64,000 nucleotides of DNA from an uncultured Clostridia bacterium. GTDB taxonomy: Bacteria; Bacillota; Clostridia; Christensenellales; UBA1242. Numbering within the stretch: the stretch's first letter is position 1; each line of letters begins with the position of its first letter. Positions 1 through 64,000 of the stretch are shown here, one piece after another. A program made the translations under genes and the position numbers. The notes under the pieces were generated by a model. The model searched no databases. It saw only the letters and a list, made by a program, of their open reading frames with translations, and was not told where the DNA came from. Location: contig CAKVFE010000001.1 in NCBI GenBank assembly GCA_934746645.1, forward strand, positions 588,626-652,625. The letters are read 5' to 3'.

Positions 1-467
1 GGCGATATGAAGAAACAGCAAAATATATGCTATGGGCACCTTGTAAAAATAAAGATGAAGCAAAAGATAGACTAGAAAAAGTTATTGAGTACCAAAAAGA
101 AAGATTGTCATTTTTTGTTTATGAAAAGAGAACTGAACAAGCTATAGGTATGGCTGGACTAAAAGAAATTGAACCTACCATATATGAAGATAGTGGCATT
201 GGTATAGGTAAAGATTTTGTGGGACACGGATATGGCAAACAGATTCTTAATGCTTTACTTGATTATGTATTTAGTCACAATGCAAGCAAAGTTATTTGTT
301 CTTGTCATACAGACAATATCGCATCATCAAGTTTGCAAAAATCTTGTGGTATGCACTACACACATTCTGAAATAGTAACTAGAAAAAAGGATAGCCTTCA
401 ATATCAATCTGATTATTATGAAATTTCAAAATCTGAATACCAAAGTTTACACTCTAATAAAAAATAA
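1..467 (+). CDS. GNAT-family N-acetyltransferase (5' end cut by window edge)
   Basis: The frame is open from position 3 (..RYEETAKY-M at 27), so the start is probably upstream of the window. GNAT-like core 'IGIGKDFVGHGYGKQILNALLDYVF'. Confidence 0.6.
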   Translation, partial: RYEETAKYMLWAPCKNKDEAKDRLEKVIEYQKERLSFFVYEKRTEQAIGMAGLKEIEPTIYEDSGIGIGKDFVGHGYGKQILNALLDYVFSHNASKVICSCHTDNIASSSLQKSCGMHYTHSEIVTRKKDSLQYQSDYYEISKSEYQSLHSNKK

Positions 468-549
468 AAAAATAAATCCAAAAATCACTACCATATTAGT
501 TGAAAATTTGATACAATATTGTCTGTGATTTAAACAAAGGAGAAGAATT

Positions 550-891
550 ATGGCAGAACAAAAGAAAACATCTAGTAAATCTAGTAGTTCAAGTACAAAA
601 AAGACTACATCATCTTCTTCAAGAAGTACTGTATGGGGTCTTAACAAAATTAGTTTTTGGGTTATAGGCGCTATGGCAATCTTATATTTGATTGCTTCTA
701 TACTATCACTTTGTGGTGTAAACCTAAAAGTTGTTTCTGCTCTTCAAGGAGTTGCTACTGCTATGGCAATTTGTATCGCTGCAGTACTAGCTTGGAGATA
801 TGTTAAAAACAAACAAACTGTTTGGAAAGTATTGTACTTTGTACTATTGTTAGTAGTTCTATTGGGAATTATACTACCACTAGTTATCTAA
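550..891 (+). CDS. small membrane protein with Ser/Lys-rich N-terminus (hypothetical)
   Basis: SD 'aaggag' at 538-543 upstream of the ATG. N-terminal 'KKTSSKSSSSSTKKTTSSSS' followed by three hydrophobic spans. A terminator follows. Confidence 0.55.
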   Translation: MAEQKKTSSKSSSSSTKKTTSSSSRSTVWGLNKISFWVIGAMAILYLIASILSLCGVNLKVVSALQGVATAMAICIAAVLAWRYVKNKQTVWKVLYFVLLLVVLLGIILPLVI

Positions 892-899
892 TAAAAAAG

Positions 900-925
900 G
901 CAACCGTTAATGGTTGCTTTTTTTT
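900..925 (+). terminator. intrinsic terminator
   Basis: Stem GCAACC (900-905) / GGTTGC (912-917), loop gttaat, then a T-run 918-925. Confidence 0.7.
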
Positions 926-1068
926 ATTTAAAGTGTATGTGTATATCTTTATTAATATTTTTATTAATTAAATTTTTAATCTTAAATCTATACCTTGATT
1001 TACAAATCTTTATAAATTTTTTTTTATAACATTTATCTATAATAGATTTTTACTTATTATTTTAGATA

Positions 1069-2157
1069 TTATTGTTTTTCATCTTGTGTAGTATTTTCTA
1101 AATCTATATTAGTATTGTCTACTTTATCTTCTTTTGTACCTACTTCAACTAATGTAGTATCATTAGTTTTTTCTTTTGTATTAAGAGTGTCGCCTGCAAC
1201 ATTTTGTTTTGGTTGTTTTGACTTTCTTGTCTTTTTAGGTTTTGTTACTTCTTTACCTTCGGTTTCTTTTTGTATCTCTTCTACAGTACTCCACGCACCA
1301 ATAACTTCTGATACTTTAGTCAAATATACAAACGCTTGTGGGTCTATCTCTTTTATTATACTCTTCAATTGTCCCATTTGGTATCTACTAGCAAGACATA
1401 CCAATTGACATCTATCACTTTTACTGTGCATACCCTTAACTTGTGTACAAGTGCAACCTCTAGCAAGTTTATCCATAATTGCGTCTGCCAACTCATTAGG
1501 TTTGGTTGTGACAATACTAAATGCTCTAACTTGTTTGTATCCTTCATTGACAAAGTCAGTGATAAGCATACTAAGTACCAACGCAATAATTGTGTATGGC
1601 AACAATCTTATACCATCTGCAAAAGTAATAGTTGATAGTAAGATAATAAATGTATCTATACATATCATAAGAGTACCAATAGTTGCATTAGGTTTTTTCT
1701 TCTTTACAATACAAGCTATCATATCAGAGCCACCAGTCGAACCACCAAATCTTACTACAAGTCCAACACCTACACCCATAATAGCGCCACCATAAATAGC
1801 AGATACTAAAAGTTCAAATGTTGTGTTAAGATTGAGATAACTAAATAGTTCCATACTCAATGAGAATGAAAAAATACCTATAAGTGCTTTTATTGCAAAT
1901 CTTTTACCAAGTGTCTTTAGTGCTAAGAAATATAGTCCAATATTAAGTACCAAATATATAGCTGATGTAGGAACATTTTTTAGTCCTATCTTCCCTAACC
2001 AAACACTTATAACCATAGACAATGCAGAAAATCCACCAGTGGATATTTCGTTGGGTTCTAGGAACACACTAAACGCAAATCCCATAACGACTGTGCCAAG
2101 CACCACCATAAGTATCTCCAACCATAATTGCCATTTTCTACTTGCTTTTATATACAT
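1069..2157 (-). CDS. YitT-family membrane protein (DUF2179 C-terminal domain) with Lys/Thr-rich tail
   Basis: Multi-TM N-terminal part with 'GGFSALSMV' and 'GGSTGGSDMIA'. A soluble DUF2179-like part 'FSIVTTKPNELADAIMDKL..GCTCTQVKGMHS' follows. The last ~70 aa are low complexity. Confidence 0.75.
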   Translation of the reverse strand: MYIKASRKWQLWLEILMVVLGTVVMGFAFSVFLEPNEISTGGFSALSMVISVWLGKIGLKNVPTSAIYLVLNIGLYFLALKTLGKRFAIKALIGIFSFSLSMELFSYLNLNTTFELLVSAIYGGAIMGVGVGLVVRFGGSTGGSDMIACIVKKKKPNATIGTLMICIDTFIILLSTITFADGIRLLPYTIIALVLSMLITDFVNEGYKQVRAFSIVTTKPNELADAIMDKLARGCTCTQVKGMHSKSDRCQLVCLASRYQMGQLKSIIKEIDPQAFVYLTKVSEVIGAWSTVEEIQKETEGKEVTKPKKTRKSKQPKQNVAGDTLNTKEKTNDTTLVEVGTKEDKVDNTNIDLENTTQDEKQ

Positions 2158-2359
2158 AATACACTCTCCAAATAATTTTGCCGTAAGATTATAACACGAC
2201 TTTTATTTAAAAACAATGGCGAAATAAAAATATATTTATAATTATTAATATGTATACTTTAATAAAATAAAAAAATAATTTAATTATAGCCAATATATTA
2301 AGCTAATGACTTGTTTTACTTTTATAATAAGTTATGATACAATACGGTCTGGTGAAAAT

Positions 2360-4345
2360 ATGAAAAAGAAAATAATAATATACACAGTATCAATAATTGC
2401 TTTTCTTGCTATAGCAATAGTAAGTATTATTGGTGGAATCAATACACACAACAAAAAAGTGTTAAAACAAGAACTTAATAATTTGATCGAAAGTTATGAT
2501 GCAAACGAAACACTGTCATACAAAAATTATCTTATCAATAGCGCACATACCAATGTAACTGACAACAATGGTAAGTATACCTTTAATTATAAAAACAAAC
2601 AGGTAACAATAACCGAAGACAAGATTGTTAAGATATCCAACACAACTGTACCAAAATATGACTATAGTTTTGATAGTGTGGAAGATATGGTAAGTAGTCC
2701 AAAACTAAAGGTTGATGATATAGTATATGTAAAAAGTTATTATAAAAATAAAAACATTGGTGGCGGATACTACACAATAGTTAATGCTAGAGATGACAAT
2801 AGTTATTGTATAGATTTAGACTTAGGCCTTGTAGCTCAACTTAAAGTATACGACAAAACAATATATGTAAGTCAGTTGGGAGCTTATGCAGACGGAAAAA
2901 CCGATGACCATACAGCAATACAACAAAGTATAGATTTATGTGGAGAAAATATAGACACTATCATATTTGATAAAGGCAACTATCTATGCAATGACTATAT
3001 AGACATAATCAATGTTAGCAATATCAACATTATCGGCAACAACAGTACAATAATTGTTAATGACCAATTTAACAATGTCGACACTGGCGAATTTTTCTTT
3101 AATGTATATGGTAGTGAAGATATACTAATAAGTGGTCTTAATATCAATTATGATTTTAACCAACAAATGCGTGGTATACGCACACAGCTAGTCATCAACG
3201 CTTCTGACAATATCGAATTGTATGGTTGCAAACTTACCATACCAAAAAGTCTAAGAGAAGTAAGTCAAGTTGGATACACCAATATAGACTGTTACTCTGA
3301 CTGGCACAACATAATAATCAACAACTGCACATTTACCAACTACTGCGATTGTGAAGAAGGTGGCGGAATGTGGATAAGAGATTTACACAACAAAGGTTGT
3401 GACAATATAAAAGTTGTCAATTCTAGTTTTACTAAAGTTGCACACGACGAAATACTTGCTGTATTTATGGGACAAATATCAAATGTTCTTATCAAGAACA
3501 ATACTTTCAATGTTCCAGATACTGGGTTATCTTCCAGTGTAATGAATTTTACTTTAGGAAGCAGTAGCAGTGTTCAAGCTGAAAACATAACATTTTCAGA
3601 CAACACCATTGATGCATCTTCAACAGGTGGATTGATATGGTCTAAAAACACTAAAAATCTTGTAGTTAAAAACAACAATATCAAAACTAGATTAAGTAGT
3701 AAAGCTGACGGAAGCAATACTCAAAGTCATTTTAGAGTATTTGAATCTCAAAGCAATAGTGACGGAGTAACTAAGAAAATAAATTCTATTGAAAACAACA
3801 CCATTGAAGTATATTCTTATCTTGACACATACAATTTTCAATACAAAATATTTTCAAATATCAACAATGTTAAGTCCAACAACATAACAATTTATCCTAA
3901 AGTAACCAATATATTTATTGGCTGTGACAATGTTATCAACAACAAAGTAACCAGTAATAGTGATGTTGAATTTGTGTCATACAACACTACAACCAAATTT
4001 TCCAACAACTCAGTAATATTGAAAGGATACACAAGTTGTATGTTTAGGTGGTATGGTTATACTCTTAACAAAATGATAACTTGTTCCAACAACTCCATCA
4101 ACTACCAATATGTTGAAAGTGAAAAATCTTCTTGTATCGTTATGATTAACAATACAAAGTTTGTAAGCAACACTATCGACTTTAACAACAATCTTATTGC
4201 AGGCACAACATTATCTCCACAAACTCGTCAATTGTTTGTCGTAGCTGATGACGAAAAAGAACAACAATTTTTGTTTAAGAACAATATTGTTACCAACTAC
4301 CCTGACCGTAACTATGTTGTCAATGCTCAAATTGTTAAAGATTAA
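2360..4345 (+). CDS. membrane-anchored right-handed beta-helix (pectate-lyase-fold) protein, Asn-rich
   Basis: Start moved to the ATG at 2360 (MKKKIIIYTVSIIAFLAIAIV signal anchor). 'YVSQLGAYADGKTDDHTAIQQSIDL' matches the N-terminal motif of pectate_lyase_3/tailspike-like beta-helix proteins. Many repeated 'N-I-x-V/I-x-N-N' turns. Confidence 0.6.
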   Translation: MKKKIIIYTVSIIAFLAIAIVSIIGGINTHNKKVLKQELNNLIESYDANETLSYKNYLINSAHTNVTDNNGKYTFNYKNKQVTITEDKIVKISNTTVPKYDYSFDSVEDMVSSPKLKVDDIVYVKSYYKNKNIGGGYYTIVNARDDNSYCIDLDLGLVAQLKVYDKTIYVSQLGAYADGKTDDHTAIQQSIDLCGENIDTIIFDKGNYLCNDYIDIINVSNINIIGNNSTIIVNDQFNNVDTGEFFFNVYGSEDILISGLNINYDFNQQMRGIRTQLVINASDNIELYGCKLTIPKSLREVSQVGYTNIDCYSDWHNIIINNCTFTNYCDCEEGGGMWIRDLHNKGCDNIKVVNSSFTKVAHDEILAVFMGQISNVLIKNNTFNVPDTGLSSSVMNFTLGSSSSVQAENITFSDNTIDASSTGGLIWSKNTKNLVVKNNNIKTRLSSKADGSNTQSHFRVFESQSNSDGVTKKINSIENNTIEVYSYLDTYNFQYKIFSNINNVKSNNITIYPKVTNIFIGCDNVINNKVTSNSDVEFVSYNTTTKFSNNSVILKGYTSCMFRWYGYTLNKMITCSNNSINYQYVESEKSSCIVMINNTKFVSNTIDFNNNLIAGTTLSPQTRQLFVVADDEKEQQFLFKNNIVTNYPDRNYVVNAQIVKD

Positions 4346-4445
4346 AAGTTAATAACCAATAAAAAAAGATAATGTCCAAAAACATTATCTTTTTTATTAT
4401 TTATTTTATTATCTATTTTATTATTTATCAATATTTATATATTTT

Positions 4446-5426
4446 CTATCTGCCCATATTTAAACTATCTTCTGCAAATTCTTTAAAACATTCTACCATA
4501 TCTGGATTTTCTTTTAATAGTAATTGGGATATCTTTTCTACCATTTCATCACTTGTCAAAAGTTTAACTCTCTTTTCTGCCAACTCTCTTTTGCCTTTTG
4601 GTGCATTTTCTGGATTTAATGGTTCGAATCTTGTACCAATATTTTTTAGATAAATTTTCAAATCGTTTACATTTGCAATCTTATTTTTCTCTAAAAAATC
4701 GAACACTCTAACTGAATAGAAAGTTTCCGTATTTTGCTCTGGGGCAAAGTAACCCACATATTCGTTATCATTTTCAAAAGATTTGTTAGAAGCAACAAAA
4801 CCTATTCTTGGTAATCTAAATTTATAAATAAGTGGAATCATAAATGAATAATAATTATTTGCTTCTTTCATTCCAGCCAATTCTAATGGAAGTTCTCTTA
4901 AAACTTTATGCTCATTAGTTGGATTATCATAAAAATCATCAGGAACATTTTCTCTAATTCTTTTATTATTCATATATTCGGCAACATTCATATATTGCTC
5001 AAATATATCCATTTCATTCTCATTAAATGACTCGTTAATATACTTACCTACAGTTTCTAAGTATCCAGATCCAAACTCAACGAAATCACCATCACCACGA
5101 ACAACTTCTTTTAAATCTGTCATTCTCATTCCGTTTTTAAATAAATACTTTTCAAAACCTTCGCTTGCTGAAGTTATAAAATAATCAACATGGGTCTTTT
5201 TGTTTAACTCATCATAAGACTTAGTTTGGGCTTCTTTTAAAGCAACCGATTCTTCCATATTGTGATAAAATAACAACGAATTATAATGTGCTATTTTACC
5301 TGGACAAAGTTGAAGTCTTTCAGGTATCTCATAGATTTTAGAAGATTCCATAGCATCTTTTAATCCTGAAAGAGTTCTTTGTGTAAGTTCATAAAATTGT
5401 TTGGCTGTTTCTCTATCTATTGCCAT
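4446..5426 (-). CDS. hypothetical cytoplasmic protein (326 aa, no family recognised)
   Basis: Long ORF with SD 'aggtgag' (reverse complement of 5430-5436) and non-repetitive composition. No TM or signal sequence and no motif I recognise. Confidence 0.6.
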   Translation of the reverse strand: MAIDRETAKQFYELTQRTLSGLKDAMESSKIYEIPERLQLCPGKIAHYNSLLFYHNMEESVALKEAQTKSYDELNKKTHVDYFITSASEGFEKYLFKNGMRMTDLKEVVRGDGDFVEFGSGYLETVGKYINESFNENEMDIFEQYMNVAEYMNNKRIRENVPDDFYDNPTNEHKVLRELPLELAGMKEANNYYSFMIPLIYKFRLPRIGFVASNKSFENDNEYVGYFAPEQNTETFYSVRVFDFLEKNKIANVNDLKIYLKNIGTRFEPLNPENAPKGKRELAEKRVKLLTSDEMVEKISQLLLKENPDMVECFKEFAEDSLNMGR

Positions 5427-5512
5427 AACTCACCTCTATTAGCAATTAAAAATTAAATTATATTCTATACTTAATATTATAATCTAGTCTAATTAAAAAA
5501 TCAATAAGCCTT

Positions 5513-5551
5513 AAATAAAAAAGTTTTAAAGCAAATACTTGCTTTAAAACT
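5513..5551 (-). terminator. intrinsic terminator (13-bp stem) between the two unknown genes
   Basis: AGTTTTAAAGCAA (5522-5534) / TTGCTTTAAAACT (5539-5551), loop atac. On the minus strand it is followed by a U-rich run (complement of 5512-5521). Confidence 0.75.
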
Positions 5552-5558
5552 ATAAATA

Positions 5559-6182
5559 TTATTTTGTTTTTTCTAATCTGTTATATTTTTCCATTAGAAT
5601 TTTATTTTCAATTTTCTTTTGGTCTATTATTTTTTGAGTTTCTTCATCTCTTACTTCTCTTGGAATCATCATTTCATAAAACTCTGGACCTTTTTTAGAG
5701 AATGCAAAGACCATTCTAGTTACAAGACCAAATGACGCACCACTATGACCTTGTTCTTCAATAATTTCTTTTGCCTTTCTCATATCAGGTACATTTTCCA
5801 AAGCTTCCATAATTTCTATTGTATCTTCTACTTCCAATCCTTTATACAAACCTTTAGCTCTTTTACTTACACAACTTGCCCATTCTGCTTGTCTTTCAGG
5901 ATAAATAAGTTTGTTTCCTCTTTCAATCCATTGTGGAACTTTTTCCAATGCTTCTTGAGTTTCTTTTTCATCTCTTATTTTCATTTCTTCAGCTTTTTTA
6001 TCAAATTCTGCTTTTGTACAACCCATTACAGCTTGATAAGCAGAATCCATTGTAACTGTTTCAGAATCAAAAATATGTCCATTAAAATTACAAGTAGCCT
6101 TTATACCCATATCGTGTAAAGATATTAATTTTTCTACAGTTTCATCTAATGTGTTTCTTGGTTTAATTTCGCCTAAATCCAT
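5559..6182 (-). CDS. hypothetical protein (207 aa, no family recognised)
   Basis: ORF with SD 'aggagga' (reverse complement of 6187-6193). Glu/Lys-rich and soluble, with its own terminator. Confidence 0.6.
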   Translation of the reverse strand: MDLGEIKPRNTLDETVEKLISLHDMGIKATCNFNGHIFDSETVTMDSAYQAVMGCTKAEFDKKAEEMKIRDEKETQEALEKVPQWIERGNKLIYPERQAEWASCVSKRAKGLYKGLEVEDTIEIMEALENVPDMRKAKEIIEEQGHSGASFGLVTRMVFAFSKKGPEFYEMMIPREVRDEETQKIIDQKKIENKILMEKYNRLEKTK

Positions 6183-6259
6183 ATTTTCCTCCTACATATT
6201 TCCTATTATAATTATTATATCATTAAATACATCAAAATTCAATACCCATATTGATATCT

Positions 6260-7033
6260 TTATATCTTCAAAATGTTGCGTATAGCATACACAATGCCAT
6301 TTTCGTCCAATGGCAATGTAACATATTGTGCTAGTTTTTGTATTTCTGGTTTTGCATTACCCATAGCTATAGATATATCTGTATTTTCAAACATTGCTAT
6401 ATCATTGTTGGAGTCGCCAACAGATACTGTCTTATAATTAGGATAAATACTTTTCAAATACTGGATTGCTTGATTTTTAGATACTCCCTTATATGTCACA
6501 TCAAAATACCCACCCGGCATTTGGTAAAAATCACAATTAGGATAAATTGTATTTGCATTTTCAAACACATTACCTTCTACCCACAACTGAAAAACATTGC
6601 CGTGACTTATATCATATTCCAATTCGTTTTCGTCTACCAATATTGCTTTGTGTCTTTCCATAAATTGTTCGTCATTGATAGTTGTTTTTGCACCATAAGC
6701 ATATTTGTAGTGCCACTTCAAATTGTGTTCTTTAACATATTTAACTATATTTCTTGTGTCGTTGATATCAAGAGTTTTTCCTATAATTGTACTATTGCCT
6801 TTTGCGTCTGTGACTACACTACCAAATAATGTAGCATAGTACATAAAGTGCTCACTACCTTTCAATATTGTTACAGTAGTAAGTGGTCTACCTGTAGCAA
6901 TAACTGGTATATGTCCTTCACTTTTTATACGGTCTATTTCGTCAATGATAGATTGTGAAATTTCTCTTTTACCAATATTAACAAGTGTGCCGTCTACATC
7001 AAAAAATATAATATATTTGTCTTTATTATTCAT
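6260..7033 (-). CDS. Cof-type HAD-IIB phosphatase
   Basis: HAD motifs 'FFDVDGTL', 'ATGRP' and 'VGDSNNDIAMF'. Confidence 0.85.
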   Translation of the reverse strand: MNNKDKYIIFFDVDGTLVNIGKREISQSIIDEIDRIKSEGHIPVIATGRPLTTVTILKGSEHFMYYATLFGSVVTDAKGNSTIIGKTLDINDTRNIVKYVKEHNLKWHYKYAYGAKTTINDEQFMERHKAILVDENELEYDISHGNVFQLWVEGNVFENANTIYPNCDFYQMPGGYFDVTYKGVSKNQAIQYLKSIYPNYKTVSVGDSNNDIAMFENTDISIAMGNAKPEIQKLAQYVTLPLDENGIVYAIRNILKI

Positions 7034-7123
7034 ATTTTATCCTTAAATTTTTTATAAGTACATTATATCAAATTTAATGTATCTACACCAACAAATACAG
7101 ATATTATTAGGTCTTAAATTAAA

Positions 7124-7153
7124 TAAAAAAGATTGGAAGTTATATCCAATCTT
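7124..7153 (-). terminator. intrinsic terminator of the ABC operon
   Basis: AAGATTGGA (7129-7137) / TCCAATCTT (7145-7153). An A-run at 7124-7130 gives a U-run on the minus strand. Confidence 0.65.
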
Positions 7154-7217
7154 TTATTATATATATAATATATATTATACATTTATAAATAACATATTAT
7201 ATACCACAACTATTTTT

Positions 7218-8768
7218 TTATAGTGGTAGGTCTTTCTTGTCAAATTTGATAACACCAATAGTATATGTTGCAATAGCAATAACTAATAGTATAGCAAATT
7301 TCCATAGATAGCATAAGTTGCCACCGATAATTGAAGTTGCGTCAAACAAACTAATAATTGATACATAGTTAAAGTATTTCATAGCGTCAATACGGATAGC
7401 ACTTGGGATTACATCACTACCAAACAATCCCAAAATTGTAGCAACTAAGAAGAACATTGTTAATCCGCCACCACAAGACATAGACATTTTGCTTCTATTA
7501 AACCAGCTAGATGCTAAGAAACAAATACCAGATACTGCAAGCATTGTTATAAATGCACCTAAGTTAAGCAATAAGATTTCGCCATATCCAATAGTGATTT
7601 CGGAAGAATTAACAATAGCCAAACATACTACACTTGTTAAAGTTGTCATTGCAAACATAACAAACAATGAAGTTACTAAATAACAAATTTGGGTAAGAGT
7701 TACTGTGCGTCTTTTTGTTGGAGTACTTAGTACATAAGCCATTGAGCCAGAATCTACTTGACCTGCGATAAGGTTGTTGGCTGTCATAATAACAAATATC
7801 ATTGGCAACAACAATCCAGCAATACGGAAGAATATAGAACCAATAACCAATCCATAAACATCCATATCTTTTATTTCGCTAAGTGCGTCACAAACTTTTT
7901 GTGGAAGTTCGTCAACCAAAGCTTTAGAATTTTCACTAATAATTGTAGCTTTGTATGCTTCTACTTCAGCATTGATTTGGTCTTGGGTATATGTAGGGTT
8001 AAGTTCTTTAATTTGATTTTCTTTTACAGATACTTGTGCTCTAAATGTTACTATAGCAGTATAAGATTTTTCATTGATACTTTCTTTAGTAAAATATGTA
8101 GCAACTTCTATAGTTCTGCCTTCATAGTCAATACTTTGACCATAGAATAATTCTTGCATAACATTAGGGATATAGCTTGTTGCGTATTCGGTAACATCTA
8201 CATCACCAGATGCTTGTTTGGTTTGGATATAACTATTAATTGCTGTAGTTATAAATTGTTTTGCTTGATTAGCTGTATCTTCGCCTTGTTCGGTTTTGAT
8301 TTGGTCATAAATATTGTCAGCTATAGCATTAAGCACATAGTTGGATACAGCTGTAGTAGAATAGTCACTACCTTGTGCTAGATAAAAATCTATTGTGCTA
8401 TTGATAGCTGTTGTTTCAGCATCAGTCTTGCCATAAGCTATCATTGCTCTAGCTTCAGCGTCAGTCTTGCCACTAGCAATAAGTCCTTGATAAGCATTGA
8501 TAATGTTTACCATTGAATTGTAATTGCTTTCATAATTGGTTAATGCTTTGTCTGTAAGATTGAAGTATGTCATTGATTGACTTTGAATTGTGCTTTCAAT
8601 AGCATCACTTACAAACATATCTGTCATACTGTTACGGATTTCGTTGACATTAAGATTGCCAAGTACACAAATAATGATTGCCAACATAAAACAAGTAATT
8701 GTAGTTACGAATGTCCATATACCAGCATTGGCTTTACACGATTGTTTAAATAATGGTCTACTAATCAT
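7218..8768 (-). CDS. ABC-2-type transporter permease with large extracytoplasmic domain
   Basis: N-terminal TM, then a ~270-aa soluble loop, then five to six C-terminal TM spans. Overlaps the upstream ATPase gene by 8 nt. Confidence 0.7.
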   Translation of the reverse strand: MISRPLFKQSCKANAGIWTFVTTITCFMLAIIICVLGNLNVNEIRNSMTDMFVSDAIESTIQSQSMTYFNLTDKALTNYESNYNSMVNIINAYQGLIASGKTDAEARAMIAYGKTDAETTAINSTIDFYLAQGSDYSTTAVSNYVLNAIADNIYDQIKTEQGEDTANQAKQFITTAINSYIQTKQASGDVDVTEYATSYIPNVMQELFYGQSIDYEGRTIEVATYFTKESINEKSYTAIVTFRAQVSVKENQIKELNPTYTQDQINAEVEAYKATIISENSKALVDELPQKVCDALSEIKDMDVYGLVIGSIFFRIAGLLLPMIFVIMTANNLIAGQVDSGSMAYVLSTPTKRRTVTLTQICYLVTSLFVMFAMTTLTSVVCLAIVNSSEITIGYGEILLLNLGAFITMLAVSGICFLASSWFNRSKMSMSCGGGLTMFFLVATILGLFGSDVIPSAIRIDAMKYFNYVSIISLFDATSIIGGNLCYLWKFAILLVIAIATYTIGVIKFDKKDLPL

Positions 8769-9672
8769 TTTTATTCTCCTTTTGATTTTTTATTACTTCA
8801 TTAAAATGTTTTTCAAGAGTATACTTAACTTCTGCCATAAACTTTACATCAAACATTGTTAAATCCTTAAACAATTTGTTGATGTCTTTTTTATCCACAG
8901 AAACTGTTACTTGGCTATATTGTTTTTGATCTCTTATTATCTTATATCCAAGTTTTTTAAAATCTTCATAGTCTTGTTTTTTACTAAACTCAATTTTGTA
9001 ATCAGATACTGGTCTATTGTGTATTTCGTCCATAACAGCGACATCTACAATATGACCTTGATTGATAAGTGCAACTCTATCGCAAGTATGCTCTAGTTCT
9101 TCGTACAAGTGCGAACTTATAAGTATTGTTTTGCCTTTCTCTTTTTCTTTACTAATAATATCTAGAAAAGACACTCTCATAAGTGGGTCTAGTCCTGTAG
9201 TTGGTTCGTCCAAAATGATAATATCTGGATTGGCCATAAGTGCTACAACTATCGCTGTCTTTTGTTTCATACCTTTACTCATACGCTTTAAGTTGGCACT
9301 TGGGTCAAGTTGAAGTTTTTCTATAAGATAATTGGCATAAGTCATATCTTTAAGTCCTAAAAACTCAGCTTGTGATTTAATAAATTCGGTACCAGTCTTT
9401 AAATCTGGAAAAGCTATTTCGCCCGGTACATATCCAATATATTTTTTTGTCTTTTCACTATCAGTCCAACTATCCATACCATATATTGTTATTTTGCCTT
9501 TATCAGGTTTTAAAAACCCCATAATATTGCGGATAGTGGTTGTTTTGCCTGCACCATTAGAACCTACAAAACCTAACATTTCGCCTTTATAGATATCTAA
9601 GTTGATATCAAAGACACCACGGTTGTCGCCATAATCTTTAGTTAAATCTTTTATCTCTATAACTTTTTCCAT
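8761..9672 (-). CDS. ABC transporter ATP-binding protein
   Basis: Walker A 'GSNGAGKTTT', signature 'MSKGMKQK', Walker B 'IIILDEPTTGLD'. Confidence 0.9.
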   Translation of the reverse strand: MEKVIEIKDLTKDYGDNRGVFDINLDIYKGEMLGFVGSNGAGKTTTIRNIMGFLKPDKGKITIYGMDSWTDSEKTKKYIGYVPGEIAFPDLKTGTEFIKSQAEFLGLKDMTYANYLIEKLQLDPSANLKRMSKGMKQKTAIVVALMANPDIIILDEPTTGLDPLMRVSFLDIISKEKEKGKTILISSHLYEELEHTCDRVALINQGHIVDVAVMDEIHNRPVSDYKIEFSKKQDYEDFKKLGYKIIRDQKQYSQVTVSVDKKDINKLFKDLTMFDVKFMAEVKYTLEKHFNEVIKNQKENKND

Positions 9673-10592
9673 TACAACGCACCTCCAAAATCTTTGTCTT
9701 CTTTATAATACTTCATAAAGTAATCTTCCAATGTTTCTTTTAGATGTTCAAAACCTACAACATTGGACTTTGACAAAGCAAGTATAAGTTCGTTGATGTT
9801 TTTGTCGTCAACATTAATAAGTGTTTGATTGTCGCTATGTTTTACAATAGTAAAGTTTTTATTGTCCTTATTATCATTATCAAACTTTTCACTATCTTCA
9901 ACACTAGCAAAATCAACCAAATAGTTTTTATTATTGTTGTGTTTTAAATCGTCAGCTATAAACTCCGAAACTATCTTTCCGTCTTTAATAATAGCTATAC
10001 GATCACAAGTTGCATCAACTTCGCTAAAAATGTGACTGGACAACAATATTGTTTTGCCACGCTTTTTCTCTTCTTTTATAAACTCAATAAATACTTGTTG
10101 CATCTTTAAATCTAGTCCACTTGTTGGCTCATCTAAGATAAGTATGTCAGGGTCATTCATAAATGCAGTTACTACTGCAAGTTTTCTTTTTATTCCCAAA
10201 CTCATACGCTTAGTATCTCCACTAGGGTCTAGCTCGAAAAGTTGTAACAAATGATTAAGCCATGTGTCGTCTGTAACATGTTTAAGTTTTTTCATCATAT
10301 CCAAAAACTCATATCCATTAAGACCTTCTGGCAATGCAATTTCGCCCGGTAGATATCCTACCTTATCCATAAACTTGTCATAGTTGTCAAAACTATCCAT
10401 ACCAAGTATTTTTGTTTTTCCACTATCTGGACGGCTAAATCCCATTAGATGTCTTATGGTTGTAGATTTACCAGCACCATTTGGACCTAAAAATCCGTAT
10501 ACTTCGCCAGCATTGATACTAAAAGATATATCAAAAACGCCACGGCCATGACCATAATCTTTTGTAAAATGTTCTACTTCAATTTTTGCCAT
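9672..10592 (-). CDS. ABC transporter ATP-binding protein (second ATPase)
   Basis: Start moved to the Met of 'MAKIEVEHF' (10590-10592), preceded by SD GGAGGAAAG. Walker A 'GPNGAGKSTT', signature 'MSLGIKRK', Walker B 'ILILDEPTSGLD'. Confidence 0.9.
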   Translation of the reverse strand: MAKIEVEHFTKDYGHGRGVFDISFSINAGEVYGFLGPNGAGKSTTIRHLMGFSRPDSGKTKILGMDSFDNYDKFMDKVGYLPGEIALPEGLNGYEFLDMMKKLKHVTDDTWLNHLLQLFELDPSGDTKRMSLGIKRKLAVVTAFMNDPDILILDEPTSGLDLKMQQVFIEFIKEEKKRGKTILLSSHIFSEVDATCDRIAIIKDGKIVSEFIADDLKHNNNKNYLVDFASVEDSEKFDNDNKDNKNFTIVKHSDNQTLINVDDKNINELILALSKSNVVGFEHLKETLEDYFMKYYKEDKDFGGAL

Positions 10593-10749
10593 TCTTTCCT
10601 CCCATAAATAATAGACAGATGTATATTTTCTTGACATCTGTGGTATTATATGATAACTTTATAAAAAATTCAACAAAGTTATTTTACTGGACAACTTGTA
10701 TTGTAAGATATTTTACACTTTTGACAATTTGTCTAAAAAAGGAGTTATT

Positions 10750-11337
10750 ATGGACGACTACAAAGAAGACCTACGAATAGTCAGAACTAGAGTTTTACTA
10801 TCAAAAGCATTGTTTGAATTGCTTGAAACTACCCCTTTTGAAAAGATAAGCGTTATGGATATATGTGAAAAAGCTATGGTACACAGAGCAACTTTTTACA
10901 ACCATTTTACCGACAAAGAAGATTTGCTAGAATACAGCATTGACGAAATAAAAGAATCATTGTTTAATGCGACAGTAAAAAAAGAAACATATACTACTTC
11001 TAAAGAAATGTATATGTCACTAATATCTAAAGTTATAGACTTCGTTGATGAAAACAGAAAACAATTTTTGCTTATCCTTAACATAAACAGCTTTGAAAAA
11101 ATAACTGGATTGTTGCTTACTACCATTAAGCGTAGTATAAGATATCTTACAAGCAAAAACCAGTATAAAGAAACTTATACTCTACCTACCAATGTCATAA
11201 TTGACTTTTTAAGTGGTGGCATAACCAACTTAGGTCTTAACTGGTTGCAAGCAAGCAACCCTTGCAGTAAAGAAGAATTGATTGGATATTTTGATATTTT
11301 GCTCAACGAAAAAGTATACATAAAAAATCCACAATAA
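10750..11337 (+). CDS. TetR/AcrR-family transcriptional regulator
   Basis: Start at 'MDDYKEDLRIV' after SD 'aaaggag'. HTH region 'ISVMDICEKAMVHRATFYNHFTDKEDLL'. Divergent from the ABC operon. Confidence 0.85.
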   Translation: MDDYKEDLRIVRTRVLLSKALFELLETTPFEKISVMDICEKAMVHRATFYNHFTDKEDLLEYSIDEIKESLFNATVKKETYTTSKEMYMSLISKVIDFVDENRKQFLLILNINSFEKITGLLLTTIKRSIRYLTSKNQYKETYTLPTNVIIDFLSGGITNLGLNWLQASNPCSKEELIGYFDILLNEKVYIKNPQ

Positions 11338-11506
11338 AGATACCAATAAGTCACATAGTAAATATATTATTTATATATATTTTATGTGGCTTATTTTTTC
11401 TTTATTTTTAGTCAAAAAGTACAACAAAAACACGATTATAAATATTTTACAATAGTTAAAAAATGTGTTAAAACAACAATAGATAAATCAATAAAGGAGG
11501 AACTTT

Positions 11507-12682
11507 ATGAAAAAATTATTGGGAGTGTTGTGTTCGGTTACTCTAGTACTTGCTTGCACATTTACACTTTTTGGTTGTAAAGAAAAGACCAAAAACACTG
11601 TAATGAATGTATCTCTAAACCCAGAAGTCGAATTTATACTAGACAAAGACAATAAAGTTGTTAGTGTAAATGCTCTTAATGAAGAAGGCAACTTGGTTAT
11701 CAACGGTCAAGCATTTGTTGGCAAATCTAGTGATGAAGCTGTAAAGATGTTTGTACAAGTTAGTAAAGATACAGGATTCTTGGTTACTGGTAGCGTAAGT
11801 GACGGTCAAAACGAAATCAATATTTCATTGTCAGGTGACGCTAAAAAGGCTAAAGAAATCTACAACAGTGCAAAAGCAACTGTAGATAGTTATTTAGAAG
11901 AAAGTGGTATTACTGCTTCAATCAAAAAAGCAAGTGACCTAACTAAAGAATATCTACAAGAACAAGTTAAGGAATGTGAGAAATATCTTTCTGATTCAGA
12001 AATCAAAAATATGTCTTACGAACAACTTTTAGAAACTCTAAAACAATCTAGAGAAGAAACAAAAGAATATGTAAGTCAAGAACTTAAAGAAGCTTATTAT
12101 CAAGCTAAAAACAACACTTACATTCAAGCAGAACTAGAATATGCAAAATCTCAAATGAATGTTATTAGTCAAGGCGTATTTGATGTTGTACTAAAAACAT
12201 ATCAAGGTGCTTGCACAGAACTAGAAAATGCTAGACAAAGATATTTTGTAAGTGAAGATAGTCTTTATCAAAAAGCTCTAGCTACTCTAAGAGAAAAGAA
12301 AGTTGAATATCTTAACTATCGTAACTATGTAGCTGGACTTACTAAAAGTCAAATCACTACAACAATCAACACAACTCTAGACAATCTAAAAACTGTTTTG
12401 GATAGTGCAGAACAATCTTTAAACAGCGTATATGAGAGTTGTCTACAAAGCATTAAAGCTACCGAAACAGCTTTAACAACTGCTTATACTAGTGTTATGA
12501 ACACACTTCAACAACTTGGCGTAGATTTAAGCAAAATGGGTGAAGAATTGACAACAAGTGTTGATACAGCTATCAACCAATTTAAGTCAACTTTTGTAAG
12601 CACTTACGAAACTTCTATCAACAACGCTAAAACTGATTGGAACAATATGAAAACTCAATTGGAAGCTGGTTATAACGCATAA
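11507..12682 (+). CDS. lipoprotein, helical/coiled-coil-rich (hypothetical)
   Basis: SD 'aaggagg'. Signal peptide 'MKKLLGVLCSVTLVLACTFTLFGC' with lipobox LFGC. Confidence 0.7.
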   Translation: MKKLLGVLCSVTLVLACTFTLFGCKEKTKNTVMNVSLNPEVEFILDKDNKVVSVNALNEEGNLVINGQAFVGKSSDEAVKMFVQVSKDTGFLVTGSVSDGQNEINISLSGDAKKAKEIYNSAKATVDSYLEESGITASIKKASDLTKEYLQEQVKECEKYLSDSEIKNMSYEQLLETLKQSREETKEYVSQELKEAYYQAKNNTYIQAELEYAKSQMNVISQGVFDVVLKTYQGACTELENARQRYFVSEDSLYQKALATLREKKVEYLNYRNYVAGLTKSQITTTINTTLDNLKTVLDSAEQSLNSVYESCLQSIKATETALTTAYTSVMNTLQQLGVDLSKMGEELTTSVDTAINQFKSTFVSTYETSINNAKTDWNNMKTQLEAGYNA

Positions 12683-12695
12683 GTGTTAATAAAAA

Positions 12696-12726
12696 AGGCA
12701 CAAGATAAACTTGTGTCTTTTTTTAT
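12696..12726 (+). terminator. intrinsic terminator
   Basis: 9-bp stem 12696-12704 / 12710-12718 (one G-U pair), then a T-run. Confidence 0.7.
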
Positions 12727-12936
12727 TTTTCTTATGGTTGTTTTATATTCATTATTTAATATTTGTTATTTTTTATCTTGTTAATTTTTTATTAAAGATA
12801 AAATTTGTATTTAGTCAATTTTATGTTTTTATCTTTGTGTATTTTTTATATTTACTTACTTATGTATTCCGTTATCTTACAATTAAGATATTAAAAGACA
12901 ACAAAAATATTATTTTATTACACAAGACTACATTAC

Positions 12937-13242
12937 TTATTTTTTACCAATAAGTCTATTGCTTTCTTCTACACCTTTATTAAAGTTTTCATAACTTTGT
13001 GGGTCAAGATAGAAAAGCATATTCATAAGTTGACCGACATGTACCTGCTCTTCACTTCTTATATCTTCCCAAGTTGCTTTCAATGTAGGATTGGTAGTCA
13101 TATTGATATGTGCTGTATAATGATTGATTGCGTCAAGTTCGCCCATAATATCTTGTCTAAGATTATCTAGTGTTTGATAGTCTACAGTACTGTTGTTGGG
13201 CATACCATTGGTTTTTGTTGTGTATCCAAATAAATTTTGCAT
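12937..13242 (-). CDS. small ferritin-like protein resembling encapsulated-ferritin (EncFtn/Flp) family
   Basis: Pattern 'GELDAINHY..(20 aa)..IRSEEQVHVGQLMNMLFYLDP' matches the E...Y / ExxH di-iron ligands and spacing of EncFtn-type proteins. Assigned from memory of the family, not by search. Confidence 0.5.
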   Translation of the reverse strand: MQNLFGYTTKTNGMPNNSTVDYQTLDNLRQDIMGELDAINHYTAHINMTTNPTLKATWEDIRSEEQVHVGQLMNMLFYLDPQSYENFNKGVEESNRLIGKK

Positions 13243-13366
13243 ATAGCCTCCTTTATGGTGTTATATATGAATCAAACAAAATTTTTGTTAATAGCAAAAT
13301 TTTTTATTAACAATCTTCAATTTTGTGTTATTATAAGTTCTATACAAAAGAACTTATGGAGTTAAT

Positions 13367-14005
13367 ATGAAAGCTATAATATTTGATTTTGATGACACAT
13401 TATACAATGGAACTGTATGGAATAATTGGCCAAAATATATGCACAAATTTTTGGCAGAACTTTTTGGTGGACAAGAAAGAGCCAACCAATTTATAACCAA
13501 ATATCATTTTGATACTCTACCATTTATAGGTCAATCTGTTGCTAGTGCATTGATTAAAGAGTTAGGAAGTGCAGAAAGTTTTGTAAAGTATCAATCAGAC
13601 AATGTATACCCACTTGAAGCTCCTAACCTACGCTTTATAGATGGCGACTTTTTAAAAGACCTAAAAAAAGATTATCATCTATACATACTTAGCAACTCTC
13701 CAGTACGATATGTAAGACAACATTTGGCTGAAGGCAATATTGACGAAAACATATTTGATGGTATTTTTACCAACTCATTTGAAGTAGAAGATATATCAAA
13801 ATATTCACAATACCAACACATACTAAAACTAGAAAATGTTAGTCCTAACCAAATAATAGCTGTAGGCGACAACTACACCAACGACATTGTTCCTGCACTT
13901 AAACTTGGACTTAACGGATATCACGCACCTACACTAGAAATGGTGTACAATCTTAGAAATGTCATTAATGATATTGAAGATGACAGCCAACAACTTAAAG
14001 CATAA
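13367..14005 (+). CDS. HAD-family hydrolase
   Basis: Motif I 'IIFDFDDTLY', motif IV 'VGDNYTNDI'. Confidence 0.8.
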   Translation: MKAIIFDFDDTLYNGTVWNNWPKYMHKFLAELFGGQERANQFITKYHFDTLPFIGQSVASALIKELGSAESFVKYQSDNVYPLEAPNLRFIDGDFLKDLKKDYHLYILSNSPVRYVRQHLAEGNIDENIFDGIFTNSFEVEDISKYSQYQHILKLENVSPNQIIAVGDNYTNDIVPALKLGLNGYHAPTLEMVYNLRNVINDIEDDSQQLKA

Positions 14006-14017
14006 GAGAATAATTGA

Positions 14018-14530
14018 ATGATTATAATAAGAGAATTAAAACCTAACTTAATAGACCAAAATCTAAAAGAAATGTTGGACGAAATACCAAAAGTAGATGA
14101 ATTTTTACAAACCAACGACTACAATGGAAAATCTATAGACGAAATAAAATCAATGGTAGAACAATCCATAAATAAAAAAGTAGATAATGATGATGAAGAT
14201 GTACCACAAAAGACTTTTGTGATATATGAAGATACCCTTCCTATTGGACTTGGTGGTGTCCGACTAACAATGACTCCTTTTTGGTTAAAACACGGTGGAC
14301 ATTTATGGTACAAAATAAGACCAACAAAAAGAAGACTTGGATATGCTACAAAACTTACAGACTTTTTAGTATACTATCTTTCTTCTCAAGGTATACACAC
14401 CATATACGCTCAATGCAACATAGACAATATTGGGTCACAAAAAGTACTTACCAACAACCACTTTGTAAAGTACGACAATCCTCTATGTCCAGACTGGGCT
14501 GATACACTATTTTATAAAAAAGAAGTGTAA
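14018..14530 (+). CDS. GNAT-family acetyltransferase (putative)
   Basis: 'IRPTKRRLGYATKLTDFLVYY' resembles the acetyl-CoA-binding motif A (R-x-x-G-x-A). Size and position are typical. Confidence 0.55.
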   Translation: MIIIRELKPNLIDQNLKEMLDEIPKVDEFLQTNDYNGKSIDEIKSMVEQSINKKVDNDDEDVPQKTFVIYEDTLPIGLGGVRLTMTPFWLKHGGHLWYKIRPTKRRLGYATKLTDFLVYYLSSQGIHTIYAQCNIDNIGSQKVLTNNHFVKYDNPLCPDWADTLFYKKEV

Positions 14531-14652
14531 ATAAGATACCAATACTTTTAAAAGATAAATAAAGATAAATTATAAATAATTAAATACTAACCATTAAAAA
14601 TAAATTATAAATGCCAACAATTTAAAATAAATAAATTATAAAAATGGATAAT

Positions 14653-14695
14653 AAAAAAATCACTAAGAAATATTAACTTAGTGATTTTTATTTTT
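14653..14695. terminator. bidirectional intrinsic terminator
   Basis: ATCACTAAG (14659-14667) / CTTAGTGAT (14677-14685), flanked by an A-run and a T-run. Confidence 0.7.
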
Positions 14696-14739
14696 GTTGT
14701 TTATATACAATCTATACTACAACTTAAACTTAACAATAG

Positions 14740-15171
14740 TTAAGCTATCTTGCCGTTGCGAGCACGATTGTATTGGCGTCTACCTATATTGATTTTTTCT
14801 TGGATAAAATCGTGTACCTTTTTAGGGTCATCTAATCCACAAACCATACGGGTATCATCTGGCACCATACTCATAGGGTCTTCTTTCATATGTGTATGTT
14901 GTTTTCTGATATAATTGACTACATCTTTTGAAAGTCCACTTTTTTCTGTACCAATATTGATATTAAGAATAAGAGCAGACAATGTAGCTTGGTCCAAAAT
15001 AGACTCAGCTGTACCACCTGCAACTTTACCATTAGAATGGCGTGGAACAACTTGTTTTAGTCCAGTATATTTGTTAACAAATGCTTGGTGACTACCACCA
15101 TTATTTTTTATAGGTTCATAACCTGCAACTATTAATGCATTAACAACATCTGTATATTTATATTCAGCCAT
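14740..15171 (-). CDS. hicA: HicA-like mRNA interferase toxin with ~75-aa C-terminal extension
   Basis: Start at 'MAEYKY' (SD AAGGGG 9 nt upstream). HicA core 'LIVAGYEPIKNNGGSHQAFVNKYTGLKQVVPRHSNGKVAGGTAESILDQ' (GSH..F / vP.H pattern). Lies directly downstream of the hicB-like gene. Confidence 0.65.
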   Translation of the reverse strand: MAEYKYTDVVNALIVAGYEPIKNNGGSHQAFVNKYTGLKQVVPRHSNGKVAGGTAESILDQATLSALILNINIGTEKSGLSKDVVNYIRKQHTHMKEDPMSMVPDDTRMVCGLDDPKKVHDFIQEKINIGRRQYNRARNGKIA

Positions 15172-15204
15172 ATTTTTCAACCCCTTAAATAATGTTTAAC
15201 TTAA

Positions 15205-15453
15205 TTATTTTTCTATTTCTACCCAAATAACTTTGTATTGTGGGAACATAGATTTCAATTTTTCTAGTGAAGTAGGATTGCTACCTTCGCAAAAGCCCAT
15301 ATCTACTGCAGTAAGCAAAGCATCTTTTGCCATAGCTATTGCATCTTTTTCATCTTCGCCACAAGTTACTACTCCCATAAGGTCTGGGAATACAACATTG
15401 ACTGCTTCACTATCTTTTTCTGGTTTTAATAATGCACCATATCCAATTTTCAT
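15205..15453 (-). CDS. hicB: HicB-family antitoxin (UPF0150 fold)
   Basis: 'VNVVFPDLMGVVTCGEDEKDAIAMAKDALLTAV' matches the HicB N-terminal 'v.vPDlpGc.t.G.t.eEA...a.eal' pattern. Confidence 0.75.
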   Translation of the reverse strand: MKIGYGALLKPEKDSEAVNVVFPDLMGVVTCGEDEKDAIAMAKDALLTAVDMGFCEGSNPTSLEKLKSMFPQYKVIWVEIEK

Positions 15454-15529
15454 ATAACTCTCCTATATCACTATTAAAGTTATTACATATATTCTAACAC
15501 GAGTACACATAAATTTCAATAGTCATTTT

Positions 15530-17227
15530 TTAATTTTTTGTAATCAAATAATATCCGTTGCCGGTTTGCATAAATGTTTTGTTGTTAAAATCATAACTAC
15601 TACCATCTACAGTTGTAATTGGTAAATCATAGTTGCCCAACAATTTACCATCAAATGTATAATAGCTATATACACGGTTGCCAACAGTAGAACTATCAGA
15701 TTCTACCAAATAGTAATTATCTTTTATAGTAATGTTAAGTACAGTGGTATTGCCATATTTTGTTTCTCTTGTAGCATCTCCTACGACAAGCAAATCTTTT
15801 GTACCAATAACTGTAGTTTGATTGTTTTTGTCTATGCGAGAATATTCTAGATAAGTTTTGCCGTCTGGAACTTCAATGCGTTTTGTAACAATGATACAAT
15901 CATTAGCAAAATCACTCACATCACTTCCTGAGCCAGTAGGCATTTCAAAACTGTTAAGTGTCTTGCCGTTATAATCTAGGATATATACTGTATTGTCATA
16001 CACAACTTTAATACGGTCTGAAGATACACTAATATCTGTAGTTTTACTAAAATCTGCAACAATATTCTTGTTGGCGTCAATTAAATAATTTTCGCCATCT
16101 TTTACACCAATATATCTACTCTTGTTTAGTTTGTAGTATTGGTCAAAGTTGGTCTTTATTGGAGTTATCTTTCCGTCTTTACCAACAATTGCTTTTTGAA
16201 CAGAACTTGCTGAAAGTGTTTTGTTGACAATCTTAATAACTGAAAGTGTTGCTGTACCTGTCTTAGAGTTGTAATCATTAGCTTCACCATCATCACCAGT
16301 CAAACCCAAAATATATTTTGTCTTAAATCTCTTTGTCTTACCAGTCTTATAATCAATAGTCATACTATAAAGTTTGTAATATACATTATTGTCAAAGTTG
16401 ATAATATCACAATCTTCAGCACTATCAACAATTTCTAGCCATTGAAGTATACCGTATCTGCCCAAAACTACTGGAGATTGAATATACTTATTGTCCAAAG
16501 TATATCTAGTTACTTTACCTTTTCTATTAACCAAAATGTAGTCTGTAGTATCATCATCATTGGCACGAGTGTCAAACATATAATCTTCCATTTCTGGTCC
16601 AAATACTAGACAAGCTGGAGTGCTAGAATCTGAGAAGAAGAATGGACTTATACCTTTTGTATCTTCAAAATTAAATGTTATGTCAGTCTTAACACCATTG
16701 ACATTTTTATAATACAATTTTTTGGTTGTATTATTCATATATGTAACATTCCATTCTTCATAATATGTATTGAAGTTAGAATATTCATATTCTTTGAAAG
16801 TATAACTTTTTATGTTGGTAAGTTCGCTAATAGGTGACCATTCGTTGTCTGTATATTGGTATACTACTCCACCTTTTGTATCATTAGGAACATAAACATA
16901 ATCTCTACTATAAGTATCAATCAAAGTTGGTTTTTTCAATGCTTTATCTAAAGTCAACTTGTCTTGGTCAACATTATAGATAGCATAATATGTATTGGAC
17001 ATTTGATAATAACTTACAAGAATATTGCCTTGCTCTGTTATTGTGTTGCCATTTAAAGAAGAATACTTATAATACTCATTTTTAAAGTTGGCTAACTTTG
17101 TCATAGAAGTAAGAGCTGTTGGCTCATAATCTTTTGCAACTCTTATATTGGTCTTTGCACCACAAGCTGTACATAGCACACAACTAGTAAGTGCTACACC
17201 CATAAGTAATGGATTGATTTTTTTCAT
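15530..17227 (-). CDS. large lipoprotein (hypothetical, beta-rich)
   Basis: Start at 'MKKINPLLMGVALTSCVLCTACG' (signal peptide plus Cys lipobox). Tyr/Asn/Thr-rich, suggesting a beta-propeller-like fold. Confidence 0.65.
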   Translation of the reverse strand: MKKINPLLMGVALTSCVLCTACGAKTNIRVAKDYEPTALTSMTKLANFKNEYYKYSSLNGNTITEQGNILVSYYQMSNTYYAIYNVDQDKLTLDKALKKPTLIDTYSRDYVYVPNDTKGGVVYQYTDNEWSPISELTNIKSYTFKEYEYSNFNTYYEEWNVTYMNNTTKKLYYKNVNGVKTDITFNFEDTKGISPFFFSDSSTPACLVFGPEMEDYMFDTRANDDDTTDYILVNRKGKVTRYTLDNKYIQSPVVLGRYGILQWLEIVDSAEDCDIINFDNNVYYKLYSMTIDYKTGKTKRFKTKYILGLTGDDGEANDYNSKTGTATLSVIKIVNKTLSASSVQKAIVGKDGKITPIKTNFDQYYKLNKSRYIGVKDGENYLIDANKNIVADFSKTTDISVSSDRIKVVYDNTVYILDYNGKTLNSFEMPTGSGSDVSDFANDCIIVTKRIEVPDGKTYLEYSRIDKNNQTTVIGTKDLLVVGDATRETKYGNTTVLNITIKDNYYLVESDSSTVGNRVYSYYTFDGKLLGNYDLPITTVDGSSYDFNNKTFMQTGNGYYLITKN

Positions 17228-17612
17228 ACACATACCCCTTTATATAATTTTGATAACACAATAATTTATTTATGTTTTGTTGTTATCAGTCTGCTACTCA
17301 TATCTTAACATTTGTTATATATTTAAGTCAAACTATCCACCCAACAATTATTTAATATAATCATTTTGTTTAGTAATATCCTAAGTACAATTATACCGAT
17401 TTGTAAGTGTAGTATAAAAATGCAAAATATGCACTTTTTGTCAAAAACATATAGTTTATTGGTATTATACTAGAGCAAACATATCACAAACATATATTTA
17501 GGCAATATACACAAAAAGAAAAAGATACACCTAATCGGGTGAAATATAAGTCGATTTATGGTATAATATTTATAGTTCAAAAAGATAAATTATAGTCACA
17601 TAAGGAGAAGTT

Positions 17613-18167
17613 ATGAAAGTACTAATTGCTACAAAAAATCCAGCAAAAATAAAAGGTGCACAATCTGCATTTGATGAGTTCTTTAAAGATGTAGTTATAG
17701 AGGGATACAGTGTACCATCTGGAGTTCCTGACCAACCTGTCAATTTAGACACATACAATGGAGCTAACAATCGTGTAGACAATCTTATTAATTTAGCCAA
17801 AGAAAACAATATATCAGCAGATTATTATATCGCTATAGAGTCTGGCATAACCAATAGTTTAGGCAAATGGATTATTACCAACATAGCAGTTATTAAAGAC
17901 AACAATGGCAAAGTAGGTTTTGGCACAAGCGCAGGTTTTCCAGTACCCGAATCACTTGTTGACGAAATAATATCTACCGACCTAGGAAAAGTTATTGACC
18001 GTATCTTCAACGAAAACAATCTTCGTGCAGGTGCTGGTGGTATAAGTCTTATATCAAAAGGAGTTATCACTCGTAGCGATTTAACTCACGACGCTTTTGT
18101 TATGGCTTTTACACCATTTATAGGTGACAACTGGTACGAATATACCGAAAAGCAAAATAAACAATAA
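17613..18167 (+). CDS. yjjX: inosine/xanthosine triphosphatase (YjjX-family NTPase)
   Basis: 'MKVLIATKNPAKIKGAQSAF..SGVPDQP..GANNRV..YIAIESGI' is collinear with E. coli YjjX. SD 'aaggag'. Confidence 0.75.
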   Translation: MKVLIATKNPAKIKGAQSAFDEFFKDVVIEGYSVPSGVPDQPVNLDTYNGANNRVDNLINLAKENNISADYYIAIESGITNSLGKWIITNIAVIKDNNGKVGFGTSAGFPVPESLVDEIISTDLGKVIDRIFNENNLRAGAGGISLISKGVITRSDLTHDAFVMAFTPFIGDNWYEYTEKQNKQ

Positions 18168-18291
18168 ATACATAAATTAATAAATTAATAATTAATAAAT
18201 TAATAAATACCAAGTTTAAATAATTAAGTACAAAAAAAGTATAGCATTTAGTTTTGCTATACCTTTTTTAATATTATTTTTATAGTATCAA

Positions 18292-19344
18292 TTAAAAGCA
18301 ATAGTTTCTAACAACTGCAAATGTGATGTATGAAATGTACATACATATCAAGATGACACCTTCCATTTTGCCAACTTGCTTTTTTCTTAAACTCATAAAT
18401 ACAAATACAAGTGTAAATACAAACAATATTAATAAATCTGTAAGGATTGTTTGGCTTACAGCCATAGGTGTAATAACACCAACTAAACCTAGTATTAATA
18501 TAATATTAGCTATATTGCTACCAATAACATTGCCAAGTGCAAGGTCTGTTTCGCCTTTCTTTGCAGCAATGATTGATGTTGCAAGTTCTGGTAGACTAGT
18601 ACCTACTGCTACTATTGTTAGTCCAACCAATGCTTCACTCATACCAGCTTTTAGTGCTAGGAATTTAGCTGTTGAAGATACACATTCGCCACCAAATACA
18701 ACAGCTGCTAAACCAATAATTAAGTAAACAACAATTTGCCAAACTTTAAGTTCTTTTTCTTTTTTCTCTACAGGTTTTTCTTCGCCTGCTTCAGCATTTT
18801 CTTTTTTGTCATTATCAAAATCTGTTTTTTCTACTACAGGTTCGGTACTTTCGCAAAATTGATTTTTTGCTTTAGCGTGCTTGATTTGAGTAATAGTATA
18901 AAATACCAATAGTCCAAGCAATACTATACTTTCTGTACGACTTACTACGCTTTGAGTTGCTCCGTCTAGGAATACATCACAACTAAATAATAGCAATAAT
19001 CCTGTAACCAAAATTAAAAATGGTAAATCAAATTTTCTTGTGTCTTCTTGCAAAACTATCTTATTAAATATTGCAGACAAGCCAAGTATCAAACACATAT
19101 TGGCGATATTGCTACCTACGACATTGCCGACAGCTAAGTCAACGCTTCCCTTTATAGCACTTGTGATACTAACTGCAAGTTCTGGTAGACTAGTACCTAC
19201 TGCTACTATTGTAAGCCCAATAATAATTGATGGAACTTTCAATTTTTTAGCGACAGCACTAGCACCACTTACAAAGAAGTCAGCACCCTTTATAAGTAAG
19301 ACCATACCTATAATTAAAAATAAAATGTTTAAAAATATTTCCAT
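18292..19344 (-). CDS. Ca2+/cation antiporter (CaCA family, YrbG-like)
   Basis: Two alpha-repeats 'GTSLPELAVS' and 'GTSLPELATS', each followed by 'GNV(V/I)GSNIAN'. Confidence 0.85.
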   Translation of the reverse strand: MEIFLNILFLIIGMVLLIKGADFFVSGASAVAKKLKVPSIIIGLTIVAVGTSLPELAVSITSAIKGSVDLAVGNVVGSNIANMCLILGLSAIFNKIVLQEDTRKFDLPFLILVTGLLLLFSCDVFLDGATQSVVSRTESIVLLGLLVFYTITQIKHAKAKNQFCESTEPVVEKTDFDNDKKENAEAGEEKPVEKKEKELKVWQIVVYLIIGLAAVVFGGECVSSTAKFLALKAGMSEALVGLTIVAVGTSLPELATSIIAAKKGETDLALGNVIGSNIANIILILGLVGVITPMAVSQTILTDLLILFVFTLVFVFMSLRKKQVGKMEGVILICMYISYITFAVVRNYCF

Positions 19345-19495
19345 TATCTCTTTCCCTTTTAAAAATTTTCTATCAAAAGTATACTACAAAAATACAATAA
19401 TGAAAAATTAATTCAAATTAAAATCTAAAATATTACAAAACAAAATTGGTGGATACAAAAGTTGTATGCTATAATGACTTTGTAAGGAGAATATT

Positions 19496-20065
19496 ATGAA
19501 AACACTACTTGTAGATGTTGATGAAGTTATTTGTCACCCAACATTAATAGATGAGATAAACAAATTTTTACACACCAACTACCGTCTTAACGATTTTACC
19601 GAATATTATATTGATGATGTTTTGGGTTCGGACGAAAACAAACAAAAGTTTTATGAGATAATCAAAGATAAAAATATGTATGAAGATGCAGTCCTACTTG
19701 ACGGTGTAACAGACGCACTAAAAAAATTGAGCAAAGAGTACGACATCTACATTTGTAGTGCTTGCGCTATGTTTTGTCTTTTAAAAGAAAGTGGAATATA
19801 TTTTAAATACAAGTACGATTTTTTAATCAAAAATTTTCCGTTCTTAAATCCAGAACATTTTATATTTACAGGTGGCAAAAATATATTTAAAGCAGACGCA
19901 ATGATTGATGACCGACCAAAAAATCTTATGGGAGATATTGGCACACGCATTATGATGTTATCTTATCACAATAGAGATATTAGCGATGAAGAACTAAAGA
20001 AAAACAATATTATCAAAGTTTCTTCGTGGGCAGAGATAGAAGATATATTGTTAAATAAAAATTAA
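19496..20065 (+). CDS. HAD-type 5'(3')-deoxyribonucleotidase-like protein
   Basis: N-terminal 'LLVDVDEVI' (DxD nucleophile motif) and C-terminal 'MIDDRPKNL'. Confidence 0.5.
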   Translation: MKTLLVDVDEVICHPTLIDEINKFLHTNYRLNDFTEYYIDDVLGSDENKQKFYEIIKDKNMYEDAVLLDGVTDALKKLSKEYDIYICSACAMFCLLKESGIYFKYKYDFLIKNFPFLNPEHFIFTGGKNIFKADAMIDDRPKNLMGDIGTRIMMLSYHNRDISDEELKKNNIIKVSSWAEIEDILLNKN

Positions 20066-20135
20066 AACGATTTTTAACTTTTGTATTGACATTAAATCAA
20101 AAAAGTTGTAAAAATATTGCAAGGAGATAAAAGCA

Positions 20136-20174
20136 ATGACAAAATTATTTGTAACTCTACATCATCATAGTTAA
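20136..20174 (+). CDS. candidate leader peptide MTKLFVTLHHHS (His x3)
   Basis: SD AAGGAG 20121-20126, 9-nt spacer, ATG 20136, CAT CAT CAT at 20160-20168, TAA at 20172-20174. Overlapping alternative hairpins and a terminator follow immediately. Confidence 0.5.
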   Translation: MTKLFVTLHHHS

Positions 20175-20178
20175 TCTA

Positions 20179-20278
20179 TACTTGCTGATTATATACGGCA
20201 AGTACCTTTAACTATGCCGTTATAGAAGTTACTATATTTTGTATTTTTATCAACGGCGTCTTGCCGTTGATTTTTTTT
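20179..20278 (+). promoter_or_regulatory. candidate transcription attenuator (alternative hairpins S0-S4)
   Basis: Segments: S0 TACTTGC 20179-85, S1 ACGGCAAGTA 20195-204, S2 TGCCGTT 20215-21, S3 AACGGC 20252-57, S4 CTTGCCGTTGAT 20260-71. The pairings S0:S1, S1:S2, S2:S3 (or S1:S4) and S3:S4 are mutually exclusive. Confidence 0.5.
20249..20278 (+). terminator. intrinsic terminator inside the 5' leader of the M20/hisS operon
   Basis: ATCAACGGC (20249-57) / GCCGTTGAT (20263-71), loop gtctt, then T8 at 20271-20278. Lies 96 nt upstream of the next start codon. Confidence 0.8.
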
Positions 20279-20373
20279 GATTTAGAAAATCCAACAATAT
20301 TGATTTTAATATTTTAACCCAGATTAATTAACGGCAACAAAAATATTAATAAATTAAAAAAAGGAAAACAAAA

Positions 20374-21462
20374 ATGGATAATCTAAATTATTTAAAAGAC
20401 TTAGTCAAAATAAAATCATACGACACTAAAACATCAAATAAACAAATAACCGAATATATAACCAACATATTTAAGTTAAACAATATTCCATACCAACTTC
20501 TTCGCAATCCAGACGGAATACTATCTAGCATAGTTGCTGGTATCAATAATAACTTAAATAATGTCAATGACGCTATAATACTTTCAGGACACATTGACAC
20601 AGTTGCTCCCAACAATTTGTGGGACACTGACCCTAATACCATAAAGATAGATGGTGACATAGCTTATGGTCTAGGCATAATAGATATGAAAGCTTTTACA
20701 TCTACTATCTTAAACAACATTGACAATCTTAAAAAATTGCAAAAGCCAATAATTATAGCTTTAAGTTGTGATGAAGAAACAGATATGTATGGTATAAAAG
20801 AGATTGTAAAATACTTTAAGCAAAACAACATCAATGGCAAATATGCTATCATTGGCGAACCAAGCAATAGTTGTCCAGTGGTGGGAAGTAAAGGATTTTT
20901 TGAATCCGAAATAACTATCACCGGCAAATCTTGTCACTCAAGTATGCCCTTTAACGGAACTAATGCAATATATATTGCTTCAAAAATTGTCGCAAAACTT
21001 GAAGAATTGTCGTTGCAGATTGGTAAAGACACTCTAAATGTTGGTATTATTAATGGTGGAACAGTGTGCAATATTGTTCCGGATAAATGCACTATTAGAT
21101 ACGAAATTCGCACTTTTTCCACAAAAACTTTAGACTTTATCAACAACCAATTAAATAAATTGTTTATTGATTTGGAAAAAAACTATATTGGTTGTACAAT
21201 TAATTGTAATTTGGTTTTTAGCATACCACCTTTTCAAGAAAAGATAGATGACACTACCAATAAAATAATTGAGTATTTACAACAACCAACATCTATATAC
21301 GGAGCGTCAACCGAAGCTGGGTATTTTCAAGAATTGGGTATGGGTGCTATAATTTGGGGAGTGGGAGATTTAAAATATGCTCACAAACCTAACGAGCAAA
21401 TGTCTATATCCGAATATAACGAGTATCAAAACAAATTTTTAGAGATATTAAAAATACTATAA
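20374..21462 (+). CDS. M20-family metallopeptidase/deacylase (ArgE/DapE-like)
   Basis: 'LSGHIDTVAP..W..DP', 'AYGLGIIDMKAF' and 'LSCDEETDMYG' are the metal-ligand motifs of the M20 family. Confidence 0.8.
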   Translation: MDNLNYLKDLVKIKSYDTKTSNKQITEYITNIFKLNNIPYQLLRNPDGILSSIVAGINNNLNNVNDAIILSGHIDTVAPNNLWDTDPNTIKIDGDIAYGLGIIDMKAFTSTILNNIDNLKKLQKPIIIALSCDEETDMYGIKEIVKYFKQNNINGKYAIIGEPSNSCPVVGSKGFFESEITITGKSCHSSMPFNGTNAIYIASKIVAKLEELSLQIGKDTLNVGIINGGTVCNIVPDKCTIRYEIRTFSTKTLDFINNQLNKLFIDLEKNYIGCTINCNLVFSIPPFQEKIDDTTNKIIEYLQQPTSIYGASTEAGYFQELGMGAIIWGVGDLKYAHKPNEQMSISEYNEYQNKFLEILKIL

Positions 21463-21478
21463 ACAGGAGAATATAAAA

Positions 21479-22813
21479 ATGAGTATTATCGAACCAAAAA
21501 CTCTACCGGGTACAATGGAACTATTACCTAAAGAGCAAATATTATTTAATGAAATAAAATCTAAAATACAAAATGTATATGAGTCTTTTGGATTTTTGCC
21601 ATTGGATACACCTATCATTGAAAAATCAGATGTTCTTTTAGCCAAAGCTGGTGGCGAAACCGAAAAGCAAATATACAGATTTACTAAAGGCGACAACGAC
21701 ATTTGTTTGCGTTTTGACCTTACTGTTCCTTTAGCAAAATATGTTGCTGCCAATATAAACGAATTGGAATTTCCTTTTAAAAGATATCAAATAGGAAAAG
21801 TATATCGTGGAGAAAAACCACAAAAAGGCAGATACAGAGAATTTTATCAATGCGACATTGACACTATTGGTAAAGACACATTGTCTATTAAAAATGACGC
21901 CGAATACCCTGCCGTAATCTATTCTATATTTAAAAGTTTAGACTTTGGCGATTTTACTATTATGCTAAACAATAGAAAAATCATCAATGGGTTGTTTGAA
22001 GAACTTAACCTATCTAGTCAAAAAGAAGACATTATGCGTCTTATAGACAAATTTGACAAAATGGGAAAAGACAATGTTGTGGCTTGCCTATTAGATGATT
22101 ACAAACTTGACCAAAATACTTGCGATAGACTTATCAACTTTTTAACATTTGAAGGTACTACTGATGAAAAACTAGATATGCTAAAGAATGCTGGTTTTTC
22201 AAGTGAAATATACAACACTGGTGTTAGCGAGCTAGAAGAAGTTATAAAATGTGTAAGACTTCAAGGTGTACCAGACAAGTACTTCAAAATCAAACTAACT
22301 ATTGTTAGAGGTTTGGACTACTACACAGGTACTGTATACGAAACAATCCTTAACGATTATCCTAACTTAGGTAGCGTTTGTGGTGGTGGAAGATACGACA
22401 ACCTTGCAGGTTTTTATACCGAACAAAAACTTCCAGGGGTTGGTATAGCTATTGGTATCACTAGACTATTCTATCAACTATGTGAAAACAATCTTATCAA
22501 AGCATCAAAATCTAGCATTGCCGAAGTATTGGTATTGCCTATGGACGACAACGCTATTGAAAAAGGTTATGCTGTAGCAAGCAAGTTAAGACTTAGTGGT
22601 ATACCTTGTCAGTTGTATTTAGAAGACAAAAAGTTTAAAAACAAAATCAACTATGCTGACAAATTAAAAATACCTTATGTAGTAATTATTGGCGAAGACG
22701 AAGTAAACAACAACTATGTTACTTTAAAAGATATGTTTAACTTTAGCCAAGAAAAAGTAGAAGACTTAAAACTTGTAGATACAGTTAAAGAAAAGATAAA
22801 CAACTCAAAATAA
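21479..22813 (+). CDS. hisS: histidine--tRNA ligase
   Basis: 'LRFDLTVPLAKYVA' (motif 2 region), 'YRGEKPQKGRYREFYQCD' and 'CGGGRYDNL' (HisRS signature), plus a C-terminal anticodon-binding domain. Lies 16 nt after the M20 gene. Confidence 0.9.
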   Translation: MSIIEPKTLPGTMELLPKEQILFNEIKSKIQNVYESFGFLPLDTPIIEKSDVLLAKAGGETEKQIYRFTKGDNDICLRFDLTVPLAKYVAANINELEFPFKRYQIGKVYRGEKPQKGRYREFYQCDIDTIGKDTLSIKNDAEYPAVIYSIFKSLDFGDFTIMLNNRKIINGLFEELNLSSQKEDIMRLIDKFDKMGKDNVVACLLDDYKLDQNTCDRLINFLTFEGTTDEKLDMLKNAGFSSEIYNTGVSELEEVIKCVRLQGVPDKYFKIKLTIVRGLDYYTGTVYETILNDYPNLGSVCGGGRYDNLAGFYTEQKLPGVGIAIGITRLFYQLCENNLIKASKSSIAEVLVLPMDDNAIEKGYAVASKLRLSGIPCQLYLEDKKFKNKINYADKLKIPYVVIIGEDEVNNNYVTLKDMFNFSQEKVEDLKLVDTVKEKINNSK

Positions 22814-22919
22814 ATTCAATATCTGCTTATGCTAAAAAATAATTGTTTTTTTAGCGTAAGTGTGTATTGACTTAGATACAATCATTGTGATATTCTTATG
22901 GGTAATAGAGGTTAAAATT

Positions 22920-23594
22920 ATGTTGTGGATAGATAAAAACTCCCTAATGAAATTAAACATTGCCAAAAATAATGAAAAAGAAGTTTTGGTAGAAATGGTA
23001 AACAGTTATGGTGAAACTGGTACTGTAAAAGGTGTTATGGTAAATAACCCAAAATTTAGAATTGTTGATAGTTTTGATTTGGTTTTGAAAGCACCAAATG
23101 GTAAAGATATCAGACTAGATATATTGCTAGATAGACCTAGTGATAAATTTAATACATTTTGTGCACTTAATGTAAAAGATGTAGCTACCAACGATACTTT
23201 ATACGAAAATGTCAACAGAGAAGTTTTGCTTACATCAAACTTTAAAAACTTTAATCGTAATGACGAGAAAAATAAAGAATGGCTTAATGACGAAGGCACA
23301 AAATTTATGCTAAACAATATAGGTCAATATGTAGAATTTACACCTTCTAAAGAAAGTATTGAGCGTGGATACAGACCAGTAAAAGGAATACTTAAATGCT
23401 CTTACAACGCCACTATGGGAAACAACTCAAAAATAATACAAATATTAATGGACGGTAACCCAAGCAATACTATATCTCATATAAGACTACCTAAAGAATA
23501 CACAATGACAGCAACTTCTTTTGTAACTGGCAAAACAGATTCTATCAATTATGTTTCTAAAGAAAAAGAAGTTGAAGACCAATTTGTTAGATAA
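22920..23594 (+). CDS. hypothetical protein (224 aa)
   Basis: Start moved to 'MLWIDKNSL' after 'agaggt'. No recognised motif. Confidence 0.55.
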   Translation: MLWIDKNSLMKLNIAKNNEKEVLVEMVNSYGETGTVKGVMVNNPKFRIVDSFDLVLKAPNGKDIRLDILLDRPSDKFNTFCALNVKDVATNDTLYENVNREVLLTSNFKNFNRNDEKNKEWLNDEGTKFMLNNIGQYVEFTPSKESIERGYRPVKGILKCSYNATMGNNSKIIQILMDGNPSNTISHIRLPKEYTMTATSFVTGKTDSINYVSKEKEVEDQFVR

Positions 23595-23889
23595 CAAACT
23601 AAAACAACAATGTAATTATTCATTGTTGTTTTTTTATTAATTTTAAGTTGATATTGTTTAGATTGAAGTTTCTTAATACTTTAAAGTTTAGATATTTAGA
23701 TTGAAAATTGTTTAGACTTTATATTATTTTTAATTATTTAATTTTTGCAATTTGTTTTTAGTTTAACTTCAATATTTAACTTAGAAAAAAATATAGAAAT
23801 TATGCCATCTTATCAATATTTTACTTTAACCTATTTATTTTTACTTTTTATATATTTATGTTATACTCTTGTTATTGAAGGAGTGTTGT

Positions 23890-24378
23890 ATGGAATATTT
23901 AGGAATTTATGATAAAAGTGGTCAATACACCGGAAGAAAAATCGAGCGTGGCGACAAAAATTTAAAAGCAGACGAATATATCAAACTTACTGTTATCTGG
24001 GTAAAAGCTAAAGACAAATTTTTAATCCAAAAAGCAAGTAGAGAAAAAGGTAGTGACTATTGTGTAACTGGTGGTCATGTAACTGACGGAAACAATAGTT
24101 TTGAACAAGCATTATTGGAGTTTAAGGAAGAAATGGGATTTACACTTAATCCACAAAAGCTTAAACCATTGGGGAGCATATTCCTAAATCAAGGTATTTT
24201 TGATGTCTATATGTATGAAGATGATGATATGATTAATGCCAAATTTAACTATCAAGCTATTGAAGTAGAAGATAGTGTATGGCTAACTAAAAAAGAAATT
24301 GAAAAACTTATTAAAAAAGGTACTTTTAGAAAAAGTTCTGAAAGACATTATAACACTTTTATAAAATACAATTTTTAG
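23890..24378 (+). CDS. Nudix hydrolase
   Basis: Start 'MEYLGIYD' after SD 'aaggag'. Nudix-box-like 'GGHVTDGNNSFEQALLEFKEEMGF'. Confidence 0.7.
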   Translation: MEYLGIYDKSGQYTGRKIERGDKNLKADEYIKLTVIWVKAKDKFLIQKASREKGSDYCVTGGHVTDGNNSFEQALLEFKEEMGFTLNPQKLKPLGSIFLNQGIFDVYMYEDDDMINAKFNYQAIEVEDSVWLTKKEIEKLIKKGTFRKSSERHYNTFIKYNF

Positions 24379-24452
24379 TTTTTTAATAATCACATAATAA
24401 GATATACAAACAACCATAACAATGATTGTATTTATAAATTAAGGAGTCAACT

Positions 24453-25220
24453 ATGTACAAAAAGCCTCAGGTTATATTTGAAGTAAAAAGTTTGGCTGAT
24501 ACCATCAATATTATGACTTCATTTTTTGAAGATGATAGCACTATAGAAGGAAGATTTGCTACTGCCCTTGCCCAAAATTTTAATATAGATATATCTACAT
24601 TAAAAGGCAAAAGCAAACTTGGCAAAATGAAAGTTGTAAAAGAATGTATAACTCCAATTTACAACGACAATCTATTGGCTATGCAAGAAAAAGTAAAAGA
24701 ATTGGAAGACTACTGGAATCAAAATTCCAACCTTGTATGTACCGAATTGGAAAAGATATTCCGTATCAAATTTCAAGGCACAGAGTACTATACTGCGTAT
24801 GTCAATATCAATACAGTCTGCCCTAGATATCTAAATGACCAATCTTTTGATGTCAATTTTCGCAATAGCAAAGAAGATGTTTTAAGTACTTGCATACACG
24901 AACTTATACATTTTTACTGGTTTATAATTTGGAAAGAAAACTATCCAGAATGTCCAACAGAAAATTTTGAAGCTCCACACACAGAGTGGTTGTTGTCTGA
25001 GATAGCTATTGACCCTATAGTTTACTTTAGCGAATTTAGAAATATAATGCGTGAAAAACCTGCATACAATTATTTTTATGATACAAAAATTTGGGATACC
25101 GAAAACCTAATAGATGTATTTAGAAAACTTTATAAGTCAAATACTTTAGACAACTTTATGGATAGAGGACTAAAACTTCTTAACAATAATCCAGAGTTGG
25201 TAAAAGAGCTTGCAAAATAG
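24453..25220 (+). CDS. hypothetical protein with HExxH motif (possible zinc metallopeptidase)
   Basis: SD 'aaggag'. 'STCIHELIHFYW' is a candidate HExxH zinc site. Otherwise unrecognised. Confidence 0.5.
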   Translation: MYKKPQVIFEVKSLADTINIMTSFFEDDSTIEGRFATALAQNFNIDISTLKGKSKLGKMKVVKECITPIYNDNLLAMQEKVKELEDYWNQNSNLVCTELEKIFRIKFQGTEYYTAYVNINTVCPRYLNDQSFDVNFRNSKEDVLSTCIHELIHFYWFIIWKENYPECPTENFEAPHTEWLLSEIAIDPIVYFSEFRNIMREKPAYNYFYDTKIWDTENLIDVFRKLYKSNTLDNFMDRGLKLLNNNPELVKELAK

Positions 25221-25422
25221 ATATATAGACACAATCTATATATCTTTTTTTATTCCCATTTTTTCTTATATCTATTTTTAGTATTTATATTTTTTTTAAT
25301 ATTTGGTATTTATATTTTTAGTTTAATTATTTTTTATTGTTGTTTTTTTAAGTTTATTGATATTTGTGTTTTATATGTTAATTTTTTATATACTTAATTA
25401 TAGATGTTTGAGATTTTAATTT

Positions 25423-26004
25423 TTATTTTTTGTTATCAGTTTTGGAATAATCAACAGCATTATTTTTAGAGCAATCAACAAAACTAAAGTTTTTGTTAAA
25501 CTTTACATAATACCCAAGTCCAACTACTATATCTTTTTTGCAAAATACATAATCAGTCTTTGTCTTGTTGTCTTCAATATAACTTATCTTATAAAAGTTG
25601 TAACCAAAGATATTGAGAAAAGGATTGATATAAAACAACTGGTTTTTGATATACACAATACCTATCATAACAATAATAAACACAAAGACTACTGCCATAT
25701 TGACTTTAGACAAATCAAAAGATACAGCCGACAAAACAAACAAAGAAAAGTACCCTAAAAAGTGTTGGTCTGTGATATTGTTACTTTCTACAATAGTCAC
25801 ATAAGTACTTTTTAGTTGGTCGTCATATATTATTTTAAATGTTCCAAAACTACCCACAATAATAACAATTATTAACAAGATAAAAAATGTCGTATTAAGG
25901 ACATTGAAAGTTAGATTGTGATTGATTATATCCAAAACAAGTTTAACCCACAATAAAAAATACATAGGTATAAACGCCGACAAAAATAAAAATATCTTTT
26001 TCAT
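25423..26004 (-). CDS. integral membrane protein (hypothetical)
   Basis: Four hydrophobic spans followed by a soluble C-terminal ~70 aa. Confidence 0.55.
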   Translation of the reverse strand: MKKIFLFLSAFIPMYFLLWVKLVLDIINHNLTFNVLNTTFFILLIIVIIVGSFGTFKIIYDDQLKSTYVTIVESNNITDQHFLGYFSLFVLSAVSFDLSKVNMAVVFVFIIVMIGIVYIKNQLFYINPFLNIFGYNFYKISYIEDNKTKTDYVFCKKDIVVGLGYYVKFNKNFSFVDCSKNNAVDYSKTDNKK

Positions 26005-26214
26005 ATTTAAGTATTTACCAATATTGGAAGACTATTCCTAAGGTAAAAATTTTTGCTTCGATTTTAAAATTTGACTGTGACAAAATCAAAAAATTTTGAT
26101 AAAATATTAATGTTAAAATTATGTATTTAACAAAAAAAATAAAAGTTAATATACAGCGTGTTTTTGGAATCTCCAATGTAAGTCCTGTTGTAGACTAACT
26201 ATAAGGAGTACATT

Positions 26215-26487
26215 ATGAGAAGCAATTTTAATCCAACTAAAGAAATAGAAACTATACCAATAAGCACAATCAAAAACGATATTAAAAGCAACATTGGTAA
26301 AAACATAACTATTTACGAAATAAACAAAAACACTAAAAAATCTACCAACACATATACCGGAACAATACTTAATGTATACAACAACTTTTTTGATATATCT
26401 ATGATTATTAACAATAGTCGTATTGAGAAAAGTTTCAATTATTCTGGATTTTCTGTAGGGTTATTAAGATACGATATTACAGATTAA
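26215..26487 (+). CDS. veg: Veg-like small protein (DUF1021)
   Basis: SD 'aaggag'. 'ISTIKNDIKSNIGKNITIY..(K)..YTGTILNVYNNFFDIS....RIEKSFNYSGFSVG' is collinear with B. subtilis Veg (L..IK..L..N.GK...L.....G.L...Y...F.I.....ER.S.SY.D). Confidence 0.55.
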   Translation: MRSNFNPTKEIETIPISTIKNDIKSNIGKNITIYEINKNTKKSTNTYTGTILNVYNNFFDISMIINNSRIEKSFNYSGFSVGLLRYDITD

Positions 26488-26695
26488 ACAAAAATTTTTA
26501 GTCCAGCATATAGGTACAACCAATATCAATTTATTATTATTTATTAAACTAAGCATTATTTAAGTTGTGTATCTATAAAAGTCTATAAAAAATGAAAAAA
26601 ATTAATTAATTGTTTAATTATTAAATTATTAAAATAAAGTATTAAGACTTATACTTTAGAATTAAATTAATTAAATATTAATGTAAGATTAAAAC

Positions 26696-26735
26696 AAAAA
26701 AAGTTACTATCTTTCAATAGTAACTTTTTTATTTT
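26696..26735. terminator. bidirectional intrinsic terminator (veg-like / gyrBA)
   Basis: 10-bp perfect stem AAGTTACTAT (26701-10) / ATAGTAACTT (26717-26), with an A-run upstream and a T-run downstream. Confidence 0.8.
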
Positions 26736-26954
26736 TAATCATAAAAACTTATTTATAATTAACAACTTAAATTAAAAACTTAAAATAATTAATCAAATAT
26801 AAACTATGTGATGTTGATTTACTCACTATGTTCGTAAATCAAGTTGCTAATCGCAATTCCACGATAAATCGTGGCATCACAGTTTGAATAAACATCAGTT
26901 ATACGAAAATATTGCTTTGCACTGCTTTCGTCTAACTTCCGATAATATTAATTA

Positions 26955-29588
26955 TTAAATTTCGTCATTGTTGTCTTCGGTGTTTTCACTGCTTTCAGCG
27001 TCAACTTCTGTGTCCATATCTAAATCTGCATTTTCTTCTAATGCAGGTGCTGGAGCAACTGGAGTTTCTTCCAAACTTTCAGCCAATTCTTCTTCAGCTT
27101 CTTCGCTAGGAGTTACAGCAACACAAACTATCTTAGCGTCATCTTTTAGACTCATTACTTTAACACCTTTTGTGTTACGACCAATAATGCTTATTTCGCT
27201 TGCTTTGATACGAATAATTGTACCATCATCAGCAATCATCATTACATCGTCTTTATCAGTAACTTGTTTTAGATTTACTAGGTTGCCAGTTTGTTCGTTA
27301 AATACGCCTGCTTTAATACCTTTACCTGCTCTACCTTGTACTCTATAGTCGTCTTGACTAGAACGCTTACCATATCCTTTTTCAGATATAGTCAACATAT
27401 AAGCACCCATCTTAATAACAGACATATCAACTACATATTCGTTTTCGTCTAAGCTTATAGACTTAACACCTTGAGTATCACGACCCATAATACGAACAGC
27501 ACGCTCGTTAAATCTTATACATTTACCAGTGCTACTTGCAATAATAATTTCGTCATTGCCGTGTGTAATATATACACTAATCAATTCGTCATTTTCAAGT
27601 AGTTTGATAGCAATCTTACCACCCTTTCTAATACTATCAAATTCGGAAATATTGGTTTTCTTAATTAGGCCTTGTTTTGTAGCCATAACTAGATATCCAA
27701 TAGTATCTGGTTTAACTGGAATAATTGTTGTTATACGCTCTTCTGGACTTAGTTGAAGTAGATTGATTATTGCTCTACCTTTACTTGTTCTTGGAGCTTC
27801 TGGAACTTCGTAACCTTTAATACGATATACTCTACCAAAACTACTAAAGCATAGTAAGTCATCATGAGTAGATGTAGTAAATATGTTTTCTACAAAGTCT
27901 TCTTCTTTAGTGGTATGAGCTATTATACCTTTACCACCACGATGTTGACTCTTGTATTCGGATACAGGCATACGCTTAATATATCCACCGTGAGTTAAAC
28001 TAATAACAACTTCTTGTTCTTCGATTAAGTCAGCAATATCTATATCACCAAAGTCTGTACTAATCTCAGATTTTCTTGGTTCGCCATATTTTTGTTTGAT
28101 TGTAAGCAAGTCTGTCTTAATAATGTTAAGTAGTTTGTCCTTATTGGCAAGTATACTTTGTAACTCAGCAATTAGTGCGTGAACATCAGCCAAATCTTGT
28201 TTAAGTTTTTCAACTTCTAGACCTGTCAATCTTTGCAATCTCATTTCTAGTATTGCAACAGCTTGTTTTTCAGTAAGCAAGAATCTTTCCATCAATTTGG
28301 TTTGAGCTTCTACTTTATCATTACTTTCTTTGATAGTCTTTATTACTTCGTCAATATTAGCTTGAGCAATCATAAGACCTTCTAAGATATGTGCTTTAGC
28401 AAGTGCTTTATCTAGGTCGAACTCAGTTCTTCTAGTAATAACTTCTTCTTGGAACAACAAGTAGTTTTGAAGTATTTCTTTTAAGTTAAGTATTTTTGGT
28501 GCATTGTTGACCAACGCCAAATTGATAACACCAAAACTTACTTGCAACTGACTATGTTTGTACAATGTGTTAAGTACAACTTGTGGGTTGGCATCTCTCT
28601 TTACATCAATAACAATACGAAGACCTTGTCTATCACTTTCTTCTTTGATATCACTAATACCATCAATACGCTTATTTTTTACTAAGTCAGCAATTTGCAT
28701 AATAAGTTTTGACTTATTAACTTGATAAGGTATTTCGGTAACAACAATACGATGTCTTGTACCATTGTTAAATTCTTCAATCTCACATTTACTTCTGATT
28801 ATAAATGTTCCTCTACCAGTACGGTATGCTTGGCGTATACCACTACGACCCATAATGATACCACGAGTAGGAAAATCTGGTGCAGGTATAATCTTAATAA
28901 GGTCATCAATATCCATATCTGGATTATCAATAAGTGCTACACAACCATCAATAACTTCACTTAAATTGTGAGGTGGAATATTGGTAGCCATACCAACTGC
29001 TATACCGTCACTACCATTAACTAACAAGTTAGGGAATCTAGCTGGCAATACACTTGGTTGAACTTCACTATCATCAAAGTTAGGGATAAAGTCAACTGTG
29101 TTTTTGTCTATATCAGCCAGCATTTCAGATGCAACTTTACTTAGTCTTGCTTCAGTATAACGCATTGCTGCTGGAGGGTCACCGTCCACAGAACCAAAGT
29201 TTCCGTGTCCGTCAACAAGTGGAGCATTAATAGTAAAGTCTTGTGCAAGTCTTACCAAAGCATCATATACAGCTGTGTCGCCGTGTGGGTGATATTTACC
29301 AATAACATCGCCGACTATACGAGCACATTTTTTATATGCTTTATCATTAAACAAGTTAAGTTCGCCCATAGCATAAAGTATACGACGATGAACAGGTTTT
29401 AGCCCATCTCTTACATCTGGTATAGCACGGCTTACATTAACTGCCATTGCATAAGCTATAAAAGATTTTTCAAGTTCTTCCTTAACTTTAATATCCAATA
29501 TTTTTGTATTATCTATATGATTAGTTAAATTTTCATTTTCTGTATTTTGATTATTAACTATCTTATCGTTATCTTTTTCGTTTTCCAT
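26955..29588 (-). CDS. gyrA: DNA gyrase subunit A
   Basis: '[21 protein letters not shown]', 'GKYHPHGD' and active-site region '[10 protein letters not shown]', with beta-pinwheel C-terminal repeats and an acidic tail. Confidence 0.97.
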
Positions 29589-29673
29589 TACGATATTTCC
29601 TTTATATAATATTTAACTTTCTGTCAAAAACTCTCATATTTATGTCAAATAGTAATTATCTAACACCATATTG

Positions 29674-31617
<1,944 letters not shown>

Positions 31618-32139
31618 TTAAACAAAAAAATTTTTACTTCAATTTGGATTTTAACCCATTTTAAGTAAATTATCACTATATATATAATAATATATATTTA
31701 AGAATAAGTAAAGTATTTATTATAAATATATATATTATATAATATATATAACATTAAAAATGCACTGTAAAGACTTATATGTCATCAATTAATATAATTT
31801 GTTTAACTTTTTACTTTTGTGTCATACAAGCCAAAATTTAAAGTCTAGGCAATAATAGCAAATATTGGATTATGTCTGTTTTTGTAAATACAAATCACAC
31901 AACCTTTACCTTTTACCACTTGTTACTTATCAAACAAAGTTTACATTTAGAAAAAAATATATGCTACTATGTGTAACATATATTTTGGTTTGTAATGTTT
32001 TATTATTAATATTTAATTGTCGTCATTTAAGCATTAACATTTTTGTGTTAACTATTAGTTATTGATATTGGTGTATTGTCATTTAGTTGTTTACGCTTAG
32101 CTATTAATATTTTAGTATCAACATTAGTTATTAATACTT

Positions 32140-33987
32140 TTATTCTACTGTTACTGATTTTGCTAGGCTTCTTGGTTTGTCGGGATTGTTGCCCAATTTT
32201 AGACTAGTAAAATAAGCTATTAGTTGCATATACACTACTGCAACAAGTGGAACATACTCTTCGTCTACATTAGGTATAATTATTTCTTTAAATATTTTGT
32301 TTTCATAATTAAGTTTGGTGCGACTTAATACTATAACTTTACCACCACGAGTAGTAACTTCGTTGATGTTGCTTAGTGTTTTTTCTTTTACCATTTCTTG
32401 TGTCACAAAAGCAAAAACAAATTGGTCTTTATCTATTAGCGATATTGTTCCGTGTTTAAGTTCGCCAGCTGGATATGCTTCACAATGGATATAAGATATT
32501 TCTTTCAATTTTAGACTTGCTTCTAGTGCCAAATAATAATCCAAATTACGACCTATCATATATATGCTTTGACTATCTTTAATATTGTCTGCAATCTGAT
32601 TACATAAGTCCGTGATTTTGTTGTTTTTTATTATATTGGATACATTGACAAGATTTTTGCTTTCTTCAAGTATTATATCTGTATTGTCTGTATGCACTGC
32701 ATTGATATATGCCGACAAAAGATAAAACATAGCACATTGACAATTGTATGCTTTAGTACTTGCTACAGCGACTTCTTTGCCTGCTGATGTATAAAGGCAA
32801 TAATCAACTTCATAACAGATACTACTATTTTTTACATTGGTTATAGCAACAGTAGTAAGCCCATACGCTTTACTCATTTTTACTGCTTTTATAGTGTCTG
32901 CAGTTTCGCCACTCTGACTTACAAAAATAGCTAAAGTGTTTTTATGTGGTTTGAAGTTGTTGTATCTAAACTCACTGGCTATCTCAACATCGACTTTTAT
33001 ACCACATCTATTTTCAATTATTCTTTTACCAATAAGTCCTGCGTGATATGCTGTTCCACAACCAATAATCAATATGTTTTTAGTCTTCTTAATTACCGAT
33101 TTAGGCAATGCCTTTTTTATTTTGTCAAAACTATTATATTTGACTACAGTATTAACAATACCTTGTGGGATTTCGTTGATTTCTTTAATCATATAATGGC
33201 TATATTGTCCCAACGGATTGTCTACAATAGTGTTATCTTTTTTAACCTTTTCAAGTTTAAGAAGTTGTAAATCTTTATCAAATATACTTACGCTCCCTTT
33301 TTTTACTACAGCATAACTATAGTTGGGCAAAATATACAGACTATCTACTCCTTCTACACTATTGATATCCGAACACACAACACCACAATTTTTACCAACA
33401 CCAACCACACAAGGACTATTGGATTTAGCTACAAATATAGTATCTGGTTGTCTATTGTTTAATATTGCAAAAGCATAACTTCCGACTATACGGTCACAAA
33501 CATTTTTAATAGTGTTTAGGATATCTCCATCAAAAGACTTACTCAATAATTGGGCTATAACTTCGGTGTCTGTATCACTAGAATATTTTGCGTTGCCAAC
33601 TTCTTTTTTAAGGTCAAGATAATTTTCTATAATTCCATTATGCACAACAACCCAATTACCATTTTCGCTATAATGTGGGTGAGAGTTATTTATACTTGGT
33701 ACACCGTGTGTAGCCCACCTTGTATGACCTATAGCTATATCACTAGTGGGATTTAGATTATCCAAAATATGTTCTAGTTTGCTTATCTCACCTTTTTCTT
33801 TTATTATGTTAAGTCCATTGCCAAAAGTAAATACATTATTTTTGTATTCTTTTTTGTCTTTCAAACCAAAACTATAACTAAAAAATCCTATTCCACTCGA
33901 ATCATATCCACGATACTCCAATTTTTTAATTCCGTTTAAAGTTTCGGTTATGGCATTGTGACCTACATAACCATATATTCCACACAT
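32140..33987 (-). CDS. glmS: glutamine--fructose-6-phosphate aminotransferase
   Basis: Start taken at 'MCGIYGYVG' (Cys nucleophile). Two SIS domains and a C-terminal '..AKSVTVE'. Confidence 0.95.
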   Translation of the reverse strand: MCGIYGYVGHNAITETLNGIKKLEYRGYDSSGIGFFSYSFGLKDKKEYKNNVFTFGNGLNIIKEKGEISKLEHILDNLNPTSDIAIGHTRWATHGVPSINNSHPHYSENGNWVVVHNGIIENYLDLKKEVGNAKYSSDTDTEVIAQLLSKSFDGDILNTIKNVCDRIVGSYAFAILNNRQPDTIFVAKSNSPCVVGVGKNCGVVCSDINSVEGVDSLYILPNYSYAVVKKGSVSIFDKDLQLLKLEKVKKDNTIVDNPLGQYSHYMIKEINEIPQGIVNTVVKYNSFDKIKKALPKSVIKKTKNILIIGCGTAYHAGLIGKRIIENRCGIKVDVEIASEFRYNNFKPHKNTLAIFVSQSGETADTIKAVKMSKAYGLTTVAITNVKNSSICYEVDYCLYTSAGKEVAVASTKAYNCQCAMFYLLSAYINAVHTDNTDIILEESKNLVNVSNIIKNNKITDLCNQIADNIKDSQSIYMIGRNLDYYLALEASLKLKEISYIHCEAYPAGELKHGTISLIDKDQFVFAFVTQEMVKEKTLSNINEVTTRGGKVIVLSRTKLNYENKIFKEIIIPNVDEEYVPLVAVVYMQLIAYFTSLKLGNNPDKPRSLAKSVTVE

Positions 33988-34077
33988 ATTCACTCCTTAT
34001 TATGTTAATAATATTTTCTATGCGTAAAATATTTTTTTTGATAGACTTTTTTAGCAAGTTTAGTCTTGCATTTTAGT

Positions 34078-34105
34078 TTGAAAAAGATGTATATTAAGAT
34101 ATAAT
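34078..34105 (+). promoter_or_regulatory. candidate sigma-A promoter of recF-dnaA(-dnaN); would give a leaderless recF mRNA
   Basis: TTGAAA (34078-83), 16-nt spacer, TATAAT (34100-05). The recF ATG lies 8 nt after the -10 element, and no SD is visible. Confidence 0.45.
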
Positions 34106-34112
34106 AATATAT

Positions 34113-35207
34113 ATGGAAATAAAAAGTATTCAGTTAAAAAATTTCCGTAATTATACTTCTCAGCAAGTTAATTTTAAAAACGGACTTAATATTTTAGAAG
34201 GCAAAAATGCTCAAGGTAAAACCAATTTACTAGAAGCAATTTTTTTGTGTGCTATTGGTAAAAGTCCTCGTACTAAGAAAGAAAAAGAACTTGTAAAATG
34301 GAACGAAAATATGGGTAAGGTTACGATAGAATTTTCCAAACTTACCGGTAATAAAAAAATAGAGTTGTATTTGTTTTCTAATCAAAACAAAGCTATAAAA
34401 ATAAATGGCGTTCCTATAAAAAAATTGGGCGAACTTATGGGCGAACTTAATGCAATATATTTTTCGCCAGACGAACTTAAACTTGTCAAAGAAAGTCCAG
34501 AAGAAAGAAGACGCTTTATGGATATAGACTTATGTCAATTTGATAAGAGATATTTTTATACTCTCAACAAATACAACAAAATCCTAGACCAGCGTAACAA
34601 ACTTTTAAAATCTGGCAACAATCAAAGTATAAAAGATACTATCAGTATCTGGAACGAACAACTTGCCGAACAAGCTTGTTATATCATTATTAAAAGACTT
34701 CAGCTTGTCGAACAACTAAAAATTTATGCCGAAAAGGCACATTATTATTTGACCGACAACAACGAAAAAATGACATTGGAATATGTTGGACTTAACACTG
34801 TAGACAAAGACACCTTAAAACAAGAACTTCTTAATCTATATGATAAGAGTTTAGAAAAAGATTTAAATCTTGGATTTACTACAGTTGGTCCACATAGAGA
34901 TGACTTAAAAATATCTGTCAATGATATAGATGTAAGACATTTTGGTAGTCAAGGTCAACAGCGTAGTTGTGCATTGAGTCTAAAACTAGCCGAATTGGAG
35001 ATATTTAAGTCCAACCTTAAAGAATATCCAGTCCTATTATTAGATGATGTATTGAGCGAATTAGACCTATCTAGACGAGAAAAATTACTAAAGATAATCA
35101 ATAATTTTCAAACTATACTTACTTGTACCGAATACAATATTGATTTGCCTGCCAATGTATTAAAAGTTGATAGTGGCAAAATTGTTGATAGTTATACACA
35201 AAGTTAA
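34113..35207 (+). CDS. recF: DNA replication/repair protein RecF
   Basis: 'LKNFRNY', Walker A 'GKNAQGKTNLLEAI', signature 'GSQGQQRS', Walker B 'VLLLDDVLSELD'. Confidence 0.93.
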   Translation: MEIKSIQLKNFRNYTSQQVNFKNGLNILEGKNAQGKTNLLEAIFLCAIGKSPRTKKEKELVKWNENMGKVTIEFSKLTGNKKIELYLFSNQNKAIKINGVPIKKLGELMGELNAIYFSPDELKLVKESPEERRRFMDIDLCQFDKRYFYTLNKYNKILDQRNKLLKSGNNQSIKDTISIWNEQLAEQACYIIIKRLQLVEQLKIYAEKAHYYLTDNNEKMTLEYVGLNTVDKDTLKQELLNLYDKSLEKDLNLGFTTVGPHRDDLKISVNDIDVRHFGSQGQQRSCALSLKLAELEIFKSNLKEYPVLLLDDVLSELDLSRREKLLKIINNFQTILTCTEYNIDLPANVLKVDSGKIVDSYTQS

Positions 35208-35283
35208 TATTTAATTTTGCTTACCTATCTTTTTGTGATATCATAATAAATGCAATTATTAAAAAATAAAAAAGGAACTACTA

Positions 35284-36627
35284 ATGTTAAAGATTGATGA
35301 AATTTGGCAAAAGACCTGTATAATACTTCAACACGAAGTTACAGCTGTATCTTATGACTTATGGATAAAATCCTTAGAGCCATTAGATTATACTGACGGA
35401 GTGTTGTATCTATCTACTTCTAGCGAAACAGCCAAACAAAGAGTATTGAAGTTACACGAAAATCAAATTAGGACTGCTCTTAATGAGATAGAACCTGAAA
35501 TAAAAGATTTTAAAGTACTTGACCCAGATGAAAAAGAAAATTATTTAAACAAACCTGTTGAAGCCGAACAAGAAGTTAATAAGACTACCCCATTATGCAA
35601 ATTTATACCTAAGTACACTTTTGATAATTTTGTAGTCGGCAACTCCAACAAATATGTTTATGCTGCAGCAAGAGGTGTAGCCGAACACCCATTTGATAAG
35701 ATAAACCCACTATTTATATATGGTGGCGTTGGACTTGGCAAAACACACTTGTTACACGCTATAGGCAATTATCTTACAAAGCACAATCCAGAACTAAAGA
35801 TACTTTATGTTACTTGTGACCAATTTACTCGTGACTATGTAGAAAGTCTTAAAAGTAGCAATATGCAAGCCAACATTGAATATAAAGAAAAATATCGTAG
35901 CGTAGATGTACTTATGATTGACGATATCCAATTTATAGCCAATCGTACAGGTACTCAAGAAGAATTTTTCCATACCTTTAACGACTTGTATCAAAATCAA
36001 AAACAAATCATTATTGCTTCAGACCGTCCACCAAAAGAGATAGCAAGCCTTGAAGAAAGACTAAGAAGCAGATTTAGTATGGGTCTTATGCAAGATATCC
36101 AAACTCCAGATTTTGAAACAAGACTTGCAATCTTGCAAAAGAAAGCTTTACAAGACAAATATAGTGTAGATGAAGAAGTTATCAATTTTATAGCCGAACG
36201 CTGTGATACCAATATAAGAGAACTTGAAGGTATGCTAAGTAAAGTAAGTTTTTATGCTAGCCTTACCGGCAAACCTAGTGCTACCCTAGAAGATGTCAAC
36301 GAAGCTCTAAAAGACCAAGTTACTACTACAAAACAAAGTCTTACAGCTGACCGTATTATTGATTGTGTATGTAAATATTTTAGTATCTCTAAAGATGACC
36401 TTGTAGGTAAAAAGAAAAATAAAGAGATAGTCGAACCTAGACAAATATGTATGTACCTAATATGCGAAATGCTTGACCTTCCACTAGTAAGCGTAGGTCA
36501 AATATTTGGTGGTAGAGACCATACAACAGTTATACACGCAAGAGAAAAAATAAGTGACCTAATTAAAGAAAACAACCGTATTAGAGTTACTGTCAACGAC
36601 CTAAAGAGTATGGCCAATCGCACATAA
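35284..36627 (+). CDS. dnaA: chromosomal replication initiator DnaA
   Basis: 'FDNFVVGNSN', Walker A 'GGVGLGKTHLLHAIG', 'LMIDDIQF', and DNA-binding domain IV 'GGRDHTTVIHA'. Confidence 0.97.
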   Translation: MLKIDEIWQKTCIILQHEVTAVSYDLWIKSLEPLDYTDGVLYLSTSSETAKQRVLKLHENQIRTALNEIEPEIKDFKVLDPDEKENYLNKPVEAEQEVNKTTPLCKFIPKYTFDNFVVGNSNKYVYAAARGVAEHPFDKINPLFIYGGVGLGKTHLLHAIGNYLTKHNPELKILYVTCDQFTRDYVESLKSSNMQANIEYKEKYRSVDVLMIDDIQFIANRTGTQEEFFHTFNDLYQNQKQIIIASDRPPKEIASLEERLRSRFSMGLMQDIQTPDFETRLAILQKKALQDKYSVDEEVINFIAERCDTNIRELEGMLSKVSFYASLTGKPSATLEDVNEALKDQVTTTKQSLTADRIIDCVCKYFSISKDDLVGKKKNKEIVEPRQICMYLICEMLDLPLVSVGQIFGGRDHTTVIHAREKISDLIKENNRIRVTVNDLKSMANRT

Positions 36628-36840
36628 AACACACCAATTTGTGGATATGTTGATAACTTTTAAAAGTTATACACCGAGTTATACACAATTAAAAACACTA
36701 CATATTGTGGTGTCAATGACGAAATAAAGTCATTTAAAAGACTATAGGTTGTGTTTTTGATAGGTTGTCCACATTTGCACAGTGCTAATAATAATAATTA
36801 TAATTAAAAAAATAATAATTTTACTTTAAGGAGAGAAAAA
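36628..36840. other. oriC: oriC (dnaA-dnaN intergenic origin with DnaA boxes, GC cluster, TAA trios and AT-rich unwinding tract)
   Basis: Four 9-mers each within one mismatch of TTATCCACA: TGTGGATAt 36640-48, TTATaCACc 36667-75 (two mismatches), TTATaCACA 36679-87, TTgTCCACA 36765-73. They are followed by 'tttGCACAGTGC', (TAA)4 at 36786-97 and a pure A/T tract to ~36830. Confidence 0.75.
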
Positions 36841-37941
36841 ATGAAATTAATTTGTGATGGTTTGGATTTGTCCGATGCAGTTATGAAAGTCATAAAAGCA
36901 ACTAGTCAAAAGACTACTAATCCAGTACTAGAAGGTATCAAACTTGTAGCTGAAGATGATACACTAACATTAAGTGCTACTGACCTAGAACTTTCTATGG
37001 AAAAAAGTATTAAAGCCGAAGTATTTATTGATGGCGAAACAGTTGTACCGGGTAAATTTTTTGCAGAGTACATAAAGAAACTTACCAACGAACAAATCGA
37101 ACTTACCTGCAACGAAAGAAATATGTTGGAGATAAAGTATACAGATAGTACTGGTAATATCCAAGCGTTAAGTGCTGAAGAATTCCCTACTATGAAAAGA
37201 CTTGAAAATGCTGAGTATTTTGAGATAACATCTAAAGATTTAAAATCTCTTATTACTAAATCAGTATTTTGTGTATCTACAGAAGATAGTAGACCAATAC
37301 TAAAAGGTGTATTGTTTGAGATATCTGATAAGAAGATAAAAGCAGTTGCACTAGATGGTTATAGACTTGCTATGGTTAATAAAGACCTTATCAATAGTTC
37401 TTCCAACTTTACTTGCATTGTTCCTGCTAGAAGCTTAAACGAAATAAGCAAACTTTTGGAAGACAGTGACACAGTTATTAAAGTACATGTAACCAAAAAT
37501 TATTTAATGGCAGATGTCAACGATACTAAGATAATAACAAGATTGTTGGAAGGTGATTTTATCAATTACAAACAAATCATTCCTACACAATTTACAACCG
37601 AAGTTACTATCAACAAAGCTCAACTTGAAGATGCCCTAGATAGAGCAAGCCTACTTAGTCGTATAGACAGAAACAACTTAGTTAAGTTTGATATTACAGA
37701 CAAACTTATGATGTTGAGTAGTAAGAGTGATATTGGAGATATTAAAGAAAACATTACAGTTGCTCTTACAGGTAATGATTTAACAATTGCATTTAATGTA
37801 AGATACTTTAATGAAGCATTAAGAGTTATTAATGACGAATTTATCAAACTAAGCTTTACTGTTCCTTCTGCTCCTTGTATTTTAAAGAGTAGCGAAACAG
37901 ACGAATATGTATATCTAATACTTCCTGTTAGAGTTGTTTAG
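36841..37941 (+). CDS. dnaN: DNA polymerase III beta sliding clamp
   Basis: 366 aa with SD 'aaggagag'. 'RPILKGVLFE', 'LDGYRLA' and C-terminal 'YLILPVRV'. Confidence 0.95.
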   Translation: MKLICDGLDLSDAVMKVIKATSQKTTNPVLEGIKLVAEDDTLTLSATDLELSMEKSIKAEVFIDGETVVPGKFFAEYIKKLTNEQIELTCNERNMLEIKYTDSTGNIQALSAEEFPTMKRLENAEYFEITSKDLKSLITKSVFCVSTEDSRPILKGVLFEISDKKIKAVALDGYRLAMVNKDLINSSSNFTCIVPARSLNEISKLLEDSDTVIKVHVTKNYLMADVNDTKIITRLLEGDFINYKQIIPTQFTTEVTINKAQLEDALDRASLLSRIDRNNLVKFDITDKLMMLSSKSDIGDIKENITVALTGNDLTIAFNVRYFNEALRVINDEFIKLSFTVPSAPCILKSSETDEYVYLILPVRVV

Positions 37942-38186
37942 TATATAAAAAAAGAGAGCATATAATAGCTCTTTTTTTATTGCAGTTTTTAGCTGACTTT
38001 GTTTTTATTGTAGATTATTAATTAAATATTTATATATTTATCTAAAATATTTTTTATATTAAAACTAAAAAATTAGAACATAAATAAAGACAAAAAATCT
38101 TTTTAGTAATATTTAAATTGGATATTGCAAATGTATATTTATTTTGTTAAAATAAAGTCGTAGTTATTAATAATCTAAAAAGGAAA

Positions 38187-39203
38187 ATGATTATGAAAAC
38201 ATATACAACTTTAGATAAAAAACTAAACTATGATTTTGAAATTTTAGATCACGATAGTGATACAGACTGGAGAGATTTTGAACTTTTAGGTAAAAGTGTA
38301 TATCCTAAAGAATTTGAGATACTAAGCAATGAGTCTTCTACTTGGGGTGGTTGGGATTATGTTACTGAAGACAATGGCTCTTGTTTTTTAGATGATGTAA
38401 TATTTTTAAAACAAGACAATAAGCGTATTGGTTGTGCTGTTGTGGCCAAACAATCCAATATCTATAAAAACATAAATATTAGAAAACATACATTGTCTTT
38501 AAAATATCTTATATTAGACCCTGCTATAAAAGATACCAATGCAAGTAGTTGTCTACTTAATGCAGTGTTTGATTATGCTAGAGAAAATGACTACGAACAA
38601 GTCGAATTTGTGGCTGATATTGATACTAGAAAATTTAAAGAATCAGACAATGTTTATCTATTAAATGGTGCTAATAGCATATCTGTCAACAAAGGCAAAA
38701 ACGACACAACTAAAAAAGTATTTTTCCGTTGTGATGTTGATAGTCAACTTAGAGATATATCTAAAGCTGTATTTGAAAGTTTTAAAAGACTATATAAAAA
38801 AGATTTAAATGCAATAGACGAAAAAATCTTAGAAAACGAAATAGCAAAAAGATACTGTTGTATAGTTAAGTCTAAAAAGAAACTTACTAAAGATGATATT
38901 GAAAGAATCAAACAAAGTACCCTACTTAAAGATTTGTCTATCACTTTAAAAGATATGGTTAAAAATAAAAACGAATCAGACCCAACACGAAATACTATAG
39001 AATGGCTAAAATACCATAAAGTTATTAAGACAATATTGCCTGTAATTAAAAAATCAAGTGTTGTTAGCGACTTAAGCAAAGTACAACATTTTGACAAAGT
39101 CGAACGCATAATGTGTGGAGTTGCTGACGAGTTGAAAAATGAAACTAATGTAAGTCTTATCAAAAACAATCTTGATAGTGGCGAACTAAGTAGACTACAA
39201 TAA
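38187..39203 (+). CDS. hypothetical protein (338 aa) with possible N-terminal GNAT-like fold
   Basis: Long ORF between dnaN and rpmH. 'IGCAVVAKQ..LKYLILDPAIKDTNASSCLLNAVFDYARENDYEQVEFVAD' is GNAT-like but lacks a clear Q/RxxGxG/A motif. The C-terminal half is Lys/Glu-rich and helical. Confidence 0.55.
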   Translation: MIMKTYTTLDKKLNYDFEILDHDSDTDWRDFELLGKSVYPKEFEILSNESSTWGGWDYVTEDNGSCFLDDVIFLKQDNKRIGCAVVAKQSNIYKNINIRKHTLSLKYLILDPAIKDTNASSCLLNAVFDYARENDYEQVEFVADIDTRKFKESDNVYLLNGANSISVNKGKNDTTKKVFFRCDVDSQLRDISKAVFESFKRLYKKDLNAIDEKILENEIAKRYCCIVKSKKKLTKDDIERIKQSTLLKDLSITLKDMVKNKNESDPTRNTIEWLKYHKVIKTILPVIKKSSVVSDLSKVQHFDKVERIMCGVADELKNETNVSLIKNNLDSGELSRLQ

Positions 39204-39257
39204 TACCTATATTGTTGGAGTAAAGATACAAAACTAGTTAAAAATGAAAATTAACAG

Positions 39258-39286
39258 TTGACACATAAATACTAAAAAAGTATAAT
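39258..39286 (+). promoter_or_regulatory. consensus sigma-A promoter for rpmH
   Basis: TTGACA (39258-63), 17-nt spacer, TATAAT (39281-86). Confidence 0.75.
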
Positions 39287-39364
39287 AAGACAGCAAACTA
39301 ATAAATTATAAGCGAGTTAGACTCGCTTTTATTTAGAAATAAAGAAAGGAAGGACACTATTACT

Positions 39365-39499
39365 ATGAAAAGAACATATCAACCTAAAAAAAGACAACGC
39401 AGTAAAGTACATGGTTTTAGAGCTAGAATGAAAACTAAAGGTGGAAAGCGTGTTATCGCACGCCGTAGAAACCGTGGTAGAAAAGTTTTATCTGCGTAA
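39365..39499 (+). CDS. rpmH: 50S ribosomal protein L34 (below the ORF-track size cutoff)
   Basis: Hand translation gives [46 protein letters not shown] 'aaggaagg' upstream. Confidence 0.95.
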
Positions 39500-39540
39500 G
39501 TTTTGTATTGGCGAAAAACAAATCAATATAACAAATAATT

Positions 39541-39571
39541 GCCTTTAACTTAGTTTAAAGGCTTTTATTTT
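39541..39571 (+). terminator. intrinsic terminator after rpmH
   Basis: GCCTTTAA (39541-48) / TTAAAGGC (39555-62), then TTTTATTTT. Confidence 0.75.
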
Positions 39572-39717
39572 ACATTGGACAAAAAAATCTAGTTAAAATA
39601 ATTTAATAAATATAAGTGCTTATGATATACTCTATATGATGTTAAAATATTTTATTGGTATTTTGACTAGACCTACTGATTGATATATTCAATCAAAATT
39701 TTAATAAGAGAGAAAAT

Positions 39718-40056
39718 ATGCTTAACGAAGTAAATAGACTCACAAAAAGAAAGGAATTTGGTTATATATACAAACACGGTAAGTATTGTTATAACAACTA
39801 TCTTACTTTAATGTATGTACCTACTAAATTAAAACAACCTAGAATTGGTTTTTCGGTAAGTAAAAAGACTGGTAAAGCGTGGCTTAGAAATAAGACCAAA
39901 CGCCAACTTAGAGATATAGTAAGAAAAATGATAGATAGTATCAATCCTTGTTACAATTATGTTTTTATTACCAAGCCCGAAATAACCACACTAGATTACA
40001 ATAAGATAAAGGAAGCAGTGGTTGATGTTTTAACCAAAGCAAATTTAGTAAAATGA
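39718..40056 (+). CDS. rnpA: RNase P protein component
   Basis: 'RLTKRKEFGYIYKHGK' and the RNR-like motif 'RNKTKRQLRDIVR'. The TGA stop overlaps the yidD ATG (ATGA). Confidence 0.9.
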   Translation: MLNEVNRLTKRKEFGYIYKHGKYCYNNYLTLMYVPTKLKQPRIGFSVSKKTGKAWLRNKTKRQLRDIVRKMIDSINPCYNYVFITKPEITTLDYNKIKEAVVDVLTKANLVK

Positions 40057-40325
40057 TAATTTTAAAAATTTTATTATTTCCAATAAAATTGATTTTGCTT
40101 TTGCTTATCTATATCTACAAATTTTTAATATCCCCTTTATTACCCCACACTTGTATATACTACCCTAGTTGTTCGACATATATGTTAGAAGCTATAAAAG
40201 AGTTTGGTGTTGTCAAAGGTGTATATTTGGGTACACTCAGAATTTTGAGATGTACACCCAAACATAAAGGTGGACTAGATTTAGTCCCTTACAATATAAA
40301 AGGAGAGAAAAAATGGATTTTCTAA
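40053..40325 (+). CDS. yidD: membrane protein insertion efficiency factor YidD
   Basis: 'YKFLISPLLPHTCIYYPSCSTYMLEAIKEFG..G..LGTLRILRC.P'. Confidence 0.9.
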   Translation: MIILKILLFPIKLILLLLIYIYKFLISPLLPHTCIYYPSCSTYMLEAIKEFGVVKGVYLGTLRILRCTPKHKGGLDLVPYNIKGEKKWIF

Positions 40326-41443
40326 ATTTGGGTTCAGTACTACTAGAAGTAGCCAAACCTAAAGGTATGTGGGAATACTTGATTTTTGGACTAGAGTCTT
40401 TAGTTAAAAATTATGGTTTAACCATTATACTTATTACTTTAGCAATTAAGCTTGTTATGCTACCTTTTGATTTTTACAACAGATATATCAACAAGCGCAA
40501 TAGCTACAAAATGGCTGAGATACAACCAGAACTAACAAAAATACAAGCTAAGTATGGCAACAATAAAGAAGCCCTTAACCAAAAGACAATGGAAGTATAC
40601 AAAAGACACAATTACAACATTATGGGTAGTTGTGGTGGTATGCTTATAAATATGGCTTTAACAATGGTTATATTCTTTACATTGTTTAGTGGTCTAAATA
40701 AGATTGCTTCATACAAAATTTATACCGAATACAATACCCTTCAACAAACTTATACTGAAGCATTGGGTGGAGAAAATTCGAGATTAATAACAACTACTGC
40801 AGAAGATGGTACAACTACTATTAGTATCCAAATATTGGACGCAGAAGGCAATGTACTTTCTACCAATGCAATAAGTGAAGAAGATGACGCAAGAGCTAGC
40901 CAAATAGTTGTTACTAAGTATGGCGAAATAAAAGAAAGCTTTTTATGGATAAAAAATATCTGGCGTCCAGATACCAATGCTAGTGTAGTATTGAGTTATA
41001 AAGATTTTAAAAACAATGCTAAAAAATACATAACAGAAGATGATTACTTTAATGACGCTATATACAACCAAGTTATTTCTTCTATTAAAGACAGTAAAGA
41101 ATATAGTGGCAACAATGGTTATTATATATTGATTGTTTTGGCAGCATTGACTACTTACCTATCTACTCAAGTTACTGTATGGATAGGCAAAGCAAAAGCT
41201 AAGAAAAACAACAAACCTTATGTTGATGCAATGTCACAAAACAAAGTATTGGTATATATGATGCCAATCATTATGGCACTATTTACATTATTCTACAACG
41301 CAATGTTTGCTATATACATTGTTACAGGTGCAGTATTCGGATTGCTTACTGGCCCACTTATGACAATGGTTGTAGACAAAGTTTTTGATAAATCTATAAA
41401 GAAAGAACAAGAAAAGACAAAAGTTTCTTATTCAAGAAAATAA
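40313..41443 (+). CDS. yidC: membrane protein insertase YidC/SpoIIIJ family
   Basis: Conserved position after rnpA-yidD. 'ITLAIKLVMLPFDFYN...MAEIQPELTKIQAKY' and multiple TM spans. Carries an inserted ~110-aa loop. Confidence 0.88.
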   Translation: MDFLNLGSVLLEVAKPKGMWEYLIFGLESLVKNYGLTIILITLAIKLVMLPFDFYNRYINKRNSYKMAEIQPELTKIQAKYGNNKEALNQKTMEVYKRHNYNIMGSCGGMLINMALTMVIFFTLFSGLNKIASYKIYTEYNTLQQTYTEALGGENSRLITTTAEDGTTTISIQILDAEGNVLSTNAISEEDDARASQIVVTKYGEIKESFLWIKNIWRPDTNASVVLSYKDFKNNAKKYITEDDYFNDAIYNQVISSIKDSKEYSGNNGYYILIVLAALTTYLSTQVTVWIGKAKAKKNNKPYVDAMSQNKVLVYMMPIIMALFTLFYNAMFAIYIVTGAVFGLLTGPLMTMVVDKVFDKSIKKEQEKTKVSYSRK

Positions 41444-41452
41444 GGGGTAAAT

Positions 41453-42322
41453 ATGAAAATTGAAGTTAGTGCAAAGAGTATAGAAAAAGCTATAGAAGAA
41501 GGTCTTAAAAAACTAAATACTACTATAGAAAATGTTACTGTTAATGTTATCACTGAAGGTGGACTATTTAAGAAAGCCAAAATCGAAATGATAATGGATG
41601 ATGACAAAGATATAAAAGACGAAATATTTGGTTTGGAAGAAAATACCAATATTATGAACGCTGAAATAAAAGATGATGACCCATCTAAAGACGAATTGGT
41701 ATCAACTCCAGTAAGTGCTGAGTTAGAAACAGAAGTTGTATACGACAAAGACAAAGTTGTAGAAGTAAAAGAAAAACTTACACTTAATGACATAGTAAAA
41801 GAAACCGAAAATCTTGAAGATACCGAATCTCTAGAACAAAAACAACAAAGAAAACAAGAAATGCTTAACCAAACAATGACTATGGCTAAGAAATGGTTGG
41901 ACGGACTTATGTATGCTTACAACATCAATGCTATAGTAGAAGTATCTATTAGAGAAAATGATGTTTATGCAAACATTGTTGGCGAAAATTTGGGTGTACT
42001 TATTGGATATCACGGTGAAGCTATGGAAGCTATACAACACCTAGTTAATACATATTTGTATTCTAAATTAAAAGGTGCAAAAAGAGTATTTGTAGATGTT
42101 TCTGGTTATAGAGAAAAACGCAACAACGATTTAAGAAGTTTGGCAAATAAGATTGCTTCAAAAGTTCTTGAAAACAAACGCAGTTATAGACTTGACCCAA
42201 TGAATAGTTTTGAAAGAAGAATTATTCACGAAGAGTTGTCAAAAACACCTCATATACTTACACACAGTGAAGGTGTAGACCCTAACAGATATTTGATTAT
42301 TGAATATACAGAAGAAAAATAA
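41453..42322 (+). CDS. jag: Jag/KhpB RNA-binding protein (Jag_N, KH, R3H)
   Basis: C-terminal R3H 'LDPMNSFERRIIHEELSK', KH-like 'LGVLIGYHGEAMEAIQHLV', and synteny after yidC. Confidence 0.85.
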   Translation: MKIEVSAKSIEKAIEEGLKKLNTTIENVTVNVITEGGLFKKAKIEMIMDDDKDIKDEIFGLEENTNIMNAEIKDDDPSKDELVSTPVSAELETEVVYDKDKVVEVKEKLTLNDIVKETENLEDTESLEQKQQRKQEMLNQTMTMAKKWLDGLMYAYNINAIVEVSIRENDVYANIVGENLGVLIGYHGEAMEAIQHLVNTYLYSKLKGAKRVFVDVSGYREKRNNDLRSLANKIASKVLENKRSYRLDPMNSFERRIIHEELSKTPHILTHSEGVDPNRYLIIEYTEEK

Positions 42323-42579
42323 AAAAATATTTGATATTTTTAGAAAAAGTCACTATTATTATAGTGGCTTTTTTGGTATACTTAATATATAAAATTTTGG
42401 TAACAACTATAAAAGTTTTTATAAAACGACTTTATATTTAATTTAAATACTAAAATTTATTAAGTTATATTGTTATTATTTTTATATTTTTTTAAGCTTT
42501 TAGAAATTAAAAAATTAATATATTAAGTATAAAAACATTATAGATTAATTGATTATAAAATAGATAAAAGGTAAATTAT

Positions 42580-43929
42580 ATGTCTACTATAGCAGCAATA
42601 TCTACACCAATTGGTGTAGGTGGAATAAGCGTAATAAGATTGAGTGGTAAAGATGCAAAAAATATTGCATCTAAAGTTTTTTGTTTGTCAAAAATAAAAG
42701 ATTTTGATATAGAACCTAGAAAAATGTATTTGGGCGAATTTAAAGCAGAAAACTTTAATGAAAAATGTATGATGGTTTGGTTTAAAGCTCCATATAGTTA
42801 TACTGGCGAAGATGTCGTTGAATTTCAATGTCACGGTGGTACAGTTATTGCTAAAGGAGTTTTGGACGCTCTTATCAACAATGGTGCTACCCTAGCAGGC
42901 CCAGGTGAATTTACTAAGCGTGCGTTTGTCAATGGCAAACTTACATTGGACGAAGCTGAAGGTGTTATGGATATGATTAATGCTGAAAGCGAAAGCGAAG
43001 TAAGAGCTGGATATAATTTGTTAAAAGGTAATTTAAGTAAAGAGATTGAAAAAATCCAAACTCAACTTACAAAGATGATGGCAAAAATCGAAGTTACACT
43101 TGACTACCCTGAAAATGATTATGAAGAACAGACATCCAACGAAACTGTAGAAGACTTAAACAAAATTATTGATAGATTGCAATATTTATTGGATACTTCT
43201 ACTACTGGTCAAATAGTTAAAAATGGTAGCAAAGTATTGATTTTGGGTAAACCTAATGTAGGTAAAAGTAGTTTGCTTAATGCTATCCTTAATTATGATA
43301 GAGCTATAGTAACTTCAATAAAAGGTACTACAAGAGATATGTTGGAAGAAACTTATACTTATAAAGGAGTTAAGTTTGTACTAACAGATACAGCAGGTTT
43401 ACACGAAGCTAATGATGAAGTAGAAAAAATAGGCATAGAAAAGGCAAAAGAAGCTATCAATTATGCAGATGTTATGCTTATTGTTTTGGACGCTACAAGC
43501 CCACTTACAGACGAAGATAAAGAGATTTTGAAATTTGCCAACAATAAAAATACTATTGTGGTTATCAATAAATGTGAAACTAACAAAAAATTGGATTTAA
43601 GTGAATACAACTTTAAATACATTATTGAAGTTAGTGCATTACAAAAATTGGGTATTGAAGAATTGAAGAATGAGGTATATAATCTAGTGATAGACGAAAA
43701 TATCGTTAATTCTAATATAATGATAACCAATCTTAGACATGTAGAAGCAATAAAGAAAGCTATAGGATACGCAAATGACGCTATCAATGGCATTAAGCAA
43801 GGTATTACTTTAGATGTTGTAAGTATAGATTTGAAAAATTTGTGGTTGAGTCTAGGCGAAATAACCGGTAACAACAACAACGAATCTATTATCAACGAAA
43901 TATTTAGTGGATTCTGCGTAGGCAAATAA
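42580..43929 (+). CDS. mnmE: tRNA modification GTPase MnmE
   Basis: 'TIAAISTPIGVGGISVIRLSG', G1 'GKPNVGKSSLLN', G3 'DTAGL', C-terminal 'FCVGK'. Confidence 0.95.
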   Translation: MSTIAAISTPIGVGGISVIRLSGKDAKNIASKVFCLSKIKDFDIEPRKMYLGEFKAENFNEKCMMVWFKAPYSYTGEDVVEFQCHGGTVIAKGVLDALINNGATLAGPGEFTKRAFVNGKLTLDEAEGVMDMINAESESEVRAGYNLLKGNLSKEIEKIQTQLTKMMAKIEVTLDYPENDYEEQTSNETVEDLNKIIDRLQYLLDTSTTGQIVKNGSKVLILGKPNVGKSSLLNAILNYDRAIVTSIKGTTRDMLEETYTYKGVKFVLTDTAGLHEANDEVEKIGIEKAKEAINYADVMLIVLDATSPLTDEDKEILKFANNKNTIVVINKCETNKKLDLSEYNFKYIIEVSALQKLGIEELKNEVYNLVIDENIVNSNIMITNLRHVEAIKKAIGYANDAINGIKQGITLDVVSIDLKNLWLSLGEITGNNNNESIINEIFSGFCVGK

Positions 43930-43938
43930 GGATAAATT

Positions 43939-44496
43939 ATGAATTTTGACTGGAGAGATATATCTAGAAAAGATACTGAAGAGTTTAATCAATGGAGTAA
44001 TTCGGAAGCTTTTAAAATAAAATCCAAAGAAAACACCATTGATAAATATTTACATACCAACAACTATGGTGGACTTGGCGAACTTATGAAAATGTTTCTA
44101 AATGTTCAAGGCAAAGATATGTTTTTAAAAGTTGCCACTGATAATGGTCAACTGATAGGCATAATAGTCGGTATGCAATTAGACAATCAACCTAAAGACA
44201 CTATAGAGTGTATGATGTTTGCTGTCAACCCTACTCTACAAGGTAAAGGATACGGAACAGCAATGCTTTTTGATGTAGTAAAATCTCCAGAAAAGATATT
44301 TGGTATATCTAATTGTAAATTTGTTTCTTATGTAAATAAAGAAAACATTGCAAGCGAAACAGCTTTTAAAAAGGCTGGATTTAAGAAAAATGAAAATTGG
44401 TTGGAAAACTTTGGATTGGAAGTTAAAAACAACCAGTTTGTATATGACAAAACTGATGAAAATTTGAATGGTGAAAATAATGAACGAAAAATATGA
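43939..44496 (+). CDS. GNAT-family acetyltransferase inserted between mnmE and mnmG
   Basis: 'MMFAVNPTLQGKGYGTAML' (Q-x-x-G-x-G motif A). Its 3' end overlaps the mnmG start by 17 nt. Confidence 0.7.
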   Translation: MNFDWRDISRKDTEEFNQWSNSEAFKIKSKENTIDKYLHTNNYGGLGELMKMFLNVQGKDMFLKVATDNGQLIGIIVGMQLDNQPKDTIECMMFAVNPTLQGKGYGTAMLFDVVKSPEKIFGISNCKFVSYVNKENIASETAFKKAGFKKNENWLENFGLEVKNNQFVYDKTDENLNGENNERKI

Positions 44497-46336
44497 TGTT
44501 ATAGTTATAGGCTCTGGACACGCAGGCTGTGAAGCTTGTCTTGCTAGTGCCAGAATGGGACATAAAACTTTGCTATTGACTCTTAACCTAGATAGCATAG
44601 CTTTTTTGGCGTGCAATCCAAGTATTGGTGGTACTGCTAAAGGACATTTGGTATGCGAAATAGATGCTTTAGGTGGCGAAATGGGTGTCAATGCTGATAA
44701 GACAACTATACAACGCCGTATGCTTAATAGTTCTAAAGGACCAGCTGTCCAATCATTAAGAGCACAAGCAGACAAAGTTATGTATCATACCGAAATGAAG
44801 AAAACTCTTGAAAACACCCCTAACCTATTTATAAGACAAGGCGAAGCAAAAGAAATTTTGACTCACAACAACAAAGTAACAGGTGTAAAGACTGTACAAG
44901 GCGATACCTATATGGCAAAAGCTGTTGTTGTATGTACTGGTGTATATTTAAAGAGTGATGTTATTATTGGTAAAGTAAGACAAAACAGTGGACCTAATGG
45001 GTTTGCGCCTGCCAACCACCTAACTAAGTCATTAAAGAAGTTGGGATTGACTATAAGAAGATTTAAGACCGGTACACCAGTAAGAGTACATAGTGATAGT
45101 ATTGATTATAGCGAACTAGAACCACAATGTGGCGAAGACGATATTCAAACTTTTAGTTTTATGACTAAGAAAGCACCTAAAAATGTTATCAAATGTTATT
45201 TGACTTATACCAATTTGGATACTCATAAACTAATATTAGACAACTTAGATAAAGCACCTATGTACAATGGCGAAATCAAAAGTGAAGGACCTAGATATTG
45301 TCCAAGTATTGAGAGCAAAGTTGTAAGATTTAGTGATAAAGACCATCATCAATTGTTCTTAGAGCCAGAAGCATTGTCTACTAAAGAAATCTATGTTCAA
45401 GGTTTTTCAACTTCAATGCCTACTTACCTACAATATCAAATGGTACATACAATAAAAGGTCTTGAAAATGCTCACATTATGCGTGACGCTTATGCTATAG
45501 AATATGATTGTATAGATAGTTTACAGTTGTACCCTACACTTCAATATAAAGGCTGTGACGGACTTTATTTTGCTGGACAAGTAAACGGAACAAGTGGATA
45601 TGAAGAAGCAGGAGCGCAAGGAATAATAGCTGGTATCAATGCAAGTCTATATGTAGACAACAAACCTCCTTTTGTATTAAAGCGAAACGAAGCTTATATT
45701 GGTGTTTTGATTGATGACCTTACTACCAAAGGTACCAACGAACCATATCGTATGATGACAAGTCGTGCCGAATATAGACTACAACTAAGACAAGATAATG
45801 CAGATTTAAGACTAACACAGCGTGGTTATGATATAGGTCTTGTTACTAAAGAAAGATACAAAAAATATTGCAAAAGAGTAAAAGAAATTGAAGACCTTAG
45901 ATCTAAATTAAATACCACATTTAACCCAAAACAAGTAGAACAATTATGTGTTGAAAGTGGCGAATCTCTACCAAAGTCAGGTATCTCTTTAAAAGAACTA
46001 TTGAAAAGAAGTAATATAACGGTTGAAAACTTTGTTAAGTACTTCCCAGAATATAACGTATATCCAAAAAATGTTTTAAAAGAAATAGAAATCGAAGTAA
46101 AATATGAAGGATATCTACAAAAACAAAATCAACAAATAGAAGATAGCAAGCGTCAAGAATGTACTGCACTTAGTCAAGATATGGATTATAGCAAAATAAA
46201 AGGTCTAAGAATGGAAGCTAGACAAAAACTAAACGCTGTTAAACCATTGACTTTGGGACAAGCAAGCCGTATTAGTGGTGTAAGTCCAGCAGACATTGCT
46301 GTATTGACTGTATATCTAAAGACAATAGCTAAATAA
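44480..46336 (+). CDS. mnmG: tRNA uridine 5-carboxymethylaminomethyl modification enzyme MnmG (GidA)
   Basis: Start taken at 'MNEKYDVIVIGSGHAGCEA' (FAD dinucleotide fold). 'GPRYCPSIE' and 'LYFAGQVNGTSGYEEA'. Confidence 0.95.
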   Translation: MNEKYDVIVIGSGHAGCEACLASARMGHKTLLLTLNLDSIAFLACNPSIGGTAKGHLVCEIDALGGEMGVNADKTTIQRRMLNSSKGPAVQSLRAQADKVMYHTEMKKTLENTPNLFIRQGEAKEILTHNNKVTGVKTVQGDTYMAKAVVVCTGVYLKSDVIIGKVRQNSGPNGFAPANHLTKSLKKLGLTIRRFKTGTPVRVHSDSIDYSELEPQCGEDDIQTFSFMTKKAPKNVIKCYLTYTNLDTHKLILDNLDKAPMYNGEIKSEGPRYCPSIESKVVRFSDKDHHQLFLEPEALSTKEIYVQGFSTSMPTYLQYQMVHTIKGLENAHIMRDAYAIEYDCIDSLQLYPTLQYKGCDGLYFAGQVNGTSGYEEAGAQGIIAGINASLYVDNKPPFVLKRNEAYIGVLIDDLTTKGTNEPYRMMTSRAEYRLQLRQDNADLRLTQRGYDIGLVTKERYKKYCKRVKEIEDLRSKLNTTFNPKQVEQLCVESGESLPKSGISLKELLKRSNITVENFVKYFPEYNVYPKNVLKEIEIEVKYEGYLQKQNQQIEDSKRQECTALSQDMDYSKIKGLRMEARQKLNAVKPLTLGQASRISGVSPADIAVLTVYLKTIAK

Positions 46337-46417
46337 TTAAGTCATACTTATTGATATATATAACTTATAAATAATATAAAGTATTTAAATTAAAAGCATA
46401 TAAATAATATAAAATAA

Positions 46418-46448
46418 GAGCATTGTAATATAAACAATGTTCTTTTTT
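46418..46448 (+). terminator. intrinsic terminator after mnmG
   Basis: 9-bp stem 46418-26 / 46434-42 (one G-U pair), then a T-run 46443-48. Confidence 0.7.
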
Positions 46449-46833
46449 ATATCTTTTATAGCGAAAAATAGCAAAATATGTAGTATGTTATATAATAATA
46501 ACTAAAAATAAGTTATTTTGTAATAACTAATAAAATTTTTGAGATATAAAATAAATAAAATAAACAAAATTGACTTTAAAGTTATAAAATAATAACTATT
46601 ATTATTTAATAAATTAAGCTAAGTATAGGGTATAGTTGAATATAATAACAAAAGATATTGTTGTTATAAGTGTTGGTAGCTGATTAATGATGTGATTTGG
46701 TTCTGATGTAAAATATTAGGTTTATATTAAGGATAGAATGGAAACATTACGAAGACAAAATATGTAGATTAATCTGTAGATTATTGTTTTGTTTTTAATA
46801 ATTTATAGTGTTAAAGTGTATTAAAAATATGCT

Positions 46834-46884
46834 TGCGTCTATATAAAATTATTGTATTTGGCTAATAAAATGAATATGCGTCTA
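46834..46884. repeat. two copies of the GC-cored motif (A/T)TGCGTCTA
   Basis: 'aaaaatatgctTGCGTCTAtataaaatt' (core 46834-41) and 'ATATGCGTCTA' (46874-84). Confidence 0.7.
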
Positions 46885-47110
46885 ACGATTTTATTATATT
46901 AATTTTAATTAAATTTTAGTTAAATATTTTAACTAAATTTAATCTCTTAATTGCTATAAATTCATAGCTTAGAGATGTGGCGAAAGTTTATGATTTGATT
47001 GTTTATACCGACAATATTAATATAATTTTGGTCTATTATCTGATATAATTATCCGGTATTAATATGATTAATTATTTATACTTTAAGTTGTAATTAAGTG
47101 TGTATAAGGG

Positions 47111-47235
47111 TGCAAATTTTGCATCTAAATTTAACTAAAAATTGCTAAAGAATAATAAAATATCAACTCAAAAATTAAACAAAAATTGTGCAAATTTTGC
47201 ATAATTTTATGATTGTAAAAAGTGCAAATTTTGCA
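47111..47235. repeat. three exact copies of the 13-bp palindrome TGCAAA-T-TTTGCA
   Basis: Exact copies at 47111-47123, 47189-47201 and 47223-47235 (the third extends to GTGCAAATTTTGCAC). They lie in ORF-free DNA. Confidence 0.85.
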
Positions 47236-47823
47236 CTTTTATTATTAAATCATATTAAAATATAGTGATTCTGTTCCATTATTTTAAATATAGCGAATTT
47301 ATAGAAATTTAGGCTTAAAAATATATTAATTTTTTTAAATTAGCGACTTTCGTGATTTTAGATGATATATTGGTCATTTCAAGTTGTTTATTTACGATAA
47401 TATTGGATTTTTGATACATTTTCATATATTTTGTCCAAATAATTTGCAATTTGATGGTTTTTTACTGATTTTTTGGTGTTTATATTGATGGTTTTATTCT
47501 TTAGCATTAAAAATATTGATTTTAAGCTTCATTGCTGATTTATTTGGTAATTTTATCTAAAATATAGCAAATATTAGGGTATATTGATAAATCGGTAATA
47601 TATTTATCTTTTGTAATGTATATAATTTGCTACAGCTAATTATTTTTATTCTTTATAGTTAACAATAAATAATATTGTTTAAGAGTAGGTAATGGTATTA
47701 TATAGAATATATTAAATATTGATATCCAATTTTACTTTATGTTTGTCTTATTTTACTAATTGTGGTATACTTAATATATAATAAAAATGTCGTTAATTTT
47801 ACAATTTTTACAACAAAATATTG

Positions 47824-47834
47824 TAGACGCATAT
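47824..47834. repeat. TAGACGCATAT (reverse orientation of ATATGCGTCTA)
   Basis: Exact 11-mer 21 nt upstream of parS-1. Overlaps the spacer/-10 of a possible rsmG promoter (TTACAA 47808-13 ... TATATA 47832-37). Confidence 0.7.
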
Positions 47835-47855
47835 ATAAAATTGTTAAAAAATCAA

Positions 47856-47871
47856 TGTTTCACGTGAAACA
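47856..47871. other. parS: parS centromere site 1 (perfect TGTTTCACGTGAAACA)
   Basis: Perfect 16-bp palindrome matching the Bacillota parS consensus TGTTNCACGTGAAACA. It ends 15 nt before the rsmG ATG. Confidence 0.9.
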
Positions 47872-47886
47872 TTGTGTGGAGTGTGT

Positions 47887-48597
47887 ATGGATTTTAAAGA
47901 AGAATTAAAACAAGTATTTGGTAATTATAATATAGATGTTAATGATCAACAAATTGCTTTATTTGATAAGTATTACCAACTAATATTGGAGTGGAATGAA
48001 AAGTTTAACTTAACAACTATATTACAACAAAGAGATGTTATAATTAAACATTTTTTGGATAGTTGCTTAGTTTGTGAGAGTTTAAAGGATAATGCTACAT
48101 TAATCGATGTTGGGGCTGGAGCAGGTTTTCCATCTATTCCAATTAAAATACTTAGACCTGATATTGGTATAACTATGATTGATGGCTCTAATAAAAGGGT
48201 TACCTTTTTAAATGAGTGTATAGATAAATTAGGGCTAAAAAATGCTTGCGCTATACACGAAAGATGTGAAATATTGGCTCATAAACCAGAATATCGTGAA
48301 AAATTTGATTATTGTGTAGCTAGGGCAGTGGCAGAATCTAATGTGTTGGCAGAGTATTGTTTGCCATTTGTTAAGTTATTTGGATATATGATAGCTTTTA
48401 AATCTCGTAATATCGAAGAAGAACTTGAAAAAGCTAAAAACTCTATAGAACTATTGGGTGGCAAAGTAACTGATATAAAAAATACATATATTGAAGAAAT
48501 TGATGCTGAGCGTAATTTGGTGTTTATCCAAAAGAAGTTTAAAACTCCAGTTAAATATCCTCGTGGTCAAAATAAACCAAGAACCAATCCACTATAA
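47887..48597 (+). CDS. rsmG: 16S rRNA (guanine527-N7)-methyltransferase RsmG (GidB)
   Basis: Start moved to the ATG at 47887 (SD GGAG 47878-81). 'NLT...HFLDS' and SAM motif 'LIDVGAGAGFPSIPIKI'. Confidence 0.9.
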   Translation: MDFKEELKQVFGNYNIDVNDQQIALFDKYYQLILEWNEKFNLTTILQQRDVIIKHFLDSCLVCESLKDNATLIDVGAGAGFPSIPIKILRPDIGITMIDGSNKRVTFLNECIDKLGLKNACAIHERCEILAHKPEYREKFDYCVARAVAESNVLAEYCLPFVKLFGYMIAFKSRNIEEELEKAKNSIELLGGKVTDIKNTYIEEIDAERNLVFIQKKFKTPVKYPRGQNKPRTNPL

Positions 48598-48689
48598 TAT
48601 TAGCATTATATTAATAAAATCACTTTAAATTACCCATATTTACATAAAATATGGGGTAGTGCATAGATAATTTAATAAAAAATATTAGA

Positions 48690-48716
48690 CTGTAGTTATC
48701 TACAGCCTTTTTATTT
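48690..48716 (+). terminator. weak intrinsic terminator after rsmG
   Basis: CTGTAG (48690-95) / CTACAG (48700-05), then 'cctttttattt'. Confidence 0.45.
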
Positions 48717-49006
48717 GCCTACTTTGTGGTATGTTATACTATGCTGTTATTGTATACTATGCTGTTATATTGTAATATCTATAGATACTAATTTTTTTAA
48801 TAAAATATATTACTGTTTATATTGTGTCTATATGAATACCAAAAACCCGATTTTTTTTATGTCTTATATCTTATATAGTATATGGTGGATAGTGTATGGT
48901 GTTGTGGTCTATTGTATGTATGTGTCTATGTCATGTTTTTTATGTTAAGCCGATTAAGTTTTGGCTGTTATAATATGTTTGTTTTTGCTTGATTTACCCC
49001 TAAAAA

Positions 49007-49022
49007 TGTTTCACGTGAAACA
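49007..49022. other. parS: parS centromere site 2
   Basis: TGTTTCACGTGAAACA embedded in the 26-bp perfect palindrome AAAAATGTTTCACGTGAAACATTTTT (49002-49027). Confidence 0.9.
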
Positions 49023-49146
49023 TTTTTATACTCCCCATTGTTTTTATTAACTTTTTATGTGTATATAAAATGGCTTAATTAAGCCATTATTTTGTACTGA
49101 TATCAGATATAAGAAAACTTTCCAAAATTTTTTTCTTGCTTAAAAA

Positions 49147-49162
49147 TGTTTCACGTGAAACA
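49147..49162. other. parS: parS centromere site 3
   Basis: The same 26-bp palindrome repeated exactly at 49142-49167, 140 bp from site 2. Confidence 0.9.
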
Positions 49163-49731
49163 TTTTTAACCTGTTTATCTATAGTAAAGGCGAATAATCT
49201 ATCAACAATAACTGTCTTATCATTTTAACCACATACTATAATAAGATGATTACAGTGTGTTGTATTGTTATGTGTATTGTTATGTTTAATATATTATGTC
49301 TTTGTCTTTAATTAAACATTTTTAGTTCGCTATATAGTAAATCTTAAATGTGTTTATTTTGATAGCTATTATTTATAAATCATTGGTATGATATTGTGTA
49401 TTGTCTTTTAGCCTATTTTTGATTTTTTTGTGCTTTACTGGTATATGTATGTGTACTAATGTTAATTAGTATTAATTATGCCTAACAATAAATAATGTTG
49501 GATTAAGTATATTTGGTACTATATTTATATTTAATTTTAAATAAAATTTGTTATTAAAATTAGGATAAATACCTATTTTATTGACGCAATACCATATTTT
49601 TATTGTTGTGTCAAAATTTGTATATATATCTTAACTAAATTTGTAAAAAAGATATATTTTAATTTCCATTTTTCATATATATTTGATATAATGTATATAC
49701 AATTAATAATAACTAATAAGGAAGTGATTTA

Positions 49732-50502
49732 ATGGGTAAAATTATTAGTTTCATCAATCAAAAAGGTGGCGTTGGTAAAACAACCACTTGCGTAAATATG
49801 GCTAGCTATTTGGCTGTTATGGGTAAAAAAGTGCTTCTTTTAGACTTAGACCCACAAGGCAATGCTACAAGTAGTTTGGGTATAGATAAAGAATCTGGCT
49901 TAAAGACAATATATAATGTTATTGTTGATGATAATTTGCTAGATGAAGTTATTATGAAGTCAAAATTGGATAATTTGGACATAATACCAAGTAATGTAGA
50001 CTTAGCTGGAGCTGAAATTGAGCTTGTTCAAATGAATAATAGAGAAAAGGTTGTTAAAAAGATATTGCAACCTATAAAAAATAGTTACGACTATATTTGT
50101 ATTGACTGTCCACCAAGTTTGGGACTAATTACAGTTAATGGTCTTACAGCTAGTGATTCTTTAATTATTCCTATTCAATGTGAATATTTTGCTATTGAAG
50201 GTCTTACACAATTGATGTATACAATCAAATTGGTTAAAAAACACCTAAATCCAGACATTGCAGTTGAAGGTGTTGTATTAACAATGAAAGACGCAAGAAG
50301 TAATTTGGGTAATTCGGTTGCTGCTGATGTAAATAAGTACTTCAATAATAAAGTTTATGATACAATTATCCCTCGTAATATTAGACTTGCAGAAGCTCCA
50401 AGTTATGGTGAACCAATATGTATGTATGATCCAAAATGTAACGGAGCTATTGCATATCGTACATTAACTGAAGAATTTTTGAAGAGAAACAACGACAAAT
50501 AG
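49732..50502 (+). CDS. parA: chromosome partitioning ATPase ParA/Soj
   Basis: Deviant Walker A 'NQKGGVGKTTT', 'LLLDLDPQGNAT' and 'DYICIDCPPSLG'. Confidence 0.93.
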   Translation: MGKIISFINQKGGVGKTTTCVNMASYLAVMGKKVLLLDLDPQGNATSSLGIDKESGLKTIYNVIVDDNLLDEVIMKSKLDNLDIIPSNVDLAGAEIELVQMNNREKVVKKILQPIKNSYDYICIDCPPSLGLITVNGLTASDSLIIPIQCEYFAIEGLTQLMYTIKLVKKHLNPDIAVEGVVLTMKDARSNLGNSVAADVNKYFNNKVYDTIIPRNIRLAEAPSYGEPICMYDPKCNGAIAYRTLTEEFLKRNNDK

Positions 50503-50720
50503 TCATATTTGTGTGTAATTTTCGATATTTATATTCGTATTTACATTTGTGTGTATATAATGTGTAATATCAGATATACAGCAAAAGGCTGTGTATAAAT
50601 AGTTGATATCTATGTTTTATATTAAAATATATTGAAAATACAAGAAAAATAGTTAAAATTACCACTAAAAGTGACAAAAACTAATGAAAATAACTAAATT
50701 TTAGATTAAAGGATAAAAAT

Positions 50721-51611
50721 ATGGATAATAAAAAAGGTTTAGGCAGAGGATTAGGTAGTTTACTTGGAATATTTGATGATGACGACAAAGAAGTAGAAGT
50801 TAAAAAAGATGCTTCAGGTAAAATTGAAGAAATCAATGGAGAAAGAGTTGTTGATATTGATATAAAACTTATTGATGTCAATCCTAACCAACCTCGTAAA
50901 AATTTTGACCCTACAGCACTAAAAGAATTGGCTGATTCTATCAAATTACACGGCGTTATTCAACCTATTATTGTTAATCAAACAGGTAGTAGATACATTA
51001 TAGTTGCCGGTGAAAGAAGATTTAGAGCTAGCAAGCTTGCTGGATTAAAGACAATACCTGCTATTGTTAAAAATTATACCGAACAACAAGTAAAAGAAAT
51101 ATCTTTGCTTGAAAATATACAGCGTGAAGATCTAAATCCAGTAGAAGTTGCCAACGCAATGAAAGAACTTCTTGATATTTATGGTTGGACACAAGATGTA
51201 TTGGCTGATAGATTGGGTAAAAGTCGTCCAGCTATTGCTAACACACTAAGATTGTTGACTCTTCAACCAGAAGTACTTGCTTTGATTGAAAGTGGAAAAC
51301 TTAGTGCAGGTCATGCAAGAAGTTTGGTTGTTGTTACTGACCCAGCTACACAAGTTAAACTTGCTAAATTGGCAGTAAGCAAAAAAGTAACTGTTAGAGA
51401 TTTGGAAAAGACTGTTAAACAACTTACCAATCCAACAGCAAAGAAAGTTAAAACAGAACCAAGTGCCGAACTTAAAGAATTAATCAATCTTATGCAACAT
51501 AAGTTTGCAACAAAAGTAAGTGTTATGGGTACAGATAAAAAAGGTCGTATCTATATAGATTATTATTCTAGCGATGACTTAGACAGAATACTTGAATTTC
51601 TTAATAAGTAA
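50721..51611 (+). CDS. parB: chromosome partitioning protein ParB/Spo0J
   Basis: 'GLGRGLGSLL', 'NPNQPRK.F', 'GVIQPIIV', arginine patch 'VAGERRFRA' and HTH 'QDVLADRLGKSRPAIANTLRLL'. Confidence 0.93.
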   Translation: MDNKKGLGRGLGSLLGIFDDDDKEVEVKKDASGKIEEINGERVVDIDIKLIDVNPNQPRKNFDPTALKELADSIKLHGVIQPIIVNQTGSRYIIVAGERRFRASKLAGLKTIPAIVKNYTEQQVKEISLLENIQREDLNPVEVANAMKELLDIYGWTQDVLADRLGKSRPAIANTLRLLTLQPEVLALIESGKLSAGHARSLVVVTDPATQVKLAKLAVSKKVTVRDLEKTVKQLTNPTAKKVKTEPSAELKELINLMQHKFATKVSVMGTDKKGRIYIDYYSSDDLDRILEFLNK

Positions 51612-51720
51612 TATTTCAACTAACAGTTAATTATATAATATGTTGTTGATATATCTATCAAAATAAAACTAATAAGTTTTGGATATAAAAGTAATAAATT
51701 AAAATTAAAGAAAAAATAAA

Positions 51721-51749
51721 AATATGGTTATTTTGACCATATTTTTTTA
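51721..51749 (+). terminator. intrinsic terminator after parB
   Basis: AATATGGT (51721-28) / ACCATATT (51736-43), then a T-run to 51749. Confidence 0.7.
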
Positions 51750-52374
51750 TTAAAAACCTTCAAAAATCGCTCAAAAATGTGTCATTTAAACGCATTCTGA
51801 GCGACTTTCGTATTTCTAAATGACCAATTGGTCGTCTTTTTTATAGCAATTTTAGTGATTTTTTATACCAAAATCATATAATTTGGGATAGAAAAATTTT
51901 GTTTATAAAATATTAATAACACAGATAATATTGATATCTATCTTTAGATTACTATGTTACCTATATTAAAAATAATAATTATCAATTATTATTATATGGA
52001 TTGAATTACATTCCTACTATAATGATTTTATTTTAGTAATCAATATTTAAAAGAACTTAAAATATTAACTTCCAATATTCAATCTATTCAATATTGTTAT
52101 TTCTATTTAATATCTATAGTTTACTACATTTATAAGATTAACATAATATTAAGATAATAGGGAAGTATGACACTATTACATATTTACATTTTTTATCTTA
52201 TTTATAATATATGTTTATCATACCTGTTTGTTTTTTTGCTCTAATTAGTCCATTTAATTTAAGTATTTTTTACTCTTATCTTTCATTAAGTTTGTTTATT
52301 TGTTACCCATATTATATATCGATTATCCATAATCATTTAATAAAAATACTAAAAATAGCTTTTTACAAAATGCG

Positions 52375-52449
52375 TAGACGCATATAGTTATTTGCTTTTT
52401 TACACTTATTAAGTTGTCAATACCAAACTAAAAATATGCTATGCGTCTA
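52375..52449. repeat. two further copies of the GCGTCTA/TAGACGC motif
   Basis: 'atgcgTAGACGCATAT' (52375-85, exact 11-mer in reverse orientation) and 'aaaaatatgctATGCGTCTAaatatttt' (core 52441-49). The flank is nearly identical to the copy at 46823-50. Confidence 0.7.
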
Positions 52450-52576
52450 AATATTTTAATGATTTTTGCATTTTAGATTGGTATCTCATTAATAAAATCA
52501 TATAGATAATATAAGAATACAAAAAAAGTACTTAAACCTAAATTTAAGTACTTTTAATTTTCTTTGTTTTTAATAA

Positions 52577-53302
52577 TTAATATTTAACTACAACAGTTTC
52601 GCCATCTGGCATTGTTACAGTAACTTCGCCTTCTTGACTATCAGCTGGAGTTTCAGCAGGTGTTTCTTCTTCAGTCTTATCACCAGCTGCACCTTCTTGG
52701 TTTTTACCTAATACATCATCAATTCTGTCTTGAAGAGTTTTAGTAACCCATTCATTAACATATCCGTATACAAAGTTACTCATTTTGTTCTTTTCCATTA
52801 AGGTTTTAACACCTGTAACACCACAAATACTTAATATAGATGCAAGACCTAAACCTACGCAACCTAATAAGAAACCTTTTGCAGCACCGAAGATTAAACC
52901 TAGAACTCTGTTAAGTCCACTTAATGCAGAACTACCACTTGTTGCATTGTCAAATAATTTTGATAGTAACCAAATAACAAGTTTAATTAATAACCATACA
53001 GCCAAAATTGATATGATTACTGTACAAGCATTACCAATTTGTGCTGCAGTATATGTTTTTCCAAATACTGTTGCACCGTCTGCATTGATCCAACCCCATT
53101 TTTGTAGAAGTTTACTGAAGAACTCATTGGCTTTGCACATTTTATTAAGTAGAGCAGCAACATGTTTGCTTACCAAAATAGCAACTACAATTGATAATGC
53201 AGAACTAAAAATGCTTAAAATGGATTCAAACAAGCCCTTGCAGATACCAACAATAGCAAATATTACTATTAAACAAATAAATACAATATCTACCCAACCC
53301 AT
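52577..53302 (-). CDS. cvpA: CvpA-family membrane protein
   Basis: 'MGWVDIVFICLIVIFAIVGICKGLF..' is a typical CvpA N-terminus. Four TM spans and an acidic Thr/Glu C-terminal tail. Confidence 0.75.
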   Translation of the reverse strand: MGWVDIVFICLIVIFAIVGICKGLFESILSIFSSALSIVVAILVSKHVAALLNKMCKANEFFSKLLQKWGWINADGATVFGKTYTAAQIGNACTVIISILAVWLLIKLVIWLLSKLFDNATSGSSALSGLNRVLGLIFGAAKGFLLGCVGLGLASILSICGVTGVKTLMEKNKMSNFVYGYVNEWVTKTLQDRIDDVLGKNQEGAAGDKTEEETPAETPADSQEGEVTVTMPDGETVVVKY

Positions 53303-53535
53303 AATATACCCCTTTATTTTTATGTTTTGTTACTTATAATATATCATATATTTAATCAAATGTCACTAATTGTTTAAAAAAAATATTAAAAACTTAATTA
53401 TACTCTTATGTTATTAAAGTTGTAAAATATGTAAATAATTACTATATATAGGCGTTTTTTAAAGTTTGGTATTATAAGTATTATACTAAAATTTTTATTA
53501 AAAAATTTGCTACTTTTTATCTTTTGGAGGCGAAA

Positions 53536-54105
53536 TTGGGAGTTTATAGTTATTTAAACGATAAAAACATAAGAAAAATGGCGTTTGAAATGTTGGAAAA
53601 AGTGCTAGATTATGGGGAAGATCCAGTTTTTTTATGTGTTGGAAATTCGAGTGCTGTGGGTGATATGTTGGGACCAATGGTAGGGGATAAACTTATCAAT
53701 CAATACAACATTGATTGTCCAGTTTTTGGAACACTAGATGACAATGTAAAAGCTAGCAATTTTTTATATACTTGGTCTAATATTAAAAACAAATATCCCT
53801 TAAGACCAATAGTTATTGTTGACTCTAGTCTAGGAGATGACAACAGCGTTGGATATACTAAATTTTGTCCGTATGGTTGTATACCAGCGTCTTTTTCCAA
53901 TTCAAAAATATATGGAAATTGCAGTATTTTGGGTACTGTCAATAGCGTGGGGATAAGCCAAATTATGTTATTAAAGACTGTAAAATATAGTATGATTAGG
54001 GATATGTCTGATTTTGTTGCGAAGGTTATTGTTGAATGTCTTAAAATTATGAAAATTATTAAAAATAATTCCAATAAAAACGAAGCATTAGTTGGTTGTA
54101 AATAA
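53536..54105 (+). CDS. yyaC: YyaC-like putative protease (DUF1256)
   Basis: 'VFLCVGNSSAVGDMLGPMVGDKL' matches the YyaC 'CIGTDRSTGDALGPLVG' core. No ATG is available: TTG at 53536 (SD GGAGG 53526-30) or TTG at 53524. Synteny next to parB as in B. subtilis. Confidence 0.65.
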   Translation: MGVYSYLNDKNIRKMAFEMLEKVLDYGEDPVFLCVGNSSAVGDMLGPMVGDKLINQYNIDCPVFGTLDDNVKASNFLYTWSNIKNKYPLRPIVIVDSSLGDDNSVGYTKFCPYGCIPASFSNSKIYGNCSILGTVNSVGISQIMLLKTVKYSMIRDMSDFVAKVIVECLKIMKIIKNNSNKNEALVGCK

Positions 54106-54277
54106 TGTAGTCGTGTAGTAAAAAAACGATTAATTACGACATTTTTTGTAATAAGTAATATATAATTATTTGTATACAATATATTATATTTATAATTAAG
54201 AATTGCTAATTAGTGTACAACCCAAAAAAAATGTGTTAGAATTATTAGGCATTAAACAAAATCGGAGGATAATACTT

Positions 54278-56692
54278 TTGGATAATAAGAATAAGAAAAA
54301 AAGTACAAGTACTAGTATTATATCTTTAATACTTATAATACTTTCAGTAGTCTTGATTTTTTATATAGGCAATAGAGGTACCAATGGCAAACAAGTTGAT
54401 GTTGGTGCAGCTTACAATATGGCAGAAAATCAAGAGATAAGTGATATATATTTCTATGGTGGTGTAGCCAAACTTAGAAAGTCAGATAGCAAAATCAGTG
54501 ACAAACAATGGCCAAAGAATGCTGACTATTATTTTGAATATACTACTACTATCGAAATGCAACAATTTTATGAGTTGAGCAAAAACATTGACTGTGCTAA
54601 AGGACTTAGAGAATTTGATGCAACAATTTCAGCAGAACAACAAGCAGAAATAACTTTAAAATATAAAGATTACAATCGTATTGTTGTTACATCTGCTCCA
54701 GTTAAAGCAAGCTTGCTTTCAACATTGTTGCCATATATGAGTGTTATTGTTGTATTGGTTATTGGCATACTTATGTTTAAGATGCTTAGTGGCAAAGGAC
54801 AAGGTGCAGGTGGATTTGCTAAGAGCAAAGCAAAACTTAACGAAAGAACAAATATTAGATTTTCTGATATAGCTGGTGCAGAAGAAGAAAAGGAAGAAAC
54901 ACAAGAAATTGTTGAGTTCTTGAAAAATCCAGCAAAATTTAAAGCACTTGGTGCAAGAATCCCTAAGGGTGTATTGCTTGTAGGCCCTCCAGGAACAGGT
55001 AAAACATTGCTTGCAAAAGCAGTTGCTGGTGAAAGTAATGTACCATTCTTCTCAATCAGTGGTTCTGACTTCGTAGAACTTTATGTCGGTGTCGGTGCTG
55101 GTAGAGTAAGAGATTTGTTTGAAACAGCTAAACGCAGTGCTCCTTGCATTATATTTATTGACGAAATTGATGCAGTTGGTCGTCAGCGTGGTGCTGGACT
55201 TGGTGGTGGCAATGATGAAAGAGAACAAACACTTAACCAGTTACTTGTAGAAATGGACGGTTTTGAAAGTAATGAAGGTATTATAGTTTTAGCTGCAACC
55301 AATAGAGCAGATGTACTAGACCCTGCATTATTAAGACCAGGTAGATTTGATAGACAAATTTATGTTAATGTTCCAGATGTTAAAGGCCGTGAAGGTATTA
55401 TGAAAATTCACGCTAAAAACAAACCTATTGACGAAAGCGTCAACTTTACCGAAATCGCTAGATTGACTAGTGGATTTACTGGTGCAGACATTGAAAACTT
55501 CCTTAACGAGGCAGCAATCTTAGCTGCAAGAGATAATAGATTGACTATTACTATGGAAGACATAACAGAAGGTATTAATAAAGTATTGGTTGGACCTCAA
55601 AAGAAGTCTAGACTAATAACTCCAGAAGATAAAAAACTTACTGCATATCACGAGTCAGGTCACGCAATCCTTGCTAAGATGCTTAACTATGGTGATGCAG
55701 TTCACGAAGTATCAATTATACCTCGTGGTATGGCTGGTGGATTTACTTCTACTAGACCAGAAAATGATAATGACCACTTGTTCTACAAAAAATTGTGTGA
55801 CAAAATTAGTATGACAATGGGTGGTCGTATTGCAGAAGAAATCGTATTTGGCGATATCACTGCAGGTGCAAGTTCAGATATTAGTCACGCAACAGATATT
55901 GCTAGACGCATGGTTACCGAATGGGGTATGAGCAAGCGTCTTGGATTTATCAATTATGGCAAATCTAATGAAGTATTTATTGGTCGTGATTATCAAACAC
56001 AAGTTAATTATAGTGAAGAAACAGCATCTATTATTGATGAAGAAATAAAAGCAATTATGGATTCTTGCTATGAAAAAGGTAAAAAGATATTGACCGAAAA
56101 TAGAAATATTTTGGACAATATGGCAAAACTACTTATAGAAAAAGAAACTATATATAGTGAAGAAGTTGACGCTATCATTAAAGGTGCTAACTATGAAGAT
56201 GTAGCAAAAGCATTGGACGAAAAAGAAGCTGAAGCTAAAAAGCGTAATGAAGAACGCAAGAAAAAAGCAGAAGTTGAAAACTTTAAGAAAATGCAAGAAT
56301 TAAAAATCAAAGCTGCAGAAGCATTGACTAATGCAGGAGTCATTACAAAACAAGATTTTGAAATGATTAAAAAAGAAGCTATGTCACAATCTAGTCCTGA
56401 TGAAAAATCAGAAGAAGCAAAATCTGAAGCTGAAAAGCGTACAGAAATAGAAGCTAAAAAAGAATTGGATAATGAAGCAAGCGAAACTACAGAAGAAAAA
56501 ACTGAAGTAGAAACTCCTGTAGTAGAAGTTGTGGAAGAAAAAGTTGAAACAAAACCAGAAGAAAAACCAGTTAAGCGTACAACAAGAAGTACAAAAACAG
56601 GAACAAAAACTTCTGCTACTAAAAAATCAACAACAACTAAAAAGACTTCTAAAACAAAAAAATCAGAAACTAAATCAGACGATAAAGAATAA
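54278..56692 (+). CDS. ftsH: ATP-dependent zinc metalloprotease FtsH with ~190-aa Lys/Glu/Thr-rich C-terminal extension
   Basis: Probable TTG start at 54278 (SD GGAGGA 54264-69, 8-nt spacer). '[17 protein letters not shown]', 'IIFIDEIDA', '[19 protein letters not shown]' and zinc site 'HESGHA'. Confidence 0.92.
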
Positions 56693-56758
56693 TTGTTTTG
56701 ACATTTTGGTTTTTATATAATACAATTTAGTAACTAATTTTTATAAAAGGTAAAAGCA

Positions 56759-57367
56759 ATGAAAAACACATTAACAAAAGTTTTAACAATCATAGCCATA
56801 GTATTGGTTGGATTACTTGCTACATCAGCAGTTGTATTAGCATTGGTAAAATCCAATTTTAACCAAGTTGTAGACACAACTAAAGTTGAAGGTATTACTG
56901 TTTATACTGGTAGCAAAGACAATTATTATAGCAAAGAATACAACAAAGAAGATTTTGAAAAACTACTATCTTTATACAACAAAGGTACTAAAGAATCTGT
57001 TATAAGTGCATTGTTCCAAGGTGCTTATTCAAAGAATGCTAAAGCAGAAGTTTTGAAAAACACAGTTACAACTTCTTCTCTAACAAGCCCTTCCGATGGT
57101 ACTTATGTATTAAAGTTTGACTTCAGTGAAGATATCACATTGGTAGTTAATGGCGAAACAATAGAAGACACCACAAAATCTGGTAGTGACAAATCTATTA
57201 AATTTAATTCTGTATATTTCAATATTGAAGACAACACAAGTCTAACAAAAGTTAAATGTTATATTGTAAGTGATACTAATAGTACTTATAGTTATCGTCA
57301 AGTAACATTCCCAACTCATCACAGTGAACTATTTGACTTTGTTAAAGGATTAGATTTCCCTGGCTAA
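56759..57367 (+). CDS. membrane-anchored hypothetical protein
   Basis: N-terminal TM 'VLTIIAIVLVGLLATSAVVLALV'. No recognised motif. Confidence 0.5.
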   Translation: MKNTLTKVLTIIAIVLVGLLATSAVVLALVKSNFNQVVDTTKVEGITVYTGSKDNYYSKEYNKEDFEKLLSLYNKGTKESVISALFQGAYSKNAKAEVLKNTVTTSSLTSPSDGTYVLKFDFSEDITLVVNGETIEDTTKSGSDKSIKFNSVYFNIEDNTSLTKVKCYIVSDTNSTYSYRQVTFPTHHSELFDFVKGLDFPG

Positions 57368-57385
57368 TAATTAAAAATTGATAAA

Positions 57386-57419
57386 ATAAAAAGCACTCTA
57401 ATTAAAGAGTGCTTTTTTA
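57386..57419. terminator. bidirectional intrinsic terminator
   Basis: AAGCACTCT (57391-99) / AGAGTGCTT (57406-14), flanked by an A-run and a T-run. Confidence 0.75.
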
Positions 57420-57513
57420 TTAGATAATTAATATTTAATAAAGTAGATATAATTAAAAGTAAATATATTAATTAATTATTTAATCATATACTTATGACTA
57501 AACATATATTTGT

Positions 57514-57900
57514 TTAGTCTTTTTTGTCTTCTTTATCTTTAGACTTATCATCTTCAACATCTTTTTTCGCACGAGAATTTTCGTGTACTTTTTTTGTTTT
57601 AGTTTTCTTTTCTTCAACTGGTGTTTCGTCTTCAGCAACATCAGCTTTTTTAGTTATGTTGTCTACAACTTCTTGATTGTTTGCTTTTAGTTTTTTGATA
57701 AGATTACGATAATATCTTCTTTGTACTTTTTGCAATAACTTTATAATTTCTGGATTGTATGCACCTACAAAAGAAGTAAATACATTGCCTTCATTGTTTA
57801 AAGAAATTGTTATTGCAGTACAACAATTTTCATCAACAAGAGTTTTGTCATTGTTGGTTATTTTAATATTAAGTTCGTTAAGTGCTTTAAATTTTTCCAT
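57514..57900 (-). CDS. hypothetical protein with Lys/Asp/Glu-rich tail
   Basis: ORF immediately downstream of ychF (11-nt gap) with SD-like 'ggag'. No recognised motif. Confidence 0.5.
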   Translation of the reverse strand: MEKFKALNELNIKITNNDKTLVDENCCTAITISLNNEGNVFTSFVGAYNPEIIKLLQKVQRRYYRNLIKKLKANNQEVVDNITKKADVAEDETPVEEKKTKTKKVHENSRAKKDVEDDKSKDKEDKKD

Positions 57901-57911
57901 TAGCTTAACTC

Positions 57912-59009
57912 CTAAACATTAAACTTAAATAGCATTACATCACCGTCTTGTACAACATAGTCTTTGCCTTCCATACGGACTTTCCCTTTCTCTTTTGCTT
58001 TAAGGAAATTGCCGGCTTCTACTATGTCATCATAACTTACAACTTCTGCCTTTATAAATCCACGCTCAAAGTCTGTATGAATTTTGCCTGCTGCTTGTGG
58101 TGCTTTAGTGCCTTTAGTTATTGTCCAAGCTCTAACTTCTTTTTCGCCTGCAGTTAGATAACTTATAAGTCCTAGTAAATCATATCCAGCAACAATCAAT
58201 TTGCTAAGTCCTGTTTCTTTAAGACCAAGTTCTTGTTTAAATAGTTCAGCATCTTCGTCTGAAAGACCACACAAGTCTTCTTCAAATTTTGCACAAACTA
58301 CAACGCATTTTGCATTTTCGCTTTTAGCGTATTCTTTAACTTTTCTTACATATTCAATGTCATCTTCTGGAGTAGCAATGTTGTCATCACTAATATTGGC
58401 ACAATAAATAACAGGTTTGTCTGTGATTAGGAAGAAACTTTTTATAAGAGCTCTTTCTTCTTCATTGGCTGGATAACTTCTAACTGGCTTTTCATTTTCC
58501 AATAAGTTTTTCAATTTTTGTAGTATTTCTACTTCGTCAATTATATCCTTATTGCCAGTCTTGTACAATTTCTCAGATTTTTCAAGTCTTTTTGTTACTG
58601 TTTCTAAGTCTGCAAGTATAAGTTCAAGATTGATTTCTTCTATATCTCTAACTGGGTCAACACTACCATCTACATGGGTGATGTTTGGATTGTCAAAACA
58701 TCTTACGACATGGACTATTGCGTCAACTTCTCTTATGTGACTTAAAAATTTGTTGCCAAGACCTTCGCCTTTGCTTGCACCTTTTACAAGTCCGGCAATA
58801 TCAACAAATTCAATAATTGCTGGAGTTATCTTTTTTGTGTTGTACATTTCTCCCAATACATCAAGTCTTTTGTCTGGTACAGCAACTATACCAACATTGG
58901 GTTCGATAGTGCAGAATGGATAGTTTTCACTCGGAATACTATTCTTAGTTATTGCATTAAACAATGTGCTTTTTCCTACATTTGGTAAACCAACTACACC
59001 TAATTTCAT
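57912..59009 (-). CDS. ychF: ribosome-binding ATPase YchF
   Basis: Start at 'MKLGVVGLPNVGKSTLFNA' (SD GGAGG). 'FVDIAGLVKGAS', and the C-terminal region 'RAWTI.KGTKAPQAAGKIHTDFERGFIKAEV'. Confidence 0.93.
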   Translation of the reverse strand: MKLGVVGLPNVGKSTLFNAITKNSIPSENYPFCTIEPNVGIVAVPDKRLDVLGEMYNTKKITPAIIEFVDIAGLVKGASKGEGLGNKFLSHIREVDAIVHVVRCFDNPNITHVDGSVDPVRDIEEINLELILADLETVTKRLEKSEKLYKTGNKDIIDEVEILQKLKNLLENEKPVRSYPANEEERALIKSFFLITDKPVIYCANISDDNIATPEDDIEYVRKVKEYAKSENAKCVVVCAKFEEDLCGLSDEDAELFKQELGLKETGLSKLIVAGYDLLGLISYLTAGEKEVRAWTITKGTKAPQAAGKIHTDFERGFIKAEVVSYDDIVEAGNFLKAKEKGKVRMEGKDYVVQDGDVMLFKFNV

Positions 59010-59192
59010 TTTATCCTCCATAGTATGGTTAATAATTTATTTTGCTTTACTAGTATATATTAAAAATCAAATAATTAAAAGTGAATAATCGGAATTAATA
59101 CAACTATTTTTAAATATACTAAAATATATGTAATTAACATAACCAACTAGTCTTGATTATAGCGTTATAGTATTTTTGTTTGGAGATAGTGT

Positions 59193-60041
59193 ATGAGTGA
59201 ACTATTGATAATTATCATACTTGGATTGGTGCAGGGTGCAAGCGAATTTTTACCTATAAGTTCGAGTGGACATCTTGTATTGTTTTACAATATTTTTGGT
59301 ATAAAAGAAAATACAGTTTTGCTGTCGGTGGTACTGCATGTAGCAACATTAATTGCTGTTTTTATCTGTTATAGAAAAACACTTTGGTATATGATTAGAC
59401 ACCCATTTTGCAACACAAATAAAAAACTTTTGGTGGCTACTATACCTACAGTTATACTTGCACTTCTTCTTAACAATCTTGTAGAAAAGACATTTGGCAA
59501 CAACTTTATTATTATTGGTTTTTTGATTACAGCAATATTGTTGCTAATTTCGCAAAGTATAAATAATAGACACAAATTAACACCAAGTAAATACTTTTTG
59601 TCAAAAAGTACCACCACAAGTGTCACAAATCGTGATATGACAGATTTAGATATCAACTACAAACAAGCAGTTTTGATTGGCATTGCACAAGGACTAGCAG
59701 TCTTCCCAGGGATATCAAGAAGTGGTAGCACTATCGCAACTTCACTTATTGTTGGTGTCAACAAAACAGACGCTGCAGACTTTTCATTTTTGCTTAGTAT
59801 ACCAGTAATACTAGGTGGTCTACTTCAAGAACTAATAAAATATTTTAAAGGCAATACTACTATTGGTTATAGTGCATTAAGTATTAGTGCTGGTTGTTTG
59901 TGTGCATTTGTGAGTGGGTTGTTTTGTATCAAACTTATGTTAAAAATGGTTAAACGCCAAAACCTATCTTGGTTTAGTTTTTACTTAGCGTTGTTATCTT
60001 TGGTATTAGTAATTAATCAATATTTTCATTTCTTGTATTAA
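59193..60041 (+). CDS. uppP: undecaprenyl-diphosphate phosphatase (BacA/UppP)
   Basis: 'GLVQGASEFLPISSSGHL' and 'FPGISRSGSTI'. Confidence 0.9.
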   Translation: MSELLIIIILGLVQGASEFLPISSSGHLVLFYNIFGIKENTVLLSVVLHVATLIAVFICYRKTLWYMIRHPFCNTNKKLLVATIPTVILALLLNNLVEKTFGNNFIIIGFLITAILLLISQSINNRHKLTPSKYFLSKSTTTSVTNRDMTDLDINYKQAVLIGIAQGLAVFPGISRSGSTIATSLIVGVNKTDAADFSFLLSIPVILGGLLQELIKYFKGNTTIGYSALSISAGCLCAFVSGLFCIKLMLKMVKRQNLSWFSFYLALLSLVLVINQYFHFLY

Positions 60042-60182
60042 ACGATTGGAATTTTACAATTGTTAAAAAGATAAAAATAGTTATTAAATTTGTAGCGAAA
60101 TTGTTGGCGATATTATATATTTAATTTTCAAAAAAACTTTATTTGTGATATTATATTGTATATCAAAAATAAGGAAACTAAT

Positions 60183-61892
60183 ATGAATATCAAATCTACA
60201 GTTCTTAATGAACTTAACAATTTAAAATTAACTTACGATTTAAGCAACTATCAAAATATGTTTGTACTTTCCAACGATGGTAAAAATGGCGATGTTTGTT
60301 TGCCTTGTTTTCCACTAGCAAAAGAGTTGAGAACATCTCCTATGGTTATTGCTAATACTCTTGCAGATGATATCAATAATGGTATTACTGAAGATATGAT
60401 TTTGGAAAAGGCAGAAGCTGTCAATGGATATCTTAACTTGTTTGTCAATAAAGAACATATTGCAAAAACTATAGTTGAAGAAATTATGGATTCAAAAGAA
60501 AATTTTGGTAAAGCAGACACCTATAAAGGCAAAACAGTAGTGCTAGATTATTCAAGTGTAAACTTGGCTAAGTATATGCATATTGGTCACTTAAAGACTA
60601 CTATCATTGGCTTAGTAATGAAAAACATTTATGAAGAGTTGGGATACAATACAGTATCTATCAACTATGTAGGTGACTATGGTACACCATTTGGAAAAAT
60701 GATTACTGCATATAAGCACTGGGGAGATAAAGAACTTATTGAAAAAACTGGTGTTGATGCAATACAAGACTTGTATGTAAGATTTAATAGAGAAGCAGAA
60801 ACCAACGAAGAACTTAACGAAGAAGCAAGAGAATGGTTTAAGCGTATTGAAGACGGAGATAAAGAAGCTAAAGAACTTAGTGATTGGATAGTTGAATTGT
60901 GTCGTGGCGAAGTTGAAAGACTTTGTGGCGAACTTGGTGCTAAGTTTGATAGCTGGCGTGGCGAAAGTTATTATAGTGATAAAATGCAACCAGTTATTGA
61001 CGAACTAAATGCAAAAGGTCTTACAAAAATAAGTGAAGGTGCATTGGTAGTTGATTTGGAAGAATATGGATTGGGTATTGCACTTATAAAAAAGAGTGAT
61101 GGTTCTAGTCTATATCTAACTAGAGATTTAGCTGCTATAGAAGATAGATATAATATGTATCATTTTGATAAAGCAGTTTATGTTACTGATGTCGCACAAA
61201 AATTGCATTTTAAACAACTGTTTAAGATTGTTGAACTTTTGGGTAAACCTTATGCCAACAAACTAGAACACATAGCTTATGGTAGATATAGTCTTCCTAC
61301 AGGCAAGATATCAAGTAGACTTGGTAAACAAGCTTTGCTTAGAGATTTACTAGAAGCAGGTGTTAATAAGAGTAAAGAAATTATGGCTGAGCGTGGTACA
61401 AAAGTTACTGACGCTGAAACAGTTTCTAAACAAGTTGCTGTTGGTGCTATATCTTTTGAAGCAACCAAATATGAAATGGTAAAAGACACAGTATATGATA
61501 TGGAAGCGTCTTTAAATTTTGATGGCGAAACAAGTCCATATATGCAATATACTTATGCTAGATGTTGTAGCATTATAGAAAAATCTAATGCAAAATTAGA
61601 TTTAAGCAAAGTAGACTATAAAGGTATTAATGACGCATCTGGTTACAACCTTATCAAACTTATCAATAAGTTCCCACAAACAGTTGTGGACGCTTACGAA
61701 AAAGTAGAACCTTGCTTTATTGTTAGACTACTTATGGATATGGCTAGCGAATTTAATAAGTTCTATACCAACAATCGTATTATTGATAACGGAGTTGTCA
61801 ATATGAACAATTTGGCTATTGTTTATGCTACAAAGATTGTATTTGAAAATGGATTTAAACTTGTTAATATCCCAGCAATTACAAAAATGTAA
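60183..61892 (+). CDS. argS: arginine--tRNA ligase
   Basis: Start at 'MNIKSTVL' (SD 'aaggaaa'). HIGH-type 'KYMHIGHL', DALR anticodon-binding domain, and a typical C-terminal Met ('ITKM'). Confidence 0.92.
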   Translation: MNIKSTVLNELNNLKLTYDLSNYQNMFVLSNDGKNGDVCLPCFPLAKELRTSPMVIANTLADDINNGITEDMILEKAEAVNGYLNLFVNKEHIAKTIVEEIMDSKENFGKADTYKGKTVVLDYSSVNLAKYMHIGHLKTTIIGLVMKNIYEELGYNTVSINYVGDYGTPFGKMITAYKHWGDKELIEKTGVDAIQDLYVRFNREAETNEELNEEAREWFKRIEDGDKEAKELSDWIVELCRGEVERLCGELGAKFDSWRGESYYSDKMQPVIDELNAKGLTKISEGALVVDLEEYGLGIALIKKSDGSSLYLTRDLAAIEDRYNMYHFDKAVYVTDVAQKLHFKQLFKIVELLGKPYANKLEHIAYGRYSLPTGKISSRLGKQALLRDLLEAGVNKSKEIMAERGTKVTDAETVSKQVAVGAISFEATKYEMVKDTVYDMEASLNFDGETSPYMQYTYARCCSIIEKSNAKLDLSKVDYKGINDASGYNLIKLINKFPQTVVDAYEKVEPCFIVRLLMDMASEFNKFYTNNRIIDNGVVNMNNLAIVYATKIVFENGFKLVNIPAITKM

Positions 61893-61938
61893 TTAATTGT
61901 TAATTGAAGATAATAGAAAACAATAAATTTAAGATAAC

Positions 61939-61976
61939 AAAAAATACCACTTTATAATTAGTGGTATTTTTGTTTT
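61939..61976. terminator. bidirectional intrinsic terminator
   Basis: AATACCAC (61943-50) / GTGGTATT (61961-68), flanked by an A-run and a T-run. Confidence 0.7.
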
Positions 61977-62024
61977 TATTTTGTGATAAGTTATCACTTA
62001 TGTTATTTAAAGTTATTAAGATAA

Positions 62025-62501
62025 TTATTTGATTATACGGTAATCCCAACACCAAGGAGTAGTTGTTTCTTTACCTTGTAATGTTGTAACAATCATATAT
62101 ATTTTTGTAACTAGTGTTAGTACCAATAGACCAATACCTACAATAACAAATATAATCATTAATGCGTGTACACCTGTTGCAGTAGATTTTACCAAAGCAC
62201 CAACCAACAATAATGTTAAACCTAAAAGGTCAAATATGTTAATTTCCAATCCTTCATTTGCGTGATGTCTTACAAATGGGCTGTTGGCATTGATAAGTAA
62301 TGGAATAAAGAATAGTATGTACGCAAGCCAAGCAATGTTTTTGTTTTTCATTGCATCTTCGCTAGGTACAAATTTTGGTTTTGAAGTTTTTGTAGTTGGT
62401 GCTACATCTTTAGGTTGTTCTGTTTCTTCTGTAGCTATTTTTTGTTTGTAGCCACCTTCTTTAACTTTAACTTCTTCGTTTTCAACTTTTTTATTTGCCA
62501 T
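62025..62501 (-). CDS. DUF4870-like small membrane protein
   Basis: Start at 'MANKKVENEE' (SD GGAGGAG). 'NIAWLAYILFFIPLL....FVRHHANEGLEINIF' fits the DUF4870 pattern. Confidence 0.6.
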   Translation of the reverse strand: MANKKVENEEVKVKEGGYKQKIATEETEQPKDVAPTTKTSKPKFVPSEDAMKNKNIAWLAYILFFIPLLINANSPFVRHHANEGLEINIFDLLGLTLLLVGALVKSTATGVHALMIIFVIVGIGLLVLTLVTKIYMIVTTLQGKETTTPWCWDYRIIK

Positions 62502-62792
62502 AAACTCCTCCTTAAACAAAAAATTATCTTAAATAATTTTTGTATTTACACTTATAGTATATTGTAAATGTGCCGGTCTTGTAAAATGATTTTTTTTATT
62601 TGGTATGTAAAGTTGTAATTAGTGTGTGCAATATGCGTGCATTATATAGATGTATCCAATTAAAGATTTATGTTTAAGTTGTCGGTATTGTATGGCAAAA
62701 CTATAGAATATGCTGGGTTACTAAAATATACTAGGTTGTATTAATTATAAAAAAATCACTCGAACTTTTTCTCCGAGTGATTTTATTTTTAA

Positions 62793-63785
62793 TTAAGCAC
62801 TTATTTTAGATGGTTGTGTAATAGTTACTGCTGATTTGTCTATGCAAGTGAATGTTTCGGTGTAGTTGGTAGTAACAGTAGCATTGATAGTAGCATTGAT
62901 AGTAGCATTGTTTGCTTTGTTGTATACTACAACATCATAAGTTTCTTCATATTGTATAGATTTAAAATTTCCTGTTTTATCAAATCTAACAGTTAGTTTA
63001 CAACTCTTGTATGAAGCAGGTGAACTTGCACCATAAGTACCTTGAATAAACTTTCCAGCTCTTGAACTGCTTTTTGAAACATCAAGTTCGGCTGTAGCTT
63101 TGTAGTCATCACTTTGTTGTTGATAGATTACGCTACTTGATTTTACACTAGAACTATTGATGATTTGAAAAGTTTGATTTGTGCTCCAACCAAATCTATC
63201 ATTTAGTCCAGCAACAGAAGTTTTGCTCCAATCTTTATTTTCTTGATTGAAGTACAACCACGCTTGAGAACCTTTTGTATATGTTTCGGTTGTATAATCT
63301 AAATCAAATAATCCGTCTAGGATATTACCTGTAACAGTGTATCTAAACCATTTTTGATTACTGTTTTGGGCACGCTCCATTTTGATATTAATGGTTTCAT
63401 TGGTTAATTTGATATTACCAATGCTTACTTTACCACTTAGTTTACCTTCGCCAGTAGCTTTAGATTGGATATTGGTGGCATCGTTAAGTTTGCCTTCTGC
63501 ATATCCATATAAAGATACGAAATTGGTAAAATCTACAGTTTGTCCATTCTTATCTGTTATGGTAGAACTATTGTTACCATTGTTGGCTTGATTGTTTTTA
63601 TTGGATTGGTCTATATCATCTTGATTGCTTTGATTTTCTTGGTTACGCTTATCTTCCATCTCTTGGTCATAAGCATCATCAAGACGCTTTAATCTTTCAT
63701 TTTTGATATATATAGAAACGCCAAATATTACACAAAACAACAACGCTGCAACTAACATAATTTTGTTTAATGTTTTACTGGTCAT
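62793..63785 (-). CDS. membrane-anchored/secreted protein (hypothetical) with short NATI tandem repeat
   Basis: Start at 'MTSKTLNKIMLVAALLFCVIFGV' (SD GAGGAG). Asn/Gln-rich linker and beta-rich body. A terminator hairpin lies at 62756-62782. Confidence 0.55.
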   Translation of the reverse strand: MTSKTLNKIMLVAALLFCVIFGVSIYIKNERLKRLDDAYDQEMEDKRNQENQSNQDDIDQSNKNNQANNGNNSSTITDKNGQTVDFTNFVSLYGYAEGKLNDATNIQSKATGEGKLSGKVSIGNIKLTNETINIKMERAQNSNQKWFRYTVTGNILDGLFDLDYTTETYTKGSQAWLYFNQENKDWSKTSVAGLNDRFGWSTNQTFQIINSSSVKSSSVIYQQQSDDYKATAELDVSKSSSRAGKFIQGTYGASSPASYKSCKLTVRFDKTGNFKSIQYEETYDVVVYNKANNATINATINATVTTNYTETFTCIDKSAVTITQPSKISA

Positions 63786-64000
63786 AGTACACTCCTCAAT
63801 TTTGATTAACATACTAATTTTACCCTTTATTTTGTTGTATGTCAATACCCAATTATTGTTTAAATTGATTTATATATATTATTTATTATGATAATATATT
63901 AGTAGATTAACCATTATAATGGTTATTAATTAGAGATTTTGGCGCTTGCCAATAAAATGAGTTGATAAATTGTTATTAATGTAGTGGTTAATTGTGGGTT

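Follow-up and report, generated by a model that had tools for sequence, protein, structure and literature searches.

A putative histidine-responsive leader-peptide attenuator upstream of an M20 deacylase gene and hisS in uncultured Clostridia

Genetic setting and parts of the leader

The window, by which we mean the whole 64-kb stretch of DNA analysed, comes from a gut Clostridia bacterium represented solely by metagenome assemblies and carries a gene for an M20 metallohydrolase of the ArgE/DapE deacylase family and, immediately downstream, hisS (Table 1). The M20 protein scores below every NCBIfam equivalog cut-off, its best match being acetylornithine deacetylase (TIGR01892, 217 against 297.7 bits), with PRK07522 at 220 against 412 and the DapE-ArgE subfamily at 167 against 217.6; its nearest PDB sequences are ArgE and DapE. 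These scores place the protein within the superfamily with no ArgE/DapE equivalog assignment. A terminator scan called no plus-strand terminator between the M20 gene and hisS, and the two are presumably co-transcribed. A candidate internal hisS promoter at 21324-53 (TG-TATAAT) was set aside, as it sits in a conserved coding stretch where conservation is uninformative. Neither T-boxes nor tRNA genes were detected in the 64-kb window, and no leader or terminator was found upstream of argS at 60156. A second mini-ORF reading LHHHS-stop (55697-55683, minus strand) was attributed to chance, lying antisense within the FtsH gene 54203-56692 with no terminator.

The region upstream of the M20 gene had been described in an earlier note as a candidate attenuator of an M20-hisS operon. 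Its elements were read directly from the sequence, and the Shine-Dalgarno sequence (SD), spacer, ATG, 12-codon ORF, CAT CAT CAT run, stop codon, segments S0-S4 and T8 run all lie exactly where that note had put them. The S3:S4 stem and T8 run were recovered as an intrinsic terminator by the terminator scan, which called 20249-71 (10 pairs, 5 G-C, loop of 3, plus the T-run) and found four terminator-like sites in 3.6 kb where 1.1 were expected. A repeat search recovered S1:S4 (8/8, the eight perfect base pairs first proposed), S3:S4 (9/9), the direct repeat S2=S4 TGCCGTT and ACGGCAA at S1. The 64-kb window contains just two copies of AACGGC, both within the leader region. The pairings originally drawn for S2:S3, S1:S2 and S0 with 20198-204 hold, but the helices are longer than proposed: the antiterminator has 18 rather than 8 bp, S1:S2 has 13 rather than 6 bp, and S0 takes part in a 9-bp helix, 20179-87:20196-204.

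In the promoter scan the leader promoter scored best (10/12, with TG); it is identical in the window and in the related locus L001 despite diverged flanks. The earlier note had recognized its TTGACA and doubted that a convincing promoter was present; the -35 element stands and the doubt does not, given that a TTGACA-N17/18-(TG)-10 arrangement is conserved in all relatives. From the promoter position, transcription would start at about 20121-23, at the SD, which would then occupy the extreme 5' end of the transcript, and the window's own leader would be an SD-led one with a 5' UTR of ~14 nt. Translation of the ORF at 20136-74 is likewise predicted.

Table 1. Features of the leader region and the predicted regulated genes; numbers are positions in the window.
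Feature	Position	Strand	Details
Promoter of leader transcript	20086..20115	+	-35 TTGACA 20086-91, 18-nt spacer, extended -10 TGtAAAAAT 20107-15
Shine-Dalgarno AAGGAG of leader ORF	20121..20126	+	9-nt spacer to ATG 20136; kept in L001/L009/L093
Leader ORF MTKLFVTLHHHS + stop	20136..20174	+	12 codons; TAA at 20172-74
Leader ORF as RNA segment 1	20139-45, 20151-59, 20166-74		partners 20236-42, 20223-32 and 20208-16, respectively
Three predicted regulatory His codons CAT CAT CAT	20160..20168	+	one codon (Ser) between last His and stop
S0 TACTTGC	20179-85		sequence reading
S1 ACGGCAAG	20195-202		sequence reading
S2 TGCCGTT	20215-21		sequence reading
S3 AACGGC	20252-57		sequence reading
S4 CTTGCCGTTGAT	20260-71		then T8 at 20271-78
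S0:S1 hairpin UACUUGCUG/CGGCAAGUA	20179..20204	+	9 bp, 20179-87:20196-204
S1:S2 anti-antiterminator	20190..20224	+	4+6+3 bp: 20190-93:20221-24, 20195-200:20215-20, 20201-03:20211-13
Antiterminator, S2:S3 extended	20214..20259	+	20214-21:20252-59, 20222-29:20243-50, 20231-32:20241-42; 18 bp, -16.4 kcal/mol
Intrinsic terminator S3:S4	20249..20279	+	20249/50-57:20263-70/71, then T8 20271-78
S5, third core copy TTAATTAACGGCAA	20324..20337	+	complements S4 + T-run start (20261-72) at 11/12 positions
M20 metallohydrolase, ArgE/DapE deacylase family; first regulated gene (predicted)	20374..21462	+	Pfam Peptidase_M20 + M20_dimer
hisS (histidine--tRNA ligase)	21479..22813	+	16 nt past M20 stop; TIGR00442 405 vs 286.75 bits; Pfam

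Conservation of the leader in uncultured relatives

Relatives were found through the M20 gene and comprise 16 distinct loci from uncultured Christensenellales-like Clostridia, with M20 protein identities of 35-73%. Fifteen loci, the window among them, were modelled, and 19 related loci were searched with Rfam. Most hits from a contig scan with an M20 alignment were distant M20 genes from actinobacteria, the relevant ones being L009-L019 only, and a metagenome scan for the RNA-only pattern ACTTGC..GCAAGTA..CTATGCCGTT returned a single contig, L093, with the same leader as L001 and L009 and hence no added diversity.

The 16 distinct relatives share one layout, consisting of a promoter, a short His-containing ORF, a hairpin just past the stop codon, a series of alternative pairings and a U-run terminator. 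The ORF runs to 9-15 codons and carries one to four His codons at its 3' end, most often with a single codon between the last of them and the stop. These codons occupy the same place throughout; the window's own subfamily has three to four in a row, and some relatives have one or two only. Leader peptides include MTNLFVTLHHHS, MKGYIINLHHHR, MENDLKKICNLHHHS, MNKLNFLHHHI and (GTG)KNFNLIHHHHI, and further MKRELFYNLHHHEI, MSKKINKGHHCK, MNFLGTIMLHHWHF, MFNSVMFLHHKN, MFNLFMFWHHE, MSKFVLRHHR and others. Absence of the small ORF or its His codons from relatives had been named in the earlier note as grounds for abandoning the idea; both are kept down to 36% M20 identity, where the RNA sequence has wholly changed. 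Of 2000 dinucleotide shuffles of the window region, 6 produced a mini-ORF of 8-16 codons in which two or more adjacent His codons lay at most two codons from the stop, and a strict leader-ORF definition, which 0.15-1% of dinucleotide shuffles satisfy, holds for 11 of the 15 loci modelled, counting the window. In all relatives a near-consensus promoter (TTGACA/TTGACT/TTGATT-N17/18, (TG)-10 box) lies directly 5' of the leader ORF. Six relatives have no SD, and their leader start codon falls 6-9 nt past the -10 box; by this promoter geometry, their leader mRNAs are probably leaderless.

The RNA architecture is likewise retained. Each of the 15 modelled loci has a counterpart of the S0:S1 hairpin beginning 0-6 nt past the stop codon, with four or more different sequences among them, and helices equivalent to S1:S2 and the antiterminator are present in each; the two-state helix set (A:B + C:D versus B:C + D:E) was recovered in 15/15 loci and uses at least four cores that are unrelated to one another (ACGGCAAG, GCAACAC, ACGGCACA and CAAAACAU). 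A terminator with a U-run separates leader and M20 gene in every modelled relative. S0 is misaligned when the four closest leaders are aligned with MAFFT, and covariation is argued from this architecture rather than from a formal pair count.

The upstream neighbour differs among loci (NT5C, a GNAT gene, an ASCH gene or an mTERF gene), while the leader stays with the M20 gene. Downstream of hisS, relatives carry tRNA-His(GUG); in several of them hisS is set apart from the M20 gene, has its own promoter and lacks a leader, or does not occur within 2.5 kb. Of the operon first proposed as the target, the link to the M20 gene is thus borne out and that to hisS is not general; as far as gene order indicates, the attenuator tracks the M20 gene and not hisS.

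RNA folding and dependence on ribosome position

The RNA of 20110-20290 folds with -49.6 kcal/mol, compared with -27.2 +/- 3.7 kcal/mol in dinucleotide shuffles (z = -6.0; 0 of 200 as good). Codon shuffling of the window ORF loses 11.5 kcal/mol (z = -5.2; 0 of 100 shuffles equal), complementarity of the ORF to the downstream region exceeds chance in 10 of 15 loci (z <= -2.9), and a synonymous CTA to TTA change in the L001 ORF is matched by a change from UAGAAG to UAAAG in its pairing partner. According to the folding, the 5' two-thirds of the ORF form a pairing segment, and termination results when the leader is untranslated. The antiterminator (20214-59) and the terminator overlap at 20250-59 and are hence mutually exclusive; S1:S2 (20190-224) and the ORF pairing (20139-74:20208-42) both overlap the antiterminator at 20208-42.

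For modelling, the ribosome was treated as a mask and the measure taken was the energy gap between a state with the terminator forced and one with its 3' arm blocked; an earlier metric, the pairing probability of the first 8 nt of the terminator 5' arm in a truncated transcript, left the ribosome states unseparated (0.82, 0.87, 0.86). In the window, the terminator is favoured by 10.0 kcal/mol when no ribosome is present. With successive codons in the A site this advantage is 0.1 at Thr7, -0.4 at Leu8, 0.4/0.4/0.4 at the three His codons, 3.4 at Ser and 8.7 kcal/mol at the stop, which makes the His codons, in the window mask model, the furthest point at which a ribosome still allows antitermination. 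In these models the switch is thermodynamically feasible and dependent on ribosome position, and the terminator advantage dips and then recovers with ribosome position in 15/15 modelled loci, the masks being nested. Constrained folding reproduced the three-state logic of a His stall versus a stop-codon ribosome, as the earlier note had proposed to check: when the A site holds a His codon, S0:S1 is formed and the antiterminator competes; when it holds the stop codon, S0 is covered, and both S1:S2 and the terminator form. Masking to stop+12 with the terminator forced gives a fold of -25.1 kcal/mol that includes S1:S2.

The antiterminated state in the window is at best isoenergetic (0.4 kcal/mol) and never thermodynamically favoured, so the attenuator model needs kinetic 5'-to-3' control. 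Under the stop-codon mask alone, the minimum free energy (MFE) structure in the window consists of S1:S4 plus the antiterminator, with a terminator probability of 0.16, and prior to synthesis of S4 the antiterminator beats S1:S2 by 3.3 kcal/mol. In a second subfamily (L012-L019, L090, L092) the terminator advantage is at least 4 kcal/mol at all ribosome positions, with its minimum a few codons 5' of the His codons.

The same fall and rise bears on the notion that nothing is regulated here, with a constitutive terminator (serving an independent small RNA or ending read-through from the upstream NT5C gene), an M20 gene transcribed from another promoter and pairings arising by chance in AT-rich DNA. 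Room for such a promoter exists in the window, where ~95 nt separate the U-run from the M20 start and contain weak promoter-like matches (e.g. 20354-82 at 9/12), and in L094, which has 150 nt and a TTGACA past the terminator. However, the terminator abuts the M20 SD in L004, L006, L010, L015, L089 and L092, leaving no promoter space, the leader accompanies the M20 gene through changes of upstream neighbour, and neither the 15/15 behaviour of the terminator advantage nor the complementarity of the ORF would be expected by chance; an absence of regulation is accordingly judged extremely improbable.

A model for histidine-responsive attenuation

Taken with the gene context, which is specific to histidine in having hisS downstream of the M20 gene and tRNA-His(GUG) next in relatives, the sequence and folding models indicate that the leader is probably a ribosome-mediated transcription attenuator responding to charged tRNA-His, and that the M20 deacylase gene and hisS are most likely switched on when histidine is short. 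Transcription would start from the leader's own promoter ~14 nt 5' of the 12-codon ORF and continue through the five pairing segments S0-S4. When His-tRNA is scarce, a ribosome would stall when one of the three CAU codons occupies its A site, masking the ORF to about 20172-78 and leaving S0 free. S0:S1 could then form, leaving S2 and its 3' extension available to pair with S3 once this is transcribed; the resulting 18-bp antiterminator would block the terminator and allow RNA polymerase to continue into the M20 deacylase gene and hisS. When His-tRNA is plentiful, a ribosome at the stop codon would mask S0, so that S1:S2 (13 bp) forms, S3 remains free and S3:S4 causes termination at the U8 run. 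Were the leader untranslated or the ribosome gone, the ORF would pair with 20208-42, the 5' half of the antiterminator, giving a single long hairpin capped by S0:S1, and the terminator would form again.

Both the kinetic control and the histidine response are predicted features of this scheme. RNA polymerase is faster than ribosomes in B. subtilis and related bacteria, and because polymerase outruns ribosomes, attenuation coupled to the ribosome is disfavoured unless the polymerase pauses (PMC13323073).

Since antitermination would follow from a stall anywhere in the last third of the ORF, the leader might depend on the ribosome and yet lack specificity for His, sensing a general slowdown of translation or more than one amino acid (His together with Trp or Arg). 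In the window the terminator advantage is low with any of codons 7-11 (T, L, H, H, H) in the A site, relatives have Trp (LWHWHK, LWHS, FWHHE) or Arg (RRHS, RHHR) codons directly 5' of His, and some have a single His codon. His is nevertheless the one residue common to every leader and always stands at the 3' edge of the permissive zone, the window's subfamily has three to four consecutive His codons, and the linked genes are hisS and tRNA-His. Such a broader sensor is considered unlikely, and a specific response to charged tRNA-His remains the preferred explanation.

Relation to known attenuators and riboswitches

The T-box riboswitch is the usual regulator of hisS in Bacillota, and it resembles the attenuator proposed here in that a terminator 5' of hisS is read through in response to uncharged tRNA-His, with a terminator/antiterminator output. 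It differs in its parts: the window leader has no Stem I, specifier, T-box sequence or UGGN, and sensing here would be via the ribosome. No Rfam family matched the window at its gathering score, and no T-box or His_leader was found in the 19 related loci; the T-box model RF00230 had no match in the window or these loci, TGG does not occur in 20136-20279, and RF00514 (His_leader) was absent from 19900-20500 even at E <= 10. The absence of a T-box signature reported earlier is thereby upheld, and no other riboswitch model, which would have spoken against the proposal, scores on the leader.

These searches also weigh on the idea of a switch that needs no translation, in which a ligand, a tRNA or a protein binds the leader RNA (as in a riboswitch or a T-box-like or HutP/TRAP-like system) and the mini-ORF is a by-product of conserved RNA pairing such as CAUCAUAG:CUAUG. 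The His codons do lie within helix H3 (20166-74:20208-16), and this RNA pairing (CAUAG:CUAUG) could account for some of their conservation; the leader RNA is highly structured (z = -6.0), and T-boxes are usual for aminoacyl-tRNA synthetase genes in Bacillota (PMC2965389). Set against this, the best match to any Rfam family is a weak, terminator-shaped one to DapZ (25 bits against a gathering score of 56), the leader offers no UGG for pairing with a tRNA 3' end, and it has only two UAG triplets, so no HutP-type repeat. Moreover, where the RNA sequence differs the reading frame is kept (a start, 9-15 codons, in-frame His and a stop 1-2 codons on), as is an SD or leaderless promoter placement for the leader ORF. 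A translation-independent switch thus seems very improbable, and sensing through a translating ribosome is preferred.

The pheST leader of E. coli is a Phe-rich leader-peptide attenuator of an aminoacyl-tRNA synthetase operon and offers a precedent for control of a synthetase gene by its cognate amino acid through such a leader. It is proteobacterial, Phe-specific and unrelated in sequence, and in the present case the synthetase gene comes second, and some relatives have it outside the regulated unit. The his operon leader of Salmonella and E. coli (RF00514) shares a short peptide with consecutive His codons, a relay of hairpins (A:B, B:C, C:D, D:E, E:F) leading to an intrinsic terminator, and a logic in which stalling at His codons gives antitermination and an untranslated leader gives termination (summarised in PMC9413887). 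The window leader differs in lacking sequence or structure homology to it (no covariance-model score in the window or 19 loci), in having three rather than seven His codons, which end one codon before the stop, in its target, a deacylase gene with hisS rather than the his biosynthetic operon, and in its Clostridia host, several relatives of which appear leaderless.

Closer parallels come from Bacillota, where His leader-peptide attenuators have been predicted for hisS*/hisZ in bacilli (PMC2965389) and for his operons in the B. cereus group, Peptostreptococcaceae and Erysipelotrichales (PMC9413887). These belong to the same phylum and have three to five His codons in a short ORF followed by attenuator, antiterminator and terminator hairpins, and one published case controls a hisS paralogue (PMC2965389; PMC9413887). 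In the Peptostreptococcaceae examples, a CUAUGAUG segment complements CAUCAUAG of the His codons (PMC9413887 Additional file 6), as CUAUG does in the window. The present leaders, by contrast, come from Christensenellales-like MAGs and have a shorter ORF with His next to the stop, and they precede an ArgE/DapE-family M20 hydrolase gene, the words 'M20' and 'peptidase' being absent from PMC9413887. Compared by eye with the sequences legible in Additional file 6, they show no common motif, and sequences, ORF lengths and downstream genes differ. Mycobacterial polycysteine attenuators sense one amino acid through a codon run in a leaderless short ORF (bioRxiv 10.1101/834739) and are similar in placing a regulatory mini-ORF on a leaderless mRNA, as promoter geometry suggests for six relatives here. 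They are actinobacterial and Cys-specific, in contrast to the window copy with its SD and predicted ~14-nt 5' UTR.

Implications for histidine metabolism

Transcription-translation coupling is thought to be weak in Bacillota, and T-boxes and protein repressors dominate the phylum; the leaders described here would add to its short list of amino-acid-sensing leader-peptide attenuators. The mechanism is not new, as His leader attenuators have already been predicted in other Bacillota (PMC2965389, PMC9413887). What is new is a family of 16 divergent members, outside Rfam, with a new target gene, that of the M20 deacylase. It forms a natural series of minimal attenuators, with 9-15 codons, one to four His codons, SD-led or leaderless starts and four RNA cores, useful for dissecting how ribosome position determines the terminator decision.

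The predicted rise in expression when His-tRNA is scarce also gives a functional hint for the M20 deacylase. One tentative reading, which we regard as possible though not probable, joins these observations in a His-starvation regulon of low-GC uncultured gut Clostridia, in which the M20 enzyme may be a deacylase or dipeptidase that liberates His (from N-acyl-His or Xaa-His). Its partners in a salvage module would be hisS and tRNA-His, joined in relatives by a neighbouring GNAT acetyltransferase and a membrane protein of the YgjV type, and the very short, often leaderless ORF might be an adaptation for ribosome-coupled attenuation where polymerase normally outruns the ribosome.

Additional pairings around the leader

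Two further pairings were rejected. A hairpin UAUUGC/GCAAUG around the SD, seen in the first fold, is not kept in L001 and lies 5' of the predicted transcription start. A 23-nt stretch of 74% complementarity between 20271-93 and 20375-97 (the first M20 codons) seemed to covary with L001 and is in neither MFE structure. Beyond the terminator, S5 is the sole other AACGGC/ACGGCAA in the 64 kb and is kept as CACGGCAAAA in L001. An S4:S5 hairpin is part of the MFE structure of both the window and L001, with z-scores of just -1.8 and -1.6, and S5 might capture S4 once polymerase has read through.

Genomic setting and known systems

The leader lies between a gene for an NT5C-type nucleotidase and an M20 metallohydrolase gene, whose product groups with the ArgE/DapE deacylases without reaching any equivalog cut-off; the product of hisS, which follows 16 nt past the M20 stop codon, passes TIGR00442 (NCBIfam). 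The window (30% G+C) represents a replication-origin neighbourhood (gyrBA, recF, dnaA, dnaN, yidC, mnmEG, ftsH, ychF and argS). Neither tRNA genes nor Rfam families at gathering score are found in its 64 kb, and a permissive Rfam scan of 19900-20500 returned sub-threshold terminator-shaped noise only, with no T-box and no His_leader, in agreement with the earlier note, which had seen no T-box signature. The argS gene likewise carries no T-box and no leader ORF. On the 99%-identical contig L002, a precomputed Pfam match to PF28043 (KwaA, a Kiwa defence-system component) is recorded for a 193-aa gene beside gyrA, and a HicB-like antitoxin gene is located at the left end.

The predicted mechanism is of a known type, namely his/trp leader-peptide attenuation, and the relay of segments in the window is similar to that of the Salmonella his leader, which has six segments. 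Rfam scans place the leader in neither the His_leader nor the T-box family. Histidine leader attenuators have already been predicted in Bacillota: in bacilli they precede hisZ and a paralogue of hisS (PMC2965389), and in the B. cereus group, Peptostreptococcaceae and Erysipelotrichales they stand before his operons (PMC9413887). Compared by eye, the published leaders differ in sequence and length and precede biosynthetic genes; the 2022 survey mentions no M20 or peptidase target (PMC9413887). The leaders described here constitute a well-conserved, unannotated attenuator family of uncultured gut Clostridia, offering a functional lead for a deacylase of unassigned substrate and a compact natural series, some members apparently leaderless, for the study of ribosome-coupled attenuation in Bacillota.

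Conservation of the leader peptide

The M20 protein has few close relatives (identities of 99%, 72%, then ≤50%); the set compared comprised their contigs, designated by L numbers, and a scan of one genome per species. Informative loci derive from metagenome-assembled genomes labelled Christensenella sp. UBA6345, Clostridia, Bacilli or Ca. Onthoplasma, the named ones belonging to Christensenellales (NCBI taxonomy). The leader ORF and its His codons are conserved at sixteen distinct loci; a lack of such conservation would, by the earlier note, have refuted the proposal. These loci share one layout immediately 5' of the M20 orthologue. First comes a near-consensus promoter (TTGACA-N17-TAnAnT), then an ORF of 9-15 codons, a hairpin starting 0-6 nt past the stop codon, further complementary segments and finally a terminator with U-run. 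In most loci the final His is one codon ahead of the stop. Under a strict definition of the mini-ORF (8-16 codons, two or more adjacent His codons, last His no more than two codons from the stop), 11/15 modelled loci qualify, window included, versus 0.15-1% when the same regions are dinucleotide-shuffled. Across the whole set there is no conservation of RNA sequence, and at least four unrelated cores are in use (ACGGCAAG/CUUGCCGU, GCAACAC/GUGUUGC, ACGGCACA/UGUGCCGU and CAAAACAU/AUGUUUUG). No leader is present upstream of three M20 orthologues (L013, L016 and L097).

Leader peptides encoded upstream of M20 orthologues
Locus	Leader peptide
Window	MTKLFVTLHHHS
L001/L009/L093	MTNLFVTLHHHS
L004	MKGYIINLHHHR
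L089	MENDLKKICNLHHHS
L010	MNKLNFLHHHI
L094	(GTG)KNFNLIHHHHI
L095	MKRELFYNLHHHEI
L005-8	MSKKINKGHHCK
L017	MNFLGTIMLHHWHF
L012	MFNSFNLWHWHK
L014	MFYSLVLWHS
L015	MFNSVMFLHHKN
L019	MFNLFMFWHHE
L090	MLKSFRRHS
L092	MSKFVLRHHR
L011 (aberrant)	MYNLMFSWHRRIRLRT

Trp codons adjoin the His codons in one subfamily, L012, L014, L019, L011 and L017 (LWHWHK, LWHS, FWHHE, SWHRR.. and LHHWHF), and Arg codons in another, L090 and L092 (RRHS, RHHR). At 30% G+C both TGG and CGN are uncommon, so these leaders may sense Trp or Arg as well, or the nascent peptide may have an effect. In L011 (2329-2500) the ORF continues beyond W-H, and the last hairpin (CCACCGCC..GGCGG) is without a U-run and ends beside the M20 SD; this leader may attenuate translation instead of transcription, or may be a copy in decay. 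A second ...LHHHS-stop frame in the window (CTG CAT CAC CAT AGT TAA) lies antisense inside ftsH without a terminator and was dismissed as chance, a caution against searching by pattern alone.

Elements and promoter of the leader

Re-reading of the sequence confirmed the positions first assigned to the SD, leader ORF, S0-S4 and T8. A terminator scan independently called a 10-pair terminator at 20249-71 followed by the T-run, and a repeat search recovered S1:S4, S3:S4 and the identity of S2 with S4. The AACGGC hexamer has two copies in 64 kb, both within the leader region, and RNA 20110-20290 folds at -49.6 kcal/mol versus -27.2 ± 3.7 in shuffles (z = -6.0). The additional core copy S5 (TTAATTAACGGCAA) lies between the two, 46 nt 3' of the U-run and 36 nt 5' of the M20 ATG, is complementary to S4 plus the start of the T-run (20261-72) at 11/12 positions, mimics S3 together with its 5' flank, and is the only other AACGGC/ACGGCAA within 64 kb; it is kept as CACGGCAAAA in L001/L009/L093 and missing where the terminator abuts the SD (L004, L089).

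The promoter, which the earlier note could not place convincingly, is settled as TTGACA (20086-91), an 18-nt spacer and TGtAAAAAT, invariant in L001 amid a differing upstream gene and intergenic DNA. Its geometry would place the transcription start at ~20121-23 and give a ~14-nt UTR whose 5' end holds the SD. In six relatives (L004, L089, L010, L006, L094 and L095) no SD is present, and the -10 box of a TTGACA-N17-TAnAnT promoter is followed after 6-9 nt by the start codon (ATG, once GTG); at this distance, their leader peptides would be translated from leaderless mRNAs, as has precedent for regulatory mini-ORFs in mycobacteria (bioRxiv 10.1101/834739). The L004 contig also begins with part of a 16S rRNA gene (its first 732 positions; contig 1-725, minus strand), ~500 nt upstream of the leader promoter, which could place that lineage (M20 46% identity) taxonomically.

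Coordinates of features in the window and in relatives (L-numbered contigs)
Feature	Position	Strand	Remark
NT5C-type nucleotidase gene	19496-20065		upstream of leader
SD AAGGAG	20121-26	+
Leader ORF	ATG 20136; TAA 20172-74	+	CAT x3 at 20160-68
H1	20139-45:20236-42		long hairpin, no-ribosome MFE
H2	20151-59:20223-32		long hairpin, no-ribosome MFE
H3	20166-74:20208-16		CAUAGUUAA:UUAACUAUG; long hairpin, no-ribosome MFE
H4 (S0:S1)	20179-87:20196-204		long hairpin, no-ribosome MFE
S0	20179-85
S1	20195-202
S2	20215-21
Terminator	20250-57:20263-70		no-ribosome MFE
S3	20252-57
S4	20260-71		T8 next
S5	20324-20337
M20 metallohydrolase gene	20374-21462		downstream of leader
hisS	21479-22813
A/U-rich 14-bp hairpin	22826-22860		past hisS
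Promoter-like site TTGACT	22867		past hisS
193-aa gene	25423-26004	-	in L002 at 10058-10639
gyrA	26955-29588	-
gyrB	29674-31605	-
glmS-like	32140-33993	-
recF-like	34113-35207
dnaA	35284-36627
dnaN	36841-37941
ftsH	54203-56692
LHHHS-stop frame	55683-55697	-	rejected
argS	60156-61892
Leaderless-type promoter/start	L004 1207-1238
Leaderless-type promoter/start	L089 553-586
Leaderless-type promoter/start	L010 2329-2361
Leaderless-type promoter/start	L006 522-553
Leaderless-type promoter/start	L094 about 2186-2220
Leaderless-type promoter/start	L095 about 2300-2335
tRNA-His(GUG)	L006 3714-3790
tRNA-His(GUG)	L009 4965-5040
tRNA-His(GUG)	L095 5475-5552
tRNA-His(GUG)	L093 1104-1176	-
YgjV + GNAT pair	L005 1443-2830
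YgjV + GNAT pair	L010 1007-2282
YgjV + GNAT pair	L094 859-2191
YgjV + GNAT pair	L095 1014-2319

RNA folding and ribosome position

The ribosome-free minimum free energy (MFE) fold of the window leader (-44.8 kcal/mol in total) is a single long hairpin, then the terminator, and because H1-H3 use ORF bases, the leader ORF is itself a pairing segment. Codon shuffling of this ORF costs 11.5 kcal/mol (z = -5.2), the effect reaching z ≤ -2.9 in 10/15 loci, and a synonymous CTA to TTA change in L001 is matched in the partner strand by UAGAAG to UAAAG. Both alternative pairings proposed at first are present, although longer than described: the S2:S3 antiterminator has 18 pairs rather than 8 (20214-29:20243-59 plus 20231-32:20241-42; -16.4 kcal/mol), and S1:S2 has 13 rather than 6 (20190-203:20211-24).

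Ribosomes were modelled by a mask that began at the 5' end of the RNA and reached 12 nt past the first base of the A-site codon, and the terminator advantage was taken as the best fold with the terminator forced versus the best with its 3' arm blocked. In the window this advantage is 10.0 kcal/mol with no ribosome, 7.1 with the A site on the start codon, 2.4-2.7 at codons 3-6, 0.1 at Thr7, -0.4 at Leu8, 0.4 at each of His9-11, 3.4 at Ser12 and 8.7 at the stop; the His codons are therefore the final stall positions still permitting antitermination, and one codon past them the balance swings back toward the terminator. The advantage drops then recovers in 15/15 loci, although the masks are nested, and the His codons mark the 3' limit of the permissive zone in the window and its subfamily (L001, L004, L089, L006, L094, L095 and L017). 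In the second subfamily (L012-L019, L090 and L092) the terminator is at least 4 kcal/mol ahead at every ribosome position.

Taken as a histidine-responsive ribosome-mediated attenuator, which we consider it likely to be, the leader would respond to a His stall by pairing S0:S1, so that the antiterminator forms and the terminator is avoided; with the ribosome at the stop codon, S1:S2 would pair and the terminator would form. Masked folds reproduce both structures as originally drawn. The exact sequence of folding events is an even bet. At a His stall the antiterminated and terminated states of the window (-27.2 versus -27.6 kcal/mol) are isoenergetic at best, so the outcome must depend on the order of synthesis. 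If the stop mask is the sole constraint, S1:S4 enclosing the antiterminator becomes the MFE (-26.9 versus -25.1 kcal/mol), with a terminator probability of 0.16, and before S4 is made S1:S2 trails the antiterminator by 3.3 kcal/mol; high-histidine termination thus probably also needs the ribosome to be released and the ORF to pair again with 20208-42. In B. subtilis-like bacteria RNA polymerase is reported to run ahead of the ribosomes (PMC13323073), so a polymerase pause would be needed.

Genes predicted to be regulated

Three arrangements were distinguished by tblastn: leader-M20-hisS (window, L001/L009/L093 and L004); YgjV-GNAT-leader-M20-(small opposite-strand gene)-hisS (L005/6, L010, L094 and L095/96); and leader-M20 with no hisS within 2.5 kb (L011-L019, L090 and L092). 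A hisS gene that stands apart from M20 lacks a leader and is preceded by a separate promoter, so the M20 gene is the conserved target. The M20-hisS co-regulation first proposed would hold for the window, given the 16-nt spacer and lack of an intervening terminator, although it is not general: hisS is probably co-regulated only where fused to the operon. A tRNA-His(GUG) gene lies directly 3' of hisS in L006, L009/L093 and L095, yielding a leader-M20-hisS-tRNA-His cluster; it is absent after hisS in the window and in L002. The hisS/tRNA-His linkage supports a histidine-related role of the predicted M20 enzyme. Conserved synteny places genes for a GNAT acetyltransferase of 261-269 aa and for a membrane protein of the YgjV family (PF10688) directly upstream of leader-M20, and an acetyltransferase adjoining a deacylase hints at an N-acyl-amino-acid cycle. 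In L013 (about 2080-2500), a 'Bacilli' metagenome-assembled genome, the leader-less M20 orthologue directly follows a gene with, by eye, a tryptophanyl-tRNA synthetase-like C-terminus, which if true would be another tie between the M20 clade and aminoacyl-tRNA synthetase genes.

Follow-up and report, generated by a model that had tools for sequence, protein, structure and literature searches.

Why should the segregation genes of a bacterial chromosome be set among kilobases of DNA with no open reading frame (ORF)? The question is raised by a locus that serves chromosome segregation (parA, parB, and parS) in a low-GC gut Clostridia bacterium, where, within the 64-kb stretch of DNA analysed here (the window), four spacers, S1 to S4, make up 3867 of 6240 nt. 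The genes and spacers are as follows.

46336: 3' end of mnmG
46337–47886: S1, the mnmG-rsmG spacer; 1550 nt without ORF; GC 0.19; A/T-tracts strongly phased
47887–48597, plus strand: rsmG (gidB); Pfam GidB, E=1e-46
48598–49731: S2, the rsmG-parA spacer; 1134 nt without ORF; plus strand G+T-rich; holds parS2 and parS3; scant A/T-tract phasing
49732–50502, plus strand: parA (soj), a Walker-type ATPase; Pfam AAA_31, CbiA, and ParA; KGGVGKT visible in the translation
50503–50720: S3, the parA-parB spacer; 218 nt; A/T-tracts strongly phased; promoter-like site at 50632–50659
50721–51611, plus strand: parB (spo0J); Pfam ParB_N, HTH_ParB, and ParB_C; LGRGLGSLL, GERRFRA, and ENIQREDLNP in the translation
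51612–52576: S4, the parB-cvpA spacer, flanked by convergent genes; 965 nt without ORF; GC 0.19; phased A/T-tracts in its 5' third
52577–53302, minus strand: cvpA

Recomputed gene coordinates (with the start of rsmG placed at 47887, a conserved ATG, where the ORF finder had chosen the TTG at 47872) bear out the gap sizes and the total that an earlier note on this DNA had reported. S1, S2, and S4 are the longest three gaps in the window, the runners-up measuring 534, 514, and 465 nt, and the remaining gaps are mostly about 10–300 nt, as had been stated. The same note found no credible ORF in the spacers, and this stands: none exceeds 89 codons even with TGA or TAG read as sense, and independent gene callers run on seven strain contigs called no genes there. 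The spacers are indeed AT-rich, but not specially so, with a GC content of 0.203 versus 0.205 in all other intergenic DNA of the window.

ParB dimers are CTP-dependent clamps, which are loaded at parS and then spread over flanking kilobases; ParA segregates the ParB-parS complex, which also recruits SMC. The motif TGTTTCACGTGAAACA is present in three perfect copies, the number first claimed (at 47856, 49007, and 49147), and no further full or half parS site was found anywhere else in the 64 kb.

47856–47871: parS1, a perfect TGTTTCACGTGAAACA between the rsmG promoter and the rsmG ribosome-binding site; equivalent position in L001–L004
49001–49028: parS2, inside a 28-nt perfect palindrome, TAAAAATGTTTCACGTGAAACATTTTTA; invariant in strains
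49141–49168: parS3, in a second, identical 28-nt palindrome (TAAAAATGTTTCACGTGAAACATTTTTA); missing in strains L161 and L166

One site is placed in the transcribed rsmG leader and two in the rsmG-parA gap. The comparison set comprised same-species strain contigs, four congeners (L001–L004), and family-level relatives. Each congener has three or four parS at matching places, and family-level relatives have arrays of 4–11 parS within 1 kb or more of DNA that lacks ORFs and adjoins parAB. The segment with parS3 is deleted in L161 and L166; natural strains can do without one of the three sites. Four DnaA boxes cluster at 36640–36773 in the dnaA-dnaN region, the GC-skew minimum lies near 34 kb, and the segregation locus is some 10–16 kb to one side of the box cluster. 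Because three perfect parS stand beside canonical parA and parB in an origin-proximal position, and parS is kept in the congeners and in the family arrays, we identify the region as the chromosome's origin-proximal ParABS centromere, with the parS sites as predicted ParB targets. The name "centromere island" given to it was therefore apt, these being the window's only parS sites. The proposal of an expanded ParB-loading platform finds no support as it stood, since the spacers hold no extra, degenerate, or half parS beyond the three and one of these is dispensable; the additional DNA-binding partners it envisaged are possible, given a conserved TATGCGTCTA box. The centromere is real but largely ordinary for bacteria, with a few conserved motifs left unexplained. 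The other elements of the spacers are these.

46416–46444, plus strand: terminator-like hairpin after mnmG (terminator scan), overlapping the strain-invariant block 46426–46451
46832–46884, plus strand: two direct GCGTCTA boxes 43 nt apart, CTTGCGTCTA at 46832 and TATGCGTCTA at 46875
47109–47237: the palindrome (G)TGCAAATTTTGCA(C) three times over, at 47111, 47189, and 47223
47322–47381, plus strand: degenerating second copy of the 62-nt GCGACTTTCGT element (alignment; nhmmer E=1e-8); core C-to-T in three of four strains
47735–47790, plus strand: rsmG promoter block, extended -10 TGTGGTATACT at about 47761–47771; invariant across five strains
47824–47833, minus strand: TATGCGTCTA box within the leader of rsmG, with parS1 22 nt downstream; invariant in strains
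48687–48708: bidirectional terminator-like hairpin after rsmG (terminator scan)
49066–49092, plus strand: terminator-like hairpin AAAATGGCTTAATTAAGCCATT between parS2 and parS3 (terminator scan)
49581–49590: variant box TTGACGCAAT in the parA upstream region
49583–49697, plus strand: parA upstream region; invariant block 49619–49680; extended -10 TTTGATATAAT at 49682–49692
51723–51745, plus strand: parB terminator-like hairpin, ATATGGT..ACCATAT and then a T-run, read from the sequence; inside the invariant block 51696–51741
51777–51845, plus strand: conserved 62-nt element, comprising AAACGCATTCTGAGCGACTTTCGT, a spacer of about 8 nt, the hairpin ATGACCAATTGGTCGT, and a T-run
52370–52449: an inverted pair of boxes, ATGCGTAGACGCATA at 52370 and TATGCGTCTA at 52440; both kept in strains

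Separate conserved promoters are predicted for rsmG and parA, and a promoter-like site precedes parB. The counterpart of the rsmG promoter, TGTGATATAAT, aligns in all four congeners (ATGATATACT in L001, ATGTTATAAT in L003). Hairpins of the AAAATGGCTTAATTAAGCCATT type also occur in L001 and L004, in the mnmG/SPFH intergenic region just past the SPFH 3' end; in L161 and L166 the hairpin was lost along with parS3.

Four exact copies of TATGCGTCTA (0.05 expected) and a fifth site, the GCGTCTA at 46835, account for the five GCGTCTA motifs originally counted in the spacers. The GCGTCTA 7-mer occurs three more times in the window, always in coding DNA outside the island. Within the species the box is conserved at all five sites, the cores at 46832 and 46875 being kept in four of four strain contigs save for one T-to-C change in L162. 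Across species two positions are conserved, in either orientation, namely the rsmG leader (equivalent place in L001 and L002, inverted in L004) and upstream of the parA promoter. The pattern suggests that the TATGCGTCTA boxes probably bind a putative regulator of rsmG and parA.

The palindrome TGCAAATTTTGCA occurs three times (0.01 expected); among strains its arms are conserved and its centre alternates between A and T, and it was not found in the four congeners, making it species-specific. We infer that the triplet is an operator-like candidate for a selected cis-element of this species. A further repeat, AGCGACTTTCGT, is present twice (0 expected). Three copies of TATCAGATATA had been reported, but as an 11-mer it occurs only twice; the unit common to three copies, one of them inverted, is the 10-mer ATATCAGATA, which is not retained in same-species strains and is therefore best treated as a chance repeat. 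Generic repeated 10–11-mers in the spacers lie only 1.5–2 sd above Markov shuffles, and the excess at k>=12 is due to parS and the 13-nt palindrome.

The spacers evolve quickly. Divergence between strains is 0.10–0.12 in S1, 0.10–0.13 in S2, and 0.06–0.09 in S4; this range, 0.06–0.13 and indel-rich, compares with 0.025–0.15 (typically 0.05–0.07) at third codon positions. Invariant columns make up 61–77% of spacers versus 91–97% of genes, and conserved blocks sum to only about 350 of the 3867 nt. To see here the window's strongest candidate for a new origin-proximal DNA-protein system was an overstatement, since between strains the spacers diverge no more slowly than third codon positions do. 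In the comparison with other species, alignment is limited to the parS sites, the promoter blocks, the TATGCGTCTA box, and the 62-nt element. Spacer lengths differ widely among congeners (e.g., S4 from 129 to 987 nt). Three of the five species (L001, L002, and L004) have an SPFH gene inside the mnmG-rsmG gap; in two (L003 and L004) parA and parB are separated by an ASCH gene. In a near relative, L167, a structured repeat stands twice in place of the middle of S4 (about 51950–52342) and occurs three times in that island as a whole; 6 of its 22 pairs show covariation, and no copy or remnant of it was found in the window's island. Such variable gap content points to indels and gene turnover.

Because their GC content is ordinary, their divergence between strains fast and indel-rich, their alignable elements few, and their lengths variable, we think it probable that the spacers are those of a ParABS centromere in which the excess of non-coding DNA is for the most part filler free of constraint, with a few selected cis-elements embedded in it: promoters, terminators, TATGCGTCTA boxes, the TGCAAATTTTGCA triplet, and the 62-nt element. 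Local turnover of genes and elements, together with indels, would have created and reshaped this DNA, rather than a sequence-specific system. Neutral DNA is usually deleted from bacterial genomes, however, and neutrality alone leaves unexplained why at least 1 kb of padding is kept in three of the five species and in all sampled strains.

Could the padding be a graveyard of fully eroded genes (SPFH, ASCH, noc, and others), with the repeats as by-products of decay? SPFH and ASCH genes still sit in congeners' gaps, and gene loss evidently contributed to gap length for this reason; L001, the window's closest congener, retains SPFH, so that the loss would fall on the window's lineage, and spacer GC fits a relaxed, non-coding composition. 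Yet in L001, where the SPFH gene is intact, 746 and 324 nt of non-coding DNA still flank it, and gene loss therefore leaves most of the padding unexplained; nor does decay account for the conserved boxes or the phasing described below. Searches of the spacers by tblastn, tblastx, blastx against 8,943 ORFs of 160 related loci, and SPFH DNA and protein profiles recovered no coding remnant, ParB as a proxy for Noc recovered no Noc remnant, and no small-ORF or pseudogene signal was found. The earlier note's analogy with Bacillus, in which noc occupies the rsmG-parA gap, also fails, as noc is never there among the window's relatives. Wholesale erosion thus seems unlikely to us. Unannotated non-coding RNA genes, which had also been suggested, would fit the nine terminator-like hairpins in the region (1.0 expected), some of them unattached to any gene (49066–49092 and 51820–51835), and the structured repeat in relatives' gaps, of which the window's island is devoid. 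One candidate is the 62-nt element, which is present in L001, L002, and L003 at differing island positions, is invariant at 61 of 62 nt in strains, and has a better fold than its shuffled versions (z=-4.3). Where strains differ in its upstream arm the change is C-to-U, which would preserve G-U pairing; compensatory pairs were not seen. With its terminator hairpin end the element is a possible small RNA or insulator. As the spacers match no Rfam family at gathering thresholds or even at E<=5, and conserved blocks are so short in sum, we give RNA genes as the general filling of the gaps a low probability. In gammaproteobacteria oriC adjoins gidA, and long non-coding DNA with bent segments beside mnmG (gidA) might recall a second or displaced oriC. 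Here, by contrast, it is between dnaA and dnaN that DnaA boxes are clustered (four in 135 nt), while only five boxes, each with one mismatch, are scattered over the spacers, and the 6.2-kb island as a whole has seven; the cumulative GC skew has its turning point near 34 kb and not at 46–52 kb, and GC skew within the spacers is positive, as expected for the leading strand right of the origin. Such an origin is very improbable.

In S1, S3, and part of S4 the A/T-tracts are strongly phased at 10–11 bp, unlike those of other intergenic DNA. In S1, 52–63% of fully intergenic 150–200-nt windows score above the coding 95th percentile, whereas the figure for other intergenic DNA is 7%; a shuffle test for S1 gave p=0.003. 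Of all scores, 22 of the 25 top scorers among 1273 scanned windows fall inside the island, and median scores are 5.1 for its spacers versus 2.9 for other intergenic DNA. The signal recurs in S1 of L001 and in S1 and S4 of L003, although these cannot be aligned with the window's sequence. The padding might therefore be selected for its physical properties, bent and transcription-poor DNA helping ParB-CTP clamps to spread or condense, or positioning Smc-ScpAB, while a second protein bound to the TATGCGTCTA boxes, near both outer edges and at two inner promoters, would set the limits of the complex or regulate it. Throughout the family, parS arrays go together with long stretches that lack ORFs, and the boxes are conserved and island-restricted at every locus examined. 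Work on an archaeon found a correlation between A-tract content and the positioning of Smc-ScpAB at roadblock sites (PMC11840125), and the reason for parS clustering is an open question in the field (PMC7333895, section 5); both would suit an architectural role. Weighing against it, S2, home to two of the three parS, has scant phasing, L002 and L004 manage with far shorter, unphased spacers, spacer sequence evolves at a neutral-like rate, and the outer box pairs are limited to the window's species. We regard this role as doubtful. Since L002, L004, and most family-level relatives are without the signal, phasing is not a general requirement, and local micro-duplications of 9–13 nt could contribute to it. 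The phased tracts of S1, S3, and S4 nonetheless suggest intrinsically bent DNA, and, if the padding is selected at all, it may be this bending, we conjecture, on which selection acts.

The island between the end of mnmG and cvpA (46337-52576) is established as a canonical origin-proximal ParABS centromere. Three perfect matches to the 16-bp parS palindrome TGTTNCACGTGAAACA begin at 47856, 49007, and 49147 (0.53 expected at three or fewer mismatches), spaced 1151 and 140 nt apart. An earlier note, made from the sequence alone, had placed three parS near parA and parB; this is confirmed, and the 64 kb contains no other site, full or half. The proteins bear out the identity of the system: ParB has signatures of ParA interaction, CTP binding, and an HTH, and the Walker A motif of ParA is deviant. 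ParB matches the Pfam domains ParB_N (1.3e-33), HTH_ParB (2.3e-34), and ParB_C (1.2e-6), and its translation shows GERRFRA, ENIQREDLNP, and LGRGLGSLL; ParA matches AAA_31 (5.5e-72) as well as CbiA and ParA, contains KGGVGKT, and is encoded next to parB. Together, parS, the ParB domains, this ParA beside parB, and the position near the origin are those of a type Ia chromosomal ParABS. The half-site TGTTTCAC is confined to the three full sites, where about 3.5 occurrences in 64 kb are expected by chance, which suggests that stray half-sites are mildly avoided in the window.

By Pfam annotation, the genes are arranged as follows.

To the left: gyrA (-), gyrB (-), glmS (-)
Next: recF; dnaA, 35284-36627; dnaN; a gene for an unknown 338-aa protein; rnpA; yidC; jag; mnmE; a GNAT gene; mnmG, 44468-46336
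Island and beyond: rsmG, parA, parB; then cvpA (-), DUF1256, ftsH

Four DnaA boxes (one mismatch at most) cluster at 36640-36773 in the 213-nt dnaA-dnaN gap, and the cumulative GC skew reaches its minimum and turns near 34 kb, so the island is on the leading strand, 10-16 kb rightward of the origin. The island itself was rejected as oriC given this cluster and skew switch; its spacers contain five scattered one-mismatch DnaA boxes, and the whole 6.2 kb contains seven. The origin region (34113-37941) is unusual for a Firmicute, with gyrB, gyrA, and glmS to the left on the opposite strand and recF only 76 nt upstream of dnaA, so that there is no DnaA-box region upstream of dnaA and the sole cluster of this layout is the one in the dnaA-dnaN gap. 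The 338-aa ORF (38187-39203, +), in the dnaN-rnpA interval, is without a Pfam match; in three congeneric species (L001, L002, and L004) an ORF of 323-333 aa is syntenic with it, upstream of rnpA.

What sets the locus apart is its layout. The spacers S1 (mnmG-rsmG), S2 (rsmG-parA), S3 (parA-parB), and S4 (parB-cvpA) measure 1550, 1134, 218, and 965 nt, with rsmG starting at a conserved ATG at 47887, and 62% of the locus is non-coding. The long ORF-free gaps described in the earlier note were thus reproduced: the three longest gaps of the 64 kb are here (the next are 534, 514, and 465 nt), the spacers hide no ORF when TGA or TAG is read as sense, and other groups' gene callers placed no gene in the gaps on seven strain contigs. 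The spacers are also AT-rich, as had been noted, but not specially so, at 0.203 GC versus 0.205 in the other intergenic DNA of a window with 30% GC overall and 0.13 GC at four-fold sites. Each of rsmG and parA has its own conserved promoter, a promoter-like site precedes parB, and a terminator-like hairpin follows each gene; hence there is no tight operon.

We compared the locus within and between species by reading the 64-kb window and relatives' loci of +/-10 kb. Among public relatives, the closest are uncultured Clostridia of the gut, labelled as Christensenella or Clostridia metagenome-assembled genomes. The window's own species did not turn up in RsmG scans of metagenomes and genomes, but an exact-sequence look-up of ParA did locate it, with the protein in 144 blocks of an assembly collection. 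Seven same-species loci were retrieved, all from human-gut metagenomes, and divergence was measured against the four full-length strains. A contig of human-gut origin is, for example, ERZ27271092 k141_136120. Third codon positions diverge by 0.025-0.15 (typically 0.05-0.07), and the spacers by 0.10-0.12 (S1), 0.10-0.13 (S2), 0.06-0.10 (S3), and 0.06-0.09 (S4), with dozens to hundreds of gap columns in the spacer alignments; invariant columns make up 91-97% of genes versus 61-77% of spacers. Most of the padding is therefore without sequence constraint. Conserved among strains are parS1, parS2, the five GCGTCTA boxes (one substitution in four strains by five sites), the palindrome arms, a promoter block before rsmG (47735-47790), another before parA (49619-49680) along with the -10 element of that gene, the parB terminator, and 61 of the 62 nt of an element in S4 at 51784-51845. 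The segment 49028-49140, comprising a hairpin and one parS, is deleted in two strain contigs (L161 and L166), in what looks like recombination between two identical 28-nt parS palindromes. The number of parS thus differs among strains of the species, at two or three, which fits the established finding that one site is enough. At the junction of mnmG and S1, 46329-46407 aligns twice to most strain contigs, indicating a tandem duplication or insertion of about 76-78 nt in the strains that is missing from the window.

Four congeneric species (L001-L004; RsmG 75-79% and MnmG 81-91% identical; L081 is the same genome as L001) all have enlarged gaps here, of highly variable length (S4, 129-987 nt). 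Three of them carry a gene of roughly 290 aa of the SPFH/Band-7 family on the minus strand between mnmG and rsmG, and two an ASCH-domain gene between parA and parB. Between species only a few stretches of DNA align: the parS sites with their A/T flanks, the promoter and leader of rsmG, the parA promoter, a TATGCGTCTA box, and the roughly 62-nt element around GCGACTTTCGT. The parS sites keep their positions, one shortly before the ribosome-binding site of rsmG and a further two or three between rsmG and parA. In relatives at the family level (RsmG about 50-55% identical), mnmG abuts rsmG and noc is absent. Several of these have arrays of 4-11 parS or parS-like sites:

L005, 15542-15989
L010, 6752-7509
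L011, 14740-15478
L015, 13175-13839, with 11 parS-like copies often spaced 36-39 nt apart
L033, 12069-12372

The arrays occupy ORF-free DNA of 1.1-3.3 kb directly after parB, except in L033, where the array precedes parA. A parS cluster in long gene-free DNA beside parAB is thus a trait of the clade and not a peculiarity of the window.

Local turnover of genes and elements, together with indels, best explains the padding, a zone in which sequence drifts freely. Promoters and terminators punctuate it, as do a putative regulator box, an operator-like palindrome specific to the species, and one conserved element that bears a terminator. In a system of this type ParB would load at the three sites and spread, ParA would drive segregation, and SMC would be recruited; the parS in the rsmG leader could tie rsmG transcription to ParB occupancy. 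Gene loss has occurred, since the closest congener (L001) keeps the SPFH gene, but it is not the source of most of the padding, because L001 has 746 and 324 nt of non-coding DNA around that intact gene. The proposal that the spacers are eroded genes found no support in searches with tblastn (the relatives' extra genes), blastx (8,943 ORFs of 160 related loci), tblastx (the congeners), or SPFH profiles at the DNA (nhmmer) and protein (hmmsearch) levels, all negative, although very old decay could escape these. Nor did the suggested noc slot between rsmG and parA hold up: with ParB as a proxy for Noc, tblastn matched parB alone in the 64 kb, blastx of S2 against neighbourhood ORFs found nothing, and relatives hold other genes or nothing in that gap, never noc. 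A mobile-element origin for S1 was rejected after searches of 72,556 plasmid and 50,697 phage records gave nothing similar.

Turnover leaves two things unaccounted for: the persistence of the padding against deletion bias and its phasing. We scanned 1273 overlapping 400-nt windows for a 10-11.25 bp periodicity of AAA/TTT, and 22 of the 25 best-phased come from S1, from S3, or from the 5' third of S4. In fully intergenic windows of 150-200 nt the median is 5.1 for the island versus 2.9 for other intergenic DNA, and 52-63% of S1 windows exceed the coding 95th percentile versus 7% for other intergenic DNA. The spacers thus differ physically from other non-coding DNA. Shuffle tests were significant (p<=0.003) for S1 and S4 of the window, S1 of L001, and S1 and S4 of L003, sequences that cannot be aligned with one another; control regions were not significant, S2, with two of the three parS, shows little phasing, and the signal is missing in L002, L004, and most family-level relatives. 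Helically phased A-tracts of this kind would imply intrinsic bending. Selection for curvature is only possible, since many local micro-repeats of 9-13 nt may feed the signal. Intrinsically curved DNA and genome-wide A-tract periodicity have been described in prokaryotes, the role of the periodicity being unclear (PMC3940949), and in an archaeon the positioning of Smc-ScpAB correlates with A-tract content (PMC11840125). The window resembles these cases in having A/T-tracts phased at 10-11 bp over hundreds of base pairs, and differs from genome-wide periodicity in that its signal centres on a single 6-kb locus, with only weak phasing in the rest of the 64 kb.

An architectural reading, in which bent, gene-free DNA favours the ParB/SMC complex, is the alternative of most interest, though we regard it as unlikely. 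The padding would then be a functional regional centromere: bent, transcription-poor DNA around a small parS cluster and a second, putative TATGCGTCTA-binding protein would shape or bound the domain of ParB/SMC loading and tie rsmG and parAB expression to that domain. Copies of the TATGCGTCTA box are found at both outer edges of the island, beside parS1 in the leader of rsmG, and ahead of the parA promoter. Were this true, parS arrays in kilobase-scale ORF-free DNA across the clade would reflect selection for gene-free landing pads. The expanded ParB platform envisaged in the earlier note is not supported in that form: the spacers contain no additional weak or half parS sites. On present evidence the locus is a set of clustered parS beside parAB in an uncultured lineage, with an unusually gene-poor layout, and not a new system.

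Clustered parS beside parAB are well described in Caulobacter crescentus (PMC5815017) and Myxococcus xanthus (PMC3778016), and reviewed in PMC7333895; Pseudomonas aeruginosa has four oriC-proximal sites (PMC4368675), and Streptomyces and Listeria have 20-23 parS (PMC7333895). The window agrees with such systems in its canonical ParA and ParB and in parS of the Firmicute consensus, several within about 1.3 kb, by parAB and near oriC. Its parS differ in their placement outside genes: they occupy extended ORF-free gaps, one of them in the 5' leader of rsmG, whereas in B. subtilis one parS lies inside spo0J. The order mnmE-mnmG-rsmG-parA-parB, with a gap at the Bacillus noc position, parallels gidA-gidB-noc-soj-spo0J, but unlike the B. 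subtilis Noc/NBS system the window has no noc, ParB paralog, or remnant, and its repeated motifs do not resemble parS-like palindromes. Plasmid centromeres such as TP228 parH (PMC3130281) and R1 parC (PMC2241845) have iterated sites and AT-rich spacers. The window shares with them repeated sites in AT-rich DNA beside partition genes, and L015 approaches an iterated centromere with its 11 parS-like repeats, often at 36-nt spacing; the window itself, unlike plasmid centromeres, has three widely spaced type Ia chromosomal parS and not short iterons. The reason for parS clustering and the surrounding sequence that the sites require are questions recognised as open (PMC7333895). With parS arrays placed in kilobase-scale gene-free DNA, this uncultured gut lineage and its relatives lend themselves to comparing whether DNA that is bent or free of transcription is preferred for ParB spreading or for SMC loading. 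Since the evidence so far shows most of the padding to be free of constraint, the locus is of practical use in three limited ways: as a well-delimited centromere annotation, as a source of a few conserved cis-elements open to testing, and as a caution that strain-level comparison should come before any long AT-rich gap with repeated motifs is declared a new system.

Repeated motifs exceed shuffled sequence for the 13-nt palindrome TGCAAATTTTGCA (three copies), TATGCGTCTA (four exact copies and a variant), and AGCGACTTTCGT (two copies), all far above expectation.

TATGCGTCTA, exact: 46875 (+), 47824 (-), 52375 (-), 52440 (+)
GCGTCTA variant: 46832
TGCAAATTTTGCA: 47111, 47189, 47223

Within the genus all copies of the box are inside the island, and outside it only one of the 167 fetched loci, L066, has it (two copies). 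The box lies 22-30 nt upstream of the rsmG-proximal parS across species, inverted in L004 and degenerate in L003, and in the window, L001, L002, and L004 a box-related sequence precedes the parA -10 element by about 70-95 nt. A fixed position with free orientation argues for a putative protein-binding site rather than a promoter or RNA motif. In L003 the box appears to co-vary to GGTGCA, but this was discounted, as that hexamer is common there (10 copies). The palindrome is confined to the window's species and is not known to match an operator class, LacI and Fur-type sites included. The reported TATCAGATATA repeat proved to be a 10-mer, ATATCAGATA, in three copies, one inverted; it exceeds chance in a window-wide shuffle but not the general 10-mer background, has mutations at each of its three sites in most strains, and was rejected as a chance occurrence.

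Non-coding RNA genes had also been proposed for the spacers. Rfam 15 gave no match at gathering score in the window or L001-L004, island matches at E<=5 were at chance level (best, RsaE, 24 bits versus a gathering score of 79), and a tRNA/tmRNA scan found none. Terminator-like hairpins are in excess in the spacers (9 versus 1.0 expected), and the 62-nt element, which has a terminator-like hairpin end, folds better than its shuffles (z=-4.3); RNAalifold found no compensatory pairs, and C-to-U changes in one arm are compatible with G-U pairs. Directly past the rsmG terminator, tandem copies of TATACTATGCTGTTAT at 48726-48790 contain extended -10-like TGnTATACT motifs on the plus strand and could drive a transcript through parS2 to the hairpin at 49066-49092. 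In the parB-cvpA gap of L001, 13930-14010 is a structured-looking element with a closing stem CCCGCCT...AGGCGGG and GC above its surroundings, lacking an Rfam match at gathering score.

A structured repeat or small-RNA candidate of about 115-175 nt lies immediately 3' of gyrA, with copies in relatives (L167 being a near-relative), in rsmG-parA or parB-cvpA gaps.

Window: 26776-26955 (-)
L001: 14201-14374 (-)
L004: 10804-10988 (+), 9404-9519 (+)
L007: 6786-6931 (-)
L015: 10660-10771 (-)
L088: 4272-4383 (-)
L167: 23-139 (+), 3398-3512 (-), 3247-3366 (-)

The L167 island has three copies and the window's island none. The repeat has no Rfam match even at E<=10. Its core UUAUUCAAACUGUGAUG ... CAACAUCACAUAG is invariant, and its hairpins vary in sequence with pairing kept; compensatory changes occur in 6 of the 22 predicted pairs, and the window copy folds with z=-4.05.

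Follow-up and report, generated by a model that had tools for sequence, protein, structure and literature searches.

Results

A repeated motif surrounds the rsmG-parA-parB block

We analysed a window of 64,000 nucleotides from an uncultured Clostridia genome, in which rsmG, parA and parB lie among AT-rich spacers with three perfect parS sites. Gene tables of relatives place rsmG, parA and parB in synteny across the clade. The locus contains the following features.

46337–47871, no strand: spacer I1, about 21% GC and without a credible ORF; contains motif copies 1–3
46834–46841, minus strand: motif copy 1; core TGCGTCTA on the plus strand, extended form TAAAAATATGCT-TGCGTCTA-TATA
46875–46884, minus strand: motif copy 2; TATGCGTCTA on the plus strand, in direct orientation 43 bp from copy 1
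47762–47770, plus strand: putative extended -10 element of the rsmG promoter, TGGTATACT, from alignment and a scan
47824–47833, plus strand: motif copy 3; TAGACGCATA, 24 bp left of parS-1 (35 bp centre to centre)
47856–47871, no strand: parS-1; TGTTTCACGTGAAACA, directly upstream of the rsmG ribosome-binding site
47887–48597, plus strand: rsmG
49007–49022, no strand: parS-2, within a 28-bp repeat
49147–49162, no strand: parS-3, within the second copy of the 28-bp repeat
49581–49590, plus strand: degenerate motif copy; TTGACGCAAT, at the upstream edge of the conserved parA control block
49732–50502, plus strand: parA (soj)
50721–51611, plus strand: parB (spo0J), the sole ParB-family gene found in the window
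51612–52576, no strand: spacer I3, separating the convergent parB and cvpA; contains motif copies 4 and 5
52375–52384, plus strand: motif copy 4; TAGACGCATA
52440–52449, minus strand: motif copy 5; TATGCGTCTA on the plus strand, inverted relative to copy 4, 67 bp start to start

A preliminary description of this DNA had reported a GC-cored motif repeated around the block, and the repeat is real. The exact 11-mer ATATGCGTCTA occurs at 46874–84 (+), 47824–34 (-) and 52375–85 (-), and both reported near-copies were recovered, one as an 11-mer with a single mismatch at 52439–49 and the other as the 8-mer core TGCGTCTA at 46834–41. The element is centred on a 10-bp pseudo-palindrome, TAGAC-GCATA (degenerate form TAKRC-GYMTA), weakly flanked by an A-tract and a T-tract. 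Its clade consensus is T-W-G-R-Y-G-C-A, with the variants TAGACGCA, TAGGCGCA and TAGGTGCA, and similarity between the copies ends after 10–25 bp.

Counted against shuffled sequence within the window, the 8-mer TAGACGCA is clearly in excess (six copies against 0.77 expected, 0/100 shuffles reaching six), while the 11-mer with up to one mismatch gives a weak test (four against 0.94, with 2/100 shuffles reaching four). Five copies of TAGACGCA fall in the 12.1 kb of intergenic DNA where 0.066 are expected (p ~1e-8), which ranks it second among all intergenic 8-mers, behind the parS words. All five lie in the AT-rich spacers surrounding rsmG-parAB, and the other ~20 intergenic regions of the window have no copy. 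The sixth lies within ftsH (55903), although the preliminary description had noticed none inside genes, and is a coding coincidence. This distribution is drawn from about 64 kb of this genome and from 9–21 kb for each relative.

The copies persist in diverging spacers

We compared the window with seven other conspecific assemblies, which are colinear with it throughout I1, I2 and I3 and hold the five copies at unchanged positions. Copy 1 is retained in L081–L084 and L086, and copy 2 is retained in the strains apart from a single T>C change in L082. The eight core columns of copy 4 are all invariant in the seven assemblies, compared with 58% of I3 columns (p=1.6e-4), and divergence of I1 among conspecific assemblies is at least that of four-fold degenerate sites. 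The I3 spacer of L087 is 67% identical to that of the window, and copies 4 and 5, with a spacing of 66–67 bp, persist there as a conserved island. Conservation between the window and L087 begins exactly at the degenerate copy at 49581. Spacer I1 stands where relatives still have a Band_7 gene, and thus the DNA at this position has turned over.

The motif lies at a fixed place outside the parS cluster

The comparison was extended to nine lineages, the window's species and eight relatives with RsmG identities of 71–80%, using a core pattern, T[AT]G[AG]CGC[AT], that was picked after the data had been seen. This core is found 24–36 bp left of the first parS in 9/9 lineages, five times in one orientation and four in the other. 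Counterparts of copy 3 were located in L001, L002, L004, L088 and L096–L099. A core also lies outside the last parS in six lineages (L002, L004, L096, L098, L003/L089 and L088, the last counted by eye as the variant TACGCGCT). By hand count the core occupies ~15/18 outer parS flanks against 1–2/44 inner flanks, and the histogram of motif-to-parS gaps peaks at 20–49 bp, with 18 matches where ~3 are expected.

Centre-to-centre distances between motif and parS fall into clusters of 42–44 bp (n=10), 52–54 bp (n=4) and 63 bp (n=1), corresponding to 4, 5 and 6 helical turns. A periodicity test at 10.5 bp gave R=0.73 (p ~6e-5) with a phase of ~0. Two parS-adjacent copies are off-phase, the window's own at 35 bp and that of L088 at 49 bp. 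On the parA side the motif keeps phase with parS, whereas its distance to the parA start ranges from 125 to 183 bp. The lineages are related, and the left-flank spacing is therefore partly inherited rather than independently maintained. The motif keeps the same parS-relative place in species whose spacers cannot be aligned, and on this sequence comparison the parS-adjacent copy is older than the window's species. The motif is therefore conserved and not randomly distributed, can face either way and is locked in position to parS.

In the window, distances from the motif copies to the three parS sites range from 24 bp to 3.3 kb; copies 1, 2, 4 and 5 are 1–3 kb away from any parS. Copy 3 is placed in the rsmG leader, downstream of a TGnTATAAT-like -10 element that the alignment shows to be conserved in five species. 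On the left flank the distances of the motif to parS and to the rsmG promoter are equally conserved, and its position relative to parS is inseparable from that relative to the rsmG promoter or ribosome-binding site.

Comparison with known DNA elements

We compared the motif with known classes of element. It shares with parS the locus, a comparable size, a tendency to palindromy and strong enrichment between genes. However, the parS consensus TGTTNCACGTGNAACA, a 16-bp palindrome, is unrelated in sequence, and a search allowing up to three mismatches returned the three separate parS sites (47856, 49007 and 49147) and one weak genic match, with none at the motif. DnaA boxes similar to TTATCCACA cluster at 36640–36773, in the dnaA-dnaN spacer and not in I1–I3, and are also unrelated to the motif. 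The motif is not an NBS.

The ram site of Bacillus subtilis, TGACGCCGGCGTCA, is a GC-rich inverted repeat of 14 bp with copies spread across the origin region, accompanied by a racA gene, and serves a centromere-associated anchoring protein in a spore-former lineage. Both ram and the motif are GC-rich, lie near the origin and contain GACGC/GCGTC. This pentamer is all that they share, and the 14-bp GC palindrome contrasts with a 10-bp pseudo-palindrome that within the 64 kb is confined to the par locus. A search of the window for MerR-type or RacA-like genes gave none.

Ends of a MITE or insertion sequence were rejected, as alignment of the copy 1/2 region with the copy 4/5 region stays within the shuffled range beyond ~25 bp. 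An inverton was rejected too, with both orientations never seen and the seven assemblies colinear. Only copy 4 scores as a hairpin, and its left arm is unconserved, which speaks against an intrinsic terminator. An ECF or sporulation sigma promoter (-10 of CGTC or CATA type) is disfavoured by aligned copies that, by eye, have no conserved upstream hexamer, and by a motif orientation that flips relative to the genes. Comparison of the window with Rfam 15 gave nothing that reached the gathering threshold, and only chance-level matches at E<=5 in 46300–52650.

Discussion

A candidate site coupled to the ParB-parS complex

In related species the motif stands a whole number of helical turns outside the outermost parS, and it is therefore most likely the docking site of a protein that acts with the centromere complex or marks its limits. 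The drift of its flanks, the bracketing of parS, the phasing and the free orientation together form the pattern expected of a protein-binding site coupled to parS. We tentatively favour the reading that it is the recognition site of a putative, probably dimeric sequence-specific DNA-binding protein acting with the ParB-parS partition complex; binding of a protein at the motif and every role of ParB are what we infer from the DNA. The operator or boundary function proposed in the preliminary description is partly supported: it agrees with a conserved motif in drifting flanks, with parS bracketing and with phasing, and leaves an ordinary rsmG/parA operator as the main rival.

Under that rival, which we consider somewhat unlikely, a local or global regulator would control the rsmG and parAB promoters together, and perhaps unannotated transcripts from I1 and I3, with no mechanistic link to ParB; the motif would be close to parS because parS lies in the same control regions. 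The conserved -10-like element and the start of rsmG enclose copy 3, the copy at 49581 stands at the head of the conserved parA control block, and a small pseudo-palindrome that works either way round is typical of dimeric regulators. The equal conservation of the two left-flank distances also suits an operator. However, placement differs at the two promoters, at ~+55 from the rsmG -10 and 95–180 bp upstream of the parA start, and the spacing from parS comes in steps of a helical turn. Copies 4 and 5, moreover, lie between convergent gene ends that need no promoter, in a region without significant RNA structure or ORF, and an operator leaves the absence of copies from the window's other intergenic regions to be accounted for.

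It is very unlikely that the copies are neutral leftovers, now without function, whether they once ended an old insertion or arose by local duplication as the AT-rich spacers evolved fast. Such an origin would suit the ~25 bp common to copies 1 and 5 and the turnover of DNA where I1 replaced Band_7, but not a core that stays invariant as its flanks diverge or that recurs at one parS-relative position beside unalignable spacers, and five-fold chance persistence of a GC-rich 8-mer is improbable in DNA of 21% GC. The insertion remnant suggested earlier also conflicts with a block that is ancestral and syntenic in the clade, without terminal inverted repeats, target duplications or mobility genes.

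Recombinase or invertase sites are still less probable. Inverted copies (2/3 and 4/5) would permit inversion and direct ones (1 or 2 with 5) excision; the inverted repeats are exact over 11 bp between 46874–84 and 47824–34, a second pair is formed by 52375 and 52440, and motif orientation differs among species. Against this, the conspecific assemblies are colinear, flips elsewhere are confined to the 10-mer and leave the DNA between copies unaffected, excision would remove essential partition genes, and no recombinase gene was found nearby. Copies 4 and 5, moreover, are separated by 57 bp, which is very short for an invertible segment. A role in RNA, in which the motif would be processed or bound within the rsmG leader and spacer transcripts or copies 4 and 5 would make a hairpin stem, is scarcely credible: copy 3 probably lies within the rsmG 5' UTR and copies 4 and 5 can pair in a 10-bp stem, but orientation relative to the transcribed strand flips among species at the same position, 52362–52462 folds no better than shuffled sequence (z=-1.35) and there is no Rfam match.

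Returning to a site coupled to the ParB-parS complex, we propose that in the ancestral layout the parS cluster had a single site just beyond either end, spaced 4 or 5 helical turns from the middle of the outermost parS, so that a protein bound there would be turned towards the ParB dimer on parS. If KorA/OA and KorB/OB of plasmid RK2 are taken as the model, the protein would stop or lock ParB-CTP clamps sliding outward from parS, thereby setting the limits of the partition complex and protecting the promoters on either side, those of Band_7 or rsmG on the left and of parA on the right. Helical phasing with parS supports such locking indirectly. In the window's species the spacers would have been enlarged and the right parS-adjacent site replaced by one at the parA control block, with extra pairs at the far ends of I1 and I3 giving a bracketed domain of 5.6 kb. 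Any coupling of copies 1, 2, 4 and 5 to parS must be indirect, since they are 1–3 kb from any parS.

Searches of the window gave no candidate for the binding protein. Neither HTH nor RHH proteins were found near the par locus, and no ORF of at least 30 residues with a plausible sequence in the spacers or overlapping parA/parB on the plus strand. The gene for the binder could lie elsewhere in the genome.

Relation to KorA-KorB and to roadblocks of ParB spreading

To our knowledge, ParB roadblocks have so far been incidental or artificially engineered, and KorA, which is plasmid-borne, is the one dedicated clamp-locking partner. We know of no conserved helically phased flanking site for any chromosomal parS. 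The OA sequence of RK2 is GTTTAGCTAAAC. Roadblocks to ParB spreading are tightly bound proteins that flank parS (e.g. PMC9242446, PMC7725951, PMC8299390), and the sites seen here likewise lie directly beyond the outermost parS, in the path of sliding ParB, which would run into a protein bound there. Work on KorA-KorB (PMC11790492) describes KorA as a site-specific partner that stalls and locks the ParB-family CTP clamp KorB at defined places.

In RK2, a short palindromic operator of a small protein lies near the clamp-loading site; the locus here similarly combines a ParB-family gene (50721–51611), a nearby cluster of three parS and an outward-flanking site. In contrast to the plasmid system it is chromosomal, OA is unrelated in sequence to the motif, and neither a korA-like gene nor another small DNA-binding partner gene was found in or beside the parA/parB operon. 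A bolder proposal, which we regard as rather unlikely, is that the chromosomal ParABS system of this clade has a fourth dedicated component, a site-specific capper or locker of ParB-CTP clamps that sets centromere borders from a 10-bp operator 4–5 helical turns outside the outermost parS, as a chromosomal counterpart of KorA-KorB.

The field has yet to settle how chromosomal ParB partition complexes acquire their size and their edges, and a conserved, helically phased site at the flanks of a parS cluster offers a concrete and testable handle on those edges. The site variants could lead to the binder through covariation with a protein family. Were the motif an ordinary operator, it would still reveal that rsmG and parAB are regulated in a way that has gone unrecognised in a common, uncultured gut lineage.

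Sequence around individual copies

Three further similarities had been described around the copies. The stretch TATATAAAATT that follows the copies at 46834 and 47824 is indeed shared, but it trails opposite motif orientations and differs among strains, and therefore lies outside the element. The inverted repeat ATGCGT-AG-ACGCAT at copy 4 is present in the window and lost in L081, L084 and L087. The long flank common to copies 1 and 5, TAAAAATATGCT(A)TGCGTCTAWATA, is genuine and recurs at both copies in L098.

Genomic context of the motif

A short GC-cored motif in the spacers around rsmG, parA and parB is a real, conserved and clade-specific cis-element tied to the cluster of ParB-loading sites (parS). 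The window is AT-rich (30% GC) and derives from an uncultured gut Clostridia lineage; the MAGs that represent its closest species carry the labels Christensenella sp. UBA6345 and "Clostridia bacterium" (RsmG identity 75-79%). The gene order is gyrA(-) gyrB(-) glmS(-) recF dnaA dnaN X rnpA yidD yidC jag mnmE GNAT mnmG [I1] rsmG [I2] parA parB [I3] cvpA(-) yyaC ftsH, with the following features in the spacers.

46337-47871: I1, the mnmG-rsmG spacer
48598-49731: I2, the rsmG-parA spacer
51612-52576: I3, the parB-cvpA spacer
47856, 49007 and 49147: three perfect parS sites
46834, 46875, 47824, 52375 and 52440: motif copies 1 to 5
49581: a degenerate motif copy, TTGACGCAAT

The only cluster of DnaA boxes (36640-36773) falls in the 213-bp dnaA-dnaN spacer and the cumulative GC skew has its minimum near 34 kb, which together place the motif locus 10-16 kb from oriC. 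The origin layout itself is unusual (26955-40056), in that recF-dnaA-dnaN and rnpA through parB all lie on the plus strand and gyrB-gyrA and glmS diverge on the opposite side. No noc paralogue is found between rsmG and parA in the window.

The three spacers are unusually long and have 21-24% GC. Small open reading frames within them are low-complexity, AT-biased and not credible, and gene callers place no genes in I1-I3 of seven conspecific assemblies (L081-L087) whose ParA is identical to that of the window. At the position of I1, seven relatives (L001, L002, L004, L088, L096-L098) carry a minus-strand Band_7/SPFH gene between mnmG and rsmG, in place of which the window species, L003 and L089 have 1.0-1.7 kb of non-coding, 21% GC DNA; tblastn found no remnant of a Band_7 pseudogene in I1. 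The parA-parB gap (50503-50720 in the window) holds a gene for an ASCH-domain protein of 110-116 aa in L088, L089 and L096-L098, which is absent from the window. The second and third parS each lie within an identical 28-bp repeat, TAAAAATGTTTCACGTGAAACATTTTTA (49001-49028 and 49141-49168), only one of which is present in the strain group L081 and L086.

The motif is over-represented in intergenic DNA

A search recovered the three exact 11-mers and two near-copies listed in the preliminary description at their positions, and the bracket it drew around rsmG-parAB holds, a 5.6-kb span marked by one pair towards the far end of I1 and another towards that of I3. The window contains 6 instances of the core TAGACGCA where 0.77 are expected, a count reached by 0 of 100 shuffles. 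When all 8-mers in the 12.1 kb of intergenic DNA were counted without bias, it ranked second in over-representation, behind parS words, with 5 occurrences against 0.066 expected (p about 1e-8), and the remaining ~20 intergenic regions of the window contain no copy of the motif. The preliminary description had noticed no copy inside genes, but TAGACGCA does occur within ftsH (55903-55910). This only genic copy is identical in all assemblies and appears to be a coding coincidence.

Conservation within the species

Genes of the seven conspecific assemblies are 95-99% identical to the window in nucleotide sequence. Identity falls to 87.5-90% in I1, a divergence about equal to that of four-fold degenerate sites or greater. 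Every motif copy is nevertheless syntenic wherever an assembly covers its position, with a single T>C change in one strain. In I3, invariant columns are significantly more frequent in the core than in the spacer (p=1.6e-4); in I1 they are marginally so (p=0.025). In L087, I3 shares 67% identity with the window and for the most part cannot be aligned to it. One of only three islands conserved there consists of copies 4 and 5, spaced 66-67 bp apart, and the DNA between them.

Conservation between species

The comparison across species gave the principal finding. Related loci were collected through RsmG homologues of 71-80% identity (L001-L004, L088, L089 and L096-L100). Apart from promoters, parS and some short blocks, their spacers cannot be aligned to the window. 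Conservation of sequence and position in relatives had been put forward as a check on the motif, and it is borne out: a core matching T[AT]G[AG]CGC[AT], a pattern chosen after the data had been seen, lies 24-36 bp left of the first parS upstream of rsmG in nine lineages, the window's species and eight relatives. Its orientation is one way in five of these and the other way in four.

Core variants left of the first parS.
TAGACGCA: window, L001, L002, L004
TAGGCGCA or TAGGCGCT: L088, L098, L096
TTGACGCA: L097, L099
TAGGTGCA: L003, L089, at the same place

In L002, L004, L096, L098 and L003/L089, a second copy sits between the last parS and parA, directly to the right of that parS. By eye, L088 has a variant TACGCGCT right of its last parS, and in L001 CTGACGCA adjoins the middle parS. 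Counted by hand, the element is present on about 15 of 18 outer flanks of parS clusters compared with 1-2 of 44 inner flanks. The gaps between motif and parS over all fetched loci peak at 20-49 bp, with 18 hits against about 3 expected.

Two more distant relatives, L091 and L094, are without the element. Scanning metagenomes for parS-N15-45-TAGRCGCA yielded 98 stretches, all from unrelated organisms and none adding a clade member; many are a coding GAGHAG motif at the mnmG start and the gap distribution is flat, so that the scan serves as a negative control. Thus, the association with parS is specific to the clade and does not hold for parS flanks in general. When 7-mers around parS were screened more broadly, across 26 AT-rich loci, nothing emerged outside the clade.

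Spacing relative to parS

Centre-to-centre distances from the motif to the adjacent parS fall at 42-44 bp (n=10), 52-54 bp (n=4) and 63 bp (n=1), which is 4, 5 and 6 B-DNA turns. Tested for a 10.5-bp period, the distances gave R=0.73 with a phase near zero (p about 6e-5), where the left-flank distances are non-independent since the lineages share ancestry. The exceptions are L088 at 49 bp and one probable false hit at 32 bp. In the window, copy 3 (47824) is 35 bp from its parS (47856), about 7 bp short of the 42-44 bp found in almost all the relatives, and is therefore off the helical phase common to them.

Site anatomy and proposed function

Alignment of 20 copies in one orientation places nearly all of the information in TA-TGCG-Y-C-T-A, with a weak A-tract and T-tract about 11 bp to each side of the site centre. 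The 10-mer is a pseudo-palindrome around a central CG (TAKRC|GYMTA), which accounts for its free orientation. A longer form, AAAATATGCTATGCGYCTATATATTTT, is common to window copies 1 and 5, copy 5 of L087 and both copies of L098. The symmetry suggests a dimeric binder. Most probably the motif serves as a protein operator, and to all appearances it has not been described before; a full-text literature search with the 10-mer returned just primers and FRT constructs.

We tentatively favour a site bound by a protein that is coupled to ParB and parS. A small dimeric DNA-binding protein would occupy the motif so as to share a face of the helix with ParB on the outermost parS, and would stop or lock ParB-CTP clamps leaving parS or cooperate with the partition complex in some other way. 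The nearest parallel is found on plasmid RK2, where KorA at OA is reported to stall and lock the ParB-family clamp KorB (PMC11790492). DNA-bound proteins have also been shown to act as roadblocks to ParB sliding in vitro. In the window species the left parS-adjacent site is retained, the right site would have shifted to the conserved parA control block, at its upstream edge, and two new pairs towards the far ends of I1 and I3 would have produced the 5.6-kb bracket. About 40 proteins of the window were scanned against Pfam and NCBIfam for a candidate regulator; the scans returned only a distant TetR regulator (10696-11337) and a HicA/HicB toxin-antitoxin pair (14740-15453), both unrelated to the motif, and the window encodes no suitable binder gene.

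The main rival is a conventional operator co-regulating rsmG and parA, which we consider rather unlikely and rank below coupling to parS. Left of the parS cluster, a site placed by reference to parS cannot be distinguished from one placed by reference to the rsmG promoter and ribosome-binding site. On the parA side, the spacing to parS is locked in helical phase, and that to the parA start ranges between 125 and 183 bp. The motif may also belong to a genome-wide regulon; the loci covered here comprise 64 kb of this genome and 9-21 kb per relative, and searches with proteins at the window edges added about 1.2 kb to the left and nothing to the right.

Other identities were rejected. The motif is unrelated to parS, the DnaA box, the Noc site and the ram site, or has only GACGC in common with them, and we presume that its likeness to cre, Spo0A-box, SpoIIID and met-box sites is a partial match only. 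As a promoter (sigma-A -35 TTGACG, ECF -10 CGTC or sporulation sigmas) it lacks a consistent partner hexamer and flips orientation; as a terminator it has a hairpin at copy 4 only, with an arm that is not conserved. It is no known RNA, as Rfam gave no hit either at the gathering threshold or in E-value mode, nor a structured one: a hairpin formed by copies 4 and 5 scores only z=-1.35, no better than shuffled sequence. Homology between copies ends at <=25 bp, unlike a mobile-element end, and all assemblies are colinear, which excludes a working inverton. The suggestion that the copies are remnants of an old insertion fails because the rsmG-parAB block is ancestral and syntenic. The motif is a moderate-to-good lead on how chromosomal partition complexes are bounded or regulated.

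Other elements in the spacers

The parB-cvpA spacer holds no parS in the window. In L003 (11638), L089 (10555) and L088 (10787) it contains an extra degenerate parS (TGTTCCATGTGAAACA or TGTTTCATATGAAACA); in L003 and L089 the word TAGACGAT stands about 64 bp left of this site.

A 15-bp palindrome, GTGCAAATTTTGCAC, occurs three times within 130 bp of I1 (47108-47126, 47187-47201 and 47221-47235). Most conspecific assemblies retain it, other species lack it, and strains L083 and L087 have a fourth copy (CTGCAAATTTTGCTT) in I3. These palindromes may represent a second operator family.

Finally, a block of about 55 bp, AAACGCATTCTGAGCGAyTTTCGT...AATGAnnAATTGGTC, lies at 51785-51840, with a second, partial copy at 47341-47375. 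Its sequence is conserved in L001, L002, L003, L088, L089 and L098, usually 100-170 bp upstream of parB; it is downstream of parB in the window and upstream of parA in L002. The window copy folds well (z=-4.3) but the alignment has no covariation, and the block thus looks like an element acting at the DNA level.
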